This document shows, in pieces, positions 1 to 64,000 of a DNA stretch of 64,000 nucleotides (positions are counted from its first letter, which is position 1; each line of letters opens with the position of its first letter). Source of the DNA: Candidatus Dojkabacteria bacterium (GTDB lineage: Bacteria; Patescibacteriota; Dojkabacteria; J137). The translations under genes were made by a program, and so were the position numbers. Where the stretch lies: positions 231,772 to 295,771 of the forward strand of contig JBDTVZ010000001.1 of assembly GCA_040006935.1 (NCBI GenBank), given 5' to 3'. The notes beneath the pieces were generated by a model. It was not told the origin of the DNA and searched no databases. It saw only the letters and a list, made by a program, of their open reading frames with translations.

Positions 1-1752
1 GGAGGGGATGTTATTTCTTTCATAGGCGATTTTGGTGTTGGAGATTATAACAATGATGGCTTGAATGATATAGCAATGAGCTCACAAAATGCTAATTCAT
101 TTGCTGGAGGGGTATGGGTAGTAATGTTTCAAGGTAGCTTGATAACGAATCTAGACTCAGTATTAACTGCTTATCTTGCAAATGATAATTCGACGGACGT
201 TTCAGTAACAAGGCAGACAGCGATTCAGAATATAAGAGTATTCAAAGGTAGCACGCCAATAGCAGAAGTCTCTGTGGACTTCCCAGCAAATTCTTTTGCA
301 GATAAAAATTGGGGCAGTGTTTCTGCTGATACCGATACAACTCTAGGAAAATCCTTTACCAATAGTTTATTCACGGCAGAAGGTGTTAATGGAACAGTAT
401 CACTATATATTCCAATTACATTAAGTACAGCTGGAGGCACAGTAGTAATTTGCCCTAATGCATTTTCATTATCAGAAGTAAGTTTGCTATGTCCAAATAG
501 AGTTGAATTTGCAAATGGACAAACGCAAAATGTTGCAGGCTCATCTGTTACTGTAACTCAAGAAAATATTTTGGGAATAATTTATTGGAAAGCAACTGGG
601 AATACTGCAGTAGGAGGGATATCCAAAGCACCAGTTATAGTTCCTCCTCCAGCAGGAGTTGGTAGTCCAGGTCCTACATCATTCCCAACTTCTTTCCCAA
701 CGAATTCTGGTGGTGGTAGAACTATAGACACCTCAGAAGATTTACCAGTTAATACAGGAAAAATTAATCCAGATATTATAGATATTTCAATGAATATCCT
801 AAAGAACGAAGCAGTGAGAGTTGCTCCCGAAGTATTATTAGGAGCTTTAGCAGTTGCATATATTTTTTCAATAGGTGCAATTACACTTGGAGTTTTTGGA
901 TTAGGTGGAACGCATTTTGGATTAGATTTATTTTTAAATATTCTGAGAATTTTAGGATTATTACCTAAGAAAAGGAAACAGGGTTATGTTTATAGTACAG
1001 ATAGCAAGAATGGTATTTCCCTGGCATTAGTGGATATTATTGATGCACGAAGCAATAGGTATATTTCCTCGATGATTACAGATTTCGATGGTTCTTATTA
1101 CGAACCATATTTAGAAAAAGGTAGTTACTTATTTAAAGCAAGACAAGCTGAGTATAGTTTCCCAACTCAAAATCAAAGGCCTGCGGGGCTTTCCGTTTAT
1201 GATTACTATAAAGGAGAAAATGTTGCAGTAATTACAGATCGAGTAGAGCAAGCAATTGTAGTACCTATGGATCAACATGAACAATGGATGACTTCCCAGC
1301 AAGGTAAAGATTCTACAAATATATTCTGGATTCAAATAATAAATGTATTGAATTGGTTTGTAATACCTTTCTGGGTTTTATCTGTTCTAGTTGCATTAAC
1401 TAACCCAGATACTTTCAATATTATAATTGCAGCATTCTATACAATATTAATTTTATTCAGAGTTAAAGATCTATTAAAAAGACCAAGCCTAAATGGAATA
1501 GTCACTAATAGAATGAATGGAAACCCTGTGCATGGTGCCGTTGTACAACTTAAAGATAGAGATGGTCAATTGATAGGAATTAGTAGAAGTGACAAAAAAG
1601 GAGAATATGAATTTTTTGTCCCAAGAGGAAAATATTCACTATTTATAAGTTCCGATGGATATATTAGTGGAGAAGGTATTGGAAGTTCTATCCGACAAGT
1701 CAATTTAGGCGAAATACATTCGCAAGATTTTAATTTAACTCCAGTTGTTTAA
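1..1752 (+). CDS. Surface or membrane protein, 5' partial, with FG-GAP/VCBS-like repeat, TM segments and a CarboxypepD_reg-like C-terminal domain
   Basis: The reading frame is open from nt 1 (GGDVISFIGDFGVGDYNNDGLNDIAM is a DxNxDG calcium-binding repeat). Several hydrophobic helices occur mid-protein. The C-terminal stretch NGNPVHGAVVQLKDRDGQLIGISRSDKKGEYEF resembles the carboxypeptidase regulatory-like fold. Confidence 0.45.
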   Translation, partial: GGDVISFIGDFGVGDYNNDGLNDIAMSSQNANSFAGGVWVVMFQGSLITNLDSVLTAYLANDNSTDVSVTRQTAIQNIRVFKGSTPIAEVSVDFPANSFADKNWGSVSADTDTTLGKSFTNSLFTAEGVNGTVSLYIPITLSTAGGTVVICPNAFSLSEVSLLCPNRVEFANGQTQNVAGSSVTVTQENILGIIYWKATGNTAVGGISKAPVIVPPPAGVGSPGPTSFPTSFPTNSGGGRTIDTSEDLPVNTGKINPDIIDISMNILKNEAVRVAPEVLLGALAVAYIFSIGAITLGVFGLGGTHFGLDLFLNILRILGLLPKKRKQGYVYSTDSKNGISLALVDIIDARSNRYISSMITDFDGSYYEPYLEKGSYLFKARQAEYSFPTQNQRPAGLSVYDYYKGENVAVITDRVEQAIVVPMDQHEQWMTSQQGKDSTNIFWIQIINVLNWFVIPFWVLSVLVALTNPDTFNIIIAAFYTILILFRVKDLLKRPSLNGIVTNRMNGNPVHGAVVQLKDRDGQLIGISRSDKKGEYEFFVPRGKYSLFISSDGYISGEGIGSSIRQVNLGEIHSQDFNLTPVV

Positions 1753-1788
1753 TAGTATAATCATCAAAATAATTATTAAGCAATTAAT

Positions 1789-2778
1789 ATGAAAATTAAA
1801 ATCACAGAATTAGAAAATCTAGTACACAAAGCTATTCTTAAATATGGTTATTCAGAAAAAGAAACTAATGTAATACAAGAAATTTTAATATTTGCTCAAC
1901 TCAGAGGAAATAATCAAGGAGTTGTGAAGTTAATAGGAAAAGGAATTCCTAAGAGAGAAATAGCAGCAAAACCAAAGATAATTAAAGAAACTCTAGTTTC
2001 TGCACTTGTAGATGGAAATGCTACACATGCAATGATTGTTATGGACTATTTAGTAGATCTTGCAGTTGAAAAAGCTAGGAAATCCGGAATAGGAATTGCA
2101 GGAAATTTCAATACATCAGAATCTACCGGAGCATTAGGATATTATGTAAATAAGATTGCTGAAAAGGGGTTAATAGGCTTAGCCTTTGCATCAGCACCAT
2201 TTCAAACAACTGCACCCGAAGGTTCAAATGAAGCAAAATTCTGCACAAATCCACTAGCTTATGGAATTCCTACAGAAAAGGACCCGATCATTTTAGATAT
2301 GTCTACTTCTGCAATGGCATATTATGGATTAATTGAAGCCAAAACTGCTGGGAAAGAGGTTGCAAAAGGAACAGGTTATGATTCAGAAGGAAACGAAACT
2401 ACAAATCCCGCAGAAATTATGTCGGGTGCTCTTAAAACCTTTGGCGGACATAAGGGATCAGGTTTAGCATTAGTAGTTCAAGTATTAGCTGGAATTTTTG
2501 TTGGTTCTGAGTCTTTCAATAGTGATAGTGATAATGCTGGGAATCTAGTTATGGCAATTGATCCTGAAATGTTTATTTCTTCTGATAAATTTAAGAAAGA
2601 TGTTTCTGAAATGATTTCAAATATAAAATCTGCGAGAAAGTTACCAGGAGTAGATGAAATTCTTGTACCAGGTGAACGAGGAAATAAGTACAAAGATAGT
2701 AATATTAAAAAAGGCGAAATTGAAATTGAAGAAAATTTACTAAAAAGCTTGAGGAACCTGGTAGAGGAATTGCCCTAA
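1789..2778 (+). CDS. Ldh_2 family (malate/L-lactate/sulfolactate) dehydrogenase
   Basis: 329 aa. A GGHKGSGLALVVQVLAG block and overall layout resemble Pfam Ldh_2. Confidence 0.55.
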   Translation: MKIKITELENLVHKAILKYGYSEKETNVIQEILIFAQLRGNNQGVVKLIGKGIPKREIAAKPKIIKETLVSALVDGNATHAMIVMDYLVDLAVEKARKSGIGIAGNFNTSESTGALGYYVNKIAEKGLIGLAFASAPFQTTAPEGSNEAKFCTNPLAYGIPTEKDPIILDMSTSAMAYYGLIEAKTAGKEVAKGTGYDSEGNETTNPAEIMSGALKTFGGHKGSGLALVVQVLAGIFVGSESFNSDSDNAGNLVMAIDPEMFISSDKFKKDVSEMISNIKSARKLPGVDEILVPGERGNKYKDSNIKKGEIEIEENLLKSLRNLVEELP

Positions 2779-2830
2779 AATGCCAGAAATTTTTAACAAA
2801 AACCTAAAATCCTTCTAAGATTAGGCTAAT

Positions 2831-2880
2831 TTTGTCAGAAAAAAGTGAGAAAATGTCAAAATTTGTATTGCAATACATTT
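2831..2880 (+). promoter_or_regulatory. Conserved upstream motif copy 1 (TTGTCA ... AAAATGTCAAAATTTGTATTGCAATACATT), putative promoter/operator of the RHS operon
   Basis: A near-identical ~35-nt motif recurs at 14141..14195. It contains the perfect palindrome TGTATTGCAATACA about 53 nt upstream of the 2933 start codon. Confidence 0.35.
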
Positions 2881-2932
2881 TTTTTATTCCTTTTTTAGGT
2901 TAGAATCCATTAGTAAAAATTTATATACTAAA

Positions 2933-4165
2933 TTGAGATTCTGCATGAATACGAGAATAAATTTAAAAAACCTTATGAAATCACGCAAGCGATTTTTAAT
3001 TTTATTGTTAATAATTGCATTTTTTATTGCAGGTATATTATTTTTAGGTCAAAACAATCCGCAGTTTATTACAAATGAGCAAATAAAAGGCCCAGATGCA
3101 CCAGTAAACCAAAGTGTTAGCGCAGAAGATTTAAATTTAAACTTGGATAAGTCAAGAGTTCTAATGTCTCAGGATGGAAATTCCATGCTAATACTTAAGG
3201 AAATTGATGAAAGAACTTCTTCTTTAACTACAACAACATATAGCCTCACGCTAAATAATAGCAAAGGAGAAATACTCAAAGTAATAGAAGAGAATAACAT
3301 TATAAATTCCAATTTTATTGATAATAATTTTATAGCCTATCAAATTATCGGTGACAATGCAGGAATATATAGATATGATATGTTAAACAATACAAAGCTT
3401 TTAATTCAAGAAACTTCTGACACAGAAGCGTTTAAATACTTTGCCTTTCTAAACTCAGATGAATATTTGCGCATTCAACCAAGAACTGGACAGGTTGGTT
3501 TAGTGAAAATATCTATTGGAGCAGATTTCCCATTAGGAGAGAAAGTGATTCCTACATTAGGAAGTTATTCTTCAACAAGTGCTTATTCTTGGCCAGCAGC
3601 ATCACCAGATAGTAAATATATAACTCTTCTGGATTCAGCTGGAGAAAATGGAACAGAATTAATTGTAACCTTTACTGGTAATCAAAATATCAATAAGCAA
3701 TACTTAAACATACCCATTGGCAACTTCCCTAGCCAATTAGCAAGTAATGACGCACCCATAAGCTGGAGTTCGGATAGCAAAATATTAATATTAGGCTATT
3801 TTGGAATTGCAGTAAATCTTGAGGATAAGTCTATTATTTATAATGCTGGTAGTAACACCTTTGGAATGAAATTATCTCCTGATAATACGTTATTATTAGT
3901 AAATAAAACGGAAGCACCTACAATAGAGAGCTTTGATAACAAACAAGCTTATAATTTACCTCCATATATTTCCGATTTCGGTTGGTTAAGTAATAAGTAT
4001 GCAATTTTAGTAATAGGGCAAAACTTATATTTATATAATATTTCTAATAGTGAACTCACAAAAGTTATCGAAGATATTGCAGATTTCCAGATAGTACATA
4101 CTGATGGGAATGGGAATGCTGTTATAAAAAAAGATTCTACTTTATTAAAAGTTACAACAATATAA
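2933..4165 (+). CDS. Signal-anchored secreted protein with PD40/TolB-like beta-propeller repeats
   Basis: N-terminal hydrophobic segment. Repeated SPDSKYITLL / SSDSKILIL / SPDNTLLL blades. The stop lies 1 nt before the RHS gene start, suggesting translational coupling. Confidence 0.4.
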   Translation: MRFCMNTRINLKNLMKSRKRFLILLLIIAFFIAGILFLGQNNPQFITNEQIKGPDAPVNQSVSAEDLNLNLDKSRVLMSQDGNSMLILKEIDERTSSLTTTTYSLTLNNSKGEILKVIEENNIINSNFIDNNFIAYQIIGDNAGIYRYDMLNNTKLLIQETSDTEAFKYFAFLNSDEYLRIQPRTGQVGLVKISIGADFPLGEKVIPTLGSYSSTSAYSWPAASPDSKYITLLDSAGENGTELIVTFTGNQNINKQYLNIPIGNFPSQLASNDAPISWSSDSKILILGYFGIAVNLEDKSIIYNAGSNTFGMKLSPDNTLLLVNKTEAPTIESFDNKQAYNLPPYISDFGWLSNKYAILVIGQNLYLYNISNSELTKVIEDIADFQIVHTDGNGNAVIKKDSTLLKVTTI

Positions 4166-4166
4166 T

Positions 4167-7100
4167 ATGCTCAAGAAACTACTTATTGTTACATTTTTAT
4201 TTCTATTCTTAACTTCCACAACTGGGAAAGTTGCTGCATTCTCATTCGATCCATTTGATAAATATGGGAAATTTCTACCTTGGCTAACTAATCCATCGTG
4301 GAGAGATAACCAACAAATGGTAATCACTTCTACCCCAAATGGACATCTTTCCAACTTTGGTTATAGAGCAGTTGATTTTGCAAGAAACGGTGGGGACGCA
4401 GCTACGATAGGTATTCCCGTTTTAGCTATTTCTGATGGAGTTGTGGAGAAAGTTGGTAATGATCCTCAAGGATGGGGGAACTATGTAATACTTGATCATC
4501 AGAATGGGTACAAAACAAGATATGCACATTTAGGCCTAGTAGTATTAAATAGTAGTGATGTGGGACATGCGATTAGAAGAGGGCAGGAAATTGGGGAATT
4601 TGGAAATACTGGACGTGTTACTAGTGCAAATTTGGAATTAGAAATGATGAATTCAGCTAATGGTGCAATTGACCCTATTGCAGATGGGAGAGCTTTCCAA
4701 GGATTTATTTCAAATAGTCAAGTGAGTGTATCTTGGCAAAGCCCAATTACTAGCTTTAACCACGATCACGCCTTTGTTAAATCCACAAATGATGTAAGGC
4801 CAAATGATCCCGGGAATCCTTGGGATCCACCTGTTATAGACCCATTAGACAGATATTTACAAAATTATGGATATTTATTCCCAAGTGGAATGGTTGCAGA
4901 ACCTATCAATACTGCATTAGGATCTTTTTTACATAGAAGCAATGATTTAGAATTTAATAATCCTTCTGGACCAGAATTTAAATTTGAGAGAGTTTCTAAT
5001 TCTCCAGATCAATTTATAGGATTTAATGGTTTAGGTTGGACAAATACATTCAATATTAAAGTTCTTGCGAACCCAGATAATACTTTCTCTGTGAAATTTG
5101 AAGATGGTAGAGGAGAAAGTTTCAAAGAAGTCGATACTGACCCAAACACATACACAAGAGATTTTCAGAAACTAACTGCAGAAAGTTTAGGAACATTAGT
5201 AAGACTTGATGCAAGTAATAATTATAGATTTCAATATACATCGGGAGATAAAACAATATATCTATTCAATTCGGATAAAGGTTCTTTAGCTTGGGGAAAA
5301 ATTGAAAAAATTACTTCAGTTGATGGAAAATCTATTAATTTTATTTACGATTCAAACGGGAATTTACAAAAAGCATCTGATTCATTTGGAAATTGGATGA
5401 CATTATCTTTTGGGCAAGATAAATTACTAGACACTTTAACAGGTTCTGATGGCTCTGTAATAAATTATTCATATAACTTTGATGGTCGATTAACTTCAGT
5501 TACAAAAAATAACGGTGGTGCATGGACTTACGCATATGATAGTCAAGGACGAATTACAACTATCATAGATGCAGAAGGTAAAACAGTTGTTGCAAAAAAT
5601 ACTTACGATAGTGCAGGAAGAGTAATTGAACAAATAGATGGAAATGGTGGAACAACAAAATTAGAATATACCTCCGACGCTTCCAATAATAAGTCTACAA
5701 AAATTACAGATCCATTAGGAAATGTCACAGTTCAGCTTCATAATGCAAATAACTATTTAACTGAAGAAGATAGAGCAGATGGGACTTCGATTAAGAAAGA
5801 ATACAACGCACAAGGTAAAGTAACAAAAGAAACAAATGAGTCAGCAGTCGCAACATTATATGAGTATGATGCTAATGGCAATACTACAAAGGAAACTCAT
5901 GCTGATGGTTATATAAAAGAAACTAAATATAGCTCACAAAATCTTCCAATAGAAATAAAAGATCCATCTGGAATTATTTCGATGGAATACAATAATGCTG
6001 GAAGAAAAACAAAAGTAACTGATCAGTTAGGTTCTGTATCTACTTATCTATATGATGCAAATAATAATTTAATAAAAGAAATTAATAATAATGGTAATGC
6101 AAAAGTATATGCATACAATGCAAATGGACACTTAGTTGAACAAAGTGATTTTTCAACTTCCTCTGATTTGAAATATGAGTATGATGCTCGAGGAAACCAA
6201 ACTAAAGTAACAGATGCTTTGAATAATGTTTCTACTTTTACATATGACGGAAGGAATCATTTAGTAAAGAGTACAGATAGTAGAGGAAGTGTGAAGACTT
6301 ATGCATACGATAGAAATGGCAACCTTGCATCCGAAACGGACGAAGCTGGTGCTGTCAAAACTTATAGAAGTGATAATAATGAAAATATTGTTGAAATTGC
6401 TTATCCAAGCCAGTACTTACAATATCCTACAAAACAAGTTGGAATATTAAATAATAGCAATACTTTAATTGATGAAAAATTTAATACTAACTTATCAAGG
6501 TGGGATGTTTCAAATAGTAATGTGCAAATTATTGGGAAAACTTTATTAACTAAAAATAAAACAACAGACTCTAAAATATATTCAGTGTGGTTAGAACCAA
6601 AGCTTGATCAAGAGTATTGGTTATCTGCTTTGTATAAAACTGCCAATGCTACTGCTCCTCAATTTAATATTGAAATGTATGATGCAAACTTTAATTTTGT
6701 AAGGAATGCAAAACCACTGGGATTAACTTGGAATGGTGGTACTTTTGACGGTTGGGATAACGAATACCGAAATGCATTCTACTTCCCAGAGGATTTGTGG
6801 AAAGGAAGTCAGGTTTCAATTATCAAATATGCTCGTTTAATTATCACTCTACCGGCTGGAAGTAATGGAACTGAAGGTACAACTATTTTGGATGATATTT
6901 ATTTAGGGCATTTGAATAGACCAATTGCAAAAATTATTAATTACAAAGGAGGTTGGTTAGGTGAGAAAATGATTTTAGATGCAACAGGTAGTTGGGATTT
7001 TGAAACTAATATTAAGAAAGCATATTGGACAGAAATAACTGGACCTGAAGTTTCAATTAATGAGGAATCCAACAAACTTATGAGTAGTTTTGTAATTCCA

Positions 7101-10100
7101 GCGCTGGATAAAGATACTGCATTTACTTTCAGATTAATTGTAGAAGATGGGAATGGAGTTAGAAGTATTGCCAGAACAAAAACCCTTGTTATTAAAAAGA
7201 ATACATTACTCCCAACAGAACTTAATAATGTAAGTAATGAAGTTCAGGATGATTTTATTGATCCGAACGACCCAACTTCACAAATTGATACGAGCTCCCC
7301 ACCAATTCTTGTAAATGTTACAGAGCAATTTGAATACGACAAAAATAATAATCGAATAAAGTATAAAGATAAAAATGGAAATATTACTAGGTATACATAC
7401 AACAATCGAAATGAATTAATTAAAACCGATAGTTATGGAGCAGGAGTTTCAATACTAAGCTCACAAATTTTTGCCTATGATAAAGTTGGAAATATTATTA
7501 AGAAAACTGATTTAACTTCTCCTGGAATTAACCAAGATGGAAACATAACTAGATTTATTTACGATTCTTTAAACAGAATTACAGAAACAATAAATCCTGA
7601 TGGAAAATCTCAAAAAATTAAATATGACATTCTTGGAAGAGTTATCGAAAAAACGGATTTAGAAGGAAATGTAACTAAATACGAATACGATGCATTAGGA
7701 AGAAATACTAAAATGATTGATTCTAGCAATGCAGCTACCATATATAGTTACGATAGAGTAGGCAATATGATAAAAAAAATTGATACTCTTGGAAACGCAA
7801 CTATTTATGCATACGATTCTTCAGGAAGAACTAGTGGGGTAAGAAATGCTATAGGAGATGTTGCTAATTATGTTTACGACTCAGTTGGAAATTTAATTGG
7901 TCAGAGAAATTTTGCAGGAGAATTAACAATTTTATCTTACGATGGGAATAATAATCTAATTGGGCAAACAAATACATTAAATTTAAAAACAAATTTTGAA
8001 TACGATTCTCGAAATAATTTAACAAAAATTACAGATCCAAATGGAGATTATACAACCTATAATTACGATGCAATGGGAAATAAAGTTAGAGAAGTAGATG
8101 CTTTAGGACAACAAAAAAATCTGGTGTACGATAATAATGGAAACCTAATTCAATTTACTGGAGAAAATGGCGAAAGTATTAAGACAAGTTATGATGGCCT
8201 TAATAGAAAAATTGCAGAAGTGGATCAGAAAGGGAATACTGTAAAATATCAATACGATTCACTAGGTAATGTTATAAGCCAGACAGATAAAAATGGGAAT
8301 GGGACAAGTTATAAATACGATAAGAATAGAAACGTAATCGAAATTGTAAATGCACTTGGTGATAGTCAACGAATTGAATATAGTCCAAATGGAAACATTT
8401 TAAAGACTATCGATCCGCTAGGGAATGCTACAACATACAAATATAATAATTTAAATGAAAATATTGAAACAATAAATCCAATTGGTGGATCAATTAAATC
8501 TACTTTTGATTCATTAGGTCGATTGACATCAAAAACGGATTTACAAAATAAAGCTACAACATATGCTTACGATTCATTAGGAAATGTAATAAAAATTACA
8601 GATAGAATAGGGAACGAAACTTCAATTGAGTACGACAAAGTTGGGAAAGTTATAAAAGTAACAAAACCAAATGGGGCAATATCTCAAAGTGAATACGACT
8701 CAATTGGAAGACTTGCAAAAGATATTAATGCGGAAAATGGAGTTACAACTTACGGTTACGACAGTGCTTCAAACTTAATCTCTACAACATTGCCAAATAA
8801 TATTACAACTAGCTTTGGATATGATTCATTAAATAGAAAAGTCCATGAAAGTGTTGCAGGAGTTTCTAAGAGTAGTGAGTACGATTCAATTGGAAGACTT
8901 ATTAAAAGTATAGATGCTAATGGGAATCAAACTAGTTATCAATATGATTCCGTAAATAATATTGCAAAAGTTACAAATCCAAGAGGCTTTAGTACTAATT
9001 TTGAATACGACAATAATGGAAATTTAACTAAAGTCACAAATGCAAAGGGCACTGCTACAACTTTTGAATATAATGGATTAAATCTTCAAACAAAAACTAC
9101 ACAAGCAGATGGAACAACTCTATCGCAAGTTTATGATAAAGATGGAAGAGTAGTGAAAAGTATTGATCCAAAAGGAAATTCTATAGGGAATTCTTACGAT
9201 GCTCTTGGAAGAATTGTAAGTAATAAAAATCAGTTAGGAAATTCAACAAGTTATGAATTTGATGCAAATGGTAATGTAGTTAAAAAAACTGACGCGGAAG
9301 GTAACCTTACAAAGTATGCATATGATAGTTTAGATAGATTAGTCAAAGTTACAGATGCTTTAAATCACGATACTAACTATGAATATGATAATGTTGGAAA
9401 TTTAACTAAGGAGATTAATGCCAATAATAAATCGACTATAAGAAATTATAATAAATTGAATCAGTTGAAGGAGGAAACAGATCCTCTTGGAAATAAAGTT
9501 AGTTATAGCTACGATTTAGCGGGAGATTTAGTTTCTAAAGTTAAAGCCGATGGAACTGTAGTAGGTTACTCATATGATGCTTTAAATAGATTAAACACTA
9601 TTGGATTTAGTGATTCTAATCAAAATGTAAATTATGAGTATGACAATGCTGGAAATATTACAAAAATACAAAAAGGTAATAGTGTAGTTTCATTTATTTA
9701 TGATGAGAATTCAAATCTAATTTCTGCAACACAAGATGGAAATTCTACAGTTTCTTATAGTTACGATGAACTTAATAACCAGTCTCAAATTAGGTATCCT
9801 AACCAAACAATTGCTGAATTTGACTATACGGCTTTGAATCAAGTCAAAGATTTGAGCATTAAAAAGAATTCTGCAATTTCTACAACTCAATTTGGTTACG
9901 ATGCCAACGGGAATTTAACTTCTCAGGTTAATCCAAATGGGTCCCAAATTTCTAAAGATTATGATAATACAAATAGATTAACTAAAGTTTCTGATATTTC
10001 AATTACTCACGATAGCGAGGGCGTGACAAACACATCTAATATTGCAGAGTTTAATTATAGTTTAGATAAAAACGGAAATAAGTTGAGCGAAGGATTTAAG

Positions 10101-12500
10101 TTAGGCGATGGAGCTGCTGCATTGGTCGGCACAAAAGATTATAACTACGATAGCTTACAAAGATTAACAAAAGCTACTGTAACTCATAATTCAGTCGGAC
10201 AAAATGTTGTTGATTCAATTGAAGAATTTGGCTATGACAATATTGGAAATAGAGTAAATCTCAAAACAACAAATGTGTCATCTCCAGCGGAGTCGAGGGA
10301 TGCGGAATTAAATTATTCTTACAACGATGCAAATCAATTAATTGAAGATTCTGCTAATAATTACTCTTATGATGCAAATGGAAATAGAATTAGCAAAACA
10401 GGTAAAGATGGTAATAAAAGTATTCAATACTCTTACGATCTTGCAGATAACTTAACGAATGTTCAAAGCAATATTAGCGGAAAAAATTATAATATAAGTT
10501 ATAACTACGATGGGTTAAATCGAAGAGTTGAGAAAAGTATTAATAGTACTAATAGCAATTTCTATAGTGATGTCTCTTATATTAAATATGCTTATCTTGG
10601 AAAATCCTTTGATACTATTTCTCAGGATGTAAATGGAACTATTCAAAACTTTTACAGAGCTGGAATTAGTAATATTGAGCCTACTTTAATTGCGAGTGAT
10701 TTAATAAGTCCAGCGGTTAAAGTAACAGATCCTGTTGTGCAAAATGATGAACCAGAAGTGCCAGCTTCGTTCCCAGTGTCATATCCTGGAGATGAGGTTC
10801 CAAGTTCATATCCAGTTTCTTATCCTGATGATTCAGTCACTCCAGAGCAAACTCCTGTTGAAGATACTTCTGTAAATTTAAGCTATTACTTTAGAGATGG
10901 ATTAGATTCTGTTGTGGGTGTTTCGAATAAGAATTCTACTGTAGATTATTTAAACGAATATTCATCTTATGGAAAAATTAAAGACTCTTCTAAATTAGAT
11001 GTGTTTAATTCAAAAACATATTCTGGACAAGATTATGATGTTGAAAGTGAAATGTCTTATTATGGTTCGAGATATTATGATTCTGAAATTGGGAGTTGGA
11101 ATAAAATGGATAGTTATCAAGGAAATACATCTAATCCAAGTTCGAGAAATAAATATGCATTTGTAGAAAATAATCCAGTGAATAGTGTGGATGTGGATGG
11201 ATTTGCTGGCGAACAGATGACAGGTGATCAAGCAATTACTTATCTAAATGATCAAGTAACACAAACAAATACATTTATTAGCCAAGCAGATAAAGCTGCG
11301 GTAGATGGACAGAATAGAATAAACGATATTAATAATAGTTTAGCTACTTTATCTGCAGACGCTACTTCTAAATACTGGTCAGCACACCATGCATTAGAAG
11401 ATGAGTATACATATGTTTTGATGAATGGAGTTGTTGGAAGATTACAAGCTAGAGGCTACTCGTTGAACTATGGTCAGGTTTACAATTATCTTGGCAATAA
11501 AATTACTGAGAAATCGTATATTTATGCTGCCAAACAACAACAATATTACGCCGCTGCGCAGTTGTATGAATCCTCTGTACAAGAGAGAGATTATTTGCAG
11601 AATGATTATCTACCTCAAATTTCATCTGCTAAGATAGAAGCTTTAAAATATATTGATGATACGAATTCATTAAAAAGTGATGTTCAAAATCAAATAGATC
11701 AGATCAAAGCTGATGCTCAAAATAGAGCAAACGCCGCAGAAACTCAGAGAAATATTTCCCTGTTATTTGCAGGTGCGGGGGCAGTTATAGGTGGAACTAT
11801 TTGTGCAGTAGCGACTGCTGGTATTGCAACAGCTGGATGTGTGGCTGGTGGTATAGCATTAGTAGCTGGCGTAGGGTCTGCTGCAAACTCAGAAATAAAT
11901 AGACAAGATGCTATGTATACTGTGAAGACAGGTACATTCATGGACTCTAAAGCTAATTTCTTTAATAATTTAGGATTTGATAAAACAACTTCAAGTTCAC
12001 TAAGTAATGCAATAAATGTTGGTGGGAATGTAGCATTTGTGGTTTCTGGAGTAGCAGCTGTTGCGACAGGTGTAATAGCAGGTGTGGCTTTATTGGCACC
12101 AGTTATAGCTGGTGTAGGAACTACCACTGCTGCTACTGCCGCCACAGAAGCTACCGCAACTGGTGGAACTATCGCCTTAGGATTAGATGAACTAGGAAGT
12201 AGCTTAGATAAATTTGCAGAAGAAGTACAAGCAATCACTTATAAAGCCTTTGTACCCGCAGAGGCGCTTGCTACCTCTGACTGGAAACCCTATGTCTTGG
12301 AGAAATTAGCGGATGTTTCCACTAAGATCAACTTTAATCTAACAGGTATAAATAGTATTATGAATAGTGTTAGTAGAGCATCAGCAGGAATGGGAGGAGC
12401 TACTGATTGGGAATTATTGCAAATATACAATAACCCACAATTCTGGGATAGAGTAACATTTTTTCAGGATGGAGTGATAGTACCAAACCCTTTTAATTAA
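4167..12500 (+). CDS. RHS/YD-repeat polymorphic toxin with signal peptide, degenerate M23 domain, YD repeats, RHS core and glycine-zipper C-terminal toxin domain
   Basis: 2777 aa with an N-terminal signal peptide. LytM-like block at aa ~55-165. Dozens of YxYDxxGN repeats span aa ~330-2190. RHS-associated core (YYGSRYYDSEIGSW...NKYAFVENNPVNSVDVDGF) ends at aa 2346. A distinct 431-aa C-terminal domain follows. Confidence 0.85.
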   Translation: MLKKLLIVTFLFLFLTSTTGKVAAFSFDPFDKYGKFLPWLTNPSWRDNQQMVITSTPNGHLSNFGYRAVDFARNGGDAATIGIPVLAISDGVVEKVGNDPQGWGNYVILDHQNGYKTRYAHLGLVVLNSSDVGHAIRRGQEIGEFGNTGRVTSANLELEMMNSANGAIDPIADGRAFQGFISNSQVSVSWQSPITSFNHDHAFVKSTNDVRPNDPGNPWDPPVIDPLDRYLQNYGYLFPSGMVAEPINTALGSFLHRSNDLEFNNPSGPEFKFERVSNSPDQFIGFNGLGWTNTFNIKVLANPDNTFSVKFEDGRGESFKEVDTDPNTYTRDFQKLTAESLGTLVRLDASNNYRFQYTSGDKTIYLFNSDKGSLAWGKIEKITSVDGKSINFIYDSNGNLQKASDSFGNWMTLSFGQDKLLDTLTGSDGSVINYSYNFDGRLTSVTKNNGGAWTYAYDSQGRITTIIDAEGKTVVAKNTYDSAGRVIEQIDGNGGTTKLEYTSDASNNKSTKITDPLGNVTVQLHNANNYLTEEDRADGTSIKKEYNAQGKVTKETNESAVATLYEYDANGNTTKETHADGYIKETKYSSQNLPIEIKDPSGIISMEYNNAGRKTKVTDQLGSVSTYLYDANNNLIKEINNNGNAKVYAYNANGHLVEQSDFSTSSDLKYEYDARGNQTKVTDALNNVSTFTYDGRNHLVKSTDSRGSVKTYAYDRNGNLASETDEAGAVKTYRSDNNENIVEIAYPSQYLQYPTKQVGILNNSNTLIDEKFNTNLSRWDVSNSNVQIIGKTLLTKNKTTDSKIYSVWLEPKLDQEYWLSALYKTANATAPQFNIEMYDANFNFVRNAKPLGLTWNGGTFDGWDNEYRNAFYFPEDLWKGSQVSIIKYARLIITLPAGSNGTEGTTILDDIYLGHLNRPIAKIINYKGGWLGEKMILDATGSWDFETNIKKAYWTEITGPEVSINEESNKLMSSFVIPALDKDTAFTFRLIVEDGNGVRSIARTKTLVIKKNTLLPTELNNVSNEVQDDFIDPNDPTSQIDTSSPPILVNVTEQFEYDKNNNRIKYKDKNGNITRYTYNNRNELIKTDSYGAGVSILSSQIFAYDKVGNIIKKTDLTSPGINQDGNITRFIYDSLNRITETINPDGKSQKIKYDILGRVIEKTDLEGNVTKYEYDALGRNTKMIDSSNAATIYSYDRVGNMIKKIDTLGNATIYAYDSSGRTSGVRNAIGDVANYVYDSVGNLIGQRNFAGELTILSYDGNNNLIGQTNTLNLKTNFEYDSRNNLTKITDPNGDYTTYNYDAMGNKVREVDALGQQKNLVYDNNGNLIQFTGENGESIKTSYDGLNRKIAEVDQKGNTVKYQYDSLGNVISQTDKNGNGTSYKYDKNRNVIEIVNALGDSQRIEYSPNGNILKTIDPLGNATTYKYNNLNENIETINPIGGSIKSTFDSLGRLTSKTDLQNKATTYAYDSLGNVIKITDRIGNETSIEYDKVGKVIKVTKPNGAISQSEYDSIGRLAKDINAENGVTTYGYDSASNLISTTLPNNITTSFGYDSLNRKVHESVAGVSKSSEYDSIGRLIKSIDANGNQTSYQYDSVNNIAKVTNPRGFSTNFEYDNNGNLTKVTNAKGTATTFEYNGLNLQTKTTQADGTTLSQVYDKDGRVVKSIDPKGNSIGNSYDALGRIVSNKNQLGNSTSYEFDANGNVVKKTDAEGNLTKYAYDSLDRLVKVTDALNHDTNYEYDNVGNLTKEINANNKSTIRNYNKLNQLKEETDPLGNKVSYSYDLAGDLVSKVKADGTVVGYSYDALNRLNTIGFSDSNQNVNYEYDNAGNITKIQKGNSVVSFIYDENSNLISATQDGNSTVSYSYDELNNQSQIRYPNQTIAEFDYTALNQVKDLSIKKNSAISTTQFGYDANGNLTSQVNPNGSQISKDYDNTNRLTKVSDISITHDSEGVTNTSNIAEFNYSLDKNGNKLSEGFKLGDGAAALVGTKDYNYDSLQRLTKATVTHNSVGQNVVDSIEEFGYDNIGNRVNLKTTNVSSPAESRDAELNYSYNDANQLIEDSANNYSYDANGNRISKTGKDGNKSIQYSYDLADNLTNVQSNISGKNYNISYNYDGLNRRVEKSINSTNSNFYSDVSYIKYAYLGKSFDTISQDVNGTIQNFYRAGISNIEPTLIASDLISPAVKVTDPVVQNDEPEVPASFPVSYPGDEVPSSYPVSYPDDSVTPEQTPVEDTSVNLSYYFRDGLDSVVGVSNKNSTVDYLNEYSSYGKIKDSSKLDVFNSKTYSGQDYDVESEMSYYGSRYYDSEIGSWNKMDSYQGNTSNPSSRNKYAFVENNPVNSVDVDGFAGEQMTGDQAITYLNDQVTQTNTFISQADKAAVDGQNRINDINNSLATLSADATSKYWSAHHALEDEYTYVLMNGVVGRLQARGYSLNYGQVYNYLGNKITEKSYIYAAKQQQYYAAAQLYESSVQERDYLQNDYLPQISSAKIEALKYIDDTNSLKSDVQNQIDQIKADAQNRANAAETQRNISLLFAGAGAVIGGTICAVATAGIATAGCVAGGIALVAGVGSAANSEINRQDAMYTVKTGTFMDSKANFFNNLGFDKTTSSSLSNAINVGGNVAFVVSGVAAVATGVIAGVALLAPVIAGVGTTTAATAATEATATGGTIALGLDELGSSLDKFAEEVQAITYKAFVPAEALATSDWKPYVLEKLADVSTKINFNLTGINSIMNSVSRASAGMGGATDWELLQIYNNPQFWDRVTFFQDGVIVPNPFN
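4329..4661 (+). other. Degenerate (probably non-catalytic) LytM/M23 peptidase-like domain within the RHS protein
   Basis: YRAVDF sits where HxxxD is expected. NLELEM sits where HxH is expected. The central YAHL and the glycine-rich core are retained. Confidence 0.5.
6921..7200 (+). other. Ig/PKD-like domain inserted within the YD-repeat region
   Basis: The stretch IAKIINYKGGWLGEKMILDATGSWDFE...TAFTFRLIVEDGNGVRS is non-YD and beta-sandwich-like. Confidence 0.35.
11205..12497 (+). other. C-terminal toxin domain of the RHS protein with two Gly/Ala-rich glycine-zipper hydrophobic segments (putative pore-former)
   Basis: It lies directly after the DVDGF end of the RHS core. Hydrophobic segments: AGAGAVIGGTICAVATAGIATAGCVAGGIALVAGVG and VAFVVSGVAAVATGVIAGVALLAPVIAGVG. 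Confidence 0.5.
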
Positions 12501-12517
12501 ATTTTAACTACTAACTT

Positions 12518-12910
12518 ATGATTATAAAGAGAAAATTTAGCTTAGTAGGATGGAGTCCAACTTTCGGGAGGATTTTATACAGAAGTCCTGGCGATCATAA
12601 AGACACTATTAATCTGGATATTGTATTTATTGACACAAAATATATAAATGCACCTACGCAGTTTGAACTTGAATCCATCAAAGAGGTGACACAATTAGAT
12701 GAAGGTATGAATTTTTTATCAAATAATAAGATAGCGGCTCTGGAACAAGACTTAAAGGTTTTTGAGCTTTCCACTAAGACTCAAAAATTCTATATTGTTG
12801 CCTCATTTATCTCAATGTTTGAAAATAAATTGGAGCTTCTGGAACTACCTTTTGAGAAAGATAAGACATCTATAAAGTCTTACAAGCCAATAGACACTAA
12901 AGGTTTATGA
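12518..12910 (+). CDS. Hypothetical protein, candidate immunity protein for the RHS C-terminal toxin
   Basis: 130 aa, beginning 18 nt after the RHS stop on the same strand. Position is the only evidence. Confidence 0.3.
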   Translation: MIIKRKFSLVGWSPTFGRILYRSPGDHKDTINLDIVFIDTKYINAPTQFELESIKEVTQLDEGMNFLSNNKIAALEQDLKVFELSTKTQKFYIVASFISMFENKLELLELPFEKDKTSIKSYKPIDTKGL

Positions 12911-13048
12911 TTTATTTTCTTTTAGGGTGGCTGCACCAGAACTAATTAAATTTAAAAATTTATGCCTTCTAGAAGAGTTCCTAAAGAACAAAGTATTAGT
13001 GTCGATATCGTTTTACATCACGCATTATATATCCCTTAATATTATTTT

Positions 13049-13669
13049 ATGTTTCTAATTTCAAATTCAGTTACAAAAATAATTTCAATCGTAAGTTCAG
13101 AACCTACGATTCAAATGCCTGTCAGGTTTAGTATTAAATACATAGATAATACTAATTATAATAAACTTCTAATATTCTATATTGAATTTGATGGTAAGTA
13201 CTTAGAATTAGAGTTTAATTATAAAGAAGGTGATTCTCAAGGAATTCTAATTAGTTGTGAGTTGATTAATTATCATGAAAAGTTTCAAATAATTGATGGG
13301 ATTTACACTCTTAGTGAAGATATTTCAAAGGATATACCACTTTTCGATTTAAATAACGGATTTCAAATTGAACCCACAAAAAACCCTTATATAGTAAAGA
13401 AAAGTACTCACGATTTCGGATTAATAAAATACGAGAATGCTATCCAAATTAATTTTTCAACTTCTAAATCTAATAAAAAATTTACTATTGGAGAGAAGAT
13501 CCTCATAGGTTTAGATACAGATAATAATTTAAATGAAATTGTTATACTGAATTTATCCGATATCGAAGAAGATTTAATCAATCTCAAGTTAAGTGATCAA
13601 GAGAATAAAAAGTATGACCTATCTTCTGAAACTTTGAAGTATTTAAAAGAAACAAGGAATTTATCTTAA
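13049..13669 (+). CDS. Hypothetical protein, possible second or orphan immunity protein
   Basis: 206-aa soluble, acidic protein downstream in the same orientation. Confidence 0.25.
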   Translation: MFLISNSVTKIISIVSSEPTIQMPVRFSIKYIDNTNYNKLLIFYIEFDGKYLELEFNYKEGDSQGILISCELINYHEKFQIIDGIYTLSEDISKDIPLFDLNNGFQIEPTKNPYIVKKSTHDFGLIKYENAIQINFSTSKSNKKFTIGEKILIGLDTDNNLNEIVILNLSDIEEDLINLKLSDQENKKYDLSSETLKYLKETRNLS

Positions 13670-13691
13670 TAATATTTATTAAATATTTATA

Positions 13692-14111
13692 ATGTTACTA
13701 AGAAGATTAATTGCACGATATATTGATAACTTTTCAATATTAATAGCTTCCTTTTTACTGGGTTTTGGAGGATTTTTAATTGCTGGGATTATTACACAAT
13801 CTAATAAGATAGCTACTTTAATATTTTTTTGTATTTTTGTAATAGCATTTATTATTGTATACGTTATAGATTTTATTGTTCTACCTAAAAAGACAGGTAG
13901 TACTGTTGGGAAGAGAGTATTAAGATTAAAAATCATCAATGATAATGGTAGTGATTTAAAATATTCACAATTAATTATAAGAGAGATTATTGTACAAGCG
14001 GTTGGTTTTTTTGGAATATTTGGTGTAATTCTTCTACTGATGAGTTATTCAGGACCTCAACATAAGTTATTTTATGACAGTACATTAGATATGAATGTTG
14101 TTAAAAGATAA
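13692..14111 (+). CDS. RDD-family-like small membrane protein
   Basis: Two hydrophobic helices flank TGSTVGKRVLRLKIIND...REIIVQ, which resembles the RDD family. Confidence 0.35.
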   Translation: MLLRRLIARYIDNFSILIASFLLGFGGFLIAGIITQSNKIATLIFFCIFVIAFIIVYVIDFIVLPKKTGSTVGKRVLRLKIINDNGSDLKYSQLIIREIIVQAVGFFGIFGVILLLMSYSGPQHKLFYDSTLDMNVVKR

Positions 14112-14140
14112 ACATAGGAATTTAAGAAAGAAGATGAAAG

Positions 14141-14195
14141 TATAAGTAAATTTTGTCATTCTCTCGTAGAAAATGTCAAAATCTGTATTGCGGTA
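14141..14195 (+). promoter_or_regulatory. Conserved upstream motif copy 2 (TTGTCA ... AAAATGTCAAAATCTGTATTGCGGTACAAT)
   Basis: About 31 of 35 nt identical to 2846..2880, about 60 nt upstream of the 14254 start. Confidence 0.35.
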
Positions 14196-14253
14196 CAATG
14201 TTTTATTATTCATAGCAAGTTATAATATACCAATTATATATTACAAGTAACAA

Positions 14254-14784
14254 ATGAGTGAAGTTAAAGCAATAAAGCAAGGAAATAATGATGACTTGAA
14301 GAAGAGAAAAAATGTAAATAACGTAGCCTATTTGTTTGTTCTTTACGGATTTTTAGGATTTTTTGAGAATCTTCTTTTGGTAGGTCCAACAGCTCACAAA
14401 CCAGAAGTCCTTGTAACATTCATTATCGGATTTATACTTCTTGCTATACCTTACATTATACTTCCCCTAAAGGCGAAACAAACTTTAGATGTTAATTATG
14501 CAAAAGCATTGAAATTTTATTTATTACTAGTCATGGTAATCCCCACAATTGTATTATTTGTTGTATTTCTAATAACACATAACCTTGTAAGTATCCCTTT
14601 TTCTATCTTTGATTTATTGTTTTTTGGACTTTCATTTCAATTCGAAAATAATATTAAGGAGTTTAATCCAAAATTTAAATATTCCTTTAAACAATTTTTG
14701 AAAGTATTTGTTCCATCTGCTCTTTTATTATGTGCTGGATTTACACTGACTTTTATTTCAGGAATACTTAACGCAGTCAAATAG
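14254..14784 (+). CDS. Polytopic membrane protein (4-5 TM), hypothetical
   Basis: Hydrophobicity pattern. It shares the upstream motif with the RHS operon. Confidence 0.4.
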   Translation: MSEVKAIKQGNNDDLKKRKNVNNVAYLFVLYGFLGFFENLLLVGPTAHKPEVLVTFIIGFILLAIPYIILPLKAKQTLDVNYAKALKFYLLLVMVIPTIVLFVVFLITHNLVSIPFSIFDLLFFGLSFQFENNIKEFNPKFKYSFKQFLKVFVPSALLLCAGFTLTFISGILNAVK

Positions 14785-14808
14785 CATATTAATAAAACCA
14801 GATTAACC

Positions 14809-15762
14809 TTACATCTCACCATAGCCTCCAGCAAAAAGGCTAGAGGATATCGCATCAAAAGCATTAGTCACTAAAAGTTCTAACTGTTTTCTCTCAAAGC
14901 TAAATACGCTTGCTCCCTTTGGCATTTTTACACTAATTCTCTCATTTGGTTGGGCTATTCTTTTTGGTACATCTACTTGTCCTAACTTAATATTTCTCAT
15001 AATGGGAAGTACCCAGCCTTCTTCATCGGAAGTCTTGCAGCTAACGCCTATCACATAATTTGCATCGCACTCTTTTGCTTCTTCAACTCCATAACCTGAG
15101 ATTAAGTCTCCATCTGTAAAATATTCTGGTCCAATATTAATTGCTGGTGCAATTAAGGGAAAAGATGAGGAGGCTACCATTCCTGCAACAAAATCATGAA
15201 CGGTTTCAGGTTTAAAAATACGTTTCTTTCTTTTTTTCATATCAGTTAGTTGAAACCTGAGATTTGCGCGTAATTTAAATCCAATTCTTTTTTGTATTTC
15301 CTCTAAATTTGTAGGTGTATTTAGAAAAGGAATATCTTTCGAATAATATTGCGCAAAGGCCTGTCGAAATATTGATTCTGCATCTATTAAAGTCAAGTTG
15401 GGAATATGCCTTAATAAATACCAATAATAATGTTCCGGCGATATTAATGATTGATGAGAAAAAATAGCACTGTGGCTAAATAGGTTATGCAATTTGAAAT
15501 CAGCTACTGATTCTAAGATTTCCTTCCAACTATATCCAAGTGAGTAGAGTGTAAAAGGTATAGTCGCCGATGAAGATGCAATTATTAATCCTGGAGTTAT
15601 TTTCTGTTCTTCTAGCCACTTTATAATTCCTATCGATGCACCAAAAGCTAGGCTCAAACCACCTTTTATACTAATACATAAATCAGGTACTTGTCTTACA
15701 TTTTCCCAGTTTTCAAATGAATACTTTGCTATTAAAGGTTCTGGCTGATTTTGATCTAACAT
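14809..15762 (-). CDS. Hypothetical protein, possibly a divergent patatin-like fold
   Basis: KGGLSLAFGASIGIIKWLEE resembles the patatin Gly-rich block. IASSSATI sits where GxSxG is expected. A DGD occurs near the C-terminus. All are weak matches. Confidence 0.25.
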   Translation of the reverse strand: MLDQNQPEPLIAKYSFENWENVRQVPDLCISIKGGLSLAFGASIGIIKWLEEQKITPGLIIASSSATIPFTLYSLGYSWKEILESVADFKLHNLFSHSAIFSHQSLISPEHYYWYLLRHIPNLTLIDAESIFRQAFAQYYSKDIPFLNTPTNLEEIQKRIGFKLRANLRFQLTDMKKRKKRIFKPETVHDFVAGMVASSSFPLIAPAINIGPEYFTDGDLISGYGVEEAKECDANYVIGVSCKTSDEEGWVLPIMRNIKLGQVDVPKRIAQPNERISVKMPKGASVFSFERKQLELLVTNAFDAISSSLFAGGYGEM

Positions 15763-15776
15763 AAGCTTAGTATGTT

Positions 15777-16649
15777 TTATACAAAATTCATGTTCACCAT
15801 TTCAACATCCATTAGAAGGGCTAGACCACCAACACTTCCAGTATTATCTTTAAACATAGATTTTTTAAACTTAGGAACTTTAAATTGGAATTTTTTCATA
15901 ATCATTTGCTCGCTATACTTCATTAGTTTAGTCAAAAACGCATCTTGATTGGCAGCAAGTCCTCCACCAAAAATAAATATTTCTACTGGATGAAAAATTA
16001 GAAAGTTCATCAGTCCTTGTGCAAAGTACCGAGATGCCACAATCCAAGCTTCCTCATCTTTTAAATCTTCTGGCTTTAAACCGTACATTTCCATGAACCC
16101 TTTCCCCGAAGCGTATGCTTCTAAACAGCCTCGCTGTCCACAAATGCATTTTTCACCATCTGGAACTATGATTATGTGACCAAACTCTGTAGGGTAAATT
16201 AAATCTTTATTTTCAAACTTATTAATTCTAACTGCACCAACTCCAGTTCCAACAATTACAAAGCCCATTGATTTATAATCTTTTCCGTATCCAAAATATC
16301 TCTCCGCAAGTCCAGCAACAACCGCATCATTTTCTATCTTAACTTTACAATTAAGTTCTTTTTTTAAATCTTCACAGATATTAAAACCTTCCCAGTAGGG
16401 GAAGGAATCGGATCCAATAACGTTACCTTTGATTGGATTCATGCTACCAGTCATAGAAATACCAATCCCTTTAAGCTTTTCTTTGCCAGCCATTTCCTTA
16501 ATATTTTCTACAAATTTATTAATAGCATAGCCGTACTTTTCAAATTCTTTGCTTAGGAATTGTCTTTTTTCTATAAATGAATCTGGATCTAATTTAGTAA
16601 ATGAAGAAATTCGAATATTTGTTCCACCGATGTCGATCGTTATATACAT
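15777..16649 (-). CDS. ROK family sugar kinase (glucokinase-like)
   Basis: N-terminal IDIGGTNIR motif. ROK zinc motif CICGQRGCLEAY. Confidence 0.75.
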   Translation of the reverse strand: MYITIDIGGTNIRISSFTKLDPDSFIEKRQFLSKEFEKYGYAINKFVENIKEMAGKEKLKGIGISMTGSMNPIKGNVIGSDSFPYWEGFNICEDLKKELNCKVKIENDAVVAGLAERYFGYGKDYKSMGFVIVGTGVGAVRINKFENKDLIYPTEFGHIIIVPDGEKCICGQRGCLEAYASGKGFMEMYGLKPEDLKDEEAWIVASRYFAQGLMNFLIFHPVEIFIFGGGLAANQDAFLTKLMKYSEQMIMKKFQFKVPKFKKSMFKDNTGSVGGLALLMDVEMVNMNFV

Positions 16650-16658
16650 ATGAAGAAG

Positions 16659-17462
16659 TTAAATTTCAAGAATTATTCCAATAGGGCAATGGTCCGAGCC
16701 CATAATTTCGGGTCGAATATATGCATCTCTCAAATTATCTTTTAAAGATTCAGACACACAGAAATAGTCAATTCTCCAACCAACATTTTTTGCCCTAGCA
16801 CCACCAAAAGCTGTCCACCAAGTATATTTCCCAGCTTCATCTGAGTGAAATTTTCTAAAAGTATCAATAAAACCTGCCTCAACAATATTAGTAAAGCCTT
16901 CTCTTTCTTTATCTGTAAATCCGTGATTATTATGATTAGTATCTGGTCTTGCTAAATCAATTTCCTGATGAGCAACATTTAAATCTCCACAAAAAATCAC
17001 AGGTTTTATTTTTTCTAATTCTTTAATGTAAGTTAAGAAAGTTGGGTCCCAAAGGTCATACCTAAAAGGTAATCTTGAAAGATCTGGCTTGGAGTTTGGA
17101 GTGTACACACTAATTACAAAAAATTTCTCAAACTCAGCTGTTGTGACTCTACCTTCGTTATTTGCATCACCATAACTGTCTTGAATAGGTGTAACTTTAT
17201 CGCCAATTAAAATATTATTAGTAACTTTAATAGCCTTTTCCTTTGAGAAAATTGCAGTTCCGGAATATCCTTTTTTCTGAGCAGAATTCCAATACTCAGT
17301 ATATTCAGGTAAGTCGACTTCAGCTTGGCCCTGCATGGCTTTAATTTCCTGAAGGCAAATAATGTCGGGATTTTCTTGTTTTACATAATCAAGAAAACCC
17401 TTTTTAATAGCAGCTCGTATTCCATTAACATTCCACGAAATTATTTTGAGTGTTTTAGACAT
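16659..17462 (-). CDS. xth: Exodeoxyribonuclease III (AP endonuclease, Xth family)
   Basis: LKIISWNVNGIRAA, ICLQEIK and the C-terminal GSDHCPI motif. The ORF-track start at 17525 adds 21 non-conserved residues, so the start is placed at MSKTLKI. Confidence 0.85.
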   Translation of the reverse strand: MSKTLKIISWNVNGIRAAIKKGFLDYVKQENPDIICLQEIKAMQGQAEVDLPEYTEYWNSAQKKGYSGTAIFSKEKAIKVTNNILIGDKVTPIQDSYGDANNEGRVTTAEFEKFFVISVYTPNSKPDLSRLPFRYDLWDPTFLTYIKELEKIKPVIFCGDLNVAHQEIDLARPDTNHNNHGFTDKEREGFTNIVEAGFIDTFRKFHSDEAGKYTWWTAFGGARAKNVGWRIDYFCVSESLKDNLRDAYIRPEIMGSDHCPIGIILEI

Positions 17463-17560
17463 TTGGTAATTATATCGCATGACATAGTTTCTGTCACCGG
17501 TGATAATCTTAGGGAAAGAGCACATTCTTTCCTACTAACACATGATTTAGACCTATCTCA

Positions 17561-17569
17561 TGGTATAAT
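17561..17569 (+). promoter_or_regulatory. Extended -10 promoter element TGGTATAAT upstream of the ABC-F gene
   Basis: TGnTATAAT lies about 30 nt before the ATG at 17600. Confidence 0.35.
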
Positions 17570-17599
17570 CAAGACTGGCATTATTTAATTCTAAATATT

Positions 17600-19045
17600 A
17601 TGGATAAGCAAGAAGTTATTGTCAGATTTGACAAAGTTACTTTTAAATACAACGATAAAAAGACAACTCTGGACGAAGCAGATTTCTCTGTACGTAAAGA
17701 CGCTAAAATAACAATAATGGGACAAAATGGTGCTGGAAAGAGTACTATTTTTAAATTATTGATCGGAGAATTAAAACCAACTTCAGGGAAAATCAATATA
17801 AAAGACGGATCTAAGATCGGAATTGCTCAGCAAATGATTGCAAAAGAATCCTTAGATTTGACAATCTTGCAGTATTTTGAATCGGCATTTGAAGAAAAAG
17901 TTTATGGAATTGAAAAGAAAATAAAGGATGTTTTAAGGACTGTAAATTTAGAAGTTCCGCTGGAAAAACAAGTGAAAGATTTATCTGGAGGACAAAAAGC
18001 GAGATTGCTTTTAGCTTTTGCATTAATACAAGATCCAGATATTTTATTACTCGACGAGCCTACAAATAATTTAGACCAGGTTGGAATCGAACACCTTACA
18101 GGATTCCTAATGTTTTACCCAAAGACCGTAATTGTAATTTCTCACGATGCAGATTTTTTAAATATGTTTACAGACGGGGTTCTAAACTTAGATACACATA
18201 CTCATAAAGTAGAGCAATTTGTAGGAAATTACTACGACGTTATTGCCCAAATAGAGGCACAGAGGGAAAGAGAAAGATTATTAAATGCTCGAATTGAAAA
18301 AAGTGTTAAAGATAGATTTGAAAAAGTTAATAAGTTGGGAGGAAAAAGTGTTGCTATGCGAAAACTTGCAAATAAAGTTAGAGAAGATATTGAAACTGAT
18401 CGTGAAAATATTGTAGAAGTTAGAAAAGAAGACAAAACTATTCCTGAATTTACAATTCCTGCACAACATACAATTACTTCTGTTATTCATATTACTTCAG
18501 TAAAATTTTTGAAAGAACATCAGATTCATGAAAGTAAGGTAGATCTAAAGCTATTTCGTGGAGACAGATTGATAATTAAAGGTCCAAATGGAATAGGGAA
18601 GAGTACTTTAATAAAGTCTTTGTTAAATCAAGAAGGGGCAAAAATTAGTGAAGATGTGCGAGTAGGTTACTACAGCCAAGATTTCTCTGAATTAGATATG
18701 AATGATACTGCTCTCAACTCTCTCAAAAGTGTAATGCAGGAAGTAGATATACCTAAGCTATATGCTACCGCAGGAAGATTTATGCTCACTGGAGAGCTTT
18801 TAAACAATAAAGTAGAATCTCTTAGTGAAGGACAGAAGGGATTACTTTGCTATGCAAGATTTATGTTACAAGAACCAGGACTATTAATAATGGATGAGCC
18901 TACAAATCATATAAATTTTAGACATATTCCAGTTATTGCAAAAGCTTTGGATGAGTATAAAGGTGTTTTAATTCTTGTGAGCCACTTACCAGATTTCGTG
19001 TCACAAATTAAGATTAAAGACGAATTAGATCTTCAAAGGCTGTAA
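17600..19045 (+). CDS. ABC-F family ATPase (two tandem ABC domains, no TMD)
   Basis: Walker A GQNGAGKST and GPNGIGKST. Signature LSGGQKARL and LSEGQKGLL. Walker B LLLDEPTN and MDEPTN. Confidence 0.85.
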   Translation: MDKQEVIVRFDKVTFKYNDKKTTLDEADFSVRKDAKITIMGQNGAGKSTIFKLLIGELKPTSGKINIKDGSKIGIAQQMIAKESLDLTILQYFESAFEEKVYGIEKKIKDVLRTVNLEVPLEKQVKDLSGGQKARLLLAFALIQDPDILLLDEPTNNLDQVGIEHLTGFLMFYPKTVIVISHDADFLNMFTDGVLNLDTHTHKVEQFVGNYYDVIAQIEAQRERERLLNARIEKSVKDRFEKVNKLGGKSVAMRKLANKVREDIETDRENIVEVRKEDKTIPEFTIPAQHTITSVIHITSVKFLKEHQIHESKVDLKLFRGDRLIIKGPNGIGKSTLIKSLLNQEGAKISEDVRVGYYSQDFSELDMNDTALNSLKSVMQEVDIPKLYATAGRFMLTGELLNNKVESLSEGQKGLLCYARFMLQEPGLLIMDEPTNHINFRHIPVIAKALDEYKGVLILVSHLPDFVSQIKIKDELDLQRL

Positions 19046-19171
19046 TTATTCGATACCTTGAAGTCCATTGATATTGACAAGTAAGGTAATATTCAAGATA
19101 ATATGACTATTAGTTCAAGAGATAACATATATATTTTTTCCAAAAAACTTGGACAACATTAAATTAATTTT

Positions 19172-19663
19172 ATGCTAGATTCCTCATATAATCTAAAAGA
19201 TTCAAAGTTCAATATTGTTTATAAGATCTTTTTCCTTAAATACAACCCAATAAGCGATAAGAATATATACATTGCACATATAATAAATTATGATATCTTA
19301 AAAGTTACAAATTTACCTTTTTGTCTTGATGCTCAAGATAAATGTATTCAATTACTATTAGATGAAGAAAAAAATATTACTAAGGAAAATACTATAATCT
19401 ACACTTTTTTTGATTTAAAGAAAGGGATAAGGGTACTTCCTGATATAAAGATCTTTTCACTGGGAGAAAATAAAAAGAAAACTATTGAGCAAGAAGGGAA
19501 AGTGTTGTTAGGAGGTATGGTGTTGATTGTTCCAGAGGGCTTTCTAAGGAAATATAAAAATAGTGTGGTCTCAGTGAGTAAATTTTTCAATCCTGCAACT
19601 AATATTGATGTGGTGGGTTCTTACGACGAGGCGATTGTTGCTATAGATAATTTTAAAAGCTAA
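19172..19663 (+). CDS. Hypothetical protein
   Basis: 163-aa ORF with no recognised motifs. Confidence 0.3.
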   Translation: MLDSSYNLKDSKFNIVYKIFFLKYNPISDKNIYIAHIINYDILKVTNLPFCLDAQDKCIQLLLDEEKNITKENTIIYTFFDLKKGIRVLPDIKIFSLGENKKKTIEQEGKVLLGGMVLIVPEGFLRKYKNSVVSVSKFFNPATNIDVVGSYDEAIVAIDNFKS

Positions 19664-19692
19664 CAAGGGTTTTTAGGCCCTTGTTAAACTTC
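19664..19692. terminator. Bidirectional hairpin terminator between convergent genes
   Basis: AACAAGGG-TTTTTAGG-CCCTTGTT stem-loop. Confidence 0.4.
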
Positions 19693-19694
19693 AA

Positions 19695-20600
19695 TTAGAT
19701 CCGAGCAATTGAAAGAGAACTTATTTGCATGTTCTGTTCGCTTACTGGGTTTCTAAAATTGATTTCGTAACCATTTGCACCTATTTGAGCTGATTGATTA
19801 TCAATAGAAAGCTCTAATGTTAGTGCAGGCATTGGCTGTGTAAGAGTATATTCACCAACTTTTTGTAAATTGATAAAGAACTTTACATTTTGAACGCCTT
19901 GGCTGTCTACTGACCATAAATAACTTGGTACAAACCAATCATTCATGTTAACAGTTGGAAGATCTGCTACATATAAAGGATTTAGTGAAACTGTGTTATC
20001 AACAACAGTTGCCTTGTATCCTGTAAAGAATCCACCAAAAGTTTGTCCATCAGTCCAATTGAATCCAATTGATTGTATTGGAGCAATATAACCTGTTGGT
20101 CCTAAAGGATTATTCCATAACCAGAAAGGATGACTTCCTACAGCAGCACCTGTACCATCTGCTTTATATCCAGATGAAAACTTCATTGTAGAAGTAACAA
20201 GAATTGGGTGACCTACAGTTGGTAACCATCTGTGAGGAGTATTGTAGCTATACCCATTTCTCTCTTCTGTTAAATCAGAAACCATAATAGATCCTGGGTA
20301 AGTTTGTGGCTTTAAAGTAAATTTAGCAACACCATTAACCTGAGCTAAACAGGCATCATAGTTGCAATCAACATTTTCTGCTTGAGAAAAACCTGTTGGG
20401 CCTCCGCTTTTTAGGGTTCTCCACCAGTATGATTGATTTGCAGTTGGACTTGGTGTTTGGAATGGTGCACTAAAATTATCAAAAACCAAATTTGGTGTTG
20501 AAAGATTAATGATTAATGCATTCACACCTGTTGTAGACATTGCCATTATGAGTAATGCGAGAACACTACCCACTCCAGCTTTACGAAGTATAGACTTCAT
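19695..20600 (-). CDS. Secreted hypothetical protein with signal peptide
   Basis: N-terminal signal peptide. Rich in Trp, Tyr and Asn, beta-sandwich-like. Confidence 0.4.
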   Translation of the reverse strand: MKSILRKAGVGSVLALLIMAMSTTGVNALIINLSTPNLVFDNFSAPFQTPSPTANQSYWWRTLKSGGPTGFSQAENVDCNYDACLAQVNGVAKFTLKPQTYPGSIMVSDLTEERNGYSYNTPHRWLPTVGHPILVTSTMKFSSGYKADGTGAAVGSHPFWLWNNPLGPTGYIAPIQSIGFNWTDGQTFGGFFTGYKATVVDNTVSLNPLYVADLPTVNMNDWFVPSYLWSVDSQGVQNVKFFINLQKVGEYTLTQPMPALTLELSIDNQSAQIGANGYEINFRNPVSEQNMQISSLSIARI

Positions 20601-20934
20601 AGAGTTAAGTTTAATAGATAAAAGTATAAGCGCTTATACAAGTGTATTTAATCATTAAGTTGTGTTTTATACTAGTGGTTGTTAGAAGCTAGTTAAACAT
20701 AGAATGTTCTTAGTTAATTAGATATATTGGAGATATAATAATTTCATAGTATATTTTACATAGTAATATCTTTTTACACACGTCGTGGTATTCTGACAGA
20801 TTTACCCTGTACTAATCGAGGTAAGGAACAAAGTCCACCTTACATGACAGTATATATTTTTTAATTTTGGCAGCAAAACATAAGTTTTCTTATACTGCTA
20901 TGATATAATTATCCATAATTTATAAGTTTTTATT

Positions 20935-21468
20935 ATGAAAAAATTACATCCAAATAGTATATGGTTATTCTTTATTCAGAATTTAGTAGGATGTTTCTTT
21001 GCAAGTTTCTTTCTTGCAATATTTAGTCTTAGTTGGACTATAGGTTTATTCGAAGATTCCTCTACAAAGAATGGGATCGTGGTAACAATGCTACTTATCT
21101 GTTCGATAGTATTCATATTAATAGTTATATTATCATATGTATTTGCGGTTTTATCTTACAATAATTACAAATATGAATTAAAGGAAGATGGATTTTATAA
21201 GGAGTCCGGAGTTATTACAAAAAAATACGTGACTATTCCATACGAGAGAATTCAAAATATTGATATTTATAGAGGTATTTTAGCAAGAATATTAGGACTT
21301 TCTGATTTACAAATTCAAACTGCAGGAATGAGTGCAGTTTATACAAATAAAGGTGCTTACGGAGTTAATGCAGAAGGAAGGTTGCCTGGATTGTCAGAAC
21401 AAGATGCAAAAGAAATTAGAGATGAATTAATCAAGAGGGCAAAAGGTTCTAAACATAGCGGACTGTAA
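20935..21468 (+). CDS. Membrane protein with bacterial PH domain (bPH_2, YdbS/YdbT-like)
   Basis: Two N-terminal TM helices followed by KKYVTIPYERIQNIDIYRGILARILGLSDLQIQTAG. Confidence 0.6.
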   Translation: MKKLHPNSIWLFFIQNLVGCFFASFFLAIFSLSWTIGLFEDSSTKNGIVVTMLLICSIVFILIVILSYVFAVLSYNNYKYELKEDGFYKESGVITKKYVTIPYERIQNIDIYRGILARILGLSDLQIQTAGMSAVYTNKGAYGVNAEGRLPGLSEQDAKEIRDELIKRAKGSKHSGL

Positions 21469-21487
21469 ATTATACAAGTATTTAGTC

Positions 21488-22468
21488 ATGCTCTACAGAC
21501 CTAAATTCGAAGAAGGTATAAAAGAAGAACCACTACATCTAGCACAAAGCATCCCTGATGCTTTAAGTGAGCTTCGAACTCTCCAAGGTGAGGAAAGATA
21601 TACAAAAAACGTTACAGTAATGCTACATTACTTTGTTTGGCCCAACACAGTCCTGTTAAATGAATTCGATATCCGTAATCTTTCAAGCTGGCATAGCAAC
21701 CTCGAATCATTAGATAAACAATCTTTTGAGTTTGTAAAAGAACAAATACAAAGAACGTTGTCTGCGTTAATACTTGCAGTCGAAATTACTAAAAAAGGTT
21801 ACACAGTAGACTTTATTCATTCTGCTGCAGATGTTGTATGGGCTTATGGAGAAATTCCAGGTCAACTTTATCCTTCTGATGTAGTAAGAATTTTAATTAG
21901 TCAAATCTCCGAAATTTATCCAGAGCTGAAGGAAGAACTAAATGCGCATCATATTGATTTAAATATTGATGGCAATAGTTCTAAAACTTCAATAGACGAG
22001 TGGAATCCTGTGGTAGATAATTTGAGACCAAATACTACAAGAGTTTTCTCTGTAACAACTCTTTATCATGCTGATAGAGTTTTAGCTTCAATATCAGATG
22101 GAAATATTAATAAATTGAGAAAATCTGGAATTTATACTATAACTTCTTTAGGCACTCCACTTTTACAAGAAGAAGGAGAGAAAGTGCCTAATTATAAGCA
22201 ATTCGTTGGAGAGGGTGACGATATGCAAATTAACCTTCCCGCTGAAGTATCCGAAATACTCAAAGCGTCTGCAATTACGCCATCTTTAATGAGAGATTTT
22301 AAAGATGATATAAAAGGACTAGTTACAAAAGTTAGCCCAGTGTTAATTGGCAAACTAGCTAGAGTAAGAGATCTTGATCCAGAATCAGGTGGTGCTCAAT
22401 TAGCAAACGAGCAAAGAAAATTTGTGAGAAGAAAATATGGTCATCCAACTGTAGTAGAAGAAAGCTAA
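21488..22468 (+). CDS. Hypothetical protein
   Basis: 326-aa ORF. Confidence 0.3.
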   Translation: MLYRPKFEEGIKEEPLHLAQSIPDALSELRTLQGEERYTKNVTVMLHYFVWPNTVLLNEFDIRNLSSWHSNLESLDKQSFEFVKEQIQRTLSALILAVEITKKGYTVDFIHSAADVVWAYGEIPGQLYPSDVVRILISQISEIYPELKEELNAHHIDLNIDGNSSKTSIDEWNPVVDNLRPNTTRVFSVTTLYHADRVLASISDGNINKLRKSGIYTITSLGTPLLQEEGEKVPNYKQFVGEGDDMQINLPAEVSEILKASAITPSLMRDFKDDIKGLVTKVSPVLIGKLARVRDLDPESGGAQLANEQRKFVRRKYGHPTVVEES

Positions 22469-22473
22469 CTCAC

Positions 22474-23736
22474 TTACTCGTATCTCAAAGCATCAATTGG
22501 ATTCAATCTCGCAGCTTTTGCAGCAGGATAAATGCCAAATATAATTCCAATTAAACTTGAAACACCAACAGCAAGCAAAATTGCATCCATTGTCACAACT
22601 CCTGAAAAATCCAAAAGTCTACTTGCTCCTATACTAATTGCATAACCTAACAAAATTCCGAAAATTCCTCCTAAAAGCGTAAGGATTACTGCTTCAATCA
22701 AGAATTGAATTAAGATATCAGTTGTTTGTGCACCAACGGCTTTTCGCAATCCTATTTCACGAGTTCTTTCTGTTACAGAGACAAGCATAATATTCATAAT
22801 TCCTATTCCTCCAACTAATAAAGATATCGCTGCTATTCCTGCGAGTAATGATGTTAAGACTCCTGTAATCTGACTAACTGTGGATAAGAGTTCACCTGCT
22901 GTGGTTAAAGAAAAATCTGCTAGAGATTTATCCTCAATATTGTGGTTTTTTAAAATAATATCTTCAATTTGAGATTTGGCTTGTTCTACAGTGTCGCTAG
23001 TAACTGCCTGTACTGTAAAACTATTGTAGTAATTAGTTTTGAATAAACTTAATGCTGTAAAATCTGGAATAAATGCTTCAGAGTTCGGATTATTAAAACT
23101 GAAATTACTTTCTTCTTTTTTTGCTAAAACTCCAATAATTGTAAATTCAGTATTTTGAACGGTTATTGTTTTATCTATAATATCAGTCGAATCAAAGAAT
23201 TCATGGGCAATTGAATCTCCTAGAATGATTACATTATCATTCCTATCGATATCATCAAGGTCCAAATACTTCCCACCAGAAAGTGGTAAGTCATTAATTT
23301 GGAAATACCGTGGAGAAACTCCCGCAACATTAAATCTTTCCTCAATTGCATCTAGTTTGAATATCGCATTGCTTGAAACAGTTCCACTAATATTCTTAAC
23401 CAAGTCTGTTGAAACTTGATCAAGTGATTGTAAATCCTCTTTTGTTAAAGTTTGAGGAGTCGAAAGACCAGCGCCTGGAGTTCCAGTTTGTTGCCTTTGA
23501 GATACTCCATTTTCAGATACTCTTGATGCAAGACTACTACCTGACATTACTGTTATATTTGTACTTCCAAGTCCAGAAATTTGATCTGTAATACTTGCTT
23601 GAACCCCGTTGCCTAAAGCGATTAATCCAATCACAGATCCTATACCTATTATTACTCCAAGTACTGTTAAGAAGCTTCTTCCTTTGTTGGATAATATTGA
23701 TCTAAAAGATTGTTTTAAAATACTATAAAGTTTCAT
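22474..23736 (-). CDS. ABC transporter permease, MacB/FtsX type
   Basis: N-terminal TM, large periplasmic domain, then a C-terminal FtsX-like 3-TM bundle. Confidence 0.8.
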   Translation of the reverse strand: MKLYSILKQSFRSILSNKGRSFLTVLGVIIGIGSVIGLIALGNGVQASITDQISGLGSTNITVMSGSSLASRVSENGVSQRQQTGTPGAGLSTPQTLTKEDLQSLDQVSTDLVKNISGTVSSNAIFKLDAIEERFNVAGVSPRYFQINDLPLSGGKYLDLDDIDRNDNVIILGDSIAHEFFDSTDIIDKTITVQNTEFTIIGVLAKKEESNFSFNNPNSEAFIPDFTALSLFKTNYYNSFTVQAVTSDTVEQAKSQIEDIILKNHNIEDKSLADFSLTTAGELLSTVSQITGVLTSLLAGIAAISLLVGGIGIMNIMLVSVTERTREIGLRKAVGAQTTDILIQFLIEAVILTLLGGIFGILLGYAISIGASRLLDFSGVVTMDAILLAVGVSSLIGIIFGIYPAAKAARLNPIDALRYE

Positions 23737-23758
23737 AATTTAGAATTTAAATCGTAAG

Positions 23759-24439
23759 TTATTTATTATTTTCAATATTAGTTACTTCTCCGTCTTTAAC
23801 ATGTATTATTCTATCTGCGTATTTTGCAATTTCATCTTCATGGGTAATCAGAACTATAGTTGCGCCCTCTTTATTAATTTCTTGAAATAATTGCATAATT
23901 TCGTTTGATTTCTTACTATCAAGGTTACCAGTTGGCTCATCTGCTAAGATTATACTGGGCTGCATCATTAGAGCCCTAGCAATTGCAACTCTTTGAACTT
24001 GACCACCGGAGAGCTCATTACTTTTATGATTCTTACGATCTTTCAAACCTACCTTTTCTATTAAAAATTCTGCTCTCTGACTTGGATTACTTACTTTTCC
24101 GTAAATTGAGGGAAGAAGCACATTCTCCAAAACTGTTGTTCTTGGTAATAAGTTAAATTGTTGGAAAACAAAGCCAATTTCTTTATTTCTAATCCTTGCA
24201 AGTTCTCTTCCTTTCAATTTACTTACATCCTTGCTGTTTAAAATATAAGTTCCATTTGTTGGAGTATCGAGCAATCCAAGTAAATTCATTAACGTAGACT
24301 TTCCAGAACCTGAGGGCCCCATTATTGCGACAAATTCACCTTTGTCTATAGTTAAATCAATGTTTTTAAGTGCATGTGTAAGCTCACCACCGTTTTTATA
24401 AGTCTTGTGTATGTTTTTTAAATCGATTAAAGCACTCAT
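23759..24439 (-). CDS. ABC transporter ATP-binding protein (MacB/LolD-like)
   Basis: GPSGSGKST Walker A, LSGGQVQRVAIARAL signature, ILADEPTGNLD Walker B. Confidence 0.9.
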   Translation of the reverse strand: MSALIDLKNIHKTYKNGGELTHALKNIDLTIDKGEFVAIMGPSGSGKSTLMNLLGLLDTPTNGTYILNSKDVSKLKGRELARIRNKEIGFVFQQFNLLPRTTVLENVLLPSIYGKVSNPSQRAEFLIEKVGLKDRKNHKSNELSGGQVQRVAIARALMMQPSIILADEPTGNLDSKKSNEIMQLFQEINKEGATIVLITHEDEIAKYADRIIHVKDGEVTNIENNK

Positions 24440-24522
24440 TTTTAGTTCTTAATAAATACGAACATCAGATAGTATATCATTATCATGCTCCGTGTTACAA
24501 TCTAGATAATTAAATTAATAAA

Positions 24523-25167
24523 ATGGACCCAGGACACATTGGATTTTTTAAAGCAGTAGGTAAAAATATAAATGGCTCTTTCCTCGAAATGGATGATGGT
24601 AAAGATTTATTCATGCCTCTAAACGAGCAACGTGGTGAAGTTAATATTGGTGAAGAATATTTAGTAATTGTATTTAAATACGAAAATACTCCAACACTGC
24701 TTTTATCTCAAAAAATTGACAAGCATTTAAAAACAGAAATAGAAGAGGGCGAATTGACTAAAAATCAAGAAGTTAGTGGTTATGTGTACGAATTGAATCC
24801 TCTTGGAGCAAAAGTAGCAATAAACAAAACTCACAAAGGATTAATATTTAAAAACGAAATTAATCAAGAACTTAAAGTAGGAGATCAGTTTGCCTTTTTT
24901 ATAAAAACAATTAGAGAAGATGGAAAAATAGATTTAGCTTTAAAAAAACAAGGATATAGAGGTTATATATCAAGCTCGACAGAACAAATTTTAAAAGAAC
25001 TTCAAAATGCCAACGGAGTATTACCTTACAACGACAAAAGTACCCCAGAGGAAATTAATAAAGTTTTTAAAATGAGTAAGAAAGTATTTAAAGAATCCAT
25101 TGGTAAACTTTACAAACAAAGACTTATAGGAATTAGTGATAAAGGTATAAGATTAGTTACAGAATAA
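24523..25167 (+). CDS. S1-like RNA-binding protein, CvfB/YitL-like
   Basis: S1-like beta-barrel blocks. The C-terminal winged-helix stretch MSKKVFKESIGKLYKQRLI resembles CvfB/YitL. Confidence 0.45.
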   Translation: MDPGHIGFFKAVGKNINGSFLEMDDGKDLFMPLNEQRGEVNIGEEYLVIVFKYENTPTLLLSQKIDKHLKTEIEEGELTKNQEVSGYVYELNPLGAKVAINKTHKGLIFKNEINQELKVGDQFAFFIKTIREDGKIDLALKKQGYRGYISSSTEQILKELQNANGVLPYNDKSTPEEINKVFKMSKKVFKESIGKLYKQRLIGISDKGIRLVTE

Positions 25168-25209
25168 GTCTCTTCAACACTAAGAAACCAGATTACTTAT
25201 AGTAATTTA

Positions 25210-25701
25210 TTAGACATTTCTTAAGTAATGTAGCATTTCTTCGGCCATTTCGTCTGTTTCTTCATCTACGCCGTAGCCTCCAAAGATATCGGTTAATCTC
25301 TCAAATACCTGCATCCTATCTGTATGATCTAATAGATTACCTCCCTCGTTTATAAAAGCTTCTTTTTGTAACATTTCAATTACAGATTCAGGAAGACGAG
25401 GATCTGACAAGATGTCAAATCTTGGATCCTTTAGTGTCACTTTTATTATATCTCCTCTAATCATTATATTAAACTTAGTATTTGGTATATCTTTATGTTT
25501 TTCATATGTGGCAATTAACAATGGGATAATTGGATGGCTACTACTCGAATTATTAAAGGAACCTTCTTCTGTGTAGATACCAAGGTCGACTAATTCGCCT
25601 CTATTTTGTATATTTAAAAGCGAATACAAATCTTTCATCATCTCTTTAAACGGTAATTTTTCAGGGTTTTCCATATTAATAACATTATAGATAATAAACA
25701 A
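25210..25701 (-). CDS. Hypothetical protein
   Basis: 163-aa ORF. Confidence 0.3.
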   Translation of the reverse strand: MFIIYNVINMENPEKLPFKEMMKDLYSLLNIQNRGELVDLGIYTEEGSFNNSSSSHPIIPLLIATYEKHKDIPNTKFNIMIRGDIIKVTLKDPRFDILSDPRLPESVIEMLQKEAFINEGGNLLDHTDRMQVFERLTDIFGGYGVDEETDEMAEEMLHYLRNV

Positions 25702-25799
25702 TCTTACACTTTCTCTCAGGATTTTATAAGTAGGCTGAACAGATGTGGTAAATCTTCAAATAATATATAATATTTAGCTAGTTCTTAAATAGACAATTT

Positions 25800-26225
25800 A
25801 TGAAATTAACAATTGAAGATAAAATTCCAAAACCTATTTCTGAAGTTTACGATGCAATAGTAAACCCTGATAAATTAATAAATTATTTTGTTACTAAAAC
25901 TTCAAACCAGATAATTGAAGGGAAGTCTGCAAGTTGGGATTTTGGAGAAGAAGGACAAGTAACAATCCGAGTTACACAATTAGAAAAAGATAAATTGATT
26001 GAGTTTAATTGGCCTGCAACTGGGTTAACTACAAATGTAGAAATTAAGCTGGAAGAAATTGATGTAAATACCACAAAGATAGTTATTTCCGAAGGAGAGT
26101 GGAAGTTAGACAAGGATTCTGTATCAATTATGGTTGGACAAACTCAAGGCTGGACTGGGTTTATTAACGGACTAAAATCTTACCTCCTCTTTAATATTAA
26201 TTTAAGAGAAGGTAAAAAGTTATAG
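25800..26225 (+). CDS. SRPBCC superfamily protein (AHSA1/polyketide cyclase-like)
   Basis: 141 aa with a layout typical of the Activator-of-Hsp90-ATPase-like fold. Confidence 0.4.
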   Translation: MKLTIEDKIPKPISEVYDAIVNPDKLINYFVTKTSNQIIEGKSASWDFGEEGQVTIRVTQLEKDKLIEFNWPATGLTTNVEIKLEEIDVNTTKIVISEGEWKLDKDSVSIMVGQTQGWTGFINGLKSYLLFNINLREGKKL

Positions 26226-26256
26226 AAAAAGCTCCTCACGGAGCTTTTTCTATACG
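26226..26256. terminator. Bidirectional rho-independent terminator
   Basis: GAAAAAGCTCC-TCAC-GGAGCTTTTTC perfect hairpin between convergent genes. Confidence 0.55.
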
Positions 26257-26267
26257 TATGAATTATT

Positions 26268-26669
26268 TTAAACTACATCTTCCGTTTTGCTTGAAAATAA
26301 ACCTATTACTACTGCAAAAATCCAAGCTATTAAATACCACACTAAAATTGCCATAACAGATGCTAATTCTAAATAGCCGCCTTCAACATTTGTAACTGGG
26401 AATATTCCTTGGAATGGTACTACAAAGAAGTTTGTTAAGCTAATCATAAAGCTTACAAACCCAGTTTGATTTGCTCCTAAGAGTAGCAATACAAATCTGA
26501 ATAAAATCAAAACATTAATTATAGTTACAAGAGTAAAAATAACCTGATTTACCTTGGAGACAAAGAAATCTCCTGAGAAAACATTATAGTTTGACCTAAC
26601 TGTTCTCTTAACAGTGTTGCCCATTGCATCCTGAGTTACTGTTGTTGACTCTTTGACGGTATTGTCCAT
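26268..26669 (-). CDS. YggT-like small membrane protein
   Basis: Two TM helices and an LLLLGANQ...PFQGIFP pattern reminiscent of the YggT family. Confidence 0.35.
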   Translation of the reverse strand: MDNTVKESTTVTQDAMGNTVKRTVRSNYNVFSGDFFVSKVNQVIFTLVTIINVLILFRFVLLLLGANQTGFVSFMISLTNFFVVPFQGIFPVTNVEGGYLELASVMAILVWYLIAWIFAVVIGLFSSKTEDVV

Positions 26670-26915
26670 GGAAGAGAAAATAAAAAGTATATATACATAC
26701 TACCAGTTTCCTGACAGGAATGGAACATTTCCCTTAAACTGACATTATGCACTGTGACCTATACCCCATAACTTTAGTTATTAAATGATAACTTTAATGA
26801 GTCCTGATTTTCAGGACGATTATTAGATTTATGTTGGCTTTAGCACGCCACTGATTATCTCTTGAATATATGTTTGTGGAGTTACTCAACTTTCCTCTCA
26901 ATATAAACACTTAAC

Positions 26916-26982
26916 TCCCTCCTTGCCTGCCTTGCCTGTCGGCAGACACGGTCGGCAGGCATGAACGTCAGGCAGGTTGATA
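26916..26982. repeat. GC-rich intergenic island with GTCGGCAGGCA / GTCAGGCAGG direct repeats (repeat family member R1)
   Basis: GC-rich segment just 3' of the giant gene. It shares CGGCAGGCA-type cores with 42815..42875 and 63110..63130. Confidence 0.4.
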
Positions 26983-26993
26983 ACGTTTAATTG

Positions 26994-29900
26994 TTACTCA
27001 ATCCACCAATCCAACCAAACACTTGCACCTCCACTTAATTCTCGATACTCAACTTTAATGGTGTGAAGACCAGCAGTCATATTTAATGTTGCATCATCTT
27101 CCTCATATCCATGAGGTCCCCAATGATCTATTGCGAGAGTTCCGTCAATCCAGACTCTTACCCCATCATCGCTACCTTCCATAAATGTATATGTGTCTGC
27201 ATCAAAGTAGAATTGTCCCTCATATCGAGCAGAGAAGTTGTTACTACTAATTCCACTGATTGGTGAGTTCGATCCCCAATCATAATCAACATTCGATGTG
27301 TACATAGACATTGTTGGTGTTCCTGTTAATGTTGCATTATTAAAGTATTTTGCACAGAACCTTCCAACGTCCACACAATTTGATGTTTGAGTTTGAGGAA
27401 GTGTCCAAGATAATCCTGCTGTAGCATCTCCTGTTCCATCGTAATATTCCATTTTGATAGCATGAGCTCCTGCTGTTAATGTAACTGTCGAAGAATTCAT
27501 AGTTGTTGTATGCGATGTCCAATTATTTATTTTTTGAACATTATCTACCCATAACCTAACTCCATTATCTGATGTTGTAACGAACGTATAACTTCCAGCA
27601 GTTGGGAAATTAATATTTCCAGTCCATCTTGCAGAGAAATTATTACTATTTACTGATGCATCGGGACTTCCTCCCCACCAGAAATTAGAAATTGTATCTT
27701 CACATCTTGTTAGAACTGGAGAGCCAGTTAAACCTGTATTGTTATAGTATTGCGCAGTAAATGTACAACTCGCATTGACTTTGAATAGAGCAGATTTGCT
27801 TGCTGTTGCTCCGTGTGAATCTGTTGCTATGAATTCTATATTCTGTTGACCAGTCCAGTTTACTGGTGTTGTTATTGTGACAACATTGCTAGCATTGATA
27901 CTTACAGTTAGCGGTCCATTATTTGCATAGCTCCAAGTGATTGGATCTGCAATATCTGGGTCACTTCCATAATTATCTAAATCGAATGTTGTAAAGCTTT
28001 GCCCTAATACGATTGTTTGTCCTGGAATTGTATTTACAACTGGATCATTATTATCAACAGGTTCAAAGTATTGCCATACTGATGCTCCTCCTCCTATTTC
28101 TCTGTACTCACCTTTTACTTGATGAACACCAGCAGATACGTTTATAGTTTTATAATCCTCTTGGTACCCATGTGGACCCCAAGAGTCTATTACTGCTTGA
28201 TTATCTAGCCAAACTCTTACTCCATCATCAGATGCTGTCCCAAATTCATAAGTTTCTCCTGTGAAAGTAAAGTTTCCTCTCCATCTTAACGAAAATGCGT
28301 CATCGTTAGTTATTCCATGTCCAGGACCCCATTGCTGCCAGTCTGCATCCACACCATTTTGTACTGCTACAAATACTGGACTTCCGGATAGAGTAGAATT
28401 ATTGAAATATTCTACACAGTAGAGATCACTTGGAATAGTATTGCAATTCCCTCCGTACTGATACCATACTAAAGCTACGACAGCATCACCCGTCGCTTCG
28501 TAATATTCCACTTTTACACTATGAATTCCTGAAGTCAATGTTATGTCATAATCATTATTTTCCCATGAGTGACTTGTCCAGTTATCAATTCTTAGTGTGT
28601 TATCTACCCAAACCCTAATTCCATTATCTGAGTTTGTATGGAAAGTGTAATTGCCAGCCGCAAAGTTTATATTCCCTTGGTATCTTGCAGAGAAATTATC
28701 TGCATTAACAGATGGATCCGGACTATCACCATCCCACCAGAAGTTTTGAACAAGACTTTCGCACCTTGTAAGAGCTGGGGTTCCAGTTAAGGTTTGATTG
28801 TTAAAGTATTGTGCAGTGAATTGTCCTGCACATGCGTCCACCACATTATTTACTTTGAATAGCGCAGAACTACTTGCAGTAGCAGCGGAACTATCTGTTG
28901 CTGTAAATGTAACCGATTGTTCGCCCACCCAGTTTGCAGGAGTTGCTACTGTAACTATATTGTTTGAATCGATATTTACAGTTAAAGGTCCGTTATTGCT
29001 ATAGCTCCAAGTTATTGAATCTGCAATATCTGGATCTGTGCCATAAGTATCTAAATCAAATGTTGTAAAATTTTGTCCTAGGGTAACTGTCTGGCTTGGG
29101 ATTTGTGTTACTACCGGTGTACTATTTGCAACTGGAACAAAATATTGCTCTATGATTGCATTTCCACCAATTTCTCGGAATTCACCTTTTACTTTGTGAG
29201 TACCAGAATTTACTCTCATAGTCTTAGCAGTTTCCTGATAACCATGAGGTCCCCAGTCATCTATTACTAATTGATTATCTAACCAAATTCTTGCTCCATC
29301 GTCTGAAATTTCATCAAATTTATATGTTCCAGTGTTAAAACTGAAGTTGCCCGTCCACCTTATAGAGAAACTATCATCATTAGTAATTCCATGTCCTGGT
29401 CCCCATTGTCCCCAGTCAGAATCTACCACTCGTTTTGTAGTTACAAATACAGGGCTTCCGGATAAATCAGAGTTATTGAAGAATTCTATACAATATAGAT
29501 TTGTTGGAACTGAATTACAATTTCCTCCATATTGATACCATGTTAAAGATGCTACTGCATCACCTGTTGCTTCGTAATACTCAACTTTTATATTATGAGT
29601 TCCTGCAGATAAAGTGATGTCGTAATCATTGTTTTCCCAAGAGTGACTTGTCCAATTATCAATTCCTAGAGCTCCATCAATCCAAACTCTAATTCCATTG
29701 TCTGAGTTTGTATGGAATGTGTAATTACCAGCAGCAAAGTTTATATTTCCTATCCATCTTGTCGAAAAATTATCTGCATTTACTGTTGCATCAGGACTTG
29801 TTGTTCCCCACCAGAAATTATCGATAACATCTTCACACCTTGTAAGAACCGGTGCATTAGTTAAAGTTTGATTGTTAAAGTATTGTGCAGTGAATTGCCC

Positions 29901-32900
29901 TACGCAAGCATCCGTGCTAACTGTGAAGGTTGCTGTACTATTTGCAGATGCATTTGCAGCATCAGTTAAAGTAAACATTATTGATTGAGATCCTGTCCAG
30001 CCATTTGGAATTGTTATAGTTACAACTTTTTGAGTATCAATATTTACACCCAAAGAACCGTTTCCTGAATATGACCAAGTTAGTGTATCGCCAGCATCTT
30101 GATCGCTTCCATAATTATCCAAATCAAATGTTGTAAAGTTCTGTCCTGTTGAAATTGTCTGACCAGGAATTTGACTTACTGTTGGTGGATTATTTGGCGG
30201 TGTATTAACTGTAAATACTGCCGTCGAACTTGCATTGGCGCTTAAATTATCTGTGGCTTTAAAAGTAATATTCTCCGTTCCAGTCCAATTACTTGGATAG
30301 GTTAGAGTAGCTACATTATTTACAATTGAAATTGAAATATTTGTATTTCCAGAGTAACTCCAAGTTACTGAATCTCCTGCATCCTGATCACTTCCATACG
30401 AACTCAAATTAATTGTTGAGAAATTTTGACCTCTAGTAATAGTTTGATTTGGAAGTTGATTTACAACGGGTGCGTGATTTGCATTTAGTAAATCAATTTG
30501 CAATTTTGCTTTTGCCCCACCTGCATTTTCAAAGTATTCCATTTTAACCTCATGTACGCCTGCTGTAAGAGTTTTAGATCCTGCATATGGAGTCTGACCA
30601 TCTTGATCAATCCATCTATCAACAACTAAAGTACCATCAACCCACAATCGTGTTCCATCATCTGTCCATGTCGTGAAGTTATAATTCCCTCCTGCTGCAA
30701 AGTTTATATTTCCTGTCCAACGAATAGAGAAGTTATCTTGTGGACACTCAATTTGATTTGTAATTGCTACAGGATTTAATGTTCCAGTTACTGAATTACA
30801 ATAGGTAATGAATATTCTTCCTAAGCCGCCTTGTCCACCGCCTCCAGAAGGTCCATTTTGATTTCCACCGTTTCCTCCGAGTGCTGTAGATAAGTTTGAT
30901 CCAAGATTAAAAATACTTCCATGTAGAATTATAGTTCCTGCGGCACCTCCACCTCCACCACCAACGTGGCTTCCAGCATTGTTCCCGCCACTTCCATCCG
31001 CATTAATTTTACCTTGAAGATTAATTACATTAGCATATCCAAATAGAATTCCTCCTCCATTTCCACCATTATTTCCATTTATTGTTGTGATATTTCTTCC
31101 TTGATACCCACCGCTAGCTCCACCACCAGAACCAAATAATACTGAAGATTGATCATTTACACCAATACTTGATCCTCCACCACCTCCACCTGTTCCAACA
31201 TCCGGACTATTCCATGAGTATCCTCCAGTTCCAGTATATCCTAATGCTTGAGAACCACCGTTAGAACCGGCAACCGAAACTCCTCCTCCATTTCCACCAC
31301 CTACTGTACTTCCGGCTAATCCTCCTGGCTGTCCATTTACATTACTATCGGATCCACCTCCGCCTCCACCTCCTGCTGTAGCATTTGCACCACCACCTCC
31401 TCCACCTGTTCCTTCATCACCTTGGCCTGAATTTAAGAAGTCATATCCTCCGGATCCAGCTCCTCCTGATCTTAAACCTGCAGGAGATGTTGCACCATTT
31501 CCAGAACCACTTCCACCTCCGTATGAACCAGTTCCATTTGGAGAATTACCTCCTCTTCCAACAAATCCATCTGTAGACTCACCATTAATCCCTCCTAGAT
31601 TTACTCCCACACCAACTCCTCCTCTGTAACCCTTACCTTTTAGGTCAATTATTCCTAAAGTTCCCACATTTACTGTGCCGTTTGCTTTGAATGCCATAAC
31701 TCCCCCTGTACTTCCATCCCAATTTGCTACAGTGAAGATTCCGTCTATATTAATATTTCTATATTGATTGACTTTTAGAATCTGAGCTACTGAACCACTA
31801 CCCACTGTATAAGTATTATTCAAATTATTTGTTAATGTTAAATTTGTTCCTGAAATACTTGCAACGGTATTGAATTCATACTTTCCCACTCCTGTTCCTA
31901 ACATTTGAATTATTAATATACTATCACCTGCAGTAAATGCACTTGAAGGTGCTCCACTTATAGTAACAATCTTTTGATTTGCAGCAGAAGTCAATGAAAC
32001 TGCACTTCTAACAGTATCTGTATAAACTGTCTGGTTTGTAGAAACACTTAGATCTCCTTCTCTTCCATCTCCTGTTTCGTTTCCTGGAGTTACTAGAGGT
32101 ACTGGACCTCCTCCCGCCCAATCAAAATCAATTGTGTCATCACATGATGTACCTACAGGAGTTCCATTTAACTCTTTATTTGGATAATATTGACCATAAT
32201 ATTGATTAGTTGAACAAGGCCATATTGTAAAGTTTGCACTCTTAGTTGCTTCTGCATGCCAATTGTCAGTTGCTTTAAATGTAATATTTTCTGTACCAGT
32301 CCAATTTGCAGGATAAGTTAAAGTTGCTACGTTATTCGTAATAGAAACTCCAATATTAGAATTACCTGAGTAACTCCAAGTTATTGTGTCTCCACTATCC
32401 TGATCACTTCCATAACTAGCTAAATTTATATTTGTAAAAGCTTCACCTGCTCCAATTCGCTGATCCGGAATAGTTGTTATAACAGGTGCATGGTTATTTG
32501 CTGGTTGAACAAAAAATTGTGCTAATGCATTGCCCGTTGCTTCGTAGTATTCCATTTTTACAGTATGTAAGCCAGCAGTTATAGGAGTAGCTTGAGATAA
32601 GTTAACCCCGGCATTATTTATCCATTTATCTATTAATAAATTAGCGTCAACCCAAAGCTTTGTACCATCATCTGTATTTGTCTGGAATATATATGTATTT
32701 GCAGAGAAATTTATATTTCCTGTCCAACGAATAGAGAAGTGATCTTGAAAACAATCCGTTTGAAGTTGTTTTGTTACCTCTAGTGCAGAGCCTGTTATGG
32801 CATCACAATATTCTATCCTTGTTCTACCACCTCCACCATTTCCACCACCTGCTCCTTGCGAAGGTGTTCCTGGTCCTCCATTCCCGCCATTTACTAATAA

Positions 32901-35900
32901 TTTATTTGTTTCAATATTTGCAGATTTTGTTTTAAGAACTATAGTTCCACCTGCACCTGCGCCTCCACCTCCTGCTAAGTTGTAGCCTCCACCTTGTGCT
33001 GAAGCACCATTACCACCTACCGAAGTTATTTGCCCTGTAATATTTAAAACATTTGCATCTATTAAAATTGCTCCTCCACCATTACCTCCAGCTCCACTAT
33101 CTGTTCCATCTTGGCCTGCTCCTCCACTTCCACCACCTCCACCAAAGTACAATTTTTCTACTTCGTTAGTTCCATAAGTTTTTCCTGGTCCTCCATTACA
33201 CCATCCATCTGATGAAGGTGATAAGCCTCCACCTCCATCTGTTTTATTTCCACCACCTCCACCTCCGGAAGCATGTTTATTTGAGTCCCAAACATAAACA
33301 TATCCATGTCCTGGACCCCCACCGTTTGCATTTGAATCATCATTTTGCCAACAATCAACAATGTTATTATTGTAATTTCCTAAATATCCTTCTCCTGCGT
33401 GTCCTCTGTCTGGATTATTTTCTGTTGTTCTGGAACCTCCTCTATATCCTTTTCCATCAACTCCTATGTCACCAACTACTGTAACAGTTCCTGTGGCTTT
33501 TATAGCTACTATTCCACCAGTTTGACCATCCCAATTATGAGCAGTTAAATGACCATTCACAGTTAGATTATGGTATTGTGCTACTTTTACAAATTGAACA
33601 ATATCACTACCACTCACTGTATATGTATTTGCTAAAGGTGAAGTTAATGTAACTGTGTTTCCACTAATACTTTGAATAATTCCATATTCATATGTTCCAG
33701 TAGAACTTCCAACCATTGAAACTATTATTAACCTATCTCCTTTATCTAATTGATTCATTGAATTCAATTTTATTTGATTAGATCCACTTGTTGCTGTTTC
33801 TGTTAAGTTTCCACGAATATCATCTGTATATATTGTTTGAGTTGAATCTATCGTCAAATCTGGCAAACCTTGAGCTACTGGGCCTAAATTTCCCCAATCA
33901 TAATCAATATTACTTACACAATTAGTAAATTCTTCACCTCCACTTAAAGTAGAATTTCCATAATATTGCATCGCGTACTGTCCTGTTGGACATGCTACGT
34001 TTACATTAATAGATGCGCTTGCACTTCCACCTGTATTTTGAACAGTTACTGAAATTGTTTGGCTTCCCAAGCTTCTTAAATTATAGGTAGCACTTGCAGT
34101 TGATTGTCCTCCAACTGGAGTAGGTGACCAATTGTAAGTTAAGTTTGAAGCGTCCGATGGACTTGCTAAAGCAGTGAATGTATTATTTTCGTTTACATTT
34201 ATTTGATTAGATCCACTTATATATACTTGAACAGGCGCAACATCTTGAACTCTAAAACTGCCTTGAGCACTCCATCCGGAGTCACCCATTGGTGTCCAAG
34301 ATCTTACATGCCAATAATATGGATTAGCTGACGCTGTTAGATCTGTTCTTGTCCATGCACTCGAATCGATCCATCCGGAACCTTGCATCGTTCCATTAGG
34401 AATATTTCCTCCCCATACATCTACTGTGTACCTATCTCCATTTCCAGTCCAAGTCATAACTACTGGTGTTCCAGGAAGGAAACTAGCATTTTCTTGTGGG
34501 GAAAGCGGAGTAGGTGTAACTGAGCCAGGTGGACAGCTGCCTTGGCAAACTTGTATTGACGAAGCTCCATCTCTTAATCCTTGAGCTACAGCATTCAAAT
34601 CTGATACATCATGATTTGTACGTCCGCAAATTCCATGAAAACCACCATCTGAACAGATTATTACTTCATACCCAGAAGTTACTCTTATTGACTCTGTTTT
34701 ATCATTTCTTAGTTCGGAAGGTGTATCCCAGAAACTTAAGTCTGAAATTGTTCTATCGCTAGTGAATGGATTTCCATCGTTGTAATCTCCAAGTCTATAT
34801 AATTTAAATGCTTCTGGACTTCTTCTTCTAACTTGAATTGATGACGTATTATAACCGAAAGGAATTCCTCCTAAATCAGTATTTGTTCCATTTGTTTGAT
34901 ATCTTCTTGCTCCATAGTTATCATCTTCGAATAGAACTACTTCCCAATTTCCTCCAATATCAATAGATTTCAATGTATCGTTTCCAAAACCTTGGGCTCC
35001 TAAACTAGGAATATCTTGAGTAACTAAGAAACAATCTCCTTGATGATCGTTCCAAGAACCTGTAACTCTACAAATTTTAACCCAATCATTATTATTTCCG
35101 GAAGGACATACATTAGTACTATAAACTTTCATAGATTCTACGCTGTTGTACCAACCTCCAACTGTTTCTAAATTTTGTACTGATGAATTGAAACATTGTG
35201 TATTTCCGACCAATCCGATATGCTGATCACTTAAAATTACGGACCAACCTGATGGTATAGACATTGATTTATATTGAGCACCTCTATCTGGGGCTTCAGT
35301 TTCTCCTACTCCAGCTTGTACCCTAATTGATGATGGATCGTAACCAGAATTTCCGTATAGAACTACTTTGTCTCCTGAGTTTCCTCCTCCTCCCGTTCCT
35401 GTTGGGTAACATGCATCTGGAGTTCCTGAAGGTTTTAATTCACAACCGTTATTACATTGTTGAACTACGCTTATACTTCCATTACTACAGTTGAATAGAG
35501 TATTTGAGTCCAAACCTAAAGTACTTCCACAATAATTTCCATTTCCTCCACTTGGACATGTTCCACCACCTGTTGACACTCCTCTACAAACATCAGCTGT
35601 TCCCGGTGGTTTTTGAATACAACCATTCGAACAAGTTTGAGTTTCTGTTTTTACACCATTTTGACAGTTATAAAGTTTGTTAGCAGTTAAACCAAGTGAC
35701 GATCCACAATACATTCCGTTTTGACCATTTGGACAACTGGAAGTACTAGAACCTGTGCTACAGAAGTCCGCTGTTCCTTGGGCCTGAACACTACAACCGT
35801 TAGAACATTGCTGAATAAGACTATTATTCCCATTTGTACATTGATAAAGATTTGAATCGTTAATACCCAATGTGACTCCACAATATTTGCCATTTTGATT

Positions 35901-37973
35901 ATTAGGACATGTATTAGAAGATACTGGAGGGGTACATGCGGTTAAAGCTTCTAAACTAAGACCAGTAGCTTGTGCACTACAAACACCACCATCCAGTGTT
36001 ATATTTAATTGATTAGATGTATTATAATTTACGAATAAGTGACCATACCCATATACTCCATTACTTACTGCAACAAAATCTCTTCCACCTGGATATATAC
36101 TTCCCGAAAAATTAAACGTTCCATTATAATTTATTGGTACTGATATAGAAACTGGTTGATTTCCTGTAGAAAGATAAACATAACCACTTCTTGCTACAGC
36201 GCCTGAAGCATTTGGTAGAAATACATATCCGGCAACAGAGCCATAAACTTGACCATCTAACTTAAACTCACCTGCGAATTGAGTTGAAGATCCAGGGCTT
36301 GTTGCGAATTCATGATGTTGTATCAAATTTTCAATAGCAGGTTGTCCATTATAAGTCTGATCAAGGTCTTTATATAAAGACATATGTGCATGACAATTAC
36401 TTGTACCTGAATTTCCAACTTCCCCTAGTTTTTGACCATAAGTAACACTATCCCCATCTGAAACCACTCTTAAATTAAGATGCGCTACTCTCAAGGCAAT
36501 ATTAGGATTTTCACTTGAACGAACAATGATTGTATTTCCATAACCCGAGTTCGAGAAATATGAAGCTATAACAATTCCTGCGAAGGGGGAATTAAAGTTT
36601 TGATTGCAGTCATTTGCACCATTGATCCTATTCCAATCTTCTGCCAACTCATCTGCCCCATGATGAGTATCTGTACTGTGGCCATTACCTGTTAGTGCCC
36701 AATCTAAAGTATCAAAAGGCCAAAACATATGTATAGGGCTAGAATTTAAATCTACAGCTTGTTGCGAAAAAACGATATTACTAGTTTGACTTGTAGACTC
36801 ATTGCTATTTCCATTAGTTGATGGTGTATTCGTCCCAATCTCCTTATTACCACCAAAAGCAACGACTTTCCCATCAAGATTCACTGTTTGTCCTAATGCA
36901 ATATCTAAAGCATAAATTCCTGCAACTTGTGGCGCTGCAAAGCTTGTTCCAGAAACCAATCCATAAGTTCCATCAACTTTAGTTGTTAAAATATCTCTTC
37001 CTGGTGCATAAATATCAATTTGAGGTCCGTAAGTAGAAAAGCTTGATCTTTGAAGGCTCTGATCAATAGAACCGACTGCGATTGAATTTTCATAAGCTGC
37101 TGGGTAGAGCACTCCTTCTTGTCCAGTATTTCCTGCTGCAGCAACTACTATTACGTTTTTAGATTTTGCATAATTTACAGCATTTTCTAAAAGAGTAGAG
37201 GTATTAGAGCCTCCCAAACTTAAGTTAATTACTTTTGCTTCGTGATCGGCTGCATAAACAATTGCGGCAGCAACATTTGAATAACTTCCTAATCCTTGGC
37301 TATCTAAAACCTTTAATGGCATTATTTTTACATTTGGAGCAATTCCTGCAATTCCAATGTTGTTATTTATATTAGCTGCAATTATTCCAGCAACACTACA
37401 CCCATGTCCTAAATCATCATTTACATTACTTGAATTATCAATAAAATTCTTTCCATCTATTATTTTTCCTTGTAAGTCTGGATGGTTTGCACAAACTCCA
37501 CTATCAATTACTGCTACTTTTACTTCTAATTGGCTTTGCTCAGTTGTCATTGAATCCCAAACTGATTGTACATTCATTGTAGATAATGCCCATTGTTCTG
37601 AATAACTTGGATCGTTTGGTGTACTTAAAGCTGCTGCATAGTAATCAGGTTCCTGTGCTGCAACAATTGTAGATTCTGGTAAGGCTGTATTATTTGAATC
37701 TAAATTAACAACAACGGAATTCAAATTTGCGATTTCACTTACTACAGTTGCGCCAATAGATTTAATGTATGCCTGTTTCTCCTCATCAGTAGCACCTGGT
37801 TTGAAATTCACAACTACTTGGTTTGGTACAGGATCTTTTGGAATTACGACATTAGAAAGATTCTCAGATTCGGAAGACTTTTTTATATATGTATAAACCA
37901 AAGAAAACACCGACACCACCAATGTGAGAGTTAGGATGAATAACGCATACCGTGACTCTTTGAATGTTTTCAT
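26994..37973 (-). CDS. Giant secreted multidomain protein with I9 propeptide, S8 subtilisin, M23 peptidase, Cys-rich repeats, ~10 PA14-like domains, cadherin-like domains and two Gly-rich beta-solenoid-like modules
   Basis: 3659-aa uninterrupted ORF with an N-terminal signal anchor. S8 triad candidates: VAVIDSGV, HGCSVAGI, GTSFAAPQVAG. M23 motifs: HHGAD, VAHLN, CHAHMS. Four CPNGQNGxYCG...C repeats. Repeated PA14-like units of the form FTAQYFNN...NFSARWTGNINF...SDNGIRVWVD. NHAPV...WSYSGN cadherin-like units. GKGYRGG followed by GGGG-rich runs. Confidence 0.85.
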   Translation of the reverse strand: MKTFKESRYALFILTLTLVVSVFSLVYTYIKKSSESENLSNVVIPKDPVPNQVVVNFKPGATDEEKQAYIKSIGATVVSEIANLNSVVVNLDSNNTALPESTIVAAQEPDYYAAALSTPNDPSYSEQWALSTMNVQSVWDSMTTEQSQLEVKVAVIDSGVCANHPDLQGKIIDGKNFIDNSSNVNDDLGHGCSVAGIIAANINNNIGIAGIAPNVKIMPLKVLDSQGLGSYSNVAAAIVYAADHEAKVINLSLGGSNTSTLLENAVNYAKSKNVIVVAAAGNTGQEGVLYPAAYENSIAVGSIDQSLQRSSFSTYGPQIDIYAPGRDILTTKVDGTYGLVSGTSFAAPQVAGIYALDIALGQTVNLDGKVVAFGGNKEIGTNTPSTNGNSNESTSQTSNIVFSQQAVDLNSSPIHMFWPFDTLDWALTGNGHSTDTHHGADELAEDWNRINGANDCNQNFNSPFAGIVIASYFSNSGYGNTIIVRSSENPNIALRVAHLNLRVVSDGDSVTYGQKLGEVGNSGTSNCHAHMSLYKDLDQTYNGQPAIENLIQHHEFATSPGSSTQFAGEFKLDGQVYGSVAGYVFLPNASGAVARSGYVYLSTGNQPVSISVPINYNGTFNFSGSIYPGGRDFVAVSNGVYGYGHLFVNYNTSNQLNITLDGGVCSAQATGLSLEALTACTPPVSSNTCPNNQNGKYCGVTLGINDSNLYQCTNGNNSLIQQCSNGCSVQAQGTADFCSTGSSTSSCPNGQNGMYCGSSLGLTANKLYNCQNGVKTETQTCSNGCIQKPPGTADVCRGVSTGGGTCPSGGNGNYCGSTLGLDSNTLFNCSNGSISVVQQCNNGCELKPSGTPDACYPTGTGGGGNSGDKVVLYGNSGYDPSSIRVQAGVGETEAPDRGAQYKSMSIPSGWSVILSDQHIGLVGNTQCFNSSVQNLETVGGWYNSVESMKVYSTNVCPSGNNNDWVKICRVTGSWNDHQGDCFLVTQDIPSLGAQGFGNDTLKSIDIGGNWEVVLFEDDNYGARRYQTNGTNTDLGGIPFGYNTSSIQVRRRSPEAFKLYRLGDYNDGNPFTSDRTISDLSFWDTPSELRNDKTESIRVTSGYEVIICSDGGFHGICGRTNHDVSDLNAVAQGLRDGASSIQVCQGSCPPGSVTPTPLSPQENASFLPGTPVVMTWTGNGDRYTVDVWGGNIPNGTMQGSGWIDSSAWTRTDLTASANPYYWHVRSWTPMGDSGWSAQGSFRVQDVAPVQVYISGSNQINVNENNTFTALASPSDASNLTYNWSPTPVGGQSTASATYNLRSLGSQTISVTVQNTGGSASASINVNVACPTGQYAMQYYGNSTLSGGEEFTNCVSNIDYDWGNLGPVAQGLPDLTIDSTQTIYTDDIRGNLTETATSGSNQIKLNSMNQLDKGDRLIIVSMVGSSTGTYEYGIIQSISGNTVTLTSPLANTYTVSGSDIVQFVKVAQYHNLTVNGHLTAHNWDGQTGGIVAIKATGTVTVVGDIGVDGKGYRGGSRTTENNPDRGHAGEGYLGNYNNNIVDCWQNDDSNANGGGPGHGYVYVWDSNKHASGGGGGGNKTDGGGGLSPSSDGWCNGGPGKTYGTNEVEKLYFGGGGGSGGAGQDGTDSGAGGNGGGAILIDANVLNITGQITSVGGNGASAQGGGYNLAGGGGAGAGGTIVLKTKSANIETNKLLVNGGNGGPGTPSQGAGGGNGGGGRTRIEYCDAITGSALEVTKQLQTDCFQDHFSIRWTGNINFSANTYIFQTNTDDGTKLWVDANLLIDKWINNAGVNLSQATPITAGLHTVKMEYYEATGNALAQFFVQPANNHAPVITTIPDQRIGAGEAFTNINLASYGSDQDSGDTITWSYSGNSNIGVSITNNVATLTYPANWTGTENITFKATDNWHAEATKSANFTIWPCSTNQYYGQYYPNKELNGTPVGTSCDDTIDFDWAGGGPVPLVTPGNETGDGREGDLSVSTNQTVYTDTVRSAVSLTSAANQKIVTISGAPSSAFTAGDSILIIQMLGTGVGKYEFNTVASISGTNLTLTNNLNNTYTVGSGSVAQILKVNQYRNINIDGIFTVANWDGSTGGVMAFKANGTVNVGTLGIIDLKGKGYRGGVGVGVNLGGINGESTDGFVGRGGNSPNGTGSYGGGSGSGNGATSPAGLRSGGAGSGGYDFLNSGQGDEGTGGGGGGANATAGGGGGGGSDSNVNGQPGGLAGSTVGGGNGGGVSVAGSNGGSQALGYTGTGGYSWNSPDVGTGGGGGGSSIGVNDQSSVLFGSGGGASGGYQGRNITTINGNNGGNGGGILFGYANVINLQGKINADGSGGNNAGSHVGGGGGGAAGTIILHGSIFNLGSNLSTALGGNGGNQNGPSGGGGQGGLGRIFITYCNSVTGTLNPVAITNQIECPQDNFSIRWTGNINFAAGGNYNFTTWTDDGTRLWVDGTLVVDRWIDQDGQTPYAGSKTLTAGVHEVKMEYFENAGGAKAKLQIDLLNANHAPVVNQLPNQTITRGQNFSTINLSSYGSDQDAGDSVTWSYSGNTNISISIVNNVATLTYPSNWTGTENITFKATDNLSANASSTAVFTVNTPPNNPPTVSQIPGQTISTGQNFTTFDLDNYGSDQDAGDTLTWSYSGNGSLGVNIDTQKVVTITIPNGWTGSQSIMFTLTDAANASANSTATFTVSTDACVGQFTAQYFNNQTLTNAPVLTRCEDVIDNFWWGTTSPDATVNADNFSTRWIGNINFAAGNYTFHTNSDNGIRVWIDGALGIDNWTSHSWENNDYDITLSAGTHNIKVEYYEATGDAVASLTWYQYGGNCNSVPTNLYCIEFFNNSDLSGSPVFVTTKRVVDSDWGQWGPGHGITNDDSFSIRWTGNFSFNTGTYKFDEISDDGARIWLDNQLVIDDWGPHGYQETAKTMRVNSGTHKVKGEFREIGGNAIIEQYFVPVANSTPVVTQIPSQTVTLGQNFTTFDLDTYGTDPDIADSITWSYSNNGPLTVNIDSNNIVTVATPANWVGEQSVTFTATDSSAATASSSALFKVNNVVDACAGQFTAQYFNNQTLTGTPALTRCESLVQNFWWDGDSPDPSVNADNFSARYQGNINFAAGNYTFHTNSDNGIRVWVDNTLRIDNWTSHSWENNDYDITLTSGIHSVKVEYYEATGDAVVALVWYQYGGNCNTIPSDLYCVEYFNNSTLSGSPVFVAVQNGVDADWQQWGPGHGITNDDAFSLRWRGNFTFTGETYEFGTASDDGVRVWLDNQAVIDSWGPHGYQEDYKTINVSAGVHQVKGEYREIGGGASVWQYFEPVDNNDPVVNTIPGQTIVLGQSFTTFDLDNYGSDPDIADPITWSYANNGPLTVSINASNVVTITTPVNWTGQQNIEFIATDSHGATASKSALFKVNASCTFTAQYYNNTGLTGSPVLTRCEDTISNFWWGGSPDASVNSNNFSARWTGNINFPTAGSYTFVTTSDNGVRLWVDNVQKINNWTSHTTTMNSSTVTLTAGAHAIKMEYYDGTGDATAGLSWTLPQTQTSNCVDVGRFCAKYFNNATLTGTPTMSMYTSNVDYDWGSNSPISGISSNNFSARYEGQFYFDADTYTFMEGSDDGVRVWIDGTLAIDHWGPHGYEEDDATLNMTAGLHTIKVEYRELSGGASVWLDWWIE
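36369..36731 (-). other. Peptidase M23 (LytM-like) domain of the giant protein with intact Zn-binding motifs
   Basis: HHGAD (HxxxD), AHL and CHAHM (HxH) at aa ~437-531. Confidence 0.6.
36894..37601 (-). other. Peptidase S8 (subtilisin) catalytic domain of the giant protein
   Basis: Asp, His and Ser motifs are intact at aa ~157, ~190 and ~343. Confidence 0.7.
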
Positions 37974-38284
37974 TGTAGGAGGTTAAAAAATAAGAAAATC
38001 CCATTTCTGGGATTTCAAGTTTTATTGTTGAATACTAATAATACAGAGTGCTGTAGTTTCTAGGTTAACTTGATTCATAAATGAGATTGCTCTGTAAATA
38101 AAATTAATACTTAACTTTATCTAAAGAGATGATATTATCTTTTGACATCATTTACAAAAAAATTTATTCCCCTTATAGTATTCGATATCTTGACTGATTA
38201 GGGAATGAAGGTGAGTGTTTTTGAAGGGAAAATGAAGAACCGAGAAAGCTCGGAAGCTCTCTCGGCAAATGTTAAATAAAATTA

Positions 38285-38830
38285 TTAGTAAAGGCCACCT
38301 TTTGGTCCACCCATTCCATAGCCCGGTCCCTTTGCAAAACCTGCATCTTTTTGTGCTTGAATAGTGCTCTGTACTTCCTCTAAAGTTGTATTTAAGCCTT
38401 TTGCATTTAAAGCATCTACTATTGATTGACCCATTCGAGTTCTCATTTCATTCATCTTTGCTTTTCTCTGAGTTTCTGTTAATCCGGATAAATCTGGCTT
38501 CTGATCAGTTTGATTAGCTTTCAATTCTGGCATTACATCAATCATTGCGATTAAGATATCTGCCTGCCTTTGAGTAAGTTTTCCAGCAGTTACTGCCTGC
38601 GCAATTTCTGTTTTTCGAGCAGCGTCTCTTTCTGCTTTTAGGTCGATGTGAACTGAACTCACTGCATCCTGAACTGTTGTTACGTCTAAACCTAATTTAG
38701 TTGCCAACCTTTGCACGAATTCTGTTGGAGTTCCAGTATCCGCTGCTGCGAAAACGAGCGATGGTGCAATTACACCAAGCGCTCCTATAGCAGCAATACC
38801 AAGGGCTCCCACCAATAGTTTCTTTTTCAT
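38285..38830 (-). CDS. Secreted hypothetical protein immediately upstream of the giant gene
   Basis: Signal peptide MKKKLLVGALGIAAIGALG, helical and charged, Gly-rich C-terminus. Confidence 0.4.
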   Translation of the reverse strand: MKKKLLVGALGIAAIGALGVIAPSLVFAAADTGTPTEFVQRLATKLGLDVTTVQDAVSSVHIDLKAERDAARKTEIAQAVTAGKLTQRQADILIAMIDVMPELKANQTDQKPDLSGLTETQRKAKMNEMRTRMGQSIVDALNAKGLNTTLEEVQSTIQAQKDAGFAKGPGYGMGGPKGGLY

Positions 38831-39005
38831 ATATTTGTTTCTAAAAATTAAACCATCTAACTCATCTCGTCGACTAGATTCTTATTAGATCACTTTATAT
38901 TAAACCTGACTAATGAATTTGTTATGAACTTGTTAAGAAGATGGGAAGAAAATGCAAACAGGATTATGCTTCACGGAAAGAGGAGAGTTGCTGTATAATT
39001 AAAGT

Positions 39006-39620
39006 ATGAATATGGGAATTGTAGAACAATATACAGAAACATTAGATAAGAACTCATTAAGAGGTATTTTTCTTCCTGACGGAACAGAATTAGAAATTGA
39101 TTTTGAAAACCCAGAAATTAATCTCGTTCCTGGACAACCTATTATTATTGAATATGAAGATGGTAGGCAAATACAGTTAATGCTTCAAGAAGGGATGAAA
39201 TATGAACCAGAAAGATTTTTGAGCAATAATGTAGATGTCTTAGATTCTGTCGAGAGATATAAGGACTGGGTAGAAATGTTAAAAGAGAGGGAGGGGGTGG
39301 AAGAACTTACAACAAAGCAGAAGCAATTTCTTGCAAGCAGAGCTCTTATGAGCATAAGACAATCAGAGCTTAGGAGAGGGAGTGTTATTCAGATTTCGAA
39401 TTTAAATCCTTTAAATGGGAAAGTAACAACACAGGCCTCTGACCCGATACCAGGATTTTTACTGAATTTAGGTACATTAAGATGCAATGCTGTGGATATT
39501 AGCCAAGAGGGTGTTATAAAATCAGTAAAAATAGCAATTTCTCCAGACTATGGGATACCAATGGGATATGATTTTGACAGGTTAACTTCTCTTCCTTCCC
39601 TTATCGCTGCCACTAGTTGA
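39006..39620 (+). CDS. Hypothetical protein
   Basis: 204-aa ORF. Confidence 0.3.
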   Translation: MNMGIVEQYTETLDKNSLRGIFLPDGTELEIDFENPEINLVPGQPIIIEYEDGRQIQLMLQEGMKYEPERFLSNNVDVLDSVERYKDWVEMLKEREGVEELTTKQKQFLASRALMSIRQSELRRGSVIQISNLNPLNGKVTTQASDPIPGFLLNLGTLRCNAVDISQEGVIKSVKIAISPDYGIPMGYDFDRLTSLPSLIAATS

Positions 39621-39674
39621 TGACAAATGAAGTGATTTTTGATATAATATAGTATTATTTATTTACTGTATTAA

Positions 39675-40439
39675 ATGGCAGATTTAGCATTACTAGACAA
39701 CCAAAAGCCACTTTCTATTGTTGAGAAGTATAATAGAGTGAAGTTGATAGTTATCGGGAATTTAGGTGTAGACCATTCTGAGAAGATTATTGCTAGATTA
39801 CAAGAAAATATGTCTGACGATAGGCCTTTATCATCAAAATTATTAGATCTTTCTCCAGATTTTAGTAAAAAGATTCAAACTCTAGCGATAAGCATGGTTC
39901 ATAAAGTTATAGAATATCTTAAAAGCCACGAAGATCAATTATACGAAGAATCTCCTGACAGAGCATTTGTGAGATTAATAGAGACTATTCTGGGAAAAGA
40001 TGGTATTTCTTCTGCAACAAGCGGAATAGGCATAGATGAAAAAGGTTTACAGAACCACAAACCATTTATGGAAGATACATTACCATTTATTACAGAATCT
40101 CTAAATGATAATGAAATTAAGAGAATCTTAGGTGACTGGTCTCAAAATATCAATTTAAAAGAACTTCTAAGAATTTCCTTAGACGAAGAGATTGATGCTA
40201 CTTCTTATAAAGTTATATTTGAAAGCGTAATTGAAGAATACTGTATAAGAGCTGGGAAAAATATGCCAACCCCGAAACAAATAGATGACTTATTTCGGCT
40301 TTACATAGATTATCTGAGAGATCTGAGCAAAAGAACTTATATTGAGACTATGGATTATGTAGATGACTTGATTGCTAATATAATTACAACAGTAATTGGA
40401 TTTCAAATGATCCTAAGATCTATGGATATGAGTATGTAA
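39675..40439 (+). CDS. Hypothetical protein
   Basis: 254-aa ORF. Confidence 0.3.
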   Translation: MADLALLDNQKPLSIVEKYNRVKLIVIGNLGVDHSEKIIARLQENMSDDRPLSSKLLDLSPDFSKKIQTLAISMVHKVIEYLKSHEDQLYEESPDRAFVRLIETILGKDGISSATSGIGIDEKGLQNHKPFMEDTLPFITESLNDNEIKRILGDWSQNINLKELLRISLDEEIDATSYKVIFESVIEEYCIRAGKNMPTPKQIDDLFRLYIDYLRDLSKRTYIETMDYVDDLIANIITTVIGFQMILRSMDMSM

Positions 40440-40457
40440 TAATTAGATTATTATCTA

Positions 40458-40492
40458 AGCGCCATTTGATTCCAATCAAATGGCGCTTTTTT
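40458..40492. terminator. Strong bidirectional rho-independent terminator
   Basis: AGCGCCATTTGATT-CCA-ATCAAATGGCGCT followed by TTTTTT, between convergent genes. Confidence 0.6.
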
Positions 40493-40496
40493 ACGA

Positions 40497-41315
40497 TTAT
40501 TCTTTTCTTCCAAACTTCAAGTAGACCTCAAATAACTCAATCCACTCTTCAAATTTGATTTCAGTAGGTCTTTTATTCAAATTGATTCCGTTATTTCTAG
40601 AAATAATTACGAGCTGTTTGTATGTAAAGAAATTTTTTAAAGAATGCCTAATGTCTTGTTTCCAGCTTGTAAAACAGTATGTTAGAAATTTAAGATATTC
40701 AGCCTTTGAGTTTTTTGGAATAATTGGCGGTTCTCTTTTTTTAATATTGATTACGGAAACTTCAACACTTGGAATTGGATAAAAATCACTTTTATGCAAA
40801 TGCATAATTACCCTACTTTCAAACCACGGTTTATATCTCATTGAGAATAAATTTTCCGAATTCCTTGATCCAGTTAGTCTTAAAGCCGCTTCCCTTTGAA
40901 TAATTAATGTAATTTCTATTGGTGGATTTGGTGCTTCTAAAAGTTTTCTAAAAATTTCTGATGTTAGTGCAAAAGGAATATTTCCTACTACTTTGTAATT
41001 TTTATTGAGAGGAAGTTGAAATTTAAGGAAATCCTGATTTATAAACTCAATATTAGATTGCTCACTGAAACTTTCACTCAATTTAATGTGCAAATCTTTA
41101 TCTTTCTCTATTGCAAGGAGCTTCCCACAGTGGTTAATTATATGCTCTGTTAAGGCTCCTTTCCCAGGTCCAATTTCAATTACAACATCGGTCTTTTGAA
41201 AGTGACACAGGCGGACAATCTCTACCGCAAGTCTTCGCGTTTTTATAAAATTTTGTGAATATCTAATGTGATATGGATTAGTTCGTTGAATCCTCGAACG
41301 AGAAAATCTCTTCAT
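40497..41315 (-). CDS. rRNA adenine N6-(di)methyltransferase, KsgA/Dim1/Erm family (full-length collinear with ErmC)
   Basis: YSQNFI, VIEIGPGKGALTE (SAM-binding) and GNIPFALTSEIF (NxPY-type). The C-terminal GINLN...EIKFEEWIELFEVY parallels the ErmC C-terminal domain. Housekeeping KsgA has the same fold and cannot be excluded. Confidence 0.75.
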   Translation of the reverse strand: MKRFSRSRIQRTNPYHIRYSQNFIKTRRLAVEIVRLCHFQKTDVVIEIGPGKGALTEHIINHCGKLLAIEKDKDLHIKLSESFSEQSNIEFINQDFLKFQLPLNKNYKVVGNIPFALTSEIFRKLLEAPNPPIEITLIIQREAALRLTGSRNSENLFSMRYKPWFESRVIMHLHKSDFYPIPSVEVSVINIKKREPPIIPKNSKAEYLKFLTYCFTSWKQDIRHSLKNFFTYKQLVIISRNNGINLNKRPTEIKFEEWIELFEVYLKFGRKE

Positions 41316-41558
41316 AATATATAAATAAAAAATATAGCCTTGACGGCAAAATAAGAAATTTTTTAGATCTCTTAAGCTATTTTTGATTTATATATTTACG
41401 TTCATTATGAAGTGGTAAGTTAGTTTTGATTATACCATAGCAGAATAAGATCTGGAGTATTTTATTTGATACTCTGGCTTTGGAATATTAATCCATTGAA
41501 TTATTATATATAGATTGGTAATATACATTGTTTCTTATTAACCCTATGCTTTCTAAAT

Positions 41559-42719
41559 ATGTCCGACATAATCGAAAATAACTTACTCAAACCTTCCCAA
41601 GGACATCTAACATGGGGAAATGAGATTACCTTGGAACCTAATATTATCGAAGGAGCGGAGGAAAACAGTGTTTTAAAAATCCAACCAGAAGTTGTGAACA
41701 TTTTTGACGATGAAGGCTGTCTACTTACTTTGAAAATTATTTACCATCTATCGCCCTCAATAACTACCGCTGAAAAAATTGAGATTAATACTATAACTTT
41801 GGGAGATTTTGGTCAAAATGACCCTATTAGAATGTGGATGACTGCAAGCCTAACTTCATCTCTTCTGAGTACTCCTGAATATTTAAGAGTAAGGTTAATG
41901 CAAGCAAAAAATATATATGGTACTGACGCTAGAATCAAATTAGATACACTTTTATATAATTGCTTGAATACTATACATAATACTGACCTAAAAGGGAAAT
42001 ATTCAGTTGGGAACATTCATAATTCTGTGAAGTGGCAAAAACTTCCTCCGGAAATTGTAGATGAAGTACAAAGAAGAATTAATAATCATTTACCTATAAA
42101 TTATCAATATTTAAATTATTTACTTGAAACACTAAATGTTCCAGAATTAAGCGCATTACAGGAAGCAGAACTTATTAGTCAACGTGCAATGGATCAGATG
42201 AATAGAAGCACAGATCATAAGATCAAAGTGGCAACTGGTAGTTTGGCTAAATCTATACAAAGTATTTACAAATCACTTTTAGAATTACTTCCTAGTATTG
42301 AGTTTAGGATAAACGATAAGGGGCTGGTGCTACTAGCAGATATCGATTATTACATGGGGAATTTTATAATCAATTTCAATAATCACTTAATTAGTGATCA
42401 AGCTGTGATTAATTTCGGTGCTTCCATTGTAGATTTAATACAAGTTGTTTTGAAAAGAAGTAAATCTTATATCACAGCGTCCGAGCTATCGATTATGAAT
42501 GCAATTGTTAGCGAAGAAATAATTAAAAGACTTTATAATGTAATAAAAGAATTTGATCCGCTATTAATAACAATGACTTTGGGGGAATTCGCAAGTAGTA
42601 TATATGATTTAAGTTCCAATAATTCAGATACTAATTTAAAGGAAATGCTCACAAAATCGGATAATTCTGCTCCGAGAATAGCAAGTTTACTTAAAATGAA
42701 GAGAATGTTCGAACAATAG
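41559..42719 (+). CDS. Hypothetical protein
   Basis: 386-aa ORF. Confidence 0.3.
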   Translation: MSDIIENNLLKPSQGHLTWGNEITLEPNIIEGAEENSVLKIQPEVVNIFDDEGCLLTLKIIYHLSPSITTAEKIEINTITLGDFGQNDPIRMWMTASLTSSLLSTPEYLRVRLMQAKNIYGTDARIKLDTLLYNCLNTIHNTDLKGKYSVGNIHNSVKWQKLPPEIVDEVQRRINNHLPINYQYLNYLLETLNVPELSALQEAELISQRAMDQMNRSTDHKIKVATGSLAKSIQSIYKSLLELLPSIEFRINDKGLVLLADIDYYMGNFIINFNNHLISDQAVINFGASIVDLIQVVLKRSKSYITASELSIMNAIVSEEIIKRLYNVIKEFDPLLITMTLGEFASSIYDLSSNNSDTNLKEMLTKSDNSAPRIASLLKMKRMFEQ

Positions 42720-42814
42720 CACTTGATTATTTAAAGGGTTCATATTACAATACCAGTATGGTATATTTAAATTCCTGCCAAAACTTCTTGATCGCTCGAA
42801 AATCCGGCATAGTT

Positions 42815-42875
42815 TGCTAGCCTAATTGCACGCCTACCTAACGGCAGGCAAGCCTATTTGGCTGCAGCAAACTTA
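42815..42875. repeat. GC-rich island (repeat family member R2) in the promoter region of the second ABC-F gene
   Basis: GCACGCCTACCTAACGGCAGGCAAGCCTATTTGGCTGCAGC stands out in AT-rich DNA. Confidence 0.35.
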
Positions 42876-42894
42876 CTTTCCTTACCTTAAATTT

Positions 42895-44331
42895 ATGATA
42901 CGAGCAAATAATCTTACAATTACATATGCAAAACTTATTTTTGGGAATCTCTCTTTTACCTTAGGTAACAACGAAAAGGTAGGTCTTGTAGGCCTTAATG
43001 GATCTGGAAAAACTACTTTATTACGAATTCTAATTGGTTTAGAGAAAGCAGATGTAGGTTCTGTAGAATTACAAAATGAAAAGATCTCATACTTACCACA
43101 AGAATATACTTTTGATGAGAGGCTTTTAGTTGGGGAATTTTTAGAAGAACTTCTAGATAATCCTAAAAATGAGATGTATATAGTGAACAGGATACTGGCA
43201 AAGCTACAATTTGATGTAGATATTTACCAAGAAATTAAAACATTAAGTGAAGGGCAAAAGATGAAGCTTTACTTAACTAAATTACTGACCGAAGAGCCTA
43301 CAATTTTGCTGCTCGACGAACCGACAAATCATCTAGATATAGATGGAATTATTTGGTTAGAAAGTTTTATAAAATGTTTCGAGGGGATTTGCATAATTAT
43401 TTCTCATGATAGAGAGTTTCTTAACAGCACAATCGATACAGTTTTCGAAATTGATGAGAATCAATTATTTGTATACAAAGGTAACTATGATGATTATTTA
43501 AAGCAAAAAGATGAATATTTAGAAAAAAGAAGTAACCAATACGTTTTACAAGAGAAGAAGAGAGAGAAGTTAGAGAACTTACTTCTTACAGCATATAAAA
43601 TTTCTAATGGGAGGAGACAATCAAAAGCTTTAAGCGCTGCCAGACATAGAATGGAAAGAGAAGTGACGCGAAATGAAATATCAACGTACAAGGAAGAAAA
43701 AATTGAAGGTTTAGATCTAAAAGGTTTTGTTCATAATAATAAATTTGTTTTAAAAATTCGAAACCTTAACTTTTCTTATAAAGATAAAATTATTTTCAAA
43801 AACGCAAATTTTGACATGTTTGGGAAAGAAAGAGTGTGGTTTTACGGTCATAATGGAATTGGGAAAACCACATTTGTAAAACTGATATTAAATATGCTCA
43901 AACCTGAAAGTGGCGAAATACGAATAGGTAACGCTTTAAGATATGTATACTTTTCGCAGGATCAATCACATTTGGACATGGAAGATACTGTTGAAAATTA
44001 TTTCATTACCCATACAGGAGTTTCATACGATAGTTCTTTTGGTGTTTTAGAAAAATTTTTATTTTCAAAGGATTTTAGAAAATCTAAGATAAAAACCTTA
44101 AGTCCAGGACAGAGAGCAAGGTTAACTTTTGCAGTTTTTTCTATGAAAGAGTACGATTTTATGATTTTAGACGAGCCAACTAATCATTTGGATATTAAAT
44201 CTAAAGAAGTAATTGAAGAAGCATTGCGTGATTTTCAAGGGGCAATATTACTAATTTCTCATGATCGATATTTTGTAGATTCTGTGGGTTACAATAGAAA
44301 AATTACAATAAAAGATAAGAAATTAATTTAA
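42895..44331 (+). CDS. ABC-F family ATPase (second paralogue)
   Basis: Walker A GLNGSGKTT and GHNGIGKTT. Signature LSEGQKMKL and LSPGQRARL. Walker B LLLDEPTNHLD twice. Start placed at MIRANNL because the 23-aa ORF-track extension runs over the GC-rich island. Confidence 0.8.
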   Translation: MIRANNLTITYAKLIFGNLSFTLGNNEKVGLVGLNGSGKTTLLRILIGLEKADVGSVELQNEKISYLPQEYTFDERLLVGEFLEELLDNPKNEMYIVNRILAKLQFDVDIYQEIKTLSEGQKMKLYLTKLLTEEPTILLLDEPTNHLDIDGIIWLESFIKCFEGICIIISHDREFLNSTIDTVFEIDENQLFVYKGNYDDYLKQKDEYLEKRSNQYVLQEKKREKLENLLLTAYKISNGRRQSKALSAARHRMEREVTRNEISTYKEEKIEGLDLKGFVHNNKFVLKIRNLNFSYKDKIIFKNANFDMFGKERVWFYGHNGIGKTTFVKLILNMLKPESGEIRIGNALRYVYFSQDQSHLDMEDTVENYFITHTGVSYDSSFGVLEKFLFSKDFRKSKIKTLSPGQRARLTFAVFSMKEYDFMILDEPTNHLDIKSKEVIEEALRDFQGAILLISHDRYFVDSVGYNRKITIKDKKLI

Positions 44332-44434
44332 ACAAGACTTTGATATCACTCCAGGTACAAGGTATATAAACGTTCACTGGTAATGATTCTCGATCGGGTG
44401 TATAGTTAGGTATCTTACTTTTTATCTTTTACAT

Positions 44435-44680
44435 ATGGGACTACTATTATCATTAATCGTAGGATTAATCGCAGGAGCTTTAGCTGGAAAGTTTATAGAA
44501 GGTAGAGGTTTCGGTTTGGTTGGAGACACAGTTGTAGGATTAGTCGGTGGATTAATCGGTGACGTTTTATTCGGATTACTAGGATTGGGAGCAAACGGAT
44601 CACTACTAGGAGAAGTTGTTGTCGCATTCATTGGTGCATGTGTTCTACTTGCAATAGTGAAAGCTTTCAAAGCTGCTTAA
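44435..44680 (+). CDS. GlsB/YeaQ/YmgE family (transglycosylase-associated) small membrane protein
   Basis: Repeated GxxxG pattern over 81 aa (LIVGLIAGALAG...GLVGGLIGDVLFGLLGLG). Confidence 0.7.
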   Translation: MGLLLSLIVGLIAGALAGKFIEGRGFGLVGDTVVGLVGGLIGDVLFGLLGLGANGSLLGEVVVAFIGACVLLAIVKAFKAA

Positions 44681-44699
44681 TAGTATAAAAGAGCAATTT

Positions 44700-44735
44700 A
44701 AGAGTTCCGGGGATTATTCTTCGGAACTCTTTTCT
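44700..44735. terminator. Bidirectional hairpin terminator
   Basis: AAGAGTTCCG-loop-CGGAACTCTT followed by TTTCT. Confidence 0.5.
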
Positions 44736-45270
44736 AATTTATATGATGTTCTTGATTTACCTTCACAATTAGATTATTAATCTCTTCCGAACTCATTACT
44801 ATAAGTCCAAGTTCTGTCGCGATCGATTCCATTGTATCCCTAACAATATCACCTCGTTCTTCCGGTTTAATTATTCTTTCAATTTCAAAGTGATATTTCC
44901 AATCCTCGCTATACTTTAGAGCAATTATTACATCTTTATAAAGATAATTTGTTCTCTTTTGATTGCTTCGCTGAACGTTTGTATACCCAAGCTCAGTAAA
45001 AATTCTTACAGTACCCTCAAAGTCCTCTGGATTTATCGGAATACTAAGCTCTTCTGCAAGCACCTCGGATGATAGTGCATTTTTATAAACGATCTTTGCA
45101 GTATTCTTGGATAAATATTTTGTAACTTTCAAGTTAATATTAGGAATAATAAAGAAAGCAACTTCTCGATCGTCAGGCCATTCTTTGGAACTTTCTTTAG
45201 ATAAGCGAGCTTTGACTTCATTAAATTTAATTTCTTCAAGTTGTCCTCTAAGTTCTAATTTAACGGCCAT
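44734..45270 (-). CDS. Hypothetical protein, possibly CYTH-like
   Basis: 178 aa. N-terminal E-rich beta-strand pattern LELRGQLEEIKF. Weak. Confidence 0.25.
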   Translation of the reverse strand: MAVKLELRGQLEEIKFNEVKARLSKESSKEWPDDREVAFFIIPNINLKVTKYLSKNTAKIVYKNALSSEVLAEELSIPINPEDFEGTVRIFTELGYTNVQRSNQKRTNYLYKDVIIALKYSEDWKYHFEIERIIKPEERGDIVRDTMESIATELGLIVMSSEEINNLIVKVNQEHHIN

Positions 45271-45334
45271 GAGTATATTATTTAAAAACCATTACTCTAT
45301 TTTACATCAAATATTATTTAGATGTGAGTAGACT

Positions 45335-46015
45335 ATGGGAATACAATTTGCGATTATATATATGCTTATTAAACTATCTTATAATAGATTTATGAATAGA
45401 CTCAGTATCTCAACGATTTTTCTAATATTAGTTAACCTTTTTACCATTGGTGTTGCTATCTGGCAAAATTGGTCTGGAGGAGAGGTGGTTCTACTTTACT
45501 ATATTCAGAGTTTAGTGATAGGGTTTTTTCAATTTTTTAAAATTCTAGATTTACAGAATTTCACAACTGAAGGAGTTTTAGTAAATGGAAATCCTGCAGC
45601 AGCTACAAGTGCAACTAAATATTTCTTCGCTGGGTTTTTTGTTGTGCATTATGGAATGTTTCATTTAGTTTATTTATTCTTTTTATTTGCCTTTATAAAC
45701 ATAGGTTTATTTCAACTCCTATTTTCACCATATTTTTTAATCTCAGTTTTATTGATTGTTTCTAATCATGCAATATCTTTTATTACAAATAGAGAAGAAG
45801 ATAGAAAGCGAAGGGTAAATATTGGGAAAATATTTATATTACCCTACGCAAGGATACTACCCATGCATTTGATTATTATCTTAATGGGATTTTTTACTGT
45901 AAATAAATCTGGAAACATGAATTTATTAATAGCATTTATGGCATTGAAGACAATCGCCGATGTAATTACTCACAATATTGAACATAGCGTGCAGAAAGAT
46001 GAGATTAAAAGCTAA
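45335..46015 (+). CDS. Polytopic membrane protein, hypothetical
   Basis: Multiple hydrophobic helices. Confidence 0.4.
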   Translation: MGIQFAIIYMLIKLSYNRFMNRLSISTIFLILVNLFTIGVAIWQNWSGGEVVLLYYIQSLVIGFFQFFKILDLQNFTTEGVLVNGNPAAATSATKYFFAGFFVVHYGMFHLVYLFFLFAFINIGLFQLLFSPYFLISVLLIVSNHAISFITNREEDRKRRVNIGKIFILPYARILPMHLIIILMGFFTVNKSGNMNLLIAFMALKTIADVITHNIEHSVQKDEIKS

Positions 46016-46016
46016 G

Positions 46017-46814
46017 CTAACCTTCTAAAGCTTTCTTACTCTCTAAGGCTTGTATTAAGTCTTCATGTTCAAAAACTACTATTCCACCTCTATCAGAAAA
46101 TTCTTTTATAACTGGAATTAATGGTATTGTAATATCATCTTCAGCACCTAGTGCGCATGAGAAGCTGCGGAAATCGCCAAATTGAGTTTTCCCAGATAAA
46201 TGAATTATATCTTGACTAGGGTCTAATTGACTTATTAGAATTGTAATAAAATCATAAATTTCATTTATAGTTTCTTGTTCTATCTCTCCACCTTTTTTTC
46301 TTGGATACATTATTCTTCCAATATCAAATACAAAAGGAATATGATGAAGGGTAGCCATATGGAATGCTCTCATAACATGCTTTGGATCAAATACTTTTGT
46401 CTTGGAATTTTCGACACCAATGATTAGTCCTGGAATCTTGGGGATATCATTCATAAATAGAGGCTTCACAGCAACTCCGTTTACACCTTCAGGAACATGA
46501 ATTGTTTTAATTGGAATCTCGTCTTCATAATGTATTAGTCCAACTACTTTTAAATGTGGAGATTTAAGATTAACTATATTTTCAACTGCATTAATAATTC
46601 CTGGAGTTAGATCGTTTAAATTTGGGAGGTGAATAACAACACTCTCTAAGTCACTTTTGTTAATAGCTATGATCAAATCATTCAAGTATTCCACATCAAT
46701 ATATTTTTCATTGATATATAGTTGTATACTTTTAAAGTTATTCTCTTGAGCTATCTCAACTGTTCGAATTAGGTCAAAATCTGGTGCAGCTGAGCTTGCG
46801 AATGCAGAAGTCAT
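46017..46814 (-). CDS. Xylose-isomerase-like TIM-barrel protein (AP endonuclease family 2-like)
   Basis: HLPNLN, LIIGVENSK and VFDIGR blocks resemble the Nfo/sugar-phosphate isomerase fold. Weak. Confidence 0.3.
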   Translation of the reverse strand: MTSAFASSAAPDFDLIRTVEIAQENNFKSIQLYINEKYIDVEYLNDLIIAINKSDLESVVIHLPNLNDLTPGIINAVENIVNLKSPHLKVVGLIHYEDEIPIKTIHVPEGVNGVAVKPLFMNDIPKIPGLIIGVENSKTKVFDPKHVMRAFHMATLHHIPFVFDIGRIMYPRKKGGEIEQETINEIYDFITILISQLDPSQDIIHLSGKTQFGDFRSFSCALGAEDDITIPLIPVIKEFSDRGGIVVFEHEDLIQALESKKALEG

Positions 46815-46914
46815 ATATTATTGGTATATAAATAGTATTACGGATTATAGTATTCTGAAGAATGATAGTCAATCTCTTAGATTGCTGTATAATTTATAAA
46901 TATTAAGAAATCAT

Positions 46915-47523
46915 ATGACAAACCATTTAGAAAAAATCGAAACTATAAAATTCCCTACAATCTACGGACAATTTAATCTCACAACTTACAGCACTGCATA
47001 TTCGAAACAACCAATTATGAAGTATGTAATTGTTTTAGAATCGAAAAAACAAAGCGATATTCCTTTAGTTCGTATACAATCCGCTTGTTTATTTGGCGAG
47101 ACTTTTAGAACAACCCAATGTGATTGTGGTACGCAGCTAGATATGAGTTTAAAATTATTATCTGAACAGGGTGGAATTTTATTTTATCTTGATCAAGAGG
47201 GTAGAGGACATGGAATTTTTAATAAAACTAGGGAATTGAAGTTACAGGAAGATGATTTGGATACTGTAGAGGCAAGTGAAAGACTTAATCTACAACCAGA
47301 CGAAAGAGATTACCAAGTAGTTATAGATATTCTCCACGAAATGAATATTAGAAAAATAAAATTAATTACAAATAATCCAAGAAAACTTATTGCATTTGAA
47401 TCAAGTGATATTGAATTGGTCGAAAGAGTTCCATTAGAAGTCGAAGTAACTATAGATAATTCAAAATATTTACATGCTAAAAAGCATAAGTTGGGACATT
47501 TATTAGGAAAGTATGTGAAGTAA
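46915..47523 (+). CDS. ribA: GTP cyclohydrolase II
   Basis: RIQSACLFGETFRTTQCDCGTQL, LDQEGRGHG, KLITNNPRK. Confidence 0.8.
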   Translation: MTNHLEKIETIKFPTIYGQFNLTTYSTAYSKQPIMKYVIVLESKKQSDIPLVRIQSACLFGETFRTTQCDCGTQLDMSLKLLSEQGGILFYLDQEGRGHGIFNKTRELKLQEDDLDTVEASERLNLQPDERDYQVVIDILHEMNIRKIKLITNNPRKLIAFESSDIELVERVPLEVEVTIDNSKYLHAKKHKLGHLLGKYVK

Positions 47524-47582
47524 TTATTATCTGCTCATTCTCTTTATGTTTATAAATCAAAGGACATTGTCATCATTACTAA

Positions 47583-47609
47583 TTGACATATCCTTCCTCA
47601 GATTATAAA
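47583..47609 (+). promoter_or_regulatory. Candidate sigma-70-like promoter (TTGACA, 15 nt spacer, TATAAA)
   Basis: TTGACATATCCTTCCTCAGATTATAAA lies about 25 nt upstream of the 47633 start. Spacer is short. Confidence 0.3.
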
Positions 47610-47632
47610 ATCCCCTGAATTAATTAATAACC

Positions 47633-48880
47633 ATGAATATTCAAAGCACAATTGAAAAAACTCTTTTGAGAAGAAACGAACATCCAAATTTTAAGCATGC
47701 TTATGATTTATTTATCAAGACCATTGAAACGCTTCCACTTGAATTAAGACCAAAGATCGATCCAAATAAAGTATATTTTTGTACCACACAAGAATATATA
47801 GACATAAACACAAGTTACTTTGAAAAAATAGGCAAGCTTAGTTTATATGAGGCAAAAGCAAATGCCATTAGCAAGTCCACTACCAATGGTGGATGTCTTT
47901 TAAGAGACACTGGAGAAATATTAATAAGGTATGATCCTAATTTAGAACAAATATTCAGAAATAATCTGGAAGCTTTAATTCATTATTTAAGAATTCTATC
48001 CCACGAAGCAGGACATACAGTTCTAACTAGTGTAGATTCAGTCTCATTAGAAGTAGCGGCAAAGGTTAATCTATTGAGTCCGGAAGTATTCAAAGAATTC
48101 TTAAGATCACATTACAATCTAGAACCAGAAGAATGCAGATTTGGTCTCTACGGAAATATGATTGATATGACAATATTAAAGACCGGAAGAATGGAAGAGG
48201 TGGGTATCGGAAGAAACAAGCGTCTAATTGAAATTACACCCGATATTTACATGCAATATATATGTTTTTTAAATTGGGCTGAAGAAAATAATATAAATAC
48301 TAAGGATAAAAATAGCATTATTCTATATGCACGCTCAAAGCATTTTCAAGCTGCAGTAACAGCTGATGAGCTCACAATTATTGCTATTGTACGGGCAGCT
48401 AGCATAATAGGATTTGAAAGATTAGTTAAATTATTTGTTACATGTCAAGATATTTTCGCAGATCAAAGTACTATAGACCTTTCTGATTCAGAAATAATTG
48501 CTGTGACTGAGATATTACAGGCAAGTCAATTACAAGAGTTAGTCCATGAAAGCATTGCAAAAATGGATATGTCTGTTAGGAAAGATGTTAAAACATATCT
48601 TGATCTAGCATTTTTAGCTCTGAGGCAAGCGTCAAAATCAATGGGAGCAAAAACATTTGGCAGAGTAATTCATGGAACACGCGAATCAGTTGAAAACGTA
48701 ACAGTAGAATCTGATGACTATACATTAGAGATATTAGAAAATGAGAATATAATACTACAGATTGCAACCACTATTTACACCCCTGCTGAAGATATTTCTT
48801 CTAAAGAGCTCATTGATAAAGCAAGGGCATTATTGATGCAGATCTCAGATGCAAAGAGAGGAGTTCCAATTAAGTTCTAG
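47633..48880 (+). CDS. Hypothetical protein with HExxH motif (possible metallopeptidase-like)
   Basis: LSHEAGHTV in a 415-aa ORF. Confidence 0.3.
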   Translation: MNIQSTIEKTLLRRNEHPNFKHAYDLFIKTIETLPLELRPKIDPNKVYFCTTQEYIDINTSYFEKIGKLSLYEAKANAISKSTTNGGCLLRDTGEILIRYDPNLEQIFRNNLEALIHYLRILSHEAGHTVLTSVDSVSLEVAAKVNLLSPEVFKEFLRSHYNLEPEECRFGLYGNMIDMTILKTGRMEEVGIGRNKRLIEITPDIYMQYICFLNWAEENNINTKDKNSIILYARSKHFQAAVTADELTIIAIVRAASIIGFERLVKLFVTCQDIFADQSTIDLSDSEIIAVTEILQASQLQELVHESIAKMDMSVRKDVKTYLDLAFLALRQASKSMGAKTFGRVIHGTRESVENVTVESDDYTLEILENENIILQIATTIYTPAEDISSKELIDKARALLMQISDAKRGVPIKF

Positions 48881-48883
48881 TAT

Positions 48884-49942
48884 TCAAGAATTCTTTTCAA
48901 TTACAATATATTTCCTTAAAGAATTTATTAACTCACTGCTCAAGGAGATATTTCGGGTAAGCATTTTCTTATTTTTATTTGAACCAAAAATTACTTTTAA
49001 CGGGATATCGCCAGGGTTTTCCCTAATTATATCTCTAATTCTCAATATTTCTTCGGCTTCTATAACATTTATTAAATTAATTATGAGTTCTGTAAAGGCA
49101 ATAAAATCATTCGTTTTCTTTTTCAATATTTCCTTTTCCGAAATTCTCCGCTCAAGCCTTTGAATATCTATTTCTGCAGGAAGTTGTTCAGGAAAGATTC
49201 CTTTTTCGTTTAGTAATTTACGAACCGAGAAGTTATTCTCTTTATGTTCTGCTTTGATATTTGGTTTTGTTCTGAGATCTTTAGATAAAGTATTAAAGGT
49301 TGTAATTTCAGTGGCAAGATCCTTTGCTTTTATAGTAATTGTAGGTAAATGGTCAGCTAACGAACCAGTTTTTATATTTAATTTATTCTTTATAACTCTT
49401 GTGGGCATATTAAATAAGGCTTGGTCCCCAACCGATCTAACCTCAGCTATATCACTACTTGTTAGTCCCTTTGAAGACAGCACGCCTGAGAATTTCTTTT
49501 CGGTTTCTTTTAATTTTCTTCTGGCTTTGATTCTCTCTATAATATGGCTCTTTTCTGTTTCCAGTTCTCGTTTTCGTGTTTGAGTGGCAAAATATGATTG
49601 TGCTAGTGCTATGGTTTCCTTTCTTGGATCACCATTTTGAGCTATAAGATAACATGCATATCTCGTTAACTTATAATCTACTGTTGGTCTCATTGCTTCA
49701 TTAGATCTTCCAGCGGCAATCTTAGACATTTTCGTGACCTCACGAAAATGTCCTTCAATTTGTGGATAGATTTTTAACATTGAAGTTTGTGCTTTTTTTA
49801 TGACTTTATGAAAACTTTCCCAAGTCTCGTACCCAAGCGTACTCATCAATTCTCTTGCGTACCAATATTCTTCATCCGCACCGTTTAGATGTTTTATACT
49901 ATCAAAAGTTCCAAATTTTGTGGTATTTATTTTATTTTCCAA
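48884..49942 (-). CDS. dinD: DNA-damage-inducible protein D (DinD) family
   Basis: YWYARELMSTLGYETWESFHKVIKKAQ and LTRYACYLIAQNGDPRKETIALAQSYFATQTRKRE parallel E. coli DinD. Confidence 0.65.
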   Translation of the reverse strand: MENKINTTKFGTFDSIKHLNGADEEYWYARELMSTLGYETWESFHKVIKKAQTSMLKIYPQIEGHFREVTKMSKIAAGRSNEAMRPTVDYKLTRYACYLIAQNGDPRKETIALAQSYFATQTRKRELETEKSHIIERIKARRKLKETEKKFSGVLSSKGLTSSDIAEVRSVGDQALFNMPTRVIKNKLNIKTGSLADHLPTITIKAKDLATEITTFNTLSKDLRTKPNIKAEHKENNFSVRKLLNEKGIFPEQLPAEIDIQRLERRISEKEILKKKTNDFIAFTELIINLINVIEAEEILRIRDIIRENPGDIPLKVIFGSNKNKKMLTRNISLSSELINSLRKYIVIEKNS

Positions 49943-50055
49943 TTGAGAAAATATGAAGTAGTTGTTAGTAGATCTTAGCAGTTGAACTCTTTTATTGTCA
50001 AATATATTATCCTGAATTGGGATTTTACTTACGGACTACTTATACAATATTATTC

Positions 50056-50130
50056 CTACCGCACCGAAAGCACGCTATAGCTTTTGTGCGGTCCATAGGG
50101 AATTGATAATTAGCTGTATTGCGAAAGTTC
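50056..50130. repeat. Structured GC-rich repeat (family member R3) with a 12-bp hairpin, CCGCACCGAAAG-loop10-CTTTTGTGCGG
   Basis: Homologous to 57005..57082, with a compensatory A/G-T/C change in the stem. Confidence 0.5.
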
Positions 50131-50171
50131 TGTATGAGATTAGTTCTGGTAAATTTACCTAGAAACAATAA

Positions 50172-51032
50172 CTATTCTACTAACTCAAACAGATTCATTA
50201 GAGTCTCCGCTTTCTGTTGATAAATAGCTTTTTTAGTTAAATCTCCACGAGCATTATTGGCTAAACACTCTGGATCAATATAATTATATCCATTTGGATC
50301 TGGATCTATTACCATACATGCCTGAGCTTCTGCTTCTGAAAAAACATCTGGTGCTTTAAATCTTTGCATGGCTTCTAGAATATCACCATTCTTTTCTGCA
50401 TAAATATACAATGTCATATCAAGCTCTGTAATTGCAGGGAAATTAGCTTGATATCCTCCAATTGTAGGAATTACAATAGCTTTTTCAGTACCAGGATAAT
50501 CCACATTAAAGCTATCTAATTTTGTAAATGCAGCTCCTCCACAGTAATAATAAAATGCCAAGAATGGCACTGATGGGAATGAATACCCTGCAGGATAACT
50601 AGATTCGTTATAACTAAAGATTTCGTCCATTAAACTGATTGCATTATTATAATCAGCAATTTCAGAATCATTTGCAGGTAGTATTTGTCTATTTATTACT
50701 AAAGTTTGAGATCGAATTGCTTCAGGATTATTCTTAATACCATAAATTTCCATTCCTAATTGTCTATCACAACCTTCATCTTCGTATGGTAATAAATCAA
50801 AATTTGCAGGAAATTTTAATCCTAAAGGCTTTTTAGCTACGATTGGTTTAATTTCCGGAATTGATATTGGAGGAGGTGTTACTGCAACGGGTGGGTTAAC
50901 AACATTATTATCTGGTGCTGGTCTTGTTGAAATATAGAATATAACTGCAATCGAGATGCAAAGAAAACATAAAACTAGTAATATTATTGCGATTATTGCT
51001 AAATTTCGTTTTCTTTTTAAGAACTCTGGCAT
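50172..51032 (-). CDS. Membrane-anchored extracellular hypothetical protein
   Basis: Start placed at MPEFLKRKRN followed by a TM helix. The ORF-track extension to 51227 would overlap the upstream GH gene. Confidence 0.4.
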   Translation of the reverse strand: MPEFLKRKRNLAIIAIILLVLCFLCISIAVIFYISTRPAPDNNVVNPPVAVTPPPISIPEIKPIVAKKPLGLKFPANFDLLPYEDEGCDRQLGMEIYGIKNNPEAIRSQTLVINRQILPANDSEIADYNNAISLMDEIFSYNESSYPAGYSFPSVPFLAFYYYCGGAAFTKLDSFNVDYPGTEKAIVIPTIGGYQANFPAITELDMTLYIYAEKNGDILEAMQRFKAPDVFSEAEAQACMVIDPDPNGYNYIDPECLANNARGDLTKKAIYQQKAETLMNLFELVE

Positions 51033-51102
51033 AGAAAATTTATGAAAAAGTATATTTCTTATAGGATATATTAAGTAGTCCAACAGTGCAACGTTTGAGA
51101 AT

Positions 51103-52131
51103 TTAATTAGCTTTAGGAATAGTGACGAGTTCTTCCCAAGATTGAAGAACTTTTTTTGAAATACCACTTGAAGATTTGAGTCCAATAGAACTAAATATTT
51201 CCGAAATTGATTTACTGCCAACATCATTAAAGAATATCCAATTTACAAATACAACTCTTTCTTTTTCTAATTCCTGAGTAAGCCAAATTAAATATTGAGT
51301 CTGCTTGTCTTCGGACCCGACATCTGTTAAACCCGAAATATTTGTACTCGATGGCCAACCTGTTTCTGTAATTGCAATTGGTTTGTTAGAATAATCTCTT
51401 AAAATGGAAAAGTATTGATCAGGAATCGAATCTATAGTTTTATAATCGAAGAAAGGGTAGACAGTAAGACCAATAATATCCATATTCCCTTCGAGTTCTT
51501 TAAAAGTATCCCAACCTTGATTTGATTCTCGTCCAGTTAAATAACCCTTTCCAATTAATGTTTCAAATTGGAATGTTGTGTAAACAGTCAATGTAGGGAA
51601 AGTTTTTTTTAGACTTCCATATATCTGTTTATACGCATTCACAAAATCAACTAGTTCGGGTGATCCGTTTTTAAAATTAAAATTAATTTCATTTCCAACA
51701 CTTAAGTATTTAATTTGTGGATATTTTTTAATTAAATCTGTTACCTTAGTAATATAATCAGATGCTGAATCTTTCCATTTTATATCATCTGAAATACCAA
51801 TAACAACTTCTAATGGTGTTTTTACACTTTGTGCGGATAAATCAACAACTTCTAAATGGTCCACTGTAGTATGTACTCCATATACTTCACTGTGAGAACT
51901 TATATTTGTAAAGAAATCCGATATTTGTTGTGATTGTGAATTAGGGAGTCCTACAGGAGAATATCCGGTAATTCCAACGAAATAGTTTCTTTGACTTATG
52001 GGCAAATCAAATGTTTTTCTAGTAGGAGTAGGTTTATATAATCCTGAAATGAATGAGACTAATCCTATTAATAAGATAATAATGACAATTGTAGGTAAAA
52101 CAAATTTTTTATTTTTAATCAACTTATCCAT
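51103..52131 (-). CDS. Glycoside hydrolase, clan GH-A-like, signal-anchored
   Basis: LSVGNEIN (acid/base NE) and IAITETGWPSS (nucleophile ETGW), as in GH5/GH17/GH26-type enzymes. Confidence 0.5.
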   Translation of the reverse strand: MDKLIKNKKFVLPTIVIIILLIGLVSFISGLYKPTPTRKTFDLPISQRNYFVGITGYSPVGLPNSQSQQISDFFTNISSHSEVYGVHTTVDHLEVVDLSAQSVKTPLEVVIGISDDIKWKDSASDYITKVTDLIKKYPQIKYLSVGNEINFNFKNGSPELVDFVNAYKQIYGSLKKTFPTLTVYTTFQFETLIGKGYLTGRESNQGWDTFKELEGNMDIIGLTVYPFFDYKTIDSIPDQYFSILRDYSNKPIAITETGWPSSTNISGLTDVGSEDKQTQYLIWLTQELEKERVVFVNWIFFNDVGSKSISEIFSSIGLKSSSGISKKVLQSWEELVTIPKAN

Positions 52132-52238
52132 TTGATTATTCTATCACTTTTTATATTTAATATGAGCAGCACGAGGTTTTTTAATTTCTTAGAATGTTAT
52201 ATACTTATATTTGTAATTAGTCAAAAATTGATGACATT

Positions 52239-52802
52239 ATGAATAAATTAAAGAATATCGTTTCGAATTTACCTTCAATTGCATGGGTAATACTATTGCC
52301 TCTTGGTATTTTCGCATTAATCGGCGGAATAATATTTTTATTCTTTATAATTTCTAGTGTTGAAGGAGCTGCATCTGTAATAATTCTTATTGCAGGAATA
52401 TTTGTTATTAGAGGAAGCGATAGTATAAATGTAAAGGGAGTTAAGGAGAAATCTTCTGGATTTATGGTTGGAGTTGGAATTGTATTTTTTGCGTTAATGG
52501 GAATGGCTATAGATCAACCAGGTAATTTTATTTATAACAAACCTATCGAGGTACTTTTCTGTCCAGCGGGAACATATTTGAGTCGAGATCAAATAGTAAG
52601 CCATCCTTTACCCGAGAGAACTGATATTACACAAGATTTTGATTGTGTGGATAGCACAGGGAATGCGGCAACTTCCATCGATATGTGGAATGTTATTTTG
52701 GTAAGATTCGTTGAGTATGTAATAATAGGATACATTCTGATTGGGTTAAATAAGCTTTTCAGTAAAAAGATAAAGGACGATAATTTATTTGTTACAAAAT
52801 AA
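52239..52802 (+). CDS. Membrane protein, hypothetical
   Basis: Three or more hydrophobic helices. Confidence 0.35.
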   Translation: MNKLKNIVSNLPSIAWVILLPLGIFALIGGIIFLFFIISSVEGAASVIILIAGIFVIRGSDSINVKGVKEKSSGFMVGVGIVFFALMGMAIDQPGNFIYNKPIEVLFCPAGTYLSRDQIVSHPLPERTDITQDFDCVDSTGNAATSIDMWNVILVRFVEYVIIGYILIGLNKLFSKKIKDDNLFVTK

Positions 52803-52804
52803 CT

Positions 52805-53245
52805 ATGACAAAAAAGAAAACCACAAATAATTTCATAAGAAATGCTGTAACAGGAGCTGCATTAGTTGGGGCCGGCGCATTAATGGCTGCTGCTGCTCTT
52901 AGTGACGATGATACTAAGAAAAAACTTAGCGAGGGAGCTAAAAAAGCTGGAGATAGGATTACAGAACTTGTAGAAGAATTAAAAGTTAAAGGTGGAAGCG
53001 CATACAAAGAAGCACTAGAGCAATTCGAAATACTCAGAGTTAAAGTAGAGAAAATGGTTGAAGAAGGTAAAAAGAGCGAAGAGTACAAAAAAGTTTTAGA
53101 AGGTATTTCGGACGTTACAGCTAAACTTAACGAAGCTAAGGATACTTCCGGAGATGAATTACAAACTCTTTTGAAGGAAGTAAAGTCTTCTGTTGATGAA
53201 TTAAAAGAAGAATACGATAAATATGAGGAGTCTTTCTATAATTAG
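52805..53245 (+). CDS. Hypothetical helical protein (YtxH/DUF948-like)
   Basis: N-terminal hydrophobic segment then a K/E-rich coiled coil. Confidence 0.3.
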   Translation: MTKKKTTNNFIRNAVTGAALVGAGALMAAAALSDDDTKKKLSEGAKKAGDRITELVEELKVKGGSAYKEALEQFEILRVKVEKMVEEGKKSEEYKKVLEGISDVTAKLNEAKDTSGDELQTLLKEVKSSVDELKEEYDKYEESFYN

Positions 53246-53267
53246 TAATATTTGTTAGGGAAACCAT

Positions 53268-53936
53268 ATGCAAAATTCTTTTTCTCTGAGAGGTGTTTTC
53301 AAAACATGGGCAGTGATTGCTATTACTGTTATTTTACTGACAGGACTTGTTTATATTGTAGGACAACAAATTCTAAGGAATTTGGCAAATGACCCACAAA
53401 TACAGACCGCCGAAGATTTAGTTGTTAAATTAAATGCAGGGCAAGATCCTACAACACTTCTAGTTTCCAATAAAGTAGATATGAACAAAAGTCTCTCTAC
53501 ATTCGGAATTATATATGATGATCAATACAATATTGTTTATTCAACAGGATTTCTAAATGACACTGCACCTGTTCCACCAGATGGAGTTTTCGAGGCAGCA
53601 AAACAAAATGGTGTAAATATATTAACATGGCAGCCAGGTATAAATATTCGAGATGCAATAGTTGTACAAAGATATGATACTGGATATATATTAGTTGGGA
53701 GATCTTTAAGAGAAGTAGAGAAGAGAGCGAATAATTTGCTTTTACTTTCCATAGCTGGAGGGTTAATTACTTTAGCTTCTACATTTGTTCTAACATTATC
53801 AATAAAATATTTTGAGAATTCAAGGAGCAAGGTTAGCTATTCTAATCCTGTTGCAGCGACTCCAATAGTTCCAGTTGCTCAAGTAGTGCCAATTACACCA
53901 CCGGTACTACCAACTCCAATAGTTCCTGCTGTCTAA
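53268..53936 (+). CDS. Membrane-anchored hypothetical protein with Pro/Val-rich C-terminal repeats
   Basis: TM helix at each end. C-terminal PVAATPIVPVAQVVPITPPVLPTPIVPAV. Confidence 0.35.
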   Translation: MQNSFSLRGVFKTWAVIAITVILLTGLVYIVGQQILRNLANDPQIQTAEDLVVKLNAGQDPTTLLVSNKVDMNKSLSTFGIIYDDQYNIVYSTGFLNDTAPVPPDGVFEAAKQNGVNILTWQPGINIRDAIVVQRYDTGYILVGRSLREVEKRANNLLLLSIAGGLITLASTFVLTLSIKYFENSRSKVSYSNPVAATPIVPVAQVVPITPPVLPTPIVPAV

Positions 53937-53964
53937 AAAGAGGGGGGGGTGAAATGAGATTATA

Positions 53965-55809
53965 TTATTTTTTTCTTTTCCAGAAGAAAGCTCTCATTGA
54001 ATTTATTAATGGGATAAAGTCAGTAATGAAATTGTAGAATGCTGCTCCGGAAGGAGTTAAAACTCCGCCAAATACTAACGATAATCCTAAAATATTTACC
54101 AAAACCCAGATTATATAATCTTGTTTGGCAATATTTAATATGAACTTTGATAAATCGATTACTTCTTTAACTTTAGTCAACTGATCATTTACAAGTATTA
54201 TATCTGCAGAATCTATCGCAGCATCAGAGCCTATTCCACCCATTGCAATTCCTACATCCGCAAGGCTTAAAGAAGCTGCATCATTTACACCATCTCCAAT
54301 CATTGCAGTTTTACTGTCTTTATTTAAAAAACTTTTTAAATATTTAATTTTATCTTCGGGCAATAAATTTGCATGGTACTCTTGGATTCCTGTTTCCTCT
54401 GCTATTGTTTTTGCGACTTTTTCATTGTCACCTGTCAGCATAATAATCCGTTCTATTCCCTCTTCACGTAGTTCTGATATTACCTTTTTTGTATCTGGTT
54501 TTAACCTATCGCTTAACGTTACAACTGCAAGAACTTCTTTGGAATTCGAAAGTATAGATGCATTAAAACCTTTTTCTTCAGCATTCATTATAAATTCCTC
54601 GTAATTCTTATTAATTTTTTTTACTTGATCCAATATAAACTGCCTTCTGCCAAAAAAGTATTTTTCTCCTTTGTAAACTACAGATATCCCAAGGCCTTTG
54701 AATTCTTTCAGTTCTTCATGTTTTACACTTTTAATTTTTTCCGACATTAGAAACTCTTCTATTGCTTCAGAAACAGGATGAATAGATCCCTGAACAATTG
54801 AAAATATTACTTTTAATATTTCTGATTTCTTTTCTAAGGTAAAGATTTCATTAACTTTTAGCTTTCCTCTTGTTAATGTTCCCGTTTTATCTACAATAAG
54901 TGTTTTCACTTCTCCAATGGCTTCTAAATATTTTCCTCCTTTAATTATTATTCCAAGCCTAGATGCTGCTCTCGTTCCACCAATAAATGCAAGCGGAACA
55001 GCAACTGCAATGTCATCAGCACAAACAACTAGTATTACTGAGAGAACTAAATTTAGATTATTAGTAATGATATAAAGAACTATAGTAACAATAAAAGTTA
55101 GAATTATATACCATTGCGCAAATCGGTCCGAACGCATGGTTATCTCAGGTTTATTTAATTGGGAATCTGAAACAAGTTGAATTATTTTCTCTAAGGCCGT
55201 ATCTTTTCCTACACGAACTGCTTCAATTTCCAGTTCACCAGATGTAACTAAAGTAGAACTCAAAACCTCCTCTCCTTCTTTTTTTTCTACAGGTAGAGAT
55301 TCCCCAGTAAGTGAAGATTGATCTAAAGATGCGCTACCATTTAGAATTTTCCCATCCACTGGAACTCTTTGTCCCAAGCCTACCAACACAATATCTCCAA
55401 TTTTTATATCATTAATTTTAACTTCTTCCACGCCATTCTTTGTTTTAATCCTTGCTTTTTCTGGCTTTAACTTTAAAAGACTCTTTATTGAATCTTCTGT
55501 TTTACGTTCTGTGTAACTATCTACAATTCTTGCTGTTGTAAGCATCAAATTTATAAATAGAGAAGAGAAGTATTCGTGATTGATTAGAGATAATAGTAAT
55601 GCAATGCTTGCCAGTAAATCCACAGTAATTTTTCGGTTCTTTAATGCTTTGAAAGTACTTATAAGAACGGGAACCAATGCGATCAGATTAACTATTAATG
55701 AAAAACCATCTCTAGTTTCCTGATGCATAAACACACCAACAGAAAATATTAGTGAGAATACTAAGAGGACAAGTATAAATAAATCAAAATAATACCAAAA
55801 CTTTTTCAT
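53965..55809 (-). CDS. P-type cation-transporting ATPase
   Basis: TGES, DKTGTLT and GDGVNDA motifs. 614 aa. No CPx motif, so substrate unclear. Confidence 0.8.
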   Translation of the reverse strand: MKKFWYYFDLFILVLLVFSLIFSVGVFMHQETRDGFSLIVNLIALVPVLISTFKALKNRKITVDLLASIALLLSLINHEYFSSLFINLMLTTARIVDSYTERKTEDSIKSLLKLKPEKARIKTKNGVEEVKINDIKIGDIVLVGLGQRVPVDGKILNGSASLDQSSLTGESLPVEKKEGEEVLSSTLVTSGELEIEAVRVGKDTALEKIIQLVSDSQLNKPEITMRSDRFAQWYIILTFIVTIVLYIITNNLNLVLSVILVVCADDIAVAVPLAFIGGTRAASRLGIIIKGGKYLEAIGEVKTLIVDKTGTLTRGKLKVNEIFTLEKKSEILKVIFSIVQGSIHPVSEAIEEFLMSEKIKSVKHEELKEFKGLGISVVYKGEKYFFGRRQFILDQVKKINKNYEEFIMNAEEKGFNASILSNSKEVLAVVTLSDRLKPDTKKVISELREEGIERIIMLTGDNEKVAKTIAEETGIQEYHANLLPEDKIKYLKSFLNKDSKTAMIGDGVNDAASLSLADVGIAMGGIGSDAAIDSADIILVNDQLTKVKEVIDLSKFILNIAKQDYIIWVLVNILGLSLVFGGVLTPSGAAFYNFITDFIPLINSMRAFFWKRKK

Positions 55810-55925
55810 AGGAATTTTTTTACTATGAATATATTACTCCGAAAGCTTTAGGAAGAAAAACTGTAAATAGAATGATCTGCAGATTCTCCCTTTGAAGGGA
55901 ATGTTCCACCTTGTATGTTCCTTTT

Positions 55926-56657
55926 TTATTCAACTACTGTCGTATACTTGCCAGAATTTATGATTGCTTTTGTTGCAGGCCTGTAAATCACTAGTAGTTT
56001 AGAATCGGGGAAGGTAGCAATAATATCGTCCTTTTGAACATTGGTGTAAAAGGACGAGTTACTTTCTTTAACTTTATCTTCATCCACAACTACGGATAGA
56101 TTTGGAGTTTCAGTAGAATCTGATGTGATCAATCCTACTTCTTTTACTTTAGCAACAACTGCATTAGTTGCATCTTTTTGTAACTTTGTTTGTTTAGCCA
56201 CTGGACTTTCTCCATCGTAAATCACCTTCTTTTCACTAACTCGATAAATTATCATTTTTGAAGTATAGCCAAGAACGTAGTCTCCATTCTGAGCATCTTT
56301 ATAAACTTCCGCAGTAAATTGATCTTGTTTTTTTAAATCATCAATGTTTGGAAGTATTTTATTATCACCAATTACTGCTACTACTGGAACTTCCGTTGGA
56401 GGAATCGCTGCCGCTTTAGAAACATCATTAATAACGTTTACTACATTAAGCTGGCTTAATAGGTTAGGTGGATTTACAATTAAAATTAAAAGAATTATTT
56501 GAAAAATGAAAAGCAAAAACATTGATATTTTTGTACTAGGAATATATTTACTAATGGAGTCTAAATTAAAATTAGAAATCTTTGTCTGTGGCATAGGTTT
56601 TTGCGAAAAAGAAGTTCTTTGCTGTTCACTAAATCTCAAATTATTTTCTAGAGCCAT
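55926..56657 (-). CDS. Membrane-anchored hypothetical protein
   Basis: 243-aa ORF with a TM helix near the N-terminus. Confidence 0.35.
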   Translation of the reverse strand: MALENNLRFSEQQRTSFSQKPMPQTKISNFNLDSISKYIPSTKISMFLLFIFQIILLILIVNPPNLLSQLNVVNVINDVSKAAAIPPTEVPVVAVIGDNKILPNIDDLKKQDQFTAEVYKDAQNGDYVLGYTSKMIIYRVSEKKVIYDGESPVAKQTKLQKDATNAVVAKVKEVGLITSDSTETPNLSVVVDEDKVKESNSSFYTNVQKDDIIATFPDSKLLVIYRPATKAIINSGKYTTVVE

Positions 56658-56800
56658 AAAATATTTATAAAAGACTATTTCTAACCAATCATATAGTATT
56701 TTGAAAATATGGGCAATGGAGATTAGAATGACAGAGAGATTTTATTTTATGAATTTGAAGTCCTGCTTTTCGGGAGAACGCTCGGCTTGTTTTTATATTA

Positions 56801-56872
56801 TGGATTTGGAGGGATTCGAACCCTCGGCCAATCACTTAAGAGGCGACTGCTCTACCACTGAGCTACAAATCC
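56801..56872 (-). tRNA. tRNA-Lys (anticodon CUU)
   Basis: Cloverleaf GGATTTG/CAAATCC acceptor, GCTC/GAGC D-stem, anticodon loop CTCTTAA, T-arm GAGGG-TTCGAAT-CCCTC. 72 nt, no encoded CCA. Confidence 0.8.
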
Positions 56873-56965
56873 ATTTCTGATTGAACGCTTTTATTGCTCG
56901 AAATATAAGTACATAAAGCGTAGTGAATGATATCATTTGAGTCGAAATATGTCCAGATTGAACGT

Positions 56966-57095
56966 TCCCTCTCCTTTTAAGGAGAGGGTTAGGGTGAGGT
57001 CATACCACACCGAAAGCATTACCTGACTTTTGTGTGGTCCTGATTGAGCTTTGCTAATTAACGGGATTGCAACGAAAATTGCATTACTCAGGAGT
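56966..57095. repeat. Composite GC-rich structured repeat (family member R4) with hairpin CCCTCTCC-TTTTAA-GGAGAGGG, GGTGAGG, 12-bp hairpin CCACACCGAAAG-loop10-CTTTTGTGTGG, and ACGGGATTGCAACGAAA
   Basis: Modules recur at 50056..50130, 58170..58282 and (inverted) 63098..63302. Confidence 0.55.
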
Positions 57096-57155
57096 GATAT
57101 TCTAACTCTTCTCTTTCCTCTGTTCACTTTTCTCTATTTGGTATAGACTATAATT

Positions 57156-57986
57156 ATGAACCCAGATTATTCTCCTCAAAACTTGTTGAAAAGCCTGGTT
57201 GATAAATTCTCCAAGAACGAAGAGGTATTCCTAATAGCAACTTTTGGATCCGCAATTAATAATGAAATGGACGATTATTCCGATGTGGATTTAATTATTT
57301 GCTCAAACGATTTAGCAAAAACTTATAGTGAATATCGCACTATTATAGAGTCAATTTCCCCAATTGTTGCAGTTTCACCATTTTATGCAGATAAACCTAA
57401 TGTTATTAGTGAAGTTATTTATCTAAAGAACTATAGTGCATTTCAAAAATTAGACTTAACAGTAATTCCATATCTGGGATATTTGTCAGACTTTAATCCG
57501 AACGTTTTTATAATGTACGAGAATCAAGTAGTTGATAGAACACTAAAAAGAGGAATTGTTAGAAAAAACAAACCAGCGGAAACTTTAGATTCGTGGATGA
57601 CTAACTATATGGGACTGGTTGTGGGTTTTGTGAAAACGTATAAAAGAAAAAATATGGAAATCTACAGATATTGGGATTTAGTTAAGGATGCGATGATTGT
57701 TTTACTCTTTGAGAAATATAATGGATGGAGTAAACAATTCGACAGGCCACGTTTAACTTCCGCTGAATATAAAGATCTATTCTATAGAAAAATTAGCAAA
57801 AGTGAATTCGATTTACTTTCACAAGTCTTGCCTCAAAGTGGGATTTTGGATATTAAGACTAGTTTTATTGTTTCATTCTTCTTATTTACTGAGCTACTAA
57901 GTATAAAATCTAGCTCGTTAAAAGAGTACATAAATTTAGAATTTCTAGACTACATTCGTGGCTTTATGCAAGAAGAGCTCCAGTAA
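57156..57986 (+). CDS. Nucleotidyltransferase-fold protein (ANT(6)/Lnu-like aminoglycoside/lincosamide nucleotidyltransferase family candidate)
   Basis: The N-terminal ATFGSAINNEMDDYSDVDLII matches the GS...DxD pol-beta NTase motif. The 276-aa length is typical of ANT(6). Confidence 0.4.
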   Translation: MNPDYSPQNLLKSLVDKFSKNEEVFLIATFGSAINNEMDDYSDVDLIICSNDLAKTYSEYRTIIESISPIVAVSPFYADKPNVISEVIYLKNYSAFQKLDLTVIPYLGYLSDFNPNVFIMYENQVVDRTLKRGIVRKNKPAETLDSWMTNYMGLVVGFVKTYKRKNMEIYRYWDLVKDAMIVLLFEKYNGWSKQFDRPRLTSAEYKDLFYRKISKSEFDLLSQVLPQSGILDIKTSFIVSFFLFTELLSIKSSSLKEYINLEFLDYIRGFMQEELQ

Positions 57987-58169
57987 TATATATGACTTTA
58001 CAGCTATAAATCTTAGCGGGTTTACGAGCTTTAGATTTATGTTGGCTTTAGCCCACCGCATTTTTTTGTTTTTGGCAGTTTTATACTGCATGAAGTTACC
58101 TTACTCTTTGATCGGGACAATCTCATAGAAGTTACGAAGTAACTCTTGCTGACAAGATGAACATTTATT

Positions 58170-58282
58170 TTCTCGCAGTGGGAGTTTGAGGGGAAATGTT
58201 TTTGACGTCATTGCGAGCCCGAGTTTAACGAGGGCGTGGCAATGAGGTAAGTTACAGAGTCACGGGATTGCTTCGTCATTTC
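58170..58282. repeat. GC-rich structured repeat (family member R5) abutting the msrA stop
   Basis: GACGTCATTGCGAGCCCGAG...GCGTGGCAATGAGG...GAGTCACGGGATTGCTTCGTCA. Its modules are reverse-complements of those in 63098..63210. Confidence 0.5.
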
Positions 58283-58809
58283 TTCCCATATTTCTCCCCG
58301 AGTTCCTTTCTAAATTTTGCAAGTTTTGGCGCAATTACAATAGAGCAGTAACCTGCATTAGGATTGTTCTTAAAATAATCTTGATGATAATCTTCTGCTG
58401 GATAGAACTTAGTAAAGTCTGTAACTTCAGTAACAATTGGTTTACTAAATACTTTATCCTCATCAATTGCTTTAATTACTTCTTCAGCATCCTTTTTTTG
58501 TTGATCATTATGATAAAAAATCGCAGATCGATATTGAGTTCCAACATCCGCACCTTGTTGATTCAAAGTTGTAGGATCATGAGTTTTTAAAAATATTTCT
58601 AATAACTCTTTGTAGGTTATCACTGATGGGTCAAATTCAAACTGAGTTGCCTCTGCGTGACCAGTAGAACCGAAAGAGACCTCTTCGTAACTTGGATTTT
58701 CCTTAGTTCCACCAGAATAGCCAGACATAACAGGACCAACACCTTTAACATTCTCAAAAATCTCTTCTGTACACCAAAAACAACCTGAAGCAAAAGTAGC
58801 GGTTTCCAT
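58276..58809 (-). CDS. msrA: Peptide methionine sulfoxide reductase MsrA
   Basis: GCFWCTE active-site motif and GYSGG. Conserved throughout. Confidence 0.9.
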   Translation of the reverse strand: METATFASGCFWCTEEIFENVKGVGPVMSGYSGGTKENPSYEEVSFGSTGHAEATQFEFDPSVITYKELLEIFLKTHDPTTLNQQGADVGTQYRSAIFYHNDQQKKDAEEVIKAIDEDKVFSKPIVTEVTDFTKFYPAEDYHQDYFKNNPNAGYCSIVIAPKLAKFRKELGEKYGKK

Positions 58810-58870
58810 ATTTGATAGTTAATAGTTAATAGTTAATAGTTAATAGTTAATAGTTAAAAGTTAAAAGTGA
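58810..58870. repeat. Tandem heptamer repeat (TAGTTAA)x5 plus degenerate copies
   Basis: TAGTTAATAGTTAATAGTTAATAGTTAATAGTTAAAAGTTAAAAGTGAATAGTTAA lies between the msrA start and tRNA-Arg. Confidence 0.7.
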
Positions 58871-58978
58871 ATAGTTAAGAACTCTTTAATTAGTATAAAT
58901 CTTGATGTCAGGATTGACAATAATAATGATATAATTGTCGCAGTTATCAACTGTTAACTCTTAACTTTTTAACTAGTA

Positions 58979-59052
58979 GCGCCCGTAGCTCAATTGGATA
59001 GAGCACTTGTCTTCGGAACAAGATGTTGGGGGTTCGAGTCCCTCCGGGCGTA
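58979..59052 (+). tRNA. tRNA-Arg (anticodon UCG)
   Basis: GCGCCCG acceptor (G1-U72), GCTC/GAGC D-stem, anticodon stem CTTGT/ACAAG with loop CTTCGGA, T-arm GGGGG-TTCGAGT-CCCTC. Confidence 0.8.
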
Positions 59053-59078
59053 TTTAATATAGAACTCTGTAAAATTTT

Positions 59079-59894
59079 ATGAGTAATACTATAAGACCTT
59101 TTTGGGAAACAGAGAATCAGGATCTTTTGTCTGCACTCTCACACCTCTTTAATACAACTCCAGAAAATGCTGAAAAAATTTCAAATGTAATTGGCAAGAC
59201 TTACGAATTTTATAGAATACTAAGAGGAACATTAAATTCTTCAGATAATTTTGAGCAAGACTCTAAGCTAGTTCTCCATATATCTAAAAAAATTCAAAAT
59301 AAACTATTAGAATTTACTTCTAACCCCGAGAAAGAATCTGATATTTTAGATTTAATACAGGAATACTTAGAAGAATTTAAATCAGAAGGTTACGAACCTT
59401 TTGCAAATACAAACATAAATGCGATGACGCAAACTATTATAAATTTCTCTTATTATATGAAAAAAGATATTAAGGATTTTATAAGTGTACTATTCTGGAC
59501 AATTTTAGATAAAACCAAATCACTTAATTATCGGGCTAAAAAGTTTGAAAAGTTTCTTATGGATAACAATATAAGAAGAATTAGATTCGTAGGACCTTTA
59601 GCTTCTGGTACTGTAGAATTATTAATTGTAAATTCTATATTTAGAAATTTACCTGATCAACTAGTGAAATATTTGAAGATACCATCTGGCATTACAGTAG
59701 AATATGATCCTATGGTGTTTATGTCTTCAGACCCAAATTCAAAAAATTATCAAAAAGTAGCACTACCTTCAGACTTAAAAGAAGGAGATGTAATAATAGT
59801 AATAGACGATGGATTTTCACAAAGAAGAGCCAAAGAAATAGAGGCTTATCTTCCAGCGAATGTCCTACTTTATCATACTCTCACTGAGAGATAA
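59079..59894 (+). CDS. Hypothetical protein
   Basis: 271-aa ORF. Confidence 0.3.
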   Translation: MSNTIRPFWETENQDLLSALSHLFNTTPENAEKISNVIGKTYEFYRILRGTLNSSDNFEQDSKLVLHISKKIQNKLLEFTSNPEKESDILDLIQEYLEEFKSEGYEPFANTNINAMTQTIINFSYYMKKDIKDFISVLFWTILDKTKSLNYRAKKFEKFLMDNNIRRIRFVGPLASGTVELLIVNSIFRNLPDQLVKYLKIPSGITVEYDPMVFMSSDPNSKNYQKVALPSDLKEGDVIIVIDDGFSQRRAKEIEAYLPANVLLYHTLTER

Positions 59895-59944
59895 TTAATC
59901 TCCTATTCTGGTAAAAACACTTTCCTCTAGTATAATTTGCTTCT

Positions 59945-61381
59945 ATGAAAGACGTCACTTTAAATTTCCTAGATCTAGAAACCACAGGAACAAATCACAA
60001 TAAAGACCGAATTATCGAAGTTTACGTTACTAAAGTGAAAAATAACAAAACTTTAGATACTTTCCACACCTTCATGAATCCAGGGTTTCGGCCAGATTCC
60101 TTTATACTCAACATGACAAATATTGATTATGGCGATTTACAAGCTGCACCTGTATTTGAAGATAAAATGGATGAGCTTTTTGAGTTTCTTGGTGAGGATA
60201 TGTTGGTAGCGCATAATGCTCGGTTTGATTACTCATTTTTGAAAAGTGAATTTAGAAGATACGGAATAGACATAAAAAATAATTATTGCTGCACTGTAAA
60301 ACTTTCTAGGATTTTATATCCTCAATATCAAAAACATAATTTGGACAGTATTATCGAAAGAATAAAATTTGGAGATGGCAAAAGACATCGAGCAGATTAC
60401 GATACAGAAGTTATTAAAAAATTTTTCTACTTAAGTTATGGCGAACATGGGCACGACGCTTTTGAAAATGCATTTAATTTATCTGTAAGAAAAGCTGCAA
60501 TTCCGGACAAGATAATGAATAAAGATTTGTCCAAAATTCCAAATACACCTGGAGTTTATATTTTCTTAGGGAAGGATGGTTTTCCTTTATACATTGGTAA
60601 AAGTATTCATTTAAAAAGTAGAGTAATGGATCACTTATACAACGATGTAAATTACAATAAAGATTTACAAATTAACCAGCAAATGACCGATATTAAAATT
60701 ATCCCAACTGCTGGAGAATTAGGAGCGCTATTAAGAGAATCTGCTTTAATAAAAAAGTATCAACCACTTTACAATAGAGCATTACGAAGAAATGAAAGCA
60801 TGGTTAAATTAAGAAGATTCTTTGATGAGAATGGCTATAGTAGATTAGATGTAGAAAGAGAAACTACTGTGGATACAAATGAACTTGAGGAAGTTGTTGG
60901 AATTTTTGGAAATAAAATATTGGTAAAAACAATGTTACAAGGTTATGTGAAAAAGTACGGACTTTGTCCAAAACTTTTAGGTTTAGAAAAAGGGAAAGGA
61001 GCTTGTTTTGCTTATCAATTAGGACAATGTAATGGTGCGTGTATTGGGAAAGTTCCAGTGAATGAATACAATGATTTATTTAGCAAAGTATTTGGAATGC
61101 ATAAAGTAGATATTTGGCCATTCGATGGTCCAATTGCGATTACAGAAAAAACTGGAGATTTAGAAGAAAAATTACTTTTTGATAAGTGGTGCTTTATTGG
61201 AACAAGCCTAGGAACAAGCGACGAAACTTTGATATCTAAACAAGTTTTTAATTTAGATACATACAATATAATTCGAAAGTTTTTAGAGAAAACTAAAACT
61301 ATTTCGGAGGTAATCACTGATGAGATTGATGAGTTTAAAATTTTGAATTTGAGTATTGATGACGTAAGCATCTCAGTTTAA
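59945..61381 (+). CDS. DnaQ-like DEDDh 3'-5' exonuclease fused to a GIY-YIG nuclease domain
   Basis: FLDLETTG, AHNARFDYSFL and HRADYDT (exonuclease), then PGVYIFLGKDGFPLYIGKSIHLKSRV (GIY-YIG). Confidence 0.7.
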   Translation: MKDVTLNFLDLETTGTNHNKDRIIEVYVTKVKNNKTLDTFHTFMNPGFRPDSFILNMTNIDYGDLQAAPVFEDKMDELFEFLGEDMLVAHNARFDYSFLKSEFRRYGIDIKNNYCCTVKLSRILYPQYQKHNLDSIIERIKFGDGKRHRADYDTEVIKKFFYLSYGEHGHDAFENAFNLSVRKAAIPDKIMNKDLSKIPNTPGVYIFLGKDGFPLYIGKSIHLKSRVMDHLYNDVNYNKDLQINQQMTDIKIIPTAGELGALLRESALIKKYQPLYNRALRRNESMVKLRRFFDENGYSRLDVERETTVDTNELEEVVGIFGNKILVKTMLQGYVKKYGLCPKLLGLEKGKGACFAYQLGQCNGACIGKVPVNEYNDLFSKVFGMHKVDIWPFDGPIAITEKTGDLEEKLLFDKWCFIGTSLGTSDETLISKQVFNLDTYNIIRKFLEKTKTISEVITDEIDEFKILNLSIDDVSISV

Positions 61382-62184
61382 ATACTGTTCCAATCTTTTT
61401 GAATTCTAACGATCTCAGGCAAAAAGGCTTCAAGATCTTTTAAGTATTTATAAAGTTCATCGATGTTTTTAAGTTTCATTACTTCTGTAATGATCAAGGA
61501 GTAATCGACTTTTGATTTAATTTTATTATTACTGATATTATGAGTGAAATCCATTATTTCAAAGCACTTTTCTACTACATCTTTCTCTAAAACCTCTTTT
61601 TGTGCGATCAATGTTCTTGAATACGGATGTGGTTTACGTTCACCGCAAACTGAGGCTATCATTTCATCTATTAATTCTTCAAATATCAAATCGTAAACTG
61701 AACTTTGTGGATATTCTAAAATTTCCGCTTTCCTTAATAAAAAGAAAAGAATATGACTTGCCTCATGTCTAAGATTAACTAAACTTTCATAGTCATCCGC
61801 TTCTAAATTTTCGTAGCTAGGTAATAACATAAAGTTTGTACCATTTTTTTGATTAACAGCCATACCCCTCACACCTGGTGCATCAATATTTTTACCAAAT
61901 TTTTGATTTAACTTTTTGAGCATGTCGTATGGAAGTCTTAAACAGTAAAGTCCTTCGCAAATTTCTACATACTTAACACTATCAATATTTTCTAATATTT
62001 CCTGGATATCAAAGTATTCGGATATTTGAGATAAGAGGTATTTAGAAGGATTATCTCTAAATTCGACTGAAATATTTATATTATTCTCAAAAAGTTTTAT
62101 CGCCTTACTTTTTTCTGTAAAGTCTAAGCTTTGTAATGCATTATAGTAATTATTTGCGACATTTGATAATTCAAAATTCTCCAT
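61378..62184 (-). CDS. Hypothetical protein
   Basis: 268-aa ORF overlapping the convergent upstream gene by 4 nt. Confidence 0.3.
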   Translation of the reverse strand: MENFELSNVANNYYNALQSLDFTEKSKAIKLFENNINISVEFRDNPSKYLLSQISEYFDIQEILENIDSVKYVEICEGLYCLRLPYDMLKKLNQKFGKNIDAPGVRGMAVNQKNGTNFMLLPSYENLEADDYESLVNLRHEASHILFFLLRKAEILEYPQSSVYDLIFEELIDEMIASVCGERKPHPYSRTLIAQKEVLEKDVVEKCFEIMDFTHNISNNKIKSKVDYSLIITEVMKLKNIDELYKYLKDLEAFLPEIVRIQKDWNSI

Positions 62185-62202
62185 TATTCTACAAGTTGAA
62201 TT

Positions 62203-62583
62203 TTATATAGGCTGATTATCTTCAGATTGATTTTCGTCAGCTAGCATTTTTTTCATTAATGCTTCCATTCTGTCTCCTAATTCTATTGCTTGATCTTGAT
62301 GGGTTTCACGGAATTCACTAATTACCCCTTTAAGTTCCACTTGCATTAAAGTTATATGTAAATCTAATTGAACCTTCTCCTCTTCGGTAGTTGTATCGCT
62401 GTGAAGTTTTTCATTTAAATCGTTTAGTTTCTTAGCAGTTTTTTCTACCTTAATTAAAAGCTCATCCAAGGTCATCTCACCAATATCTCTAGAATTATCT
62501 AAGAGATCCTTTAATGAAACATGTTTAACTGGTCCATTCTCTTCCTGTGGTGTCCCAATTACTTTGTAAGGCTTTTCATCCAT
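62203..62583 (-). CDS. Hypothetical acidic coiled-coil protein
   Basis: 126-aa ORF. Confidence 0.3.
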   Translation of the reverse strand: MDEKPYKVIGTPQEENGPVKHVSLKDLLDNSRDIGEMTLDELLIKVEKTAKKLNDLNEKLHSDTTTEEEKVQLDLHITLMQVELKGVISEFRETHQDQAIELGDRMEALMKKMLADENQSEDNQPI

Positions 62584-62618
62584 AGTAAGTACTTAAGAAA
62601 TATTATTACAATTATATA

Positions 62619-63071
62619 TTAATTACTTTTTCGACTCAACCACCAAGATAAAATCACCAAAACTGTAATTCCAGCAAAAGCCATTAAAGACATCATTGGA
62701 ATTGTTAGGAATCCGAATAGTTTGATATCTATTACTTCACAAGGTAATGCCTCGCTACAAGGAATAAAAGAAATATTTGGAGTTCCAGTTGATTGTATAT
62801 AAACATGATATATCGCGACTAAAATTCCTGGAACACTTAAGATTAGAAACCATGGTGAATTAATTTTCTTTTTAAATAAAATTAATAATGCAGCAATTGG
62901 GAGCAGTGGATACATGAAATATCTTTGTACATAGCAAAGATTACATGGTGGTAAGTTTAAGAAAAACTGAAAGTATAAACTTCCTGCAACAGATGCAAAT
63001 GAAAGTAAGAAGATTATTACGAGATAATCGTCTTTGATAAAGTTGATGAGTTTTGTTTTGTAGTTTTGCAT
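62619..63071 (-). CDS. Disulfide bond formation protein B (DsbB/BdbC family)
   Basis: Four TM helices. First cysteine pair in PPCNLCYVQR, second pair in FIPCSEALPC. Confidence 0.6.
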   Translation of the reverse strand: MQNYKTKLINFIKDDYLVIIFLLSFASVAGSLYFQFFLNLPPCNLCYVQRYFMYPLLPIAALLILFKKKINSPWFLILSVPGILVAIYHVYIQSTGTPNISFIPCSEALPCEVIDIKLFGFLTIPMMSLMAFAGITVLVILSWWLSRKSN

Positions 63072-63097
63072 AAGTTTTGTATTTAATAGTTATTTTG

Positions 63098-63302
63098 TTG
63101 TCATTGCGACCGTGCCTGCCGTCAGGCAAGGGGAGTGTAACGACGAAGCAATCCCGTGACTCTTGAACTTACGGGATTGCCACGTCCTCATCCCGATGAA
63201 TCGGGACTCGTCCTCGCAATGAGATCTTAAGCCTCACCCCTGACCCTCTCCTAAAGGAGAGGGTGGTTCGATCCGCCCAAGGCGGAGAGAACCGGGAGAG
63301 GC
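63098..63302. repeat. Composite GC-rich structured repeat (family member R6), inverted relative to R4/R5
   Basis: GTCATTGCGACCGTGCCTGCCGTCAGGCAAGG, GAAGCAATCCCGTGACTC, ACGGGATTGCCACGTCCTC and TCCCGA-TGAA-TCGGGA. CCTCACCCCTGACCCTCTCC-TAAA-GGAGAGGGTGG is the reverse complement of the R4 module. Confidence 0.55.
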
Positions 63303-64000
63303 TTATTCAAATTTCTTAAACAAAATAATCGTCTCATTATTCTTCAAAGCGTTTCTAGCATTTTCACAACTTGTTGGAATAATAGGTTCGTATAAATCTA
63401 TTACTGTACTAATTAAATAGCTTAAATTGTTTAATACTTTTTGTACTTTATCAGAATCTTTTTCAGACCATGGTGCGTTATCTTGAATATATTTATTTCC
63501 GTATTCTGCTAATTGAAATATTTCATCACATGCAAGTTTAATGTCAAAATCAGTATAAAGATTTTCGATTTTCGATTTTCGATTTTCGACTTCTTTTTTA
63601 AATTCTGGTTCTACAAGATCTGCATTATTAATTGACGCTTCTTTCTTATTAGCCAAATGAATAACTCGGTTTAATAAATTTCCAAAGTTATCTGCAAGTT
63701 TTGAGTTAAAGCTTGCTTTCAAGTCAGGTTCTAAATAAGCTGCATCTCCGTAAGTTGGGAGTTCGGACAGCATATAGAATCGAACTGCTTCGTATCCAAA
63801 TTTTTCTAATTGGTCAAATGGGGAAACTACATTTCCAATAGTCTTGCTCATTTTCCTTCCATCTGGTCCTAAAATAGTTCCGTGGCATAAGAACTTTTTG
63901 GAAGGTTCTAATCCTGCAGATAACAACATTCCTTGCCAAATTGCACATTGGAATCTTAAATTATCTGGTCCAAATATTTGAGTAACTGGCCACCATTGTT
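63303..64000 (-). CDS. metG: Methionyl-tRNA synthetase, C-terminal portion (5' end beyond window)
   Basis: KMSKTIGNVV (KMSKS motif), GYEAVRFYMLSELPTYGD, and an anticodon-binding helical domain. Confidence 0.8.
   Translation of the reverse strand, partial: QWWPVTQIFGPDNLRFQCAIWQGMLLSAGLEPSKKFLCHGTILGPDGRKMSKTIGNVVSPFDQLEKFGYEAVRFYMLSELPTYGDAAYLEPDLKASFNSKLADNFGNLLNRVIHLANKKEASINNADLVEPEFKKEVENRKSKIENLYTDFDIKLACDEIFQLAEYGNKYIQDNAPWSEKDSDKVQKVLNNLSYLISTVIDLYEPIIPTSCENARNALKNNETIILFKKFE

Follow-up and report, generated by a model that had tools for sequence, protein, structure and literature searches.

The window analyzed here, a 64,000-nucleotide stretch of a 517-kb contig of a Dojkabacteria genome, contains on its reverse strand a single giant gene that encodes a protein of 3,659 amino acids (Table 1). 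The gene call of the NCBI pipeline (MEP7103309.1) is exactly the same protein, so the claim of the earlier note that a single ORF combines several modules stands; the NCBI product name mentions only PA14. The opposite strand contains no ORF of 100 or more amino acids within the gene. At approximately 38% GC, about 6-7% of random codons would be stops and, by our own arithmetic, 3,659 open codons would be expected by chance with a probability of about e^-250.

Table 1. Features of the giant gene and of the region upstream of it (positions in the window; aa, amino acid positions in the protein)
Feature	aa	Position	Strand	Evidence or remark
Upstream intergenic region, 311 nt		37974..38284	(-)	Consensus matches only
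Terminator of the upstream gene, in the intergenic region		38266-38239		Consensus match only
Promoter-like site, in the intergenic region		38157-38129		Consensus match only
Hairpin immediately ahead of the ATG, in the intergenic region		38016-37995		Consensus match only
Whole gene, 3,659 aa and stop		26994..37973	(-)	ATG start; same protein as MEP7103309.1
Signal peptide or signal anchor	9-29	37887..37949	(-)	Hydropathy scan; preceded by K2, K5, R8
Subtilase prodomain	45-96	37686..37841	(-)	Fervidolysin_NPro-like, PF22148, 36.5 bits (cut-off 21)
Thermitase-like S8 protease	118-390	36804..37622	(-)	D157, H190, N282, S344
M23 metallopeptidase, family-specific subtype	420-545	36339..36716	(-)	H437xGxD441, H498, C527-H528-A-H530
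Beta-rich region	575-665	35979..36251	(-)	No Pfam match; CarboxypepD_reg match at the colinear position in paralogues
Three Cys6 repeats, 53-58 aa	689-861	35391..35909	(-)	689-743, 747-800, 806-861; CPxGxGxYCG...LYxC...CxxGC...GxxDxC
Three beta/gamma-crystallin-like domains	870-1145	34539..35366	(-)	Profile and PDB matches
Ig-like domain	1150-1245	34239..34526	(-)	Weak Ig_Rha78A_N match; conserved in family
PKD domain	1252-1326	33996..34220	(-)	31.6 bits on the segment (cut-off 23.5)
First split PA14	1333-1821	32511..33977	(-)	N-part 1333-1369, C-part 1729-1821; nested Gly-rich beta-helix ~1370-1728
Big_9 domain 1	1824-1915	32229..32504	(-)	Profile match
Second split PA14	1925-2492	30498..32201	(-)	Nested Gly-rich beta-helix ~1972-2389
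Big_9 domains 2 and 3	2496-2683	29925..30488	(-)	Internal repeat analysis
Three PA14 pairs	2694-3655	27009..29894	(-)	2694-2811 + 2827-2943; 3052-3169 + 3185-3302; 3405-3522 + 3539-3655; separated by Big_9 domains 4 (2947-3039) and 5 (3305-3397)

The protein starts with an enzymatic head. A hydropathy scan detected a single hydrophobic segment, at the N-terminus, and the same layout is seen in relatives of the protein. The adjacent region had been described as an I9-like propeptide, but the respective profile (PF05922) does not match the protein even at E-values up to 1, and the region scores instead as a Fervidolysin_NPro-like prodomain. The Peptidase_S8 profile (PF00082) matches with 179.9 bits (cut-off 21.8), and PDB matches to this domain include Ak.1 protease (E = 5e-61) and thermitase (E = 6e-60). 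The catalytic triad and the oxyanion asparagine align with those of the two proteases, D157, H190, N282 and S344 being located in the VIDSGV, GHG, AAAGN and GTSFAAP blocks, respectively, which bears out the proposal of a subtilisin with an intact triad. The Peptidase_M23 profile (PF01551) scores 38.6 bits on the whole protein and 42.7 bits on the segment alone (cut-off 28.7), with PDB matches to TagE (E = 2e-4) and LytM (E = 2e-3), to both of which the C-terminal motifs align. The motifs H437-H-G-A-D441, H498 (within VAHL) and H528-A-H530 are conserved across the subfamily alignment, so that the zinc ligands and the catalytic histidine are present and the intact HxxxD/HxH pattern reported previously is correct; the signature HxG[AS]D..Y[AS]xDW, FAFR[IV][AG]HL and CHAH..LYKN sets this domain apart as a distinct M23 subtype.

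Downstream of the beta-rich region lies a Cys-rich repeat, denoted Cys6, of which we found three copies rather than the four counted before. This repeat is covered by no Pfam or NCBIfam model and was detected in 76 of the proteins retrieved, in which the copy number reaches 15. It adjoins M23, Amidase_2 and SpoIID domains and travels with peptidoglycan hydrolases. Its fold may bear a weak likeness to the chitin-binding CBM14/peritrophin-A domain.

Together with these repeats, the rest of the chain forms a long stalk. Within it, the Crystall profile (PF00030) reaches 31.4 bits on the respective segment (cut-off 25) and only 17.3 bits in the whole-protein scan, and the weak PDB matches of these domains are to the carbohydrate-binding protein 3hzb, Protein S and spherulin 3a; the three crystallin-like domains were absent from the domain list of the earlier note. 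The PA14 profile (PF07691) scores 483.9 bits over eight stretches. An internal HMM resolves these into six full copies and two split copies, the N- and C-parts of which cover complementary positions of the profile; the halves are low-confidence in the AF2 model (pLDDT < 50), so the claim of splitting rests on the complementary profile coverage. The PA14 assignment made earlier thus holds with a lower count, eight instead of about ten, the latter number being obtained only when the split halves are counted singly. The several cadherin-like domains, in contrast, are five Big_9 domains: Big_9 (PF17963) scores 60 bits on the whole protein and 28.6 bits on a single domain (cut-off 23.6), whereas Cadherin_5 (PF17892) reaches 18.9 and 19.6 bits, under its cut-off of 26.5, on the same stretches. 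In the C-terminal part, PA14 pairs and Big_9 domains form a repeat unit of approximately 358 aa (1,074 nt). The two Gly-rich regions are predicted, as before, to adopt a right-handed beta-helix (beta-solenoid) fold, but they are not separate serial modules, both being inserted inside PA14 domains. This insert matches the N-terminal domain of AgmC (NF047640; E = 5e-49, 167.3 bits, model positions 98-394) and, at E-values from 1e-29 to 1e-7, many secreted proteins of 370-850 aa. It is homologous to the AgmC domain and to Gly-rich T9SS cargo of Bacteroidota, but here it is nested in PA14 and no gliding machinery is implied; the score is below the equivalog cut-off of 275, so the protein is not an AgmC orthologue and shares only a homologous domain. 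The PA14 domains are predicted to bind carbohydrates, but PA14, crystallin-like and Big_9 domains are also found in ordinary adhesins and glycosidases, so that ligand specificity cannot be read from the sequence. Typical domain sizes suggest, as a rough estimate, that the stalk could reach a length of about 100 nm.

The analysis did not bear out the description of the protein as a surface polypeptide: its only hydrophobic segment is N-terminal, and an LPx[TSA]G motif, a C-terminal hydrophobic segment, an RTX array or any other anchor were not found. A sortase-anchored surface protein can be rejected given the lack of an LPXTG motif and a hydrophobic tail. There is no HemolysinCabind match, and the two isolated GGxGxD strings are both inside the Gly-rich inserts; without a C-terminal RTX array, and with a chain that ends in PA14, the protein is not a type I secreted RTX adhesin. 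It is not a polymorphic toxin either, lacking RHS repeats and a C-terminal toxin domain and carrying PA14 at the C-terminus. Were the S8 prodomain to undergo its usual autocleavage, the mature chain would be separated from the N-terminal hydrophobic segment. The enzymatic head is the end closest to this segment; for a weapon that stays tethered this geometry is awkward, a difficulty that release of the protein would remove.

An exhaustive HMMER search revealed a family of proteins of 1,500-4,600 aa that are colinear with the stalk. Altogether 1,188 proteins match aa 400-1330 at E-values of 1e-3 or lower, and 96 do so at 1e-30 or lower; alignments to P0364, P0366, P0368, P0371, P0374 and others are colinear over 600-1,280 aa with 37-58% identity, and 83 columns are invariant across nine family members. 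The Dojkabacteria head-on-stalk family, as defined in the present analysis, shows a variable N-terminal head followed by a colinear stalk of Cys6, crystallin-like, Ig, PKD, split PA14 and Big_9 domains. P0368 shares the S8+M23 head and the architecture with the 3,659-aa protein. The other heads are CHAP (P0364, P0376, P0379, P0381), M23 alone (P0365, P0371, P0374, P0377), NAGPA (P0369) or a DUF6531+RHS cage (P0382, P0390); in P0366 and P0372 no enzyme head is recognisable, and the M23 copies of P0379, P0376 and P0407 are degenerate. All recognised heads are either envelope-acting or toxin cages. Three of the paralogues are arranged in tandem on another contig (L002/L004). We found no paper that describes this architecture, and the family, in which different putative wall-attacking enzymes are placed on the same stalk, seems to be previously undescribed; the architecture is, nevertheless, not unique, given the same layout in P0368 and the dozens of colinear relatives.

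No paralogue was found elsewhere in the 64-kb window, which also contains a second giant gene encoding M23, DUF6531 and an RHS toxin cage. The exact DNA sequence of the gene was not found in the GTDB representative genomes, and scanning GTDB genomes with the head as the query detected no related locus. The metagenome-contig scan with the stalk detected no relative, and its alignment-based repeat gave only one already known 87-kb contig. Exact-protein contig look-ups with the 3,659-aa protein and its Erm-like neighbour were without a match; the neighbouring ABC ATPase has an exact-protein match on one 1.5-kb Logan contig. A gene of the present contig is contained in Logan run SRR26386622.

Several known systems resemble parts of this architecture. 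The modular M23 bacteriolysins (lysostaphin, zoocin A, LytM, LasA) also combine the HxxxD/HxH motifs with cell-wall-targeting modules. They are proteins of a few hundred residues with one targeting domain, such as SH3b, whereas the M23 domain described here is of a distinct subtype and is located behind an S8 protease and ahead of approximately 3,100 aa of other modules. The bacteriolysins are exported and act against other bacteria (PMC9662197, PMC12356512), as the present protein might act against other cells. The S8 fusions of Chloroflexota (for example, P0026 of Ca. Villigracilis affinis, P0002, P0010, P0034) share the N-terminal hydrophobic segment, prodomain and S8 domain with 51-60% identity, and M23 follows S8 in four of these fusions; they differ in being 700-1,200 aa long, lacking the PA14/beta-helix stalk and, by eye, having a LasA-like wide spacing of the His and Asp in the first M23 motif, and come from free-living, higher-GC lineages. 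Giant ice- and sugar-binding RTX adhesins, such as MpIBP of Marinomonas primoryensis, combine long Ig-like extenders, a PA14-type sugar-binding module and a beta-solenoid; they leave the cell by type I secretion, bear RTX repeats at the C-terminus and a retention module at the N-terminus, and contain no enzyme. Compared with this general picture, the present protein lacks the RTX array, is predicted to be exported from the N-terminus and carries two hydrolases. The RHS/YD-repeat polymorphic toxins resemble the family in P0382 and P0390, in which DUF6531+RHS occurs on the same stalk, but the present protein has neither the repeats nor a C-terminal toxin domain. Finally, the "archaeovorins" of predatory Omnitrophota and the giant surface proteins of the CPR predator Vampirococcus lugosii likewise are very long exported proteins with adhesion modules from ultra-small, host-dependent bacteria. 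Some of them carry an N-terminal S8 domain, and proposed functions are attaching to the host or degrading walls (10.1101/2023.11.21.568195; PMC8080830), those of Omnitrophota reaching 39,678 aa (10.1101/2023.11.21.568195). They differ in domain content (glycosyltransferases, dockerins, TPR, WD40, many transmembrane segments), the Vampirococcus hydrolases are separate small proteins, and no sequence relationship of either group to the 3,659-aa protein was found.

Taken together, these observations make it clearly more probable than any other reading, if only slightly better than an even bet, that this host-dependent CPR bacterium exports the protein as a modular enzyme for attack on envelopes, and that it belongs to a family in which interchangeable wall-degrading heads are displayed on a conserved long glycan-binding stalk. 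Prodomain-assisted folding followed by an autocatalytic cut is established behaviour of subtilases. Under this scenario, the N-terminal hydrophobic segment would direct Sec export, and the prodomain would assist the folding of the thermitase-like S8 domain before its autocatalytic removal. The stalk, comprising all modules from the Cys6 repeats to the C-terminal PA14 pairs (Table 1), would bind glycans of the envelope of another cell and keep the head against that envelope. The S8 protease could then degrade surface proteins, M23 could cleave the bridges or the stem peptides of peptidoglycan, and the resulting local breach of the target wall would serve attachment, feeding or lysis, with the mature chain either retained on the producer or released. 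All cultivated members of the CPR radiation are epibionts (PMC12206443), and CPR predators have been proposed to use giant surface proteins and secreted peptidoglycan hydrolases on their hosts (PMC8080830). A device against the envelope of another cell, as suggested in the earlier note, fits the S8, M23 and PA14 assignments, the affiliation of Dojkabacteria with the CPR, the heads of the relatives and the company of the Cys6 repeat; a surface location, as assumed there, and predation or epibiosis by this particular organism would be further inferences.

The strongest competitor, which we nevertheless consider unlikely, is a freely secreted scavenging exoenzyme that diffuses off after prodomain cleavage and, instead of targeting a living host, attaches to debris rich in glycans (for example, dead cells, sheaths or matrix) and releases from it peptides and muropeptides that feed an auxotrophic cell. 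The lack of an anchor, the position of the prodomain between the membrane segment and the remaining chain, the closest S8 relatives being multi-hydrolase secreted proteases of free-living Chloroflexota (51-60% identity) and the lack of amino-acid synthesis in CPR bacteria (PMC10031880) are all compatible with this possibility. However, releasing the product of an 11-kb gene would be costly for a genome of about 0.5 Mb, RHS cages, modules of antagonism, occur on related stalks, and the head-swapped tandem paralogues look more like diversification of targeting.

Less probable again is primarily an adhesin of giant size, with a stalk that attaches, an S8 domain that serves only to process its own chain or other surface proteins nearby, and an M23 domain with a non-lytic, binding or regulatory role. 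Binding or spacer modules make up about 85% of the chain, self-cleavage has been proposed for the N-terminal S8 of giant Omnitrophota proteins (10.1101/2023.11.21.568195), and the degenerate M23 copies and the two members without a recognisable enzyme would be accommodated naturally. Yet the 3,659-aa protein retains the S8 triad and every zinc-binding and catalytic residue of M23, and the heads of the relatives have been swapped for other hydrolases, not merely lost. A role as an autolysin, with the wall of the producer being remodelled as the cell grows and divides, seems very improbable: cell separation is a common role of M23 peptidases (PMC9662197), but such an enzyme would hardly account for the huge glycan-binding array with an additional broad-specificity protease, the interchangeability of the heads with CHAP, NAGPA or RHS, and several paralogues in tandem; moreover, some Dojkabacteria reportedly have no complete pathway of peptidoglycan synthesis (PMC10031880), and if this is so here, a self-directed role becomes less likely. 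An artefact of assembly or gene calling, that is, a false long ORF made of collapsed or mis-joined repeats, is hardly credible: the source genome was assembled from a metagenome, there are repeats within the gene and the 90%-identity cluster of MEP7103309.1 contains only itself, but the internal DNA repeats are merely 62-83% identical (the longest, 300 nt, at 72%) with short well-matched stretches, which argues against repeat collapse, all segments encode recognisable domains in the correct order, P0368, with the same colinear architecture, is present in an NCBI assembly and, separately, in Logan assemblies, and third-position GC agrees with that of the neighbouring genes.

To our knowledge, there are no cultivated Dojkabacteria. 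The gene and its family of putative envelope-attacking enzymes provide concrete, clonable candidates for host interaction in this group: the variable head on a constant stalk might be read as a host-range marker, the binding modules could be used as host-finding probes, and candidate host walls could be offered to the enzymes as substrates. The widespread Cys6 repeat, the PA14 domain with a nested beta-helix and the distinct M23 subtype are new to domain libraries. A bolder form of the envelope-attack reading, a dedicated and diversifying "lytic tentacle" system of Dojkabacteria and their relatives, would make the ~100 nm stalk with interchangeable heads the main apparatus of host recognition and breaching of a CPR lineage and, as part of the same claim, the CBM14-like Cys6 a new bacterial wall-binding repeat; we regard this joint proposal as speculative and doubtful, if a little less so than scavenging. 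If it is correct, variation of head and stalk would determine the host range; if the more ordinary interpretation holds, the outcome is an annotation upgrade for proteins currently labelled only as "PA14 domain-containing" or "hypothetical".

With regard to the origin of the gene, the GC content of the ORF is elevated (38% vs. 33%), which is attributable to its Gly-rich composition. The best named matches of the S8 domain are from Anaerolineae, but a recent horizontal transfer from Chloroflexota can be rejected because the third-position GC (0.186) is equal to or below that of the neighbouring genes. The prodomain and S8 module is about equally similar, at approximately 60% identity, to the Dojkabacteria-like P0368 and to Chloroflexota proteins, so an older exchange of this module between the two phyla is possible.

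The mega protein is encoded by a single ORF with an ATG start, and no competing ORF of at least 100 aa is found on the opposite strand within its bounds. An open run of 3,659 aa cannot be attributed to chance because, at the GC content of this ORF (~38%), about 1 in 15 random codons is expected by arithmetic to be a stop. NCBI holds an identical 3,659-aa protein, MEP7103309.1 ('MAG: PA14 domain-containing protein [Candidatus Dojkabacteria bacterium]'), which is encoded on a 516,739-bp contig and is the sole member of its 90%-identity cluster; the product of the neighboring methyltransferase gene is 100% identical to MEP7103313.1 from the same organism. The third-position GC of the mega gene is 0.186, compared with 0.19-0.26 in the neighboring genes, so the raised overall GC reflects Gly-rich composition rather than foreign origin. 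Given this similarity, the identity of the internal DNA repeats (62-83%, the longest being 300 nt at 72%), which is far under the level that collapses in assembly, and the independent recovery of P0368 (2,736 aa), a relative sharing this architecture, from both an NCBI metagenome assembly (GCA_016307145.1) and Logan assemblies, an assembly artefact is hardly credible. Directly upstream of the start codon, a hairpin with a 9-bp stem is followed by a T-run; this structure might function as a leader element or as a bidirectional terminator. From about position -11 to -6 the sequence is CCTCCT, the Shine-Dalgarno complement, not AGGAGG.

The domain map (see table) combines Pfam and NCBIfam scans, run on the full-length protein and on ten segments of it, with HMMs derived from the repeats of the mega protein itself. 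The S8, M23 and PA14 assignments of the earlier note hold in every sequence test applied. By contrast, the propeptide that it described as I9-like scores as Fervidolysin_NPro-like, and its cadherin-like domains are Big_9 domains, so that both an I9-prodomain protein and a cadherin-domain protein are rejected. The C-terminus lies four residues past the last PA14 domain, and the sequence lacks an LPXTG motif, an RTX array and any further hydrophobic segment; a sortase substrate and an RTX adhesin are rejected on the first and second of these grounds, respectively.

Coordinates of the mega protein domains (aa) and of the other features (nt; window positions unless stated otherwise)
Feature	Position
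Mega gene	26994..37973 (-)
Hydrophobic segment, the only one	aa 9-29
Prodomain, Fervidolysin_NPro-like	aa 45-96
S8 protease	aa 118-390
Linker rich in Ser/Thr/Asn	aa 391-419
M23 peptidase	aa 420-545
Beta-rich region, no assignment; in paralogues, the colinear region scores as CarboxypepD_reg	aa 575-665
Three Cys6 repeats	aa 689-861
Three beta/gamma-crystallin-like domains	aa ~870-1145
Ig-like domain	aa 1150-1245
PKD domain	aa 1252-1326
Split PA14 with nested Gly-rich insert of ~360 aa	aa 1333-1821
Big_9	aa 1824-1915
Split PA14 with nested insert of ~420 aa	aa 1925-2492
Two Big_9 domains	aa 2496-2683
Three PA14 pairs, two Big_9 domains between	aa 2694-3655
Pro-S8 module	36804..37841 (-)
Hairpin and T-run	37974..38020 (-); stem 38016-37995
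MEP7103290.1 gene, second giant gene	4167..12500 (+)
ABC-F ATPases	17600..19045 (+); 42826..44331 (+)
MacB/FtsX-type exporter pair	22474..24439 (-)
Erm-type methyltransferase	40497..41315 (-)
DinD-like protein	48884..49942 (-)
Overlapping ORFs	50172..51227 and 51103..52131 (-)
Tandem trio of relatives, 87-kb contig	L002 10001..28211 = L004 603..20361

The S8 domain is thermitase-like (matches to Ak.1 protease at E 5e-61 and to thermitase at E 6e-60), with D157, H190, S344 and the oxyanion N282 in register with both enzymes. The M23 domain scores above the Pfam cut-off and can be aligned with TagE and LytM across its HL and HxH motifs; alignment with thirteen relatives delineates a distinct subtype with three conserved blocks, HxG[AS]D..Y[AS]xDW, FAFR[IV][AG]HL and CHAH..LYKN, all of which are intact in the mega protein (H437 to D441, RVAHL with H498, and C527-H528-A-H530, respectively). 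Thus, the S8 triad and the M23 HxxxD/HxH signature are intact, as first read, and judging from these motifs both hydrolase domains look catalytically competent. Secondary M23 copies are degenerate in some relatives (P0379, P0376, P0407).

Each Gly-rich module is flanked by an N-terminal and a C-terminal piece of one PA14 domain that cover complementary parts of the profile (positions 1-39 in the first copy or 1-62 in the second, followed by 35-118); both modules, initially regarded as separate units, therefore sit inside PA14 domains. Relatives show the same kind of partial PA14 match, beginning near position 40 of the profile, so the nested arrangement is a family trait. The insert matches the NCBIfam model 'gliding_AgmC_N' (E 5e-49) at 167 bits, under the 275-bit cut-off, and an AgmC orthologue is accordingly rejected; it also matches many secreted proteins of 370-850 aa, several of which are Bacteroidota T9SS cargo and one is from Saccharibacteria.

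Three Cys6 repeats of 53-58 aa were found, not four as counted before, each with six invariant cysteines and without a covering model in the Pfam or NCBIfam scans. Among the retrieved proteins, 76 carry this repeat (376 copies in total, at most 15 per protein); the catalytic domains recognisable in these carriers are M23 (P0375, P0394), Amidase_2 (P0386, P0387) and SpoIID (P0386), all peptidoglycan hydrolases. Some of the stalk-search matches (P0370, P0375, P0378, P0380 and others) consist almost wholly of Cys6 repeats, up to 15 in tandem, as exemplified by the 993-aa P0370, in which Pfam recognises no domain. As a domain, the Cys6 repeat is widespread, has no model in Pfam or NCBIfam, and would deserve a family definition of its own.

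Relatives were retrieved with the N-terminal enzymatic part, or head (aa 1-700), and with the array that follows it, or stalk (aa 400-1330, exhaustive HMMER). The head query yielded thousands of S8 proteins. In the best of them, identity (51-60%) is confined to the pro-S8 part, and those that are named come nearly all from Chloroflexota/Anaerolineae; four also contain M23, and many have a different second hydrolase (C1, M6, trypsin, astacin or CHAP). In a comparison with P0001-P0120, the pro-S8 module is roughly as close to the Chloroflexota/Anaerolineae proteases (51-60% identity) as to the Dojkabacteria-like P0368 (60%). Sequence comparison suggests an old head exchange between the phyla Dojkabacteria and Chloroflexota; a recent pro-S8 exchange is ruled out by codon third-position GC.

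The stalk query yielded 1,188 proteins at E <=1e-3, 96 of these at <=1e-30, and for the top matches colinearity with the mega protein extends over 600-1,280 aa (37-58% identity); one of these matches, P0367, is annotated as Candidatus Dojkabacteria. The heads are prodomain-S8-M23 in P0368 (S8 60% identical, stalk 48%), CHAP in P0364, P0376, P0379 and P0381, M23 with CarboxypepD_reg or N_BRCA1_IG in P0365, P0371, P0374 and P0377, NAGPA phosphodiester glycosidase in P0369, and DUF6531 with RHS repeats in P0382 (4,575 aa) and P0390 (2,785 aa); P0366 and P0372 have no recognisable head. As judged from these architectures, the stalk is the constant part of the family, and the head is swapped among predicted envelope-degrading or toxin-cage modules. 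P0368, P0366 and P0371 are encoded one directly after another at the end of an 87-kb contig (GCA_016307145.1), the flank of which has 32% GC, like the window. The heads in this trio are S8-M23 (2,736 aa), none recognisable (1,570 aa) and M23 (about 2,130 aa), and the arrangement suggests local duplication with head exchange.

The product of the second giant gene of the window, MEP7103290.1 (2,777 aa), consists of an N-terminal signal-like segment, M23 (aa 78-169), DUF6531, 21 RHS repeats and a C-terminal region of ~400 aa with Gly/Ala-rich hydrophobic stretches and no Pfam match. A fusion between M23 and an RHS toxin cage is an unusual combination; in P0382 and P0390, the cage is placed on the same PA14 stalk as in the mega protein. 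The RHS region of MEP7103290.1 is 27-31% identical to those of P0382 and P0390, so one pool of modules is shuffled between stalk and RHS proteins.

The mega protein is, by sequence, an intact precursor of the exported type, with a very long predicted array of glycan-binding and spacer folds. Subtilase prodomains function as intramolecular chaperones and are then cleaved off, and PA14 domains of glycosidases and adhesins bind carbohydrate. The M23 enzymes cleave peptidoglycan peptide bridges or stems (PMC9662197). The protein would leave the cell via Sec and mature by prodomain cleavage; the Cys6, crystallin and PA14 modules would bind the envelope of another cell, where S8 would act on surface proteins and M23 on peptidoglycan, resulting in local wall opening. 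An envelope-attacking enzyme used on other cells appears to be the best explanation and, on balance, a probable one. This mechanism fits the biology of the radiation given that all cultivated Patescibacteria are episymbionts (PMC12206443), that the CPR predator Vampirococcus has been proposed to attach through giant surface proteins and to degrade walls with separate hydrolases that it secretes (PMC8080830), and that complete peptidoglycan synthesis is said to be absent in some Dojkabacteria (PMC10031880). The only membrane segment is upstream of the prodomain, a point missing from the earlier note, so normal maturation would free the mature chain unless another interaction retains it on the producer, and the label 'surface protein' is unproven; a released, glycan-targeted lysin would be equally compatible with the sequence. 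A diffusible exoenzyme that scavenges debris, which sequence cannot separate from envelope attack, is possible albeit unlikely. An adhesin in which the protease processes only the mega protein itself seems somewhat less plausible still, since the active sites are intact and heads are replaced, not lost. An autolysin for the producer's own wall is highly doubtful given the poor fit with the stalk, the S8 domain and the RHS/CHAP/NAGPA head swaps.

Like the modular bacteriolysins lysostaphin and zoocin A, the mega protein combines a catalytic domain with wall-targeting domains; the stalk is similar to the ones found in giant Ig/PA14/beta-solenoid adhesins, and a conceptual parallel exists in predatory Omnitrophota, whose giant proteins include some with an N-terminal S8 (10.1101/2023.11.21.568195). 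Both the components and the overall strategy are familiar, and for a CPR bacterium the finding is not conceptually surprising. In the literature on Dojkabacteria, Patescibacteria with PA14/M23/subtilisin, giant genes and Vampirococcus, we found no description of the head-on-stalk family; this family, the Cys6 repeat, the PA14-nested beta-helix and the M23 subtype appear to be undescribed. To this extent the impression of an undescribed architecture stands, but the architecture is not unique, being shared by P0368. The family provides testable host-interaction candidates for Dojkabacteria, a lineage without a cultured member.

Downstream of the mega gene, at a distance of 2.5 kb, a MacB/FtsX-type ABC exporter pair (permease and ATPase) is encoded; in other bacteria, pumps of the MacB type export toxins, peptides or lipoproteins. 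Of all window proteins, only the ATPase of this pair also turned up in Logan, in an independent assembly (SRR26386622). Within 27 kb of one another are genes for two ABC-F ribosomal-protection-like ATPases and for a 23S rRNA methyltransferase that NCBI names as Erm-type; such antibiotic-resistance-like genes have been reported for the CPR radiation in general (10.1101/2021.07.02.450847). Beside the gene for a DinD-like DNA-damage-inducible protein, two ORFs of ~350 aa without a family match overlap by 125 nt and could represent a frameshifted or split gene.

Follow-up and report, generated by a model that had tools for sequence, protein, structure and literature searches.

A two-copy hairpin repeat in intergenic spacers of a Candidatus Dojkabacteria genome, tentatively read as a small interspersed palindromic repeat

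In a 64-kb stretch of DNA (hereafter the window) from an uncultured member of Candidatus Dojkabacteria (CPR/Patescibacteria), a short GC-rich hairpin lies in the spacer between a tRNA-Lys gene and a nucleotidyltransferase (NTase) gene, and a closely similar hairpin is found 6,946 bp away. The genome has a GC content of ~32%, and the closest relative of the P-type ATPase of the window among representative genomes is that of a Dojkabacteria MAG, with 66% identity. The two copies, designated R4 (beside the tRNA-Lys gene) and R3, raise the question of what kind of element is repeated here. In a preliminary description, either a small structured RNA or a REP/MITE-like element was proposed, mainly on the basis of a base change in one arm which is compensated in the other. 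Here, we examined the repeat itself, its fold, its neighbouring genes, its occurrence in related loci and public collections, and the other repeats that share its spacers.

The repeat and its fold

The recurrence of the hairpin at about 57005..57037 and 50059..50091 was confirmed: the pattern CCRCACCGAAAG-N10-CTTTTGTGYGG has exact + strand matches at 57005-57037 and at 50059-50091, where chance would give none. When up to 3 mismatches were allowed, no further match was obtained in the 64-kb window (0.00 expected, 100 shuffles). The conserved block (TACC...GGTCC) is 38 nt long and thus slightly longer than first reported, and the corresponding pattern TACCRCACCGAAAGCA-N8-NCTTTTGTGYGGTCC matches the two cores listed in Table 1, with 0 matches expected by chance and no third site in the window. 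Using a covariance model built from the two copies, R3 and R4 scored ~58 bits in a search of the whole window with filters off, and everything else remained at or below 11 bits. Searches of the window with single arms (half-sites) gave no extra intergenic copies but only two chance-level matches, both in coding sequence. The two copies are in direct orientation, and the GC content of their cores is 48-55%, compared with ~32% for the genome. Two Logan contigs from the same sample (SRR26386622), L001 and L027, match the window exactly at 56977-58055 and 49750-51361. The range in which the element was originally delimited (56966-57095) contains the R4 hairpin, but it also includes a different repeat at 56967-56999, which is absent at the 50-kb locus.

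Table 1 Coordinates of the two copies, of their neighbouring features and of the other two-copy intergenic families in the window.
Feature	Position	Strand	Remark
R4 core TACCACACCGAAAGCA-TTACCTGA-CTTTTGTGTGGTCC	57003..57040	+	covariance model, 57.7 bits
R3 core TACCGCACCGAAAGCA-CGCTATAG-CTTTTGTGCGGTCC	50057..50094	+	covariance model, 58.1 bits
Possible R4 tail TTGCTAATTAACGGGATTGCAACGAAAATT	57050..57079	+	weak similarity to R3 tail
Possible R3 tail TTGATAATTAGCTGTATTGCGAAAGTT	50102..50129	+	weak similarity to R4 tail
tRNA-Lys(CTT)	56800-56873	-	beside R4
Nucleotidyltransferase (NTase) gene	57156-57986	+	beside R4
Predicted sigma-70-like promoter for tRNA-Lys, TGGACA-17-TATCAT with TG	56927..56955	-	consensus match only
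Predicted sigma-70-like promoter for dinD, TTGACA-18-TAAGAT with TG	49972..50001	-	consensus match only
GC-rich hairpin module CCCTCTCC..GGAGAGGGTTAGGGTGAGG (full CCCTCTCCTTTTAAGGAGAGGGTTAGGGTGAGG; also written CCCTCTCC..GGAGAGGGTYAGGGTGAGG)	56967-56999 (+), 63232-63263 (-)		two-copy family
46-nt module	58230-58275 and 63189-63144		two-copy family
25-nt GCCTGCC/GGCAGGC module	26930-26954 and 63131-63107		two-copy family
Exact 22-nt repeat TTAGATTTATGTTGGCTTTAGC	26823-26844 and 58031-58052		in two spacers
24-nt motif AGAAAATGTCAAAAT(T/C)TGTATTGC	2848-2871 and 14168-14191		intergenic two-copy family

The fold of R3 and R4 consists of an A-U pair, six further pairs, a bulged C and five pairs including one G.U, and both the bulged C and the G.U are the same in the two copies. 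The element first reported as a 12-bp hairpin is therefore a hairpin of 12 pairs indeed, but its stem is imperfect, with arms of 12 and 11 nt. In the arms and flanks, the two copies differ at only 2 of 30 positions, and these are the two sides of one pair (A-T, or A-U in RNA, versus G-C), so that the A-to-G change in the 5' arm is matched by the T-to-C change in the 3' arm exactly as described before. The loops, which were correctly reported to differ at equal length, diverge at 7 of 8 central positions, and the contrast with the arms is strong (Fisher p = 2e-5). The stem-loop can be formed on either strand. For R4, fold energies of -15.9 kcal/mol (+ strand) and -15.3 kcal/mol (- strand) were obtained, and for R3, -22.6 kcal/mol (z -5.06) and -20.0 kcal/mol (z -3.28), respectively; the + strand fold is slightly better because the G.U pair turns into a C.A mismatch on the - strand. 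When a second shared helix was sought by RNAalifold, none was found on the - strand, and the + strand gave only a weak four-pair stem with no compensatory change. An outer helix formed by the non-homologous flanks appeared in both MFE folds, and it was dropped as covariation evidence because shuffled flanks do equally well (p 0.22-0.26).

Chance does not explain the repeat, its hairpin or the single compensatory pair, which are all real, and the statement that they do not reflect random GC drift holds. However, to conclude from the covariation that the fold is under selection goes too far, as one pair in two sequences is concerned, and two substitutions among 24 paired positions restore a Watson-Crick pair by chance with a probability of ~1.4%. 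Template switching during replication can restore pairing in DNA palindromes without selection at the RNA level (PMC8794818). Since the same change can be produced in this way, the compensatory pair alone is no proof of a functional RNA. As evidence for a selected fold, a single covarying pair in two copies is thin, and it is equally compatible with a template-switch mutation and with hairpin-dependent spread or maintenance.

Outside the core, the similarity between the two copies fades quickly. The downstream sequence that was described as shared (TTGnTAATTAnCnGnATTGC..GAAAnTT) exists as a tail of ~30 nt, located 10-13 nt downstream (Table 1), but it stands only marginally above unrelated AT-rich spacers of the window: the local score is 27, compared with 15.7 +/- 3.1 in shuffles (p ~0.006), and when the two tails were compared with other intergenic 70-mers of the window, an equally high score was reached in 2 of 134 cases. 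The R4 tail includes the 10-mer ACGGGATTGC, which has other sites at 58262, 63148 (- strand) and 63171. Upstream of the cores, the similarity between R3 and R4 is not significant. A 16-mer, TTGAAC(G/T)CTTTTATTG, is found upstream in both spacers, at distances of 122 and 75 nt from the hairpin (E ~0.05-0.8), and was regarded as a chance match. Small ORFs across the hairpins are limited to frames of 17 and 29 codons, neither of which is common to both copies, and a 64-aa - strand ORF at 56933-57127 traverses repeat modules and was taken as spurious.

Genomic setting, related loci and possible roles in transcription

Both copies are strictly intergenic, and they lie in different transcriptional settings, which argue against one gene-specific function. 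R3 is located in a spacer of 229 nt between two - strand genes arranged tail-to-head, 81 nt past the stop codon of a - strand ORFan (50172-51227) and 117 nt upstream of the start of dinD at 49942 (dinD 48884-49942, - strand). R4 is located in a spacer of 282 nt between divergent genes (head-to-head), 130 nt from the tRNA-Lys gene. As for the ORFan beside R3, no homologue but itself was detected in a search of 5.8 billion proteins; the NCBI annotation gives a protein of 286 aa (ABI721_01265), and the longer ORF overlaps the ORF at 51103-52131 by 125 nt.

For comparison, we used ~150 kb of related CPR loci, which include NTase homologues of 62-78% identity (L018, L021 and L022) and dinD homologues of 62-64% identity (L023-L026). 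The R3/R4 covariance model detected nothing in these ~150 kb, and inspection by eye and with the covariance model found no such hairpin upstream of NTase in L018, L021 and L022 or upstream of dinD in L023-L026. Judged from these sequences, neither of the genes beside R3 and R4 has the hairpin as a conserved cis element, because the homologous loci do not carry it. In L021, a relative with 75-86% protein identity, the order tRNA-Lys, NTase, MsrA, tRNA-Arg ... RNase T/GIY-YIG, DsbB, MetRS is kept, and the corresponding spacers are AT-rich and repeat-free. The gene order beside both copies differs from that of the available relatives.

Several other features of these loci were observed. Upstream of NTase, the 20 nt before the start codon (TAGACTRTAWTWA then ATG) are conserved in the window (57135-57158), L018 (126-148) and L021 (1518-1542), and a TATAAT-like box, whose end is 1-2 nt upstream of the ATG, points to a leaderless mRNA or to a start codon that is misplaced. 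Between NTase and MsrA, L018 and L021 carry a gene of 410-420 aa which is missing in the window, and a 289-nt spacer with three repeat modules (57987-58275) is found in its place. In L021 (914-1293), the tRNA-Lys(CTT) gene is directly followed by an 86-aa GIY-YIG ORF, after which the final ~34 nt of the tRNA (GATTGGTCGTGGGTTCGAATCCCACCCAGACCAC) occur again, an arrangement suggestive of the insertion of a small GIY-YIG cassette in the 3' half of the tRNA gene. The tRNA-Lys(CTT) gene of the window has no such insert, and it is inverted relative to the NTase gene.

The search was also extended to public collections. Exact scans in which the covarying pair was left free gave no match in 185,579 GTDB representative genomes, IMG/VR and JGI metagenomes, which suggests that the R3/R4 family is young or narrowly distributed. 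When a second pair was freed as well, the metagenome scan gave one match in a GC-rich sequence (L028), whose free positions are unpaired and which is not reported by the covariance model, and a viral scan with the inner 17 specified bases gave 52 matches, all at or below 21 bits (compared with 58) and without the outer stem. Both results were attributed to chance.

Comparison with Rfam, which was proposed along with the RNA reading, gave no family match, either at gathering thresholds, where only two tRNAs of the whole window pass (Rfam 15), or in any meaningful way at E <= 10 over both loci (for example, UptR with 23 bits versus a threshold of 100). A terminator scan of both loci on both strands found no U-tract and no terminator-like site, although canonical hairpin-plus-T-run terminators are used elsewhere in the window (for example, at 44700-44733), and no + strand promoter was found at a conserved distance from R3 and R4. 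The lack of an Rfam match and of a shared promoter or U-tract terminator, together with the NTase and dinD spacers of the relatives, which lack the hairpin, argues against the small structured RNA proposed before, and nothing shows the R3/R4 hairpin to be a conserved regulatory RNA. We therefore consider it improbable that R3 and R4 represent a riboregulator or a gene for a small structured RNA, transcribed on the + strand, in which the G.U pair would be legitimate. The compensatory pair, the conserved bulge and G.U and the slightly better + strand fold would suit such an RNA, and TTGAAC-17-TATTAT upstream of R3 (49982-50010) and a similar TTGAAC-17-TATAAG readable upstream of R4 (56881-56909) may be taken as its promoters. 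However, the distances from these putative promoters to the hairpin are unequal (~50 nt versus ~95 nt), the R4 candidate fails the scan criteria, and neither a terminator nor a second shared helix accompanies the hairpin. In addition, conservation is seen neither in the relatives nor in the public collections searched, and at R3 a + strand transcript would run antisense into a gene.

On the - strand, the hairpin could act in cis within RNA, as a 3'-end stabiliser, a non-canonical terminator or a read-through insulator before the dinD and tRNA-Lys promoters, a role that we regard as possible but unlikely. R3 follows the stop codon of the upstream gene and lies ~57 nt upstream of the -35 hexamer of the predicted dinD promoter (a 10/12 match), R4 lies ~50 nt upstream of the -35 hexamer of the predicted tRNA-Lys promoter (also 10/12), a 9/12 - strand promoter is predicted upstream of R4 at 57126-57099, and the hairpin is stable on this strand too (-15.3 and -20.0 kcal/mol). 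This role is opposed by the lack of a U-tract on either strand in a genome that uses canonical terminators elsewhere, by the lack of any gene ending upstream of R4 on the - strand, by the poorer fold in which the conserved G.U becomes a C.A mismatch, and by the relatives, which have no such hairpin upstream of dinD or NTase.

The same predicted promoters would be the targets if the repeat were a protein-binding inverted repeat, namely an operator or upstream site at which a dimeric DNA-binding protein controls dinD and tRNA-Lys on the - strand. Two conserved 12-bp arms with a non-conserved spacer of fixed length are consistent with such a site, and at both loci the centre of the repeat would be ~100-110 nt upstream of the - strand start sites derived from the predicted promoters. 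We assign this possibility little probability. The arms are asymmetric, and the extra C and the G/T asymmetry are both conserved; an operator would not be expected to change in a mirrored way in its two half-sites; an unrelated 33-nt module lies between site and promoter at R4 only; and no regulator gene is adjacent, while the promoters themselves are consensus matches only.

Other repeat modules and the search for mobilising genes

All-against-all comparison of the spacers gave six two-copy intergenic families including R3/R4, and four of the five others are GC-rich (Table 1). One of these, the CCCTCTCCTTTTAAGGAGAGGGTTAGGGTGAGG module, ends 3 nt upstream of the R4 core; as the R3 locus does not have this module, it belongs to a repeat mosaic around R4 and lies outside the R3/R4 unit. 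With the exception of the 24-nt motif family, the families (R3/R4 and the four other GC-rich ones) are combined differently in the spacers, and modules are shared in a mosaic among four of them (26.7-27.0k, 56.9-57.2k, 58.0-58.3k and 63.1-63.3k). None of the five other families was found in the sampled related CPR loci (~150 kb).

Some of these repeats showed further features. The 24-nt motif runs at 2864-2877 into a perfect 14-nt palindrome, TGTATTGCAATACA, and the motif together with the palindrome looks promoter- or operator-like, upstream of two + strand genes. The independent Logan contig L001 starts within the CCCTCTCC module (56977) and ends 3 nt past the 22-nt repeat (58055), as if the module and the repeat were branch points of the assembly graph. 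The spacer between DsbB and MetRS (63090-63302) is 213 nt long with a GC content of 53%, compared with 32% for the genome, and consists entirely of nested hairpins (MFE -108.8 kcal/mol, z -7.85). It has modules in common with 58207-58275, 26930-26954 and 56967-56999, its sole Rfam signal is a sub-threshold match to whalefall-1 (20 bits versus a threshold of 37), and its L021 orthologue has an AT-rich 63-aa ORF instead. A heptamer tandem tract (ATAGTTA and variants, ~10 units) is located at 58808-58877 between MsrA and tRNA-Arg(TCG).

Among the 51 ORFs of the window with at least 120 aa, no transposase, RAYT, Y1_Tnp, integrase, TnpB or reverse transcriptase was found. Two giant genes are present in the window, one for a 2777-aa RHS/YD-repeat protein with an N-terminal M23 peptidase domain (4167-12500) and the other for a 3659-aa protein with subtilase, M23 and eight PA14 domains (26994-37973), whose DNA contains tandem repeat units of ~1.07 kb.

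The direct orientation of the two copies at 6,946 bp, with one of them 130 nt from a tRNA gene, might also point to a relic of recombination, that is, att-like direct repeats or single-strand transposon ends bounding the 6.9-kb segment at 50.1-57.0k by tRNA-Lys, or the remnant of a segmental duplication. The gene order at both sites, which differs from that of the available relatives, is consistent with this. The ends of IS200/IS605 elements carry bulged subterminal hairpins in direct orientation, and R3 and R4 recall them. Nevertheless, such a relic is very improbable in our estimation. There is no integrase, TnpA or TnpB inside the segment or nearby, and no overlap exists between the repeat and the tRNA. 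Of the enclosed genes, the p243-ATPase pair is also conserved in a second Dojkabacteria genome and p187 has a homologue in a third, so the segment is not obviously foreign. Finally, uniform decay of a duplication would not give 2/30 differences in the arms and 7/8 in the loop.

Comparison with known repeats and proposed interpretation

Of the two options in the preliminary description, the REP/MITE-like one fits the context better than the RNA option, but only in a generic sense, as R3 and R4 have no GT(A/G)G head, no terminal inverted repeats (TIRs) beyond the stem and no target duplication. By the refined definition, a REP has a 5'-terminal GT(A/G)G directly upstream of the palindrome (PMC3686654), whereas the 5' flanks of R3/R4 are CAT/CCT on the + strand and CAGG/ATGG on the - strand. 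In common with REPs and REPINs, R3 and R4 are short (20-40 nt class), GC-rich, imperfect palindromes in strictly intergenic positions with a loop freer than the stem, and as in BIMEs, they are accompanied by other short motifs in mosaic spacers. However, REPs are found in tens to hundreds of copies per genome, mostly as inverted doublets (REPINs), whereas R3 and R4 are singletons in direct orientation, with two copies counted within the 64-kb window. In addition, the window has no RAYT gene, and the host is a CPR bacterium with 32% GC, whereas REP/RAYT systems belong to Proteobacteria and others. MITEs and palindromic mini-elements (Correia/NEMIS, RUP, ERIC and Rickettsia RPE) are likewise non-coding, repeated and hairpin-forming, with presence and absence between related genomes, but they are 100-400 bp long with TIRs and target-site duplications. 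R3/R4 has a 38-nt core with neither; no MITE-like TIRs are shared around the two loci, and no duplication flanks either core.

The small dispersed repeats SDR1-8 of Nostocales, which PMC3116915 mentions, are reported by Elhai et al. (2008, Genome Res) to be 21-27 nt long and present in many copies. They resemble R3/R4 as very small hairpin repeats with compensatory changes between copies, which lie beside or nested in other small repeats and heptamer tracts and occur in a narrow lineage with no recognisable transposase. However, they have no sequence similarity to R3/R4 and belong to another phylum, and here two copies are documented. Intrinsic (Rho-independent) terminators are comparable as GC-rich stem-loops in AT-rich spacers, and one copy of the repeat is indeed downstream of a gene, but neither strand of R3 and R4 has a U-tract, the genes beside R4 are divergent, and the two stems share their sequence, unlike independent terminators. 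The integron attC cores R'' (RYYYAAC) and R' (GTTRRRY) are absent, as the arms TACCRCACCGAAAG / CTTTTGTGYGGTCC contain no AAC...GTT, and the window has no integrase gene. The direct orientation and the bulge expected for IS200/IS605 ends are present, but none of the 8 ORFs between the copies encodes a Y1 transposase or TnpB. R3/R4 is thus placed only under the generic kind "short interspersed palindromic repeat"; it resembles the REP, MITE, attC and IS200/IS605 families in form and is a member of none.

We tentatively favour, at somewhat less than even probability, the reading that R3/R4 is a lineage-specific small interspersed palindromic repeat of this Dojkabacteria lineage, and one of several. 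It is supported by the mosaic of other GC-rich modules, one of which adjoins R4 and none of which was found in the relatives sampled. Mosaics of small palindromic repeats of this sort are best known from the REP/BIME elements and from the SDRs of Nostocales. The unit would be a short GC-rich imperfect palindrome with a 38-nt core, possibly extended to ~75 nt by the weakly conserved 3' tail, and it would have spread at the DNA level via insertion or recombination between repeat-bearing spacers. The complementarity of the arms, with the bulge and the compensated pair, may have been kept because the hairpin is recognised by the machinery that spreads or maintains it, or by template-switch repair of the palindrome. 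If transcribed, the repeat would add a stable hairpin to the RNA, which implies no specific regulatory role. To speak of an interspersed repeat family is an extrapolation from two copies counted in 64 kb of a contig of at least 517 kb. Against this reading, it also counts that the window has no mobilising enzyme and that the loci show no target-site duplication, TIRs or REP head. Moreover, the same orientation of both copies, 50-57 nt upstream of predicted - strand promoters, could instead indicate a cis function, and an RNA would account more readily than a DNA palindrome for the G.U pair and the slightly better + strand energies.

A further possibility, which we consider quite unlikely, is a tiny mobile hairpin system specific to CPR bacteria. 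At least five families of GC-rich mini-modules (20-80 nt), with no REP head, TIRs or recognisable transposase, would have recently colonised the spacers of one Dojkabacteria lineage and of none of the sampled relatives, and their spread would depend on an unknown enzyme or on a hairpin intermediate of RNA or ssDNA.

In conclusion, R3/R4 is a real, non-random two-copy hairpin repeat, which is of modest interest unless it forms a sizeable family genome-wide. The genomes of CPR bacteria are small and streamlined, and interspersed repeats are not among their known features. With only two copies, the repeat would be a minor curiosity. If the hairpin and its neighbouring modules are multi-copy across the MAG, they would indicate that very small repeats have recently invaded a reduced genome. 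Such repeats would account for breaks in the assembly of MAGs of this kind and for their spurious small ORFs, and rearrangement sites could be marked by them.

Follow-up and report, generated by a model that had tools for sequence, protein, structure and literature searches.

A GC-rich island between metG and dsbB of a Dojkabacteria genome, probably a mosaic of REP-type palindromic repeats

The BIMEs of E. coli and the mosaic arrays of Neisseria gather several short palindromic modules, in alternating orientation, within one spacer, and BIMEs are known to bind IHF, gyrase and Pol I. In a REPIN, two inverted REPs form a hairpin of ~100 nt that is extragenic and non-autonomous (PMC3116915; bioRxiv 10.1101/2021.07.10.451892). 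REPIN-RAYT pairs are described as lineage-specific, with vertical inheritance and no copies on mobile replicons; the cognate RAYT gene, for an HUH Y1 transposase, usually has repeats on its flanks. In Neisseria, the REPIN master sequence ATTCCCGCGCAGGCGGGAATC is a CGTC-1 unit and goes with a Group 2 RAYT, and whether this RAYT is functional is reflected in how large the REPIN population is and how it decays (bioRxiv 10.1101/2021.07.10.451892).

CGTC-tagged REPs were surveyed by Di Nocera, De Gregorio & Rocco 2013 (PMC3733652). The survey describes units with a CGTC, TGTC or CCTC tag, a perfect stem of 8–9 bp that starts with AT, a loop of 4–5 nt and a CCA tail. The units form mostly inverted dimers near stop codons, between unidirectional or convergent ORFs; there are many copies per genome, and intragenic in-frame copies occur in replication and repair genes. 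It also equates CGTC-1 with Neisseria dRS3 and RPE-6, includes Rickettsia RPE-4/RPE-6 in the superfamily, and states that no dedicated transposase was found for these REPs (PMC3733652).

We analyzed a 64-kb stretch of DNA from Candidatus Dojkabacteria (64,000 nt, hereafter the window). R6 (63099-63302) is an island of 58–65% GC where the surrounding window has 33% GC, and it makes up a GC-rich block of 205 bases that separates metG from dsbB. Both genes lie on the minus strand with R6 in between, 0 nt from the metG stop, and the MetRS and DsbB of the window have homologues from Candidatus Dojkabacteria. R6 is probably a mosaic in which REP-type palindromic repeats, non-coding and non-autonomous, are combined in the metG–dsbB spacer. 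The kind of element is already known; what is new is the host group, the occurrence on phage DNA and a bipartite stem whose inner hairpins are modular. The island and its borders are as follows:

63303-63305, minus strand: stop codon (TAA) of metG, with MetRS homologues; 0 nt to module B
63231-63302, unstranded: module B, two hairpins adjoining the metG stop; predicted folds, z about -7
63099-63224, unstranded: module A, an inverted heterodimer of two units (REPIN-like), 126 nt; predicted folds
63069-63071, minus strand: start codon of the DsbB-family gene (62619-63071); 27 nt to module A

On either strand, R6 is predicted to fold into two multi-branch structures. Compared to shuffled sequences, the predicted RNA folds have z = -8.8 and -9.1 for the two strands, and predicted DNA folding gives z = -5.7 to -7.3. 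Module A is predicted to form a three-way junction with a closing stem, CATTGCGA/TCGCAATG, and three hairpins. Its repeat units follow the pattern (C/T)GTC-ATTGC-GA-[variable hairpin]-GAA/GTG-GCAAT-CC:

63099-63155, plus strand: unit U1, with TGTC tag, ATTGC, GA, a 35-nt inner segment, GAA, GCAAT and CCC
63173-63224, minus strand: unit U2, a variant, with TCTC tag, ATTGC, GAG, an inner hairpin, CGTG, GCAAT and CCC
63102-63109, plus strand: 5' half of the closing stem, from sequence and predicted fold
63214-63221, plus strand: 3' half of the closing stem, complement of the 5' half; predicted fold
63107-63131, plus strand: inner hairpin of U1, called module C, of the CCTGCC..GGCAGG type
63148-63180, unstranded: central hairpin GCAATCCCGT-N13-ACGGGATTGC, with arms at 63148-63157 and 63171-63180 that come from the tails of both units
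63191-63206, unstranded: inner hairpin of U2, TCCCGA-TGAA-TCGGGA, from sequence and predicted fold

A covariance model (R1) trained on 120 units from viral contigs scored U1 at 29.5 bits (E = 4e-4 in the window) and U2 weakly, at 12.1 bits (E = 1.4). The U2-like ..CGTGGCAATCC variant pairs with ..CGAAGCAATCC units in a Helicobacter canis prophage and at many genome loci. The plus unit of R6 carries its TGTC tag at 63099-63102 and the minus unit carries the off-consensus TCTC. ATTGC/GCAAT pairing is present in both R6 units and in R5 (see below), the unit tail of R6 is CCC, and the inner segments measure 34–35 nt. In dimers, the tails of the two units pair with each other. The stem and loop of module C occupy 63113-63128 (TGCCTG-CCGT-CAGGCA), and this hairpin type recurs inside units of two other loci (L327, L340). 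The inner hairpin type of U2 (GTCCCGA..TCGGGAC) recurs inside units of five (L004, L288, L325, L338, L344). The original prediction, made from the sequence of the window, had described two long-range inverted repeats within R6, which correspond to the closing stem and the central hairpin, and the TCCCGA-TGAA-TCGGGA hairpin; all three were found where it had placed them.

How does this architecture compare to the described systems? As in the CGTC/TGTC REPs, R6 has an unpaired (C/T)GTC tag and a stem that begins and ends with AT. Like them (PMC3733652), its family forms inverted dimers, sits near stop codons and has members inside replication and repair genes. Unlike the CGTC REPs (PMC3733652), R6 has a conserved stem of only 5 bp, and between this stem and the variable inner hairpin lies a GA/GAA internal loop. 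The tail, CCA in the consensus of the survey, is CCC in R6 and C(C/T)(C/A) or CCAG in the family. The hosts found here include Patescibacteria and viral contigs, which the survey does not list, and the peptides it gives for intragenic CGTC-1 to CGTC-4 copies (such as VIPAKAGI and VIAGLDPAI) have no correspondence to ATTGCGAG..GAAGCAAT (PMC3733652). Compared by described features rather than by consensus sequences, module A mostly fits the CGTC/TGTC-tag REP superfamily, where it would be filed as REPIN-like.

Module A resembles a REPIN in being an inverted dimer, 126 nt long, and in that old copies, such as R5, decay. Unlike REPIN-RAYT systems, the R6 family extends over many phyla, viral contigs, a prophage and megaplasmids. 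No RAYT-like gene was found near any copy, either in the window or at 463 loci (tblastn with five RAYT/TIRYT sequences). The composite architecture of R6 is like that of the BIMEs and the Neisseria arrays, but the module sequences differ. R6 is also RPE-like, being made of GC-richer palindromic repeats in a small AT-rich genome, with in-frame insertion of family members into essential genes as a common trait. However, R6 is intergenic, and RPEs, which are longer, hardly occur outside Rickettsia except for the link of RPE-4/RPE-6 to CGTC units.

Parts of R6 recur elsewhere in the window. The related islands, with the two hairpins of module B, are:

58204-58282, unstranded: R5, a decayed, truncated module-A dimer with an inverted match to R6
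26894-26995, unstranded: GC-rich island adjoining the stop of a 3,659-aa ORF, with a copy of module C at 26930-26954
56967-56999, plus strand: R4, a simple module-B unit, CCCTCTCC-TTTTAA-GGAGAGGG-TTA-GGGTGAGG
63244-63263, unstranded: first hairpin of module B, CCCTCTCC-TAAA-GGAGAGGG, followed on the minus strand by TCA-GGGGTGAGG
63265-63293, unstranded: second hairpin of module B, GGTTC..TCCGCC-CAA-GGCGGA..GAACC; predicted fold

The longest inverted match in the window joins R5 to R6 (58230-58280 versus 63139-63189, 44 of 51 bases identical). Its chance expectation is about 1.7e-8, and the two islands have an exact 22-mer in common. From CATTGCGAG to GGGATTGCTTCGTC they align over ~85 columns with positions in correspondence and one 11-nt indel; the similarity is not one of short low-complexity GC runs. 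R5 consists of a CGTC-tagged unit (58206-58247, with CGTC at 58206-58209), a loop and then ACGGGATTGCTTCGTC. Its central hairpin has a broken arm, and no significant fold is predicted for R5 (z = -1.4). The stop codon of msrA (58276-58278) lies inside this remnant. A second inverted match, absent from the original prediction, links 63107-63131 of R6 to 26930-26954 (24 of 26 identical). The modules that R6 shares with R5, R4 and the 26.9-kb island are all in opposite orientation. Within the window there are two A-type copies (R6 and the remnant R5) and two B-type copies.

Module B is a pair of hairpins with closure CCTCACCC/GGGAGAGG, enclosed by GCCTCACCCC (63231-63240) pairing with GGGAGAGGC (63294-63302). 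The enclosed architecture was also seen at two other loci (L215, L216). In R4, the hairpin occupies 56967-56988 and is followed by GGGTGAGG; in R6, the reverse-complemented hairpin is followed by GGGGTGAGG. The number of CCCTCTCC-loop-GGAGAGGG matches expected in shuffled sequences is 0.00. The original prediction was thus right that the 3' part of R6 is the reverse complement of the R4 hairpin and its tail, and that the loop differs (TTTTAA in R4 versus TAAA in R6) on a stem that is kept. Its statement that the 5' part reverse-complements R5 is borne out by the 44/51 match, with the correction that R5 is a truncated and decayed copy.

The B motif was found in at least 120 stretches of viral contigs, and among the matches listed B units occur in both orientations relative to transcription (8 versus 10). 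Module B has no match to any named family; the closest Rfam motif is whalefall-1, below threshold. We also considered GGTTCGATCC of module B as a T-arm-like vestige of a tRNA and rejected it: its loop has the wrong length, and no tRNA match came up there in the Rfam scan of the whole window or in a relaxed scan of 62950-63450. A fixed A+B composite was rejected as well. A/B adjacency recurs only occasionally (L006, L020, L279), and R6 is thus a juxtaposition and not a unit moving whole. As part of the reading of R6 as a repeat mosaic, module B and the inner hairpins are probably further members of a guild of GC-rich hairpin repeats.

How large is the family to which these units belong? A scan of viral contigs for the A unit (GTCATTGCGA..GAAGCAATC) gave at least 120 stretches, and the contigs that matched in the viral scans range from 33 to 73% GC. 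The exact arms of the R6 central hairpin (GCAATCCCGT..ACGGGATTGC) were found in at least 120 stretches of GTDB genomes, most of those listed being from Patescibacteria. Among the matches listed, the patescibacterial carriers are Moraniibacteriota, Paceibacterota, Parcubacteria, Saccharibacteria, Falkowbacteria and Komeilibacteria, with one Dojkabacteria MAG; other carriers listed are Dehalococcoidia, Mucilaginibacter (Bacteroidota), Acetobacteraceae, Oscillospiraceae and Gammaproteobacteria. Other CPR MAGs have at least 7–10 copies each among the matches listed. Among cultured bacteria, canonical dimers are carried by Methylosinus, Methylobacterium and Novosphingobium, the last with at least 40 places on a single megaplasmid, and the Helicobacter canis prophage has them in the GAA/GTG heterodimer arrangement of R6. 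A BLAST search of R6 itself gave a single 32-nt match against phages and none against plasmids. With at least 120 stretches in each of three scans, over many phyla, the word "widespread" in the original prediction was justified.

Both the TGTCATTGCGA and the TCGCAATGACA termini were present in 91 of 126 core matches among those listed. These full elements have the ends T|GTCATTGCGA...TCGCAATGAC|A and lengths of 76–166 nt (median 103 nt, matches listed). Single units, or half-elements, are very common, and each forms a hairpin by itself. The consensus of the A unit among the viral matches listed is (C/T)GTC-ATTGC-GA-[inner]-GAA-GCAAT-C(C/T). Of the 188 units among the matches listed, 82 have C and 96 have T directly before GTC, a preference that was not imposed by the search pattern. 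In the matches listed, the unit tail is C, then C/T, then mostly C/A, and alphaproteobacterial copies have the tail CCAG.

The two parts of the stem behave differently. At least 105–108 distinct inner sequences were counted, depending on the anchor used, and most are hairpins closed by G-C. The inner helix covaries: in the viral units listed, pair 15-31 is GC in 28, CG in 19, UA in 7 and AU in 5, and the covariation score was reached by 0 of 500 shuffles. When the inner part was kept fixed, the outer stem read TGC/GCA in 119 of 135 and CGC/GCG in only 4. Thus, the outer stem is kept in sequence and does not covary. The supposition that an ATCCT/AGGAT variant exists around identical inner sequences was not confirmed. 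Among the matches listed, GNA triloops with a closing C-G pair (GC-GNA-GC) are the most frequent apical loops. GC-GNA-GC is an unusually stable type of DNA mini-hairpin; stable RNA hairpins more often carry GNRA or UUCG tetraloops.

We found no report of REP-type repeats in Patescibacteria in the open-access literature, and no report of the R6 repeat family in Dojkabacteria or phages. A literature search by sequence string returned nothing relevant.

In AT-rich genomes, the gene context among the matches listed is unidirectional in 38 cases, convergent in 6 and divergent in 0. Copies lie a median of 9 nt from the stop codon upstream and 29 nt from the start codon that follows (matches listed), and the distances of R6, 0 and 27 nt, fit this pattern. 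A subfamily with an asymmetric 23-nt loop occurs in both orientations relative to transcription, and single units had no strand bias relative to genes (31 same, 25 opposite, by crude ORF calls). In-frame copies lie inside the AlaRS, UvrD, TopA and RecO genes of CPR genomes. Among 42 unit-flanked genes, we found neither a gene family repeatedly flanked by units (a REPtron) nor a transposase associated with these ends. Target-site duplications, one mark of mobility to which the original prediction had pointed, were absent from 83 of the 90 full copies among the matches listed.

Comparing insertion sites across related genomes, as the original prediction proposed, gave differences in presence, absence and type at two sites. 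The gene order metG-dsbB-Cho-like gene-msrA is kept in Dojkabacteria with 66–71% identical DsbB, and the sites between metG and dsbB and 3' of msrA are occupied as follows:

Window: R6 at metG–dsbB; decayed R5 at the msrA 3' site, with the msrA stop inside
L365: at metG–dsbB, a dimer unlike that of R6, with a 65-aa ORF and a further TGTCAT..ATGACA element; an intact dimer of the R6 subtype at the msrA 3' site
L366: a small ORF only at metG–dsbB; the contig ends before msrA
L367: a small ORF only at metG–dsbB; no element at the msrA 3' site
L368: one CGTC-1-like unit in a 79-nt spacer at metG–dsbB; no A-type element in the 27-nt spacer 3' of msrA
L369: one CGTC-1-like unit in a 79-nt spacer at metG–dsbB; the contig ends before msrA

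One further candidate for an empty site (L001) was rejected: the gene downstream of its metG is not a DsbB homologue. L002 has 43% GC and no comparable element. Both sites gain, lose and exchange repeats. Given the turnover at metG–dsbB in relatives, R6 does not qualify as a regulatory feature conserved with these genes.

We asked whether R6 might encode a structured non-coding or cis-regulatory RNA, either a relative of whalefall-1 or a leader of dsbB. Whalefall-1 (Rfam RF01762) is a motif of unknown function and environmental origin (Weinberg 2010, PMC2864571). R6 shares with it a CUCUCC-loop-GGAGAG hairpin, a second hairpin and a GGGWGAGG-like tail. The alignment covers 63242-63303, including the second hairpin of module B, and reaches 20.1 bits (E = 0.0095, search space of 501 bases) on the plus strand, which is antisense to the genes, and 16.6 on the minus strand. 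We rejected membership: both scores are far under the gathering threshold of 37, and R4 and 12 loci rich in B units had no whalefall-1 match even at relaxed thresholds. Scans at Rfam gathering thresholds over the window and 15 repeat-rich loci found no family at the elements, only tRNAs (two in the window).

The very strong predicted RNA folding on both strands and the covarying inner helices of the units would suit an RNA, as would the position of R6, since transcripts that start upstream must cross it on their way to dsbB and no promoter-like site was found in the 27-nt spacer between R6 and dsbB. However, family members lie in both orientations and inside coding regions, the outer stem is conserved in sequence without covariation, and in relatives the metG–dsbB site is empty or filled by different units. 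We therefore consider it unlikely that R6 encodes such an RNA, and of the two kinds of element that the original prediction had offered, a structured ncRNA and a mobile miniature element family, it is the former that we set aside.

Could R6 be a terminator or mRNA-stabilizing cluster that evolved locally and was never mobile, its likeness to R4 and R5 being a convergence of GC-rich hairpins? R6 stands directly 3' of the metG stop codon and its predicted hairpins are very stable. E. coli REPs are known to stabilize upstream mRNA. However, no hairpin of R6 is followed by a T/U tract, and a scan of 62500-63700 on both strands gave 0 terminator-like sites; R6 is thus not a terminator. Termination there also sits badly with a dsbB start 27 nt downstream and no promoter-like site between. 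Convergence is contradicted by the resemblance to R5, R4 and the 26.9-kb island, which is positional homology and not composition, and by the presence of R6-type units in hundreds of unrelated contigs. A local origin of this kind is very unlikely. Least probable of all is a MITE of the classical kind, derived by deletion from an IS with a DDE transposase and moved by cut-and-paste via terminal inverted repeats. The conserved inverted termini of module A (TGTCATTGCGAGG...CCTCGCAATGACA), its length of about 125 nt and multiple related copies with patchy site occupancy would all fit, but the lack of target-site duplications in 83 of the 90 full copies listed argues that R6 is not one. The abundance of single units, each of them itself a hairpin, and the lack of a transposase among the 42 unit-flanked genes speak against it as well.

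The analysis shows, from architecture, that R6 belongs to a repeat family; it also shows the very wide distribution of this family, its insertion-site behavior and turnover at orthologous sites. The mobile family proposed by the original prediction stands insofar as the repeat families are very large and orthologous sites are patchy; its type is REP/REPIN and not MITE. Copies of the repeats may spread via single-stranded DNA hairpin intermediates, acted on in trans by an HUH tyrosine transposase that would be RAYT-like. This mechanism is suggested by analogy to REPIN-RAYT systems and is consistent with the DNA-type GNA loops, the lack of target-site duplications and the orientation independence of the units. 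The CGTC-1/dRS3 REPINs of Neisseria, whose maintenance tracks the Group 2 RAYT, would be the precedent. Given that the spacer has no promoter-like site, R6 is probably transcribed within a metG–dsbB transcript. Its structures would then act at most as a barrier to 3' exonucleases or as a damper of downstream expression, and not as a dedicated regulator.

Several observations count against this combined reading of R6 as a repeat mosaic: the stem and loop differ from those described for CGTC-1 to CGTC-4, neither a RAYT-like gene (window and 463 loci) nor a recurrent unit-flanked gene (42 genes) was found, the window holds only two A-type and two B-type copies, and module B matches no named family. 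In addition, near-identical units across phyla, viral contigs and megaplasmids do not fit the lineage-specific, vertical picture of REPIN-RAYT systems. We tentatively put forward a bolder possibility, which we hold to be doubtful for now. The CGTC-tag superfamily may have a fifth family, so far undescribed, in the ATTGC-GA-[hairpin]-GAA-GCAAT unit. This family would be near-invariant across more than 10 phyla, Patescibacteria and phages included, and kept so by a trans-acting factor that would recognize the unit on single-stranded DNA by its tag, its 5-bp stem and its tandem G-A internal loops. If true, this would break the rule that repeat populations of REPIN-RAYT systems are lineage-specific and vertical, and it would give a handle on what mobilizes the "orphan" CGTC REPs.

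For annotation, R6, R5, R4 and the 26.9-kb island should be labeled as palindromic repeats and not as candidate regulatory RNAs. Reading them as repeats explains spurious small ORFs and odd C-terminal extensions in the window, such as the msrA stop inside R5. In Patescibacteria, with genomes of ~1 Mb, such repeats fill whole intergenic spacers and even lie in-frame within genes. That R6-type units occur in a prophage and on viral contigs conflicts with the view of REPINs as strictly vertical passengers, and a unit that is so widespread would be a convenient marker for finding the enzyme that moves CGTC-type REPs.

We compared the metG-dsbB spacer, which in the window carries the GC-rich palindromic mosaic R6, with the same spacer in related Dojkabacteria. 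A small membrane-protein ORF of 63-65 aa (MPLKLILLCFIAPFYAVRNKGW...) is conserved between metG and dsbB in these relatives:

L365, 674-871: small membrane-protein ORF
L366, 4720-4911: small membrane-protein ORF
L367, 277-468: small membrane-protein ORF

The ORF is missing from the window spacer, where R6 is found instead, and likewise from the spacers of two other relatives (L368 and L369). Within the metG coding region itself, a (GATTTTC)n tandem repeat (63561-63594) yields a duplicated heptapeptide, ENRKSKI.

The inner hairpin of R6 matches window positions 26930-26954 in inverted orientation (24/26 identity). These positions fall in the following feature:

26894-26995: GC-rich island composed of CCTGCC..GGCAGG-type hairpins, GC up to 67%

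This island directly adjoins the stop codon of a repetitive minus-strand ORF of 3,659 aa (26994-37973). Inside this giant ORF there are repeats of ~1,070 nt, together with tracts that are both glycine-rich and GC-rich (27000-33300). Another gene, at ~5.7-10.4 kb (5700-10400), carries YD/RHS-type repeats with YDxxGN periodicity.

R4, a simple copy of the second hairpin repeat type (the B unit), is followed ~60 nt 3' by ACGGGATTGCAACGAAAATTGCATT (57060-57085). This sequence resembles an arm, now decayed, of an A-type unit, the REP-like repeat in module A of R6, and because of this resemblance R4, too, may be a former composite of B and A units. A distinct conserved hairpin motif, ACAGCTATAAATCTTAGC..GCTTTAGATTTATGTTGGC..AGCCCACC, lies 3' of the nucleotidyltransferase gene (57995-58055), with a partial copy near the 26.9-kb island (26816-26850). 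In the relative L365, the motif stands immediately 3' of tRNA-Lys (~5450-5535).

Directly 5' of the msrA start codon, in the msrA/tRNA gene spacer, ~10 copies of a 7-nt tandem repeat, (TAGTTAA)n, were observed (58808-58877). In the related Dojkabacteria MAG L001, gene calls for RNase J and LeuRS are split into 3-4 successive pieces (4594-6279 and 7173-9469). No GC-rich element was seen in these two regions, and the split calls could be assembly errors, pseudogenes or interruptions.

Inverted pairs of A units also occur inside genes. In CPR genomes, we found the TGTCATTGCGA..TCGCAATGACA dimer in-frame within real genes, at these loci:

L319, 2379-2475: in-frame dimer
L322, 3947-4025: in-frame dimer
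L325, 1771-1894: in-frame dimer
L270, 4086-4200: in-frame dimer
L286, 3296-3395: in-frame dimer
L293, 993-1104: in-frame dimer

The host genes encode AlaRS, UvrD, topoisomerase I, RecO and a Wzy_C protein, and the RecO dimer occupies an identical position in two genomes. The peptide gained is ~30-40 residues long (e.g., LSLRGAERRSNPV...PRND). This in-frame insertion into genes resembles that of the Rickettsia palindromic elements (RPEs).

The A unit is abundant on phage DNA, both in the Helicobacter canis prophage BK070053 (L244, 300-14431) and at viral loci L006, L009, L018 and L039. The annotated prophage carries at least 9 A units within 24 kb, and in some phage contigs the unit lies directly 5' of Shine-Dalgarno sequences. 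In some viral contigs it forms head-to-tail tandem arrays (L049, 2695-2818; L023, 28-101; L413, 442-943), with periods of 33, 43 and 238 nt. These arrays differ from the CGTC REPs, for which such head-to-tail organisation is described as negligible. REPIN-RAYT systems, the repeat-dimer/transposase systems, are reported to be absent from mobile replicons; the presence of A units on phage DNA conflicts with that.
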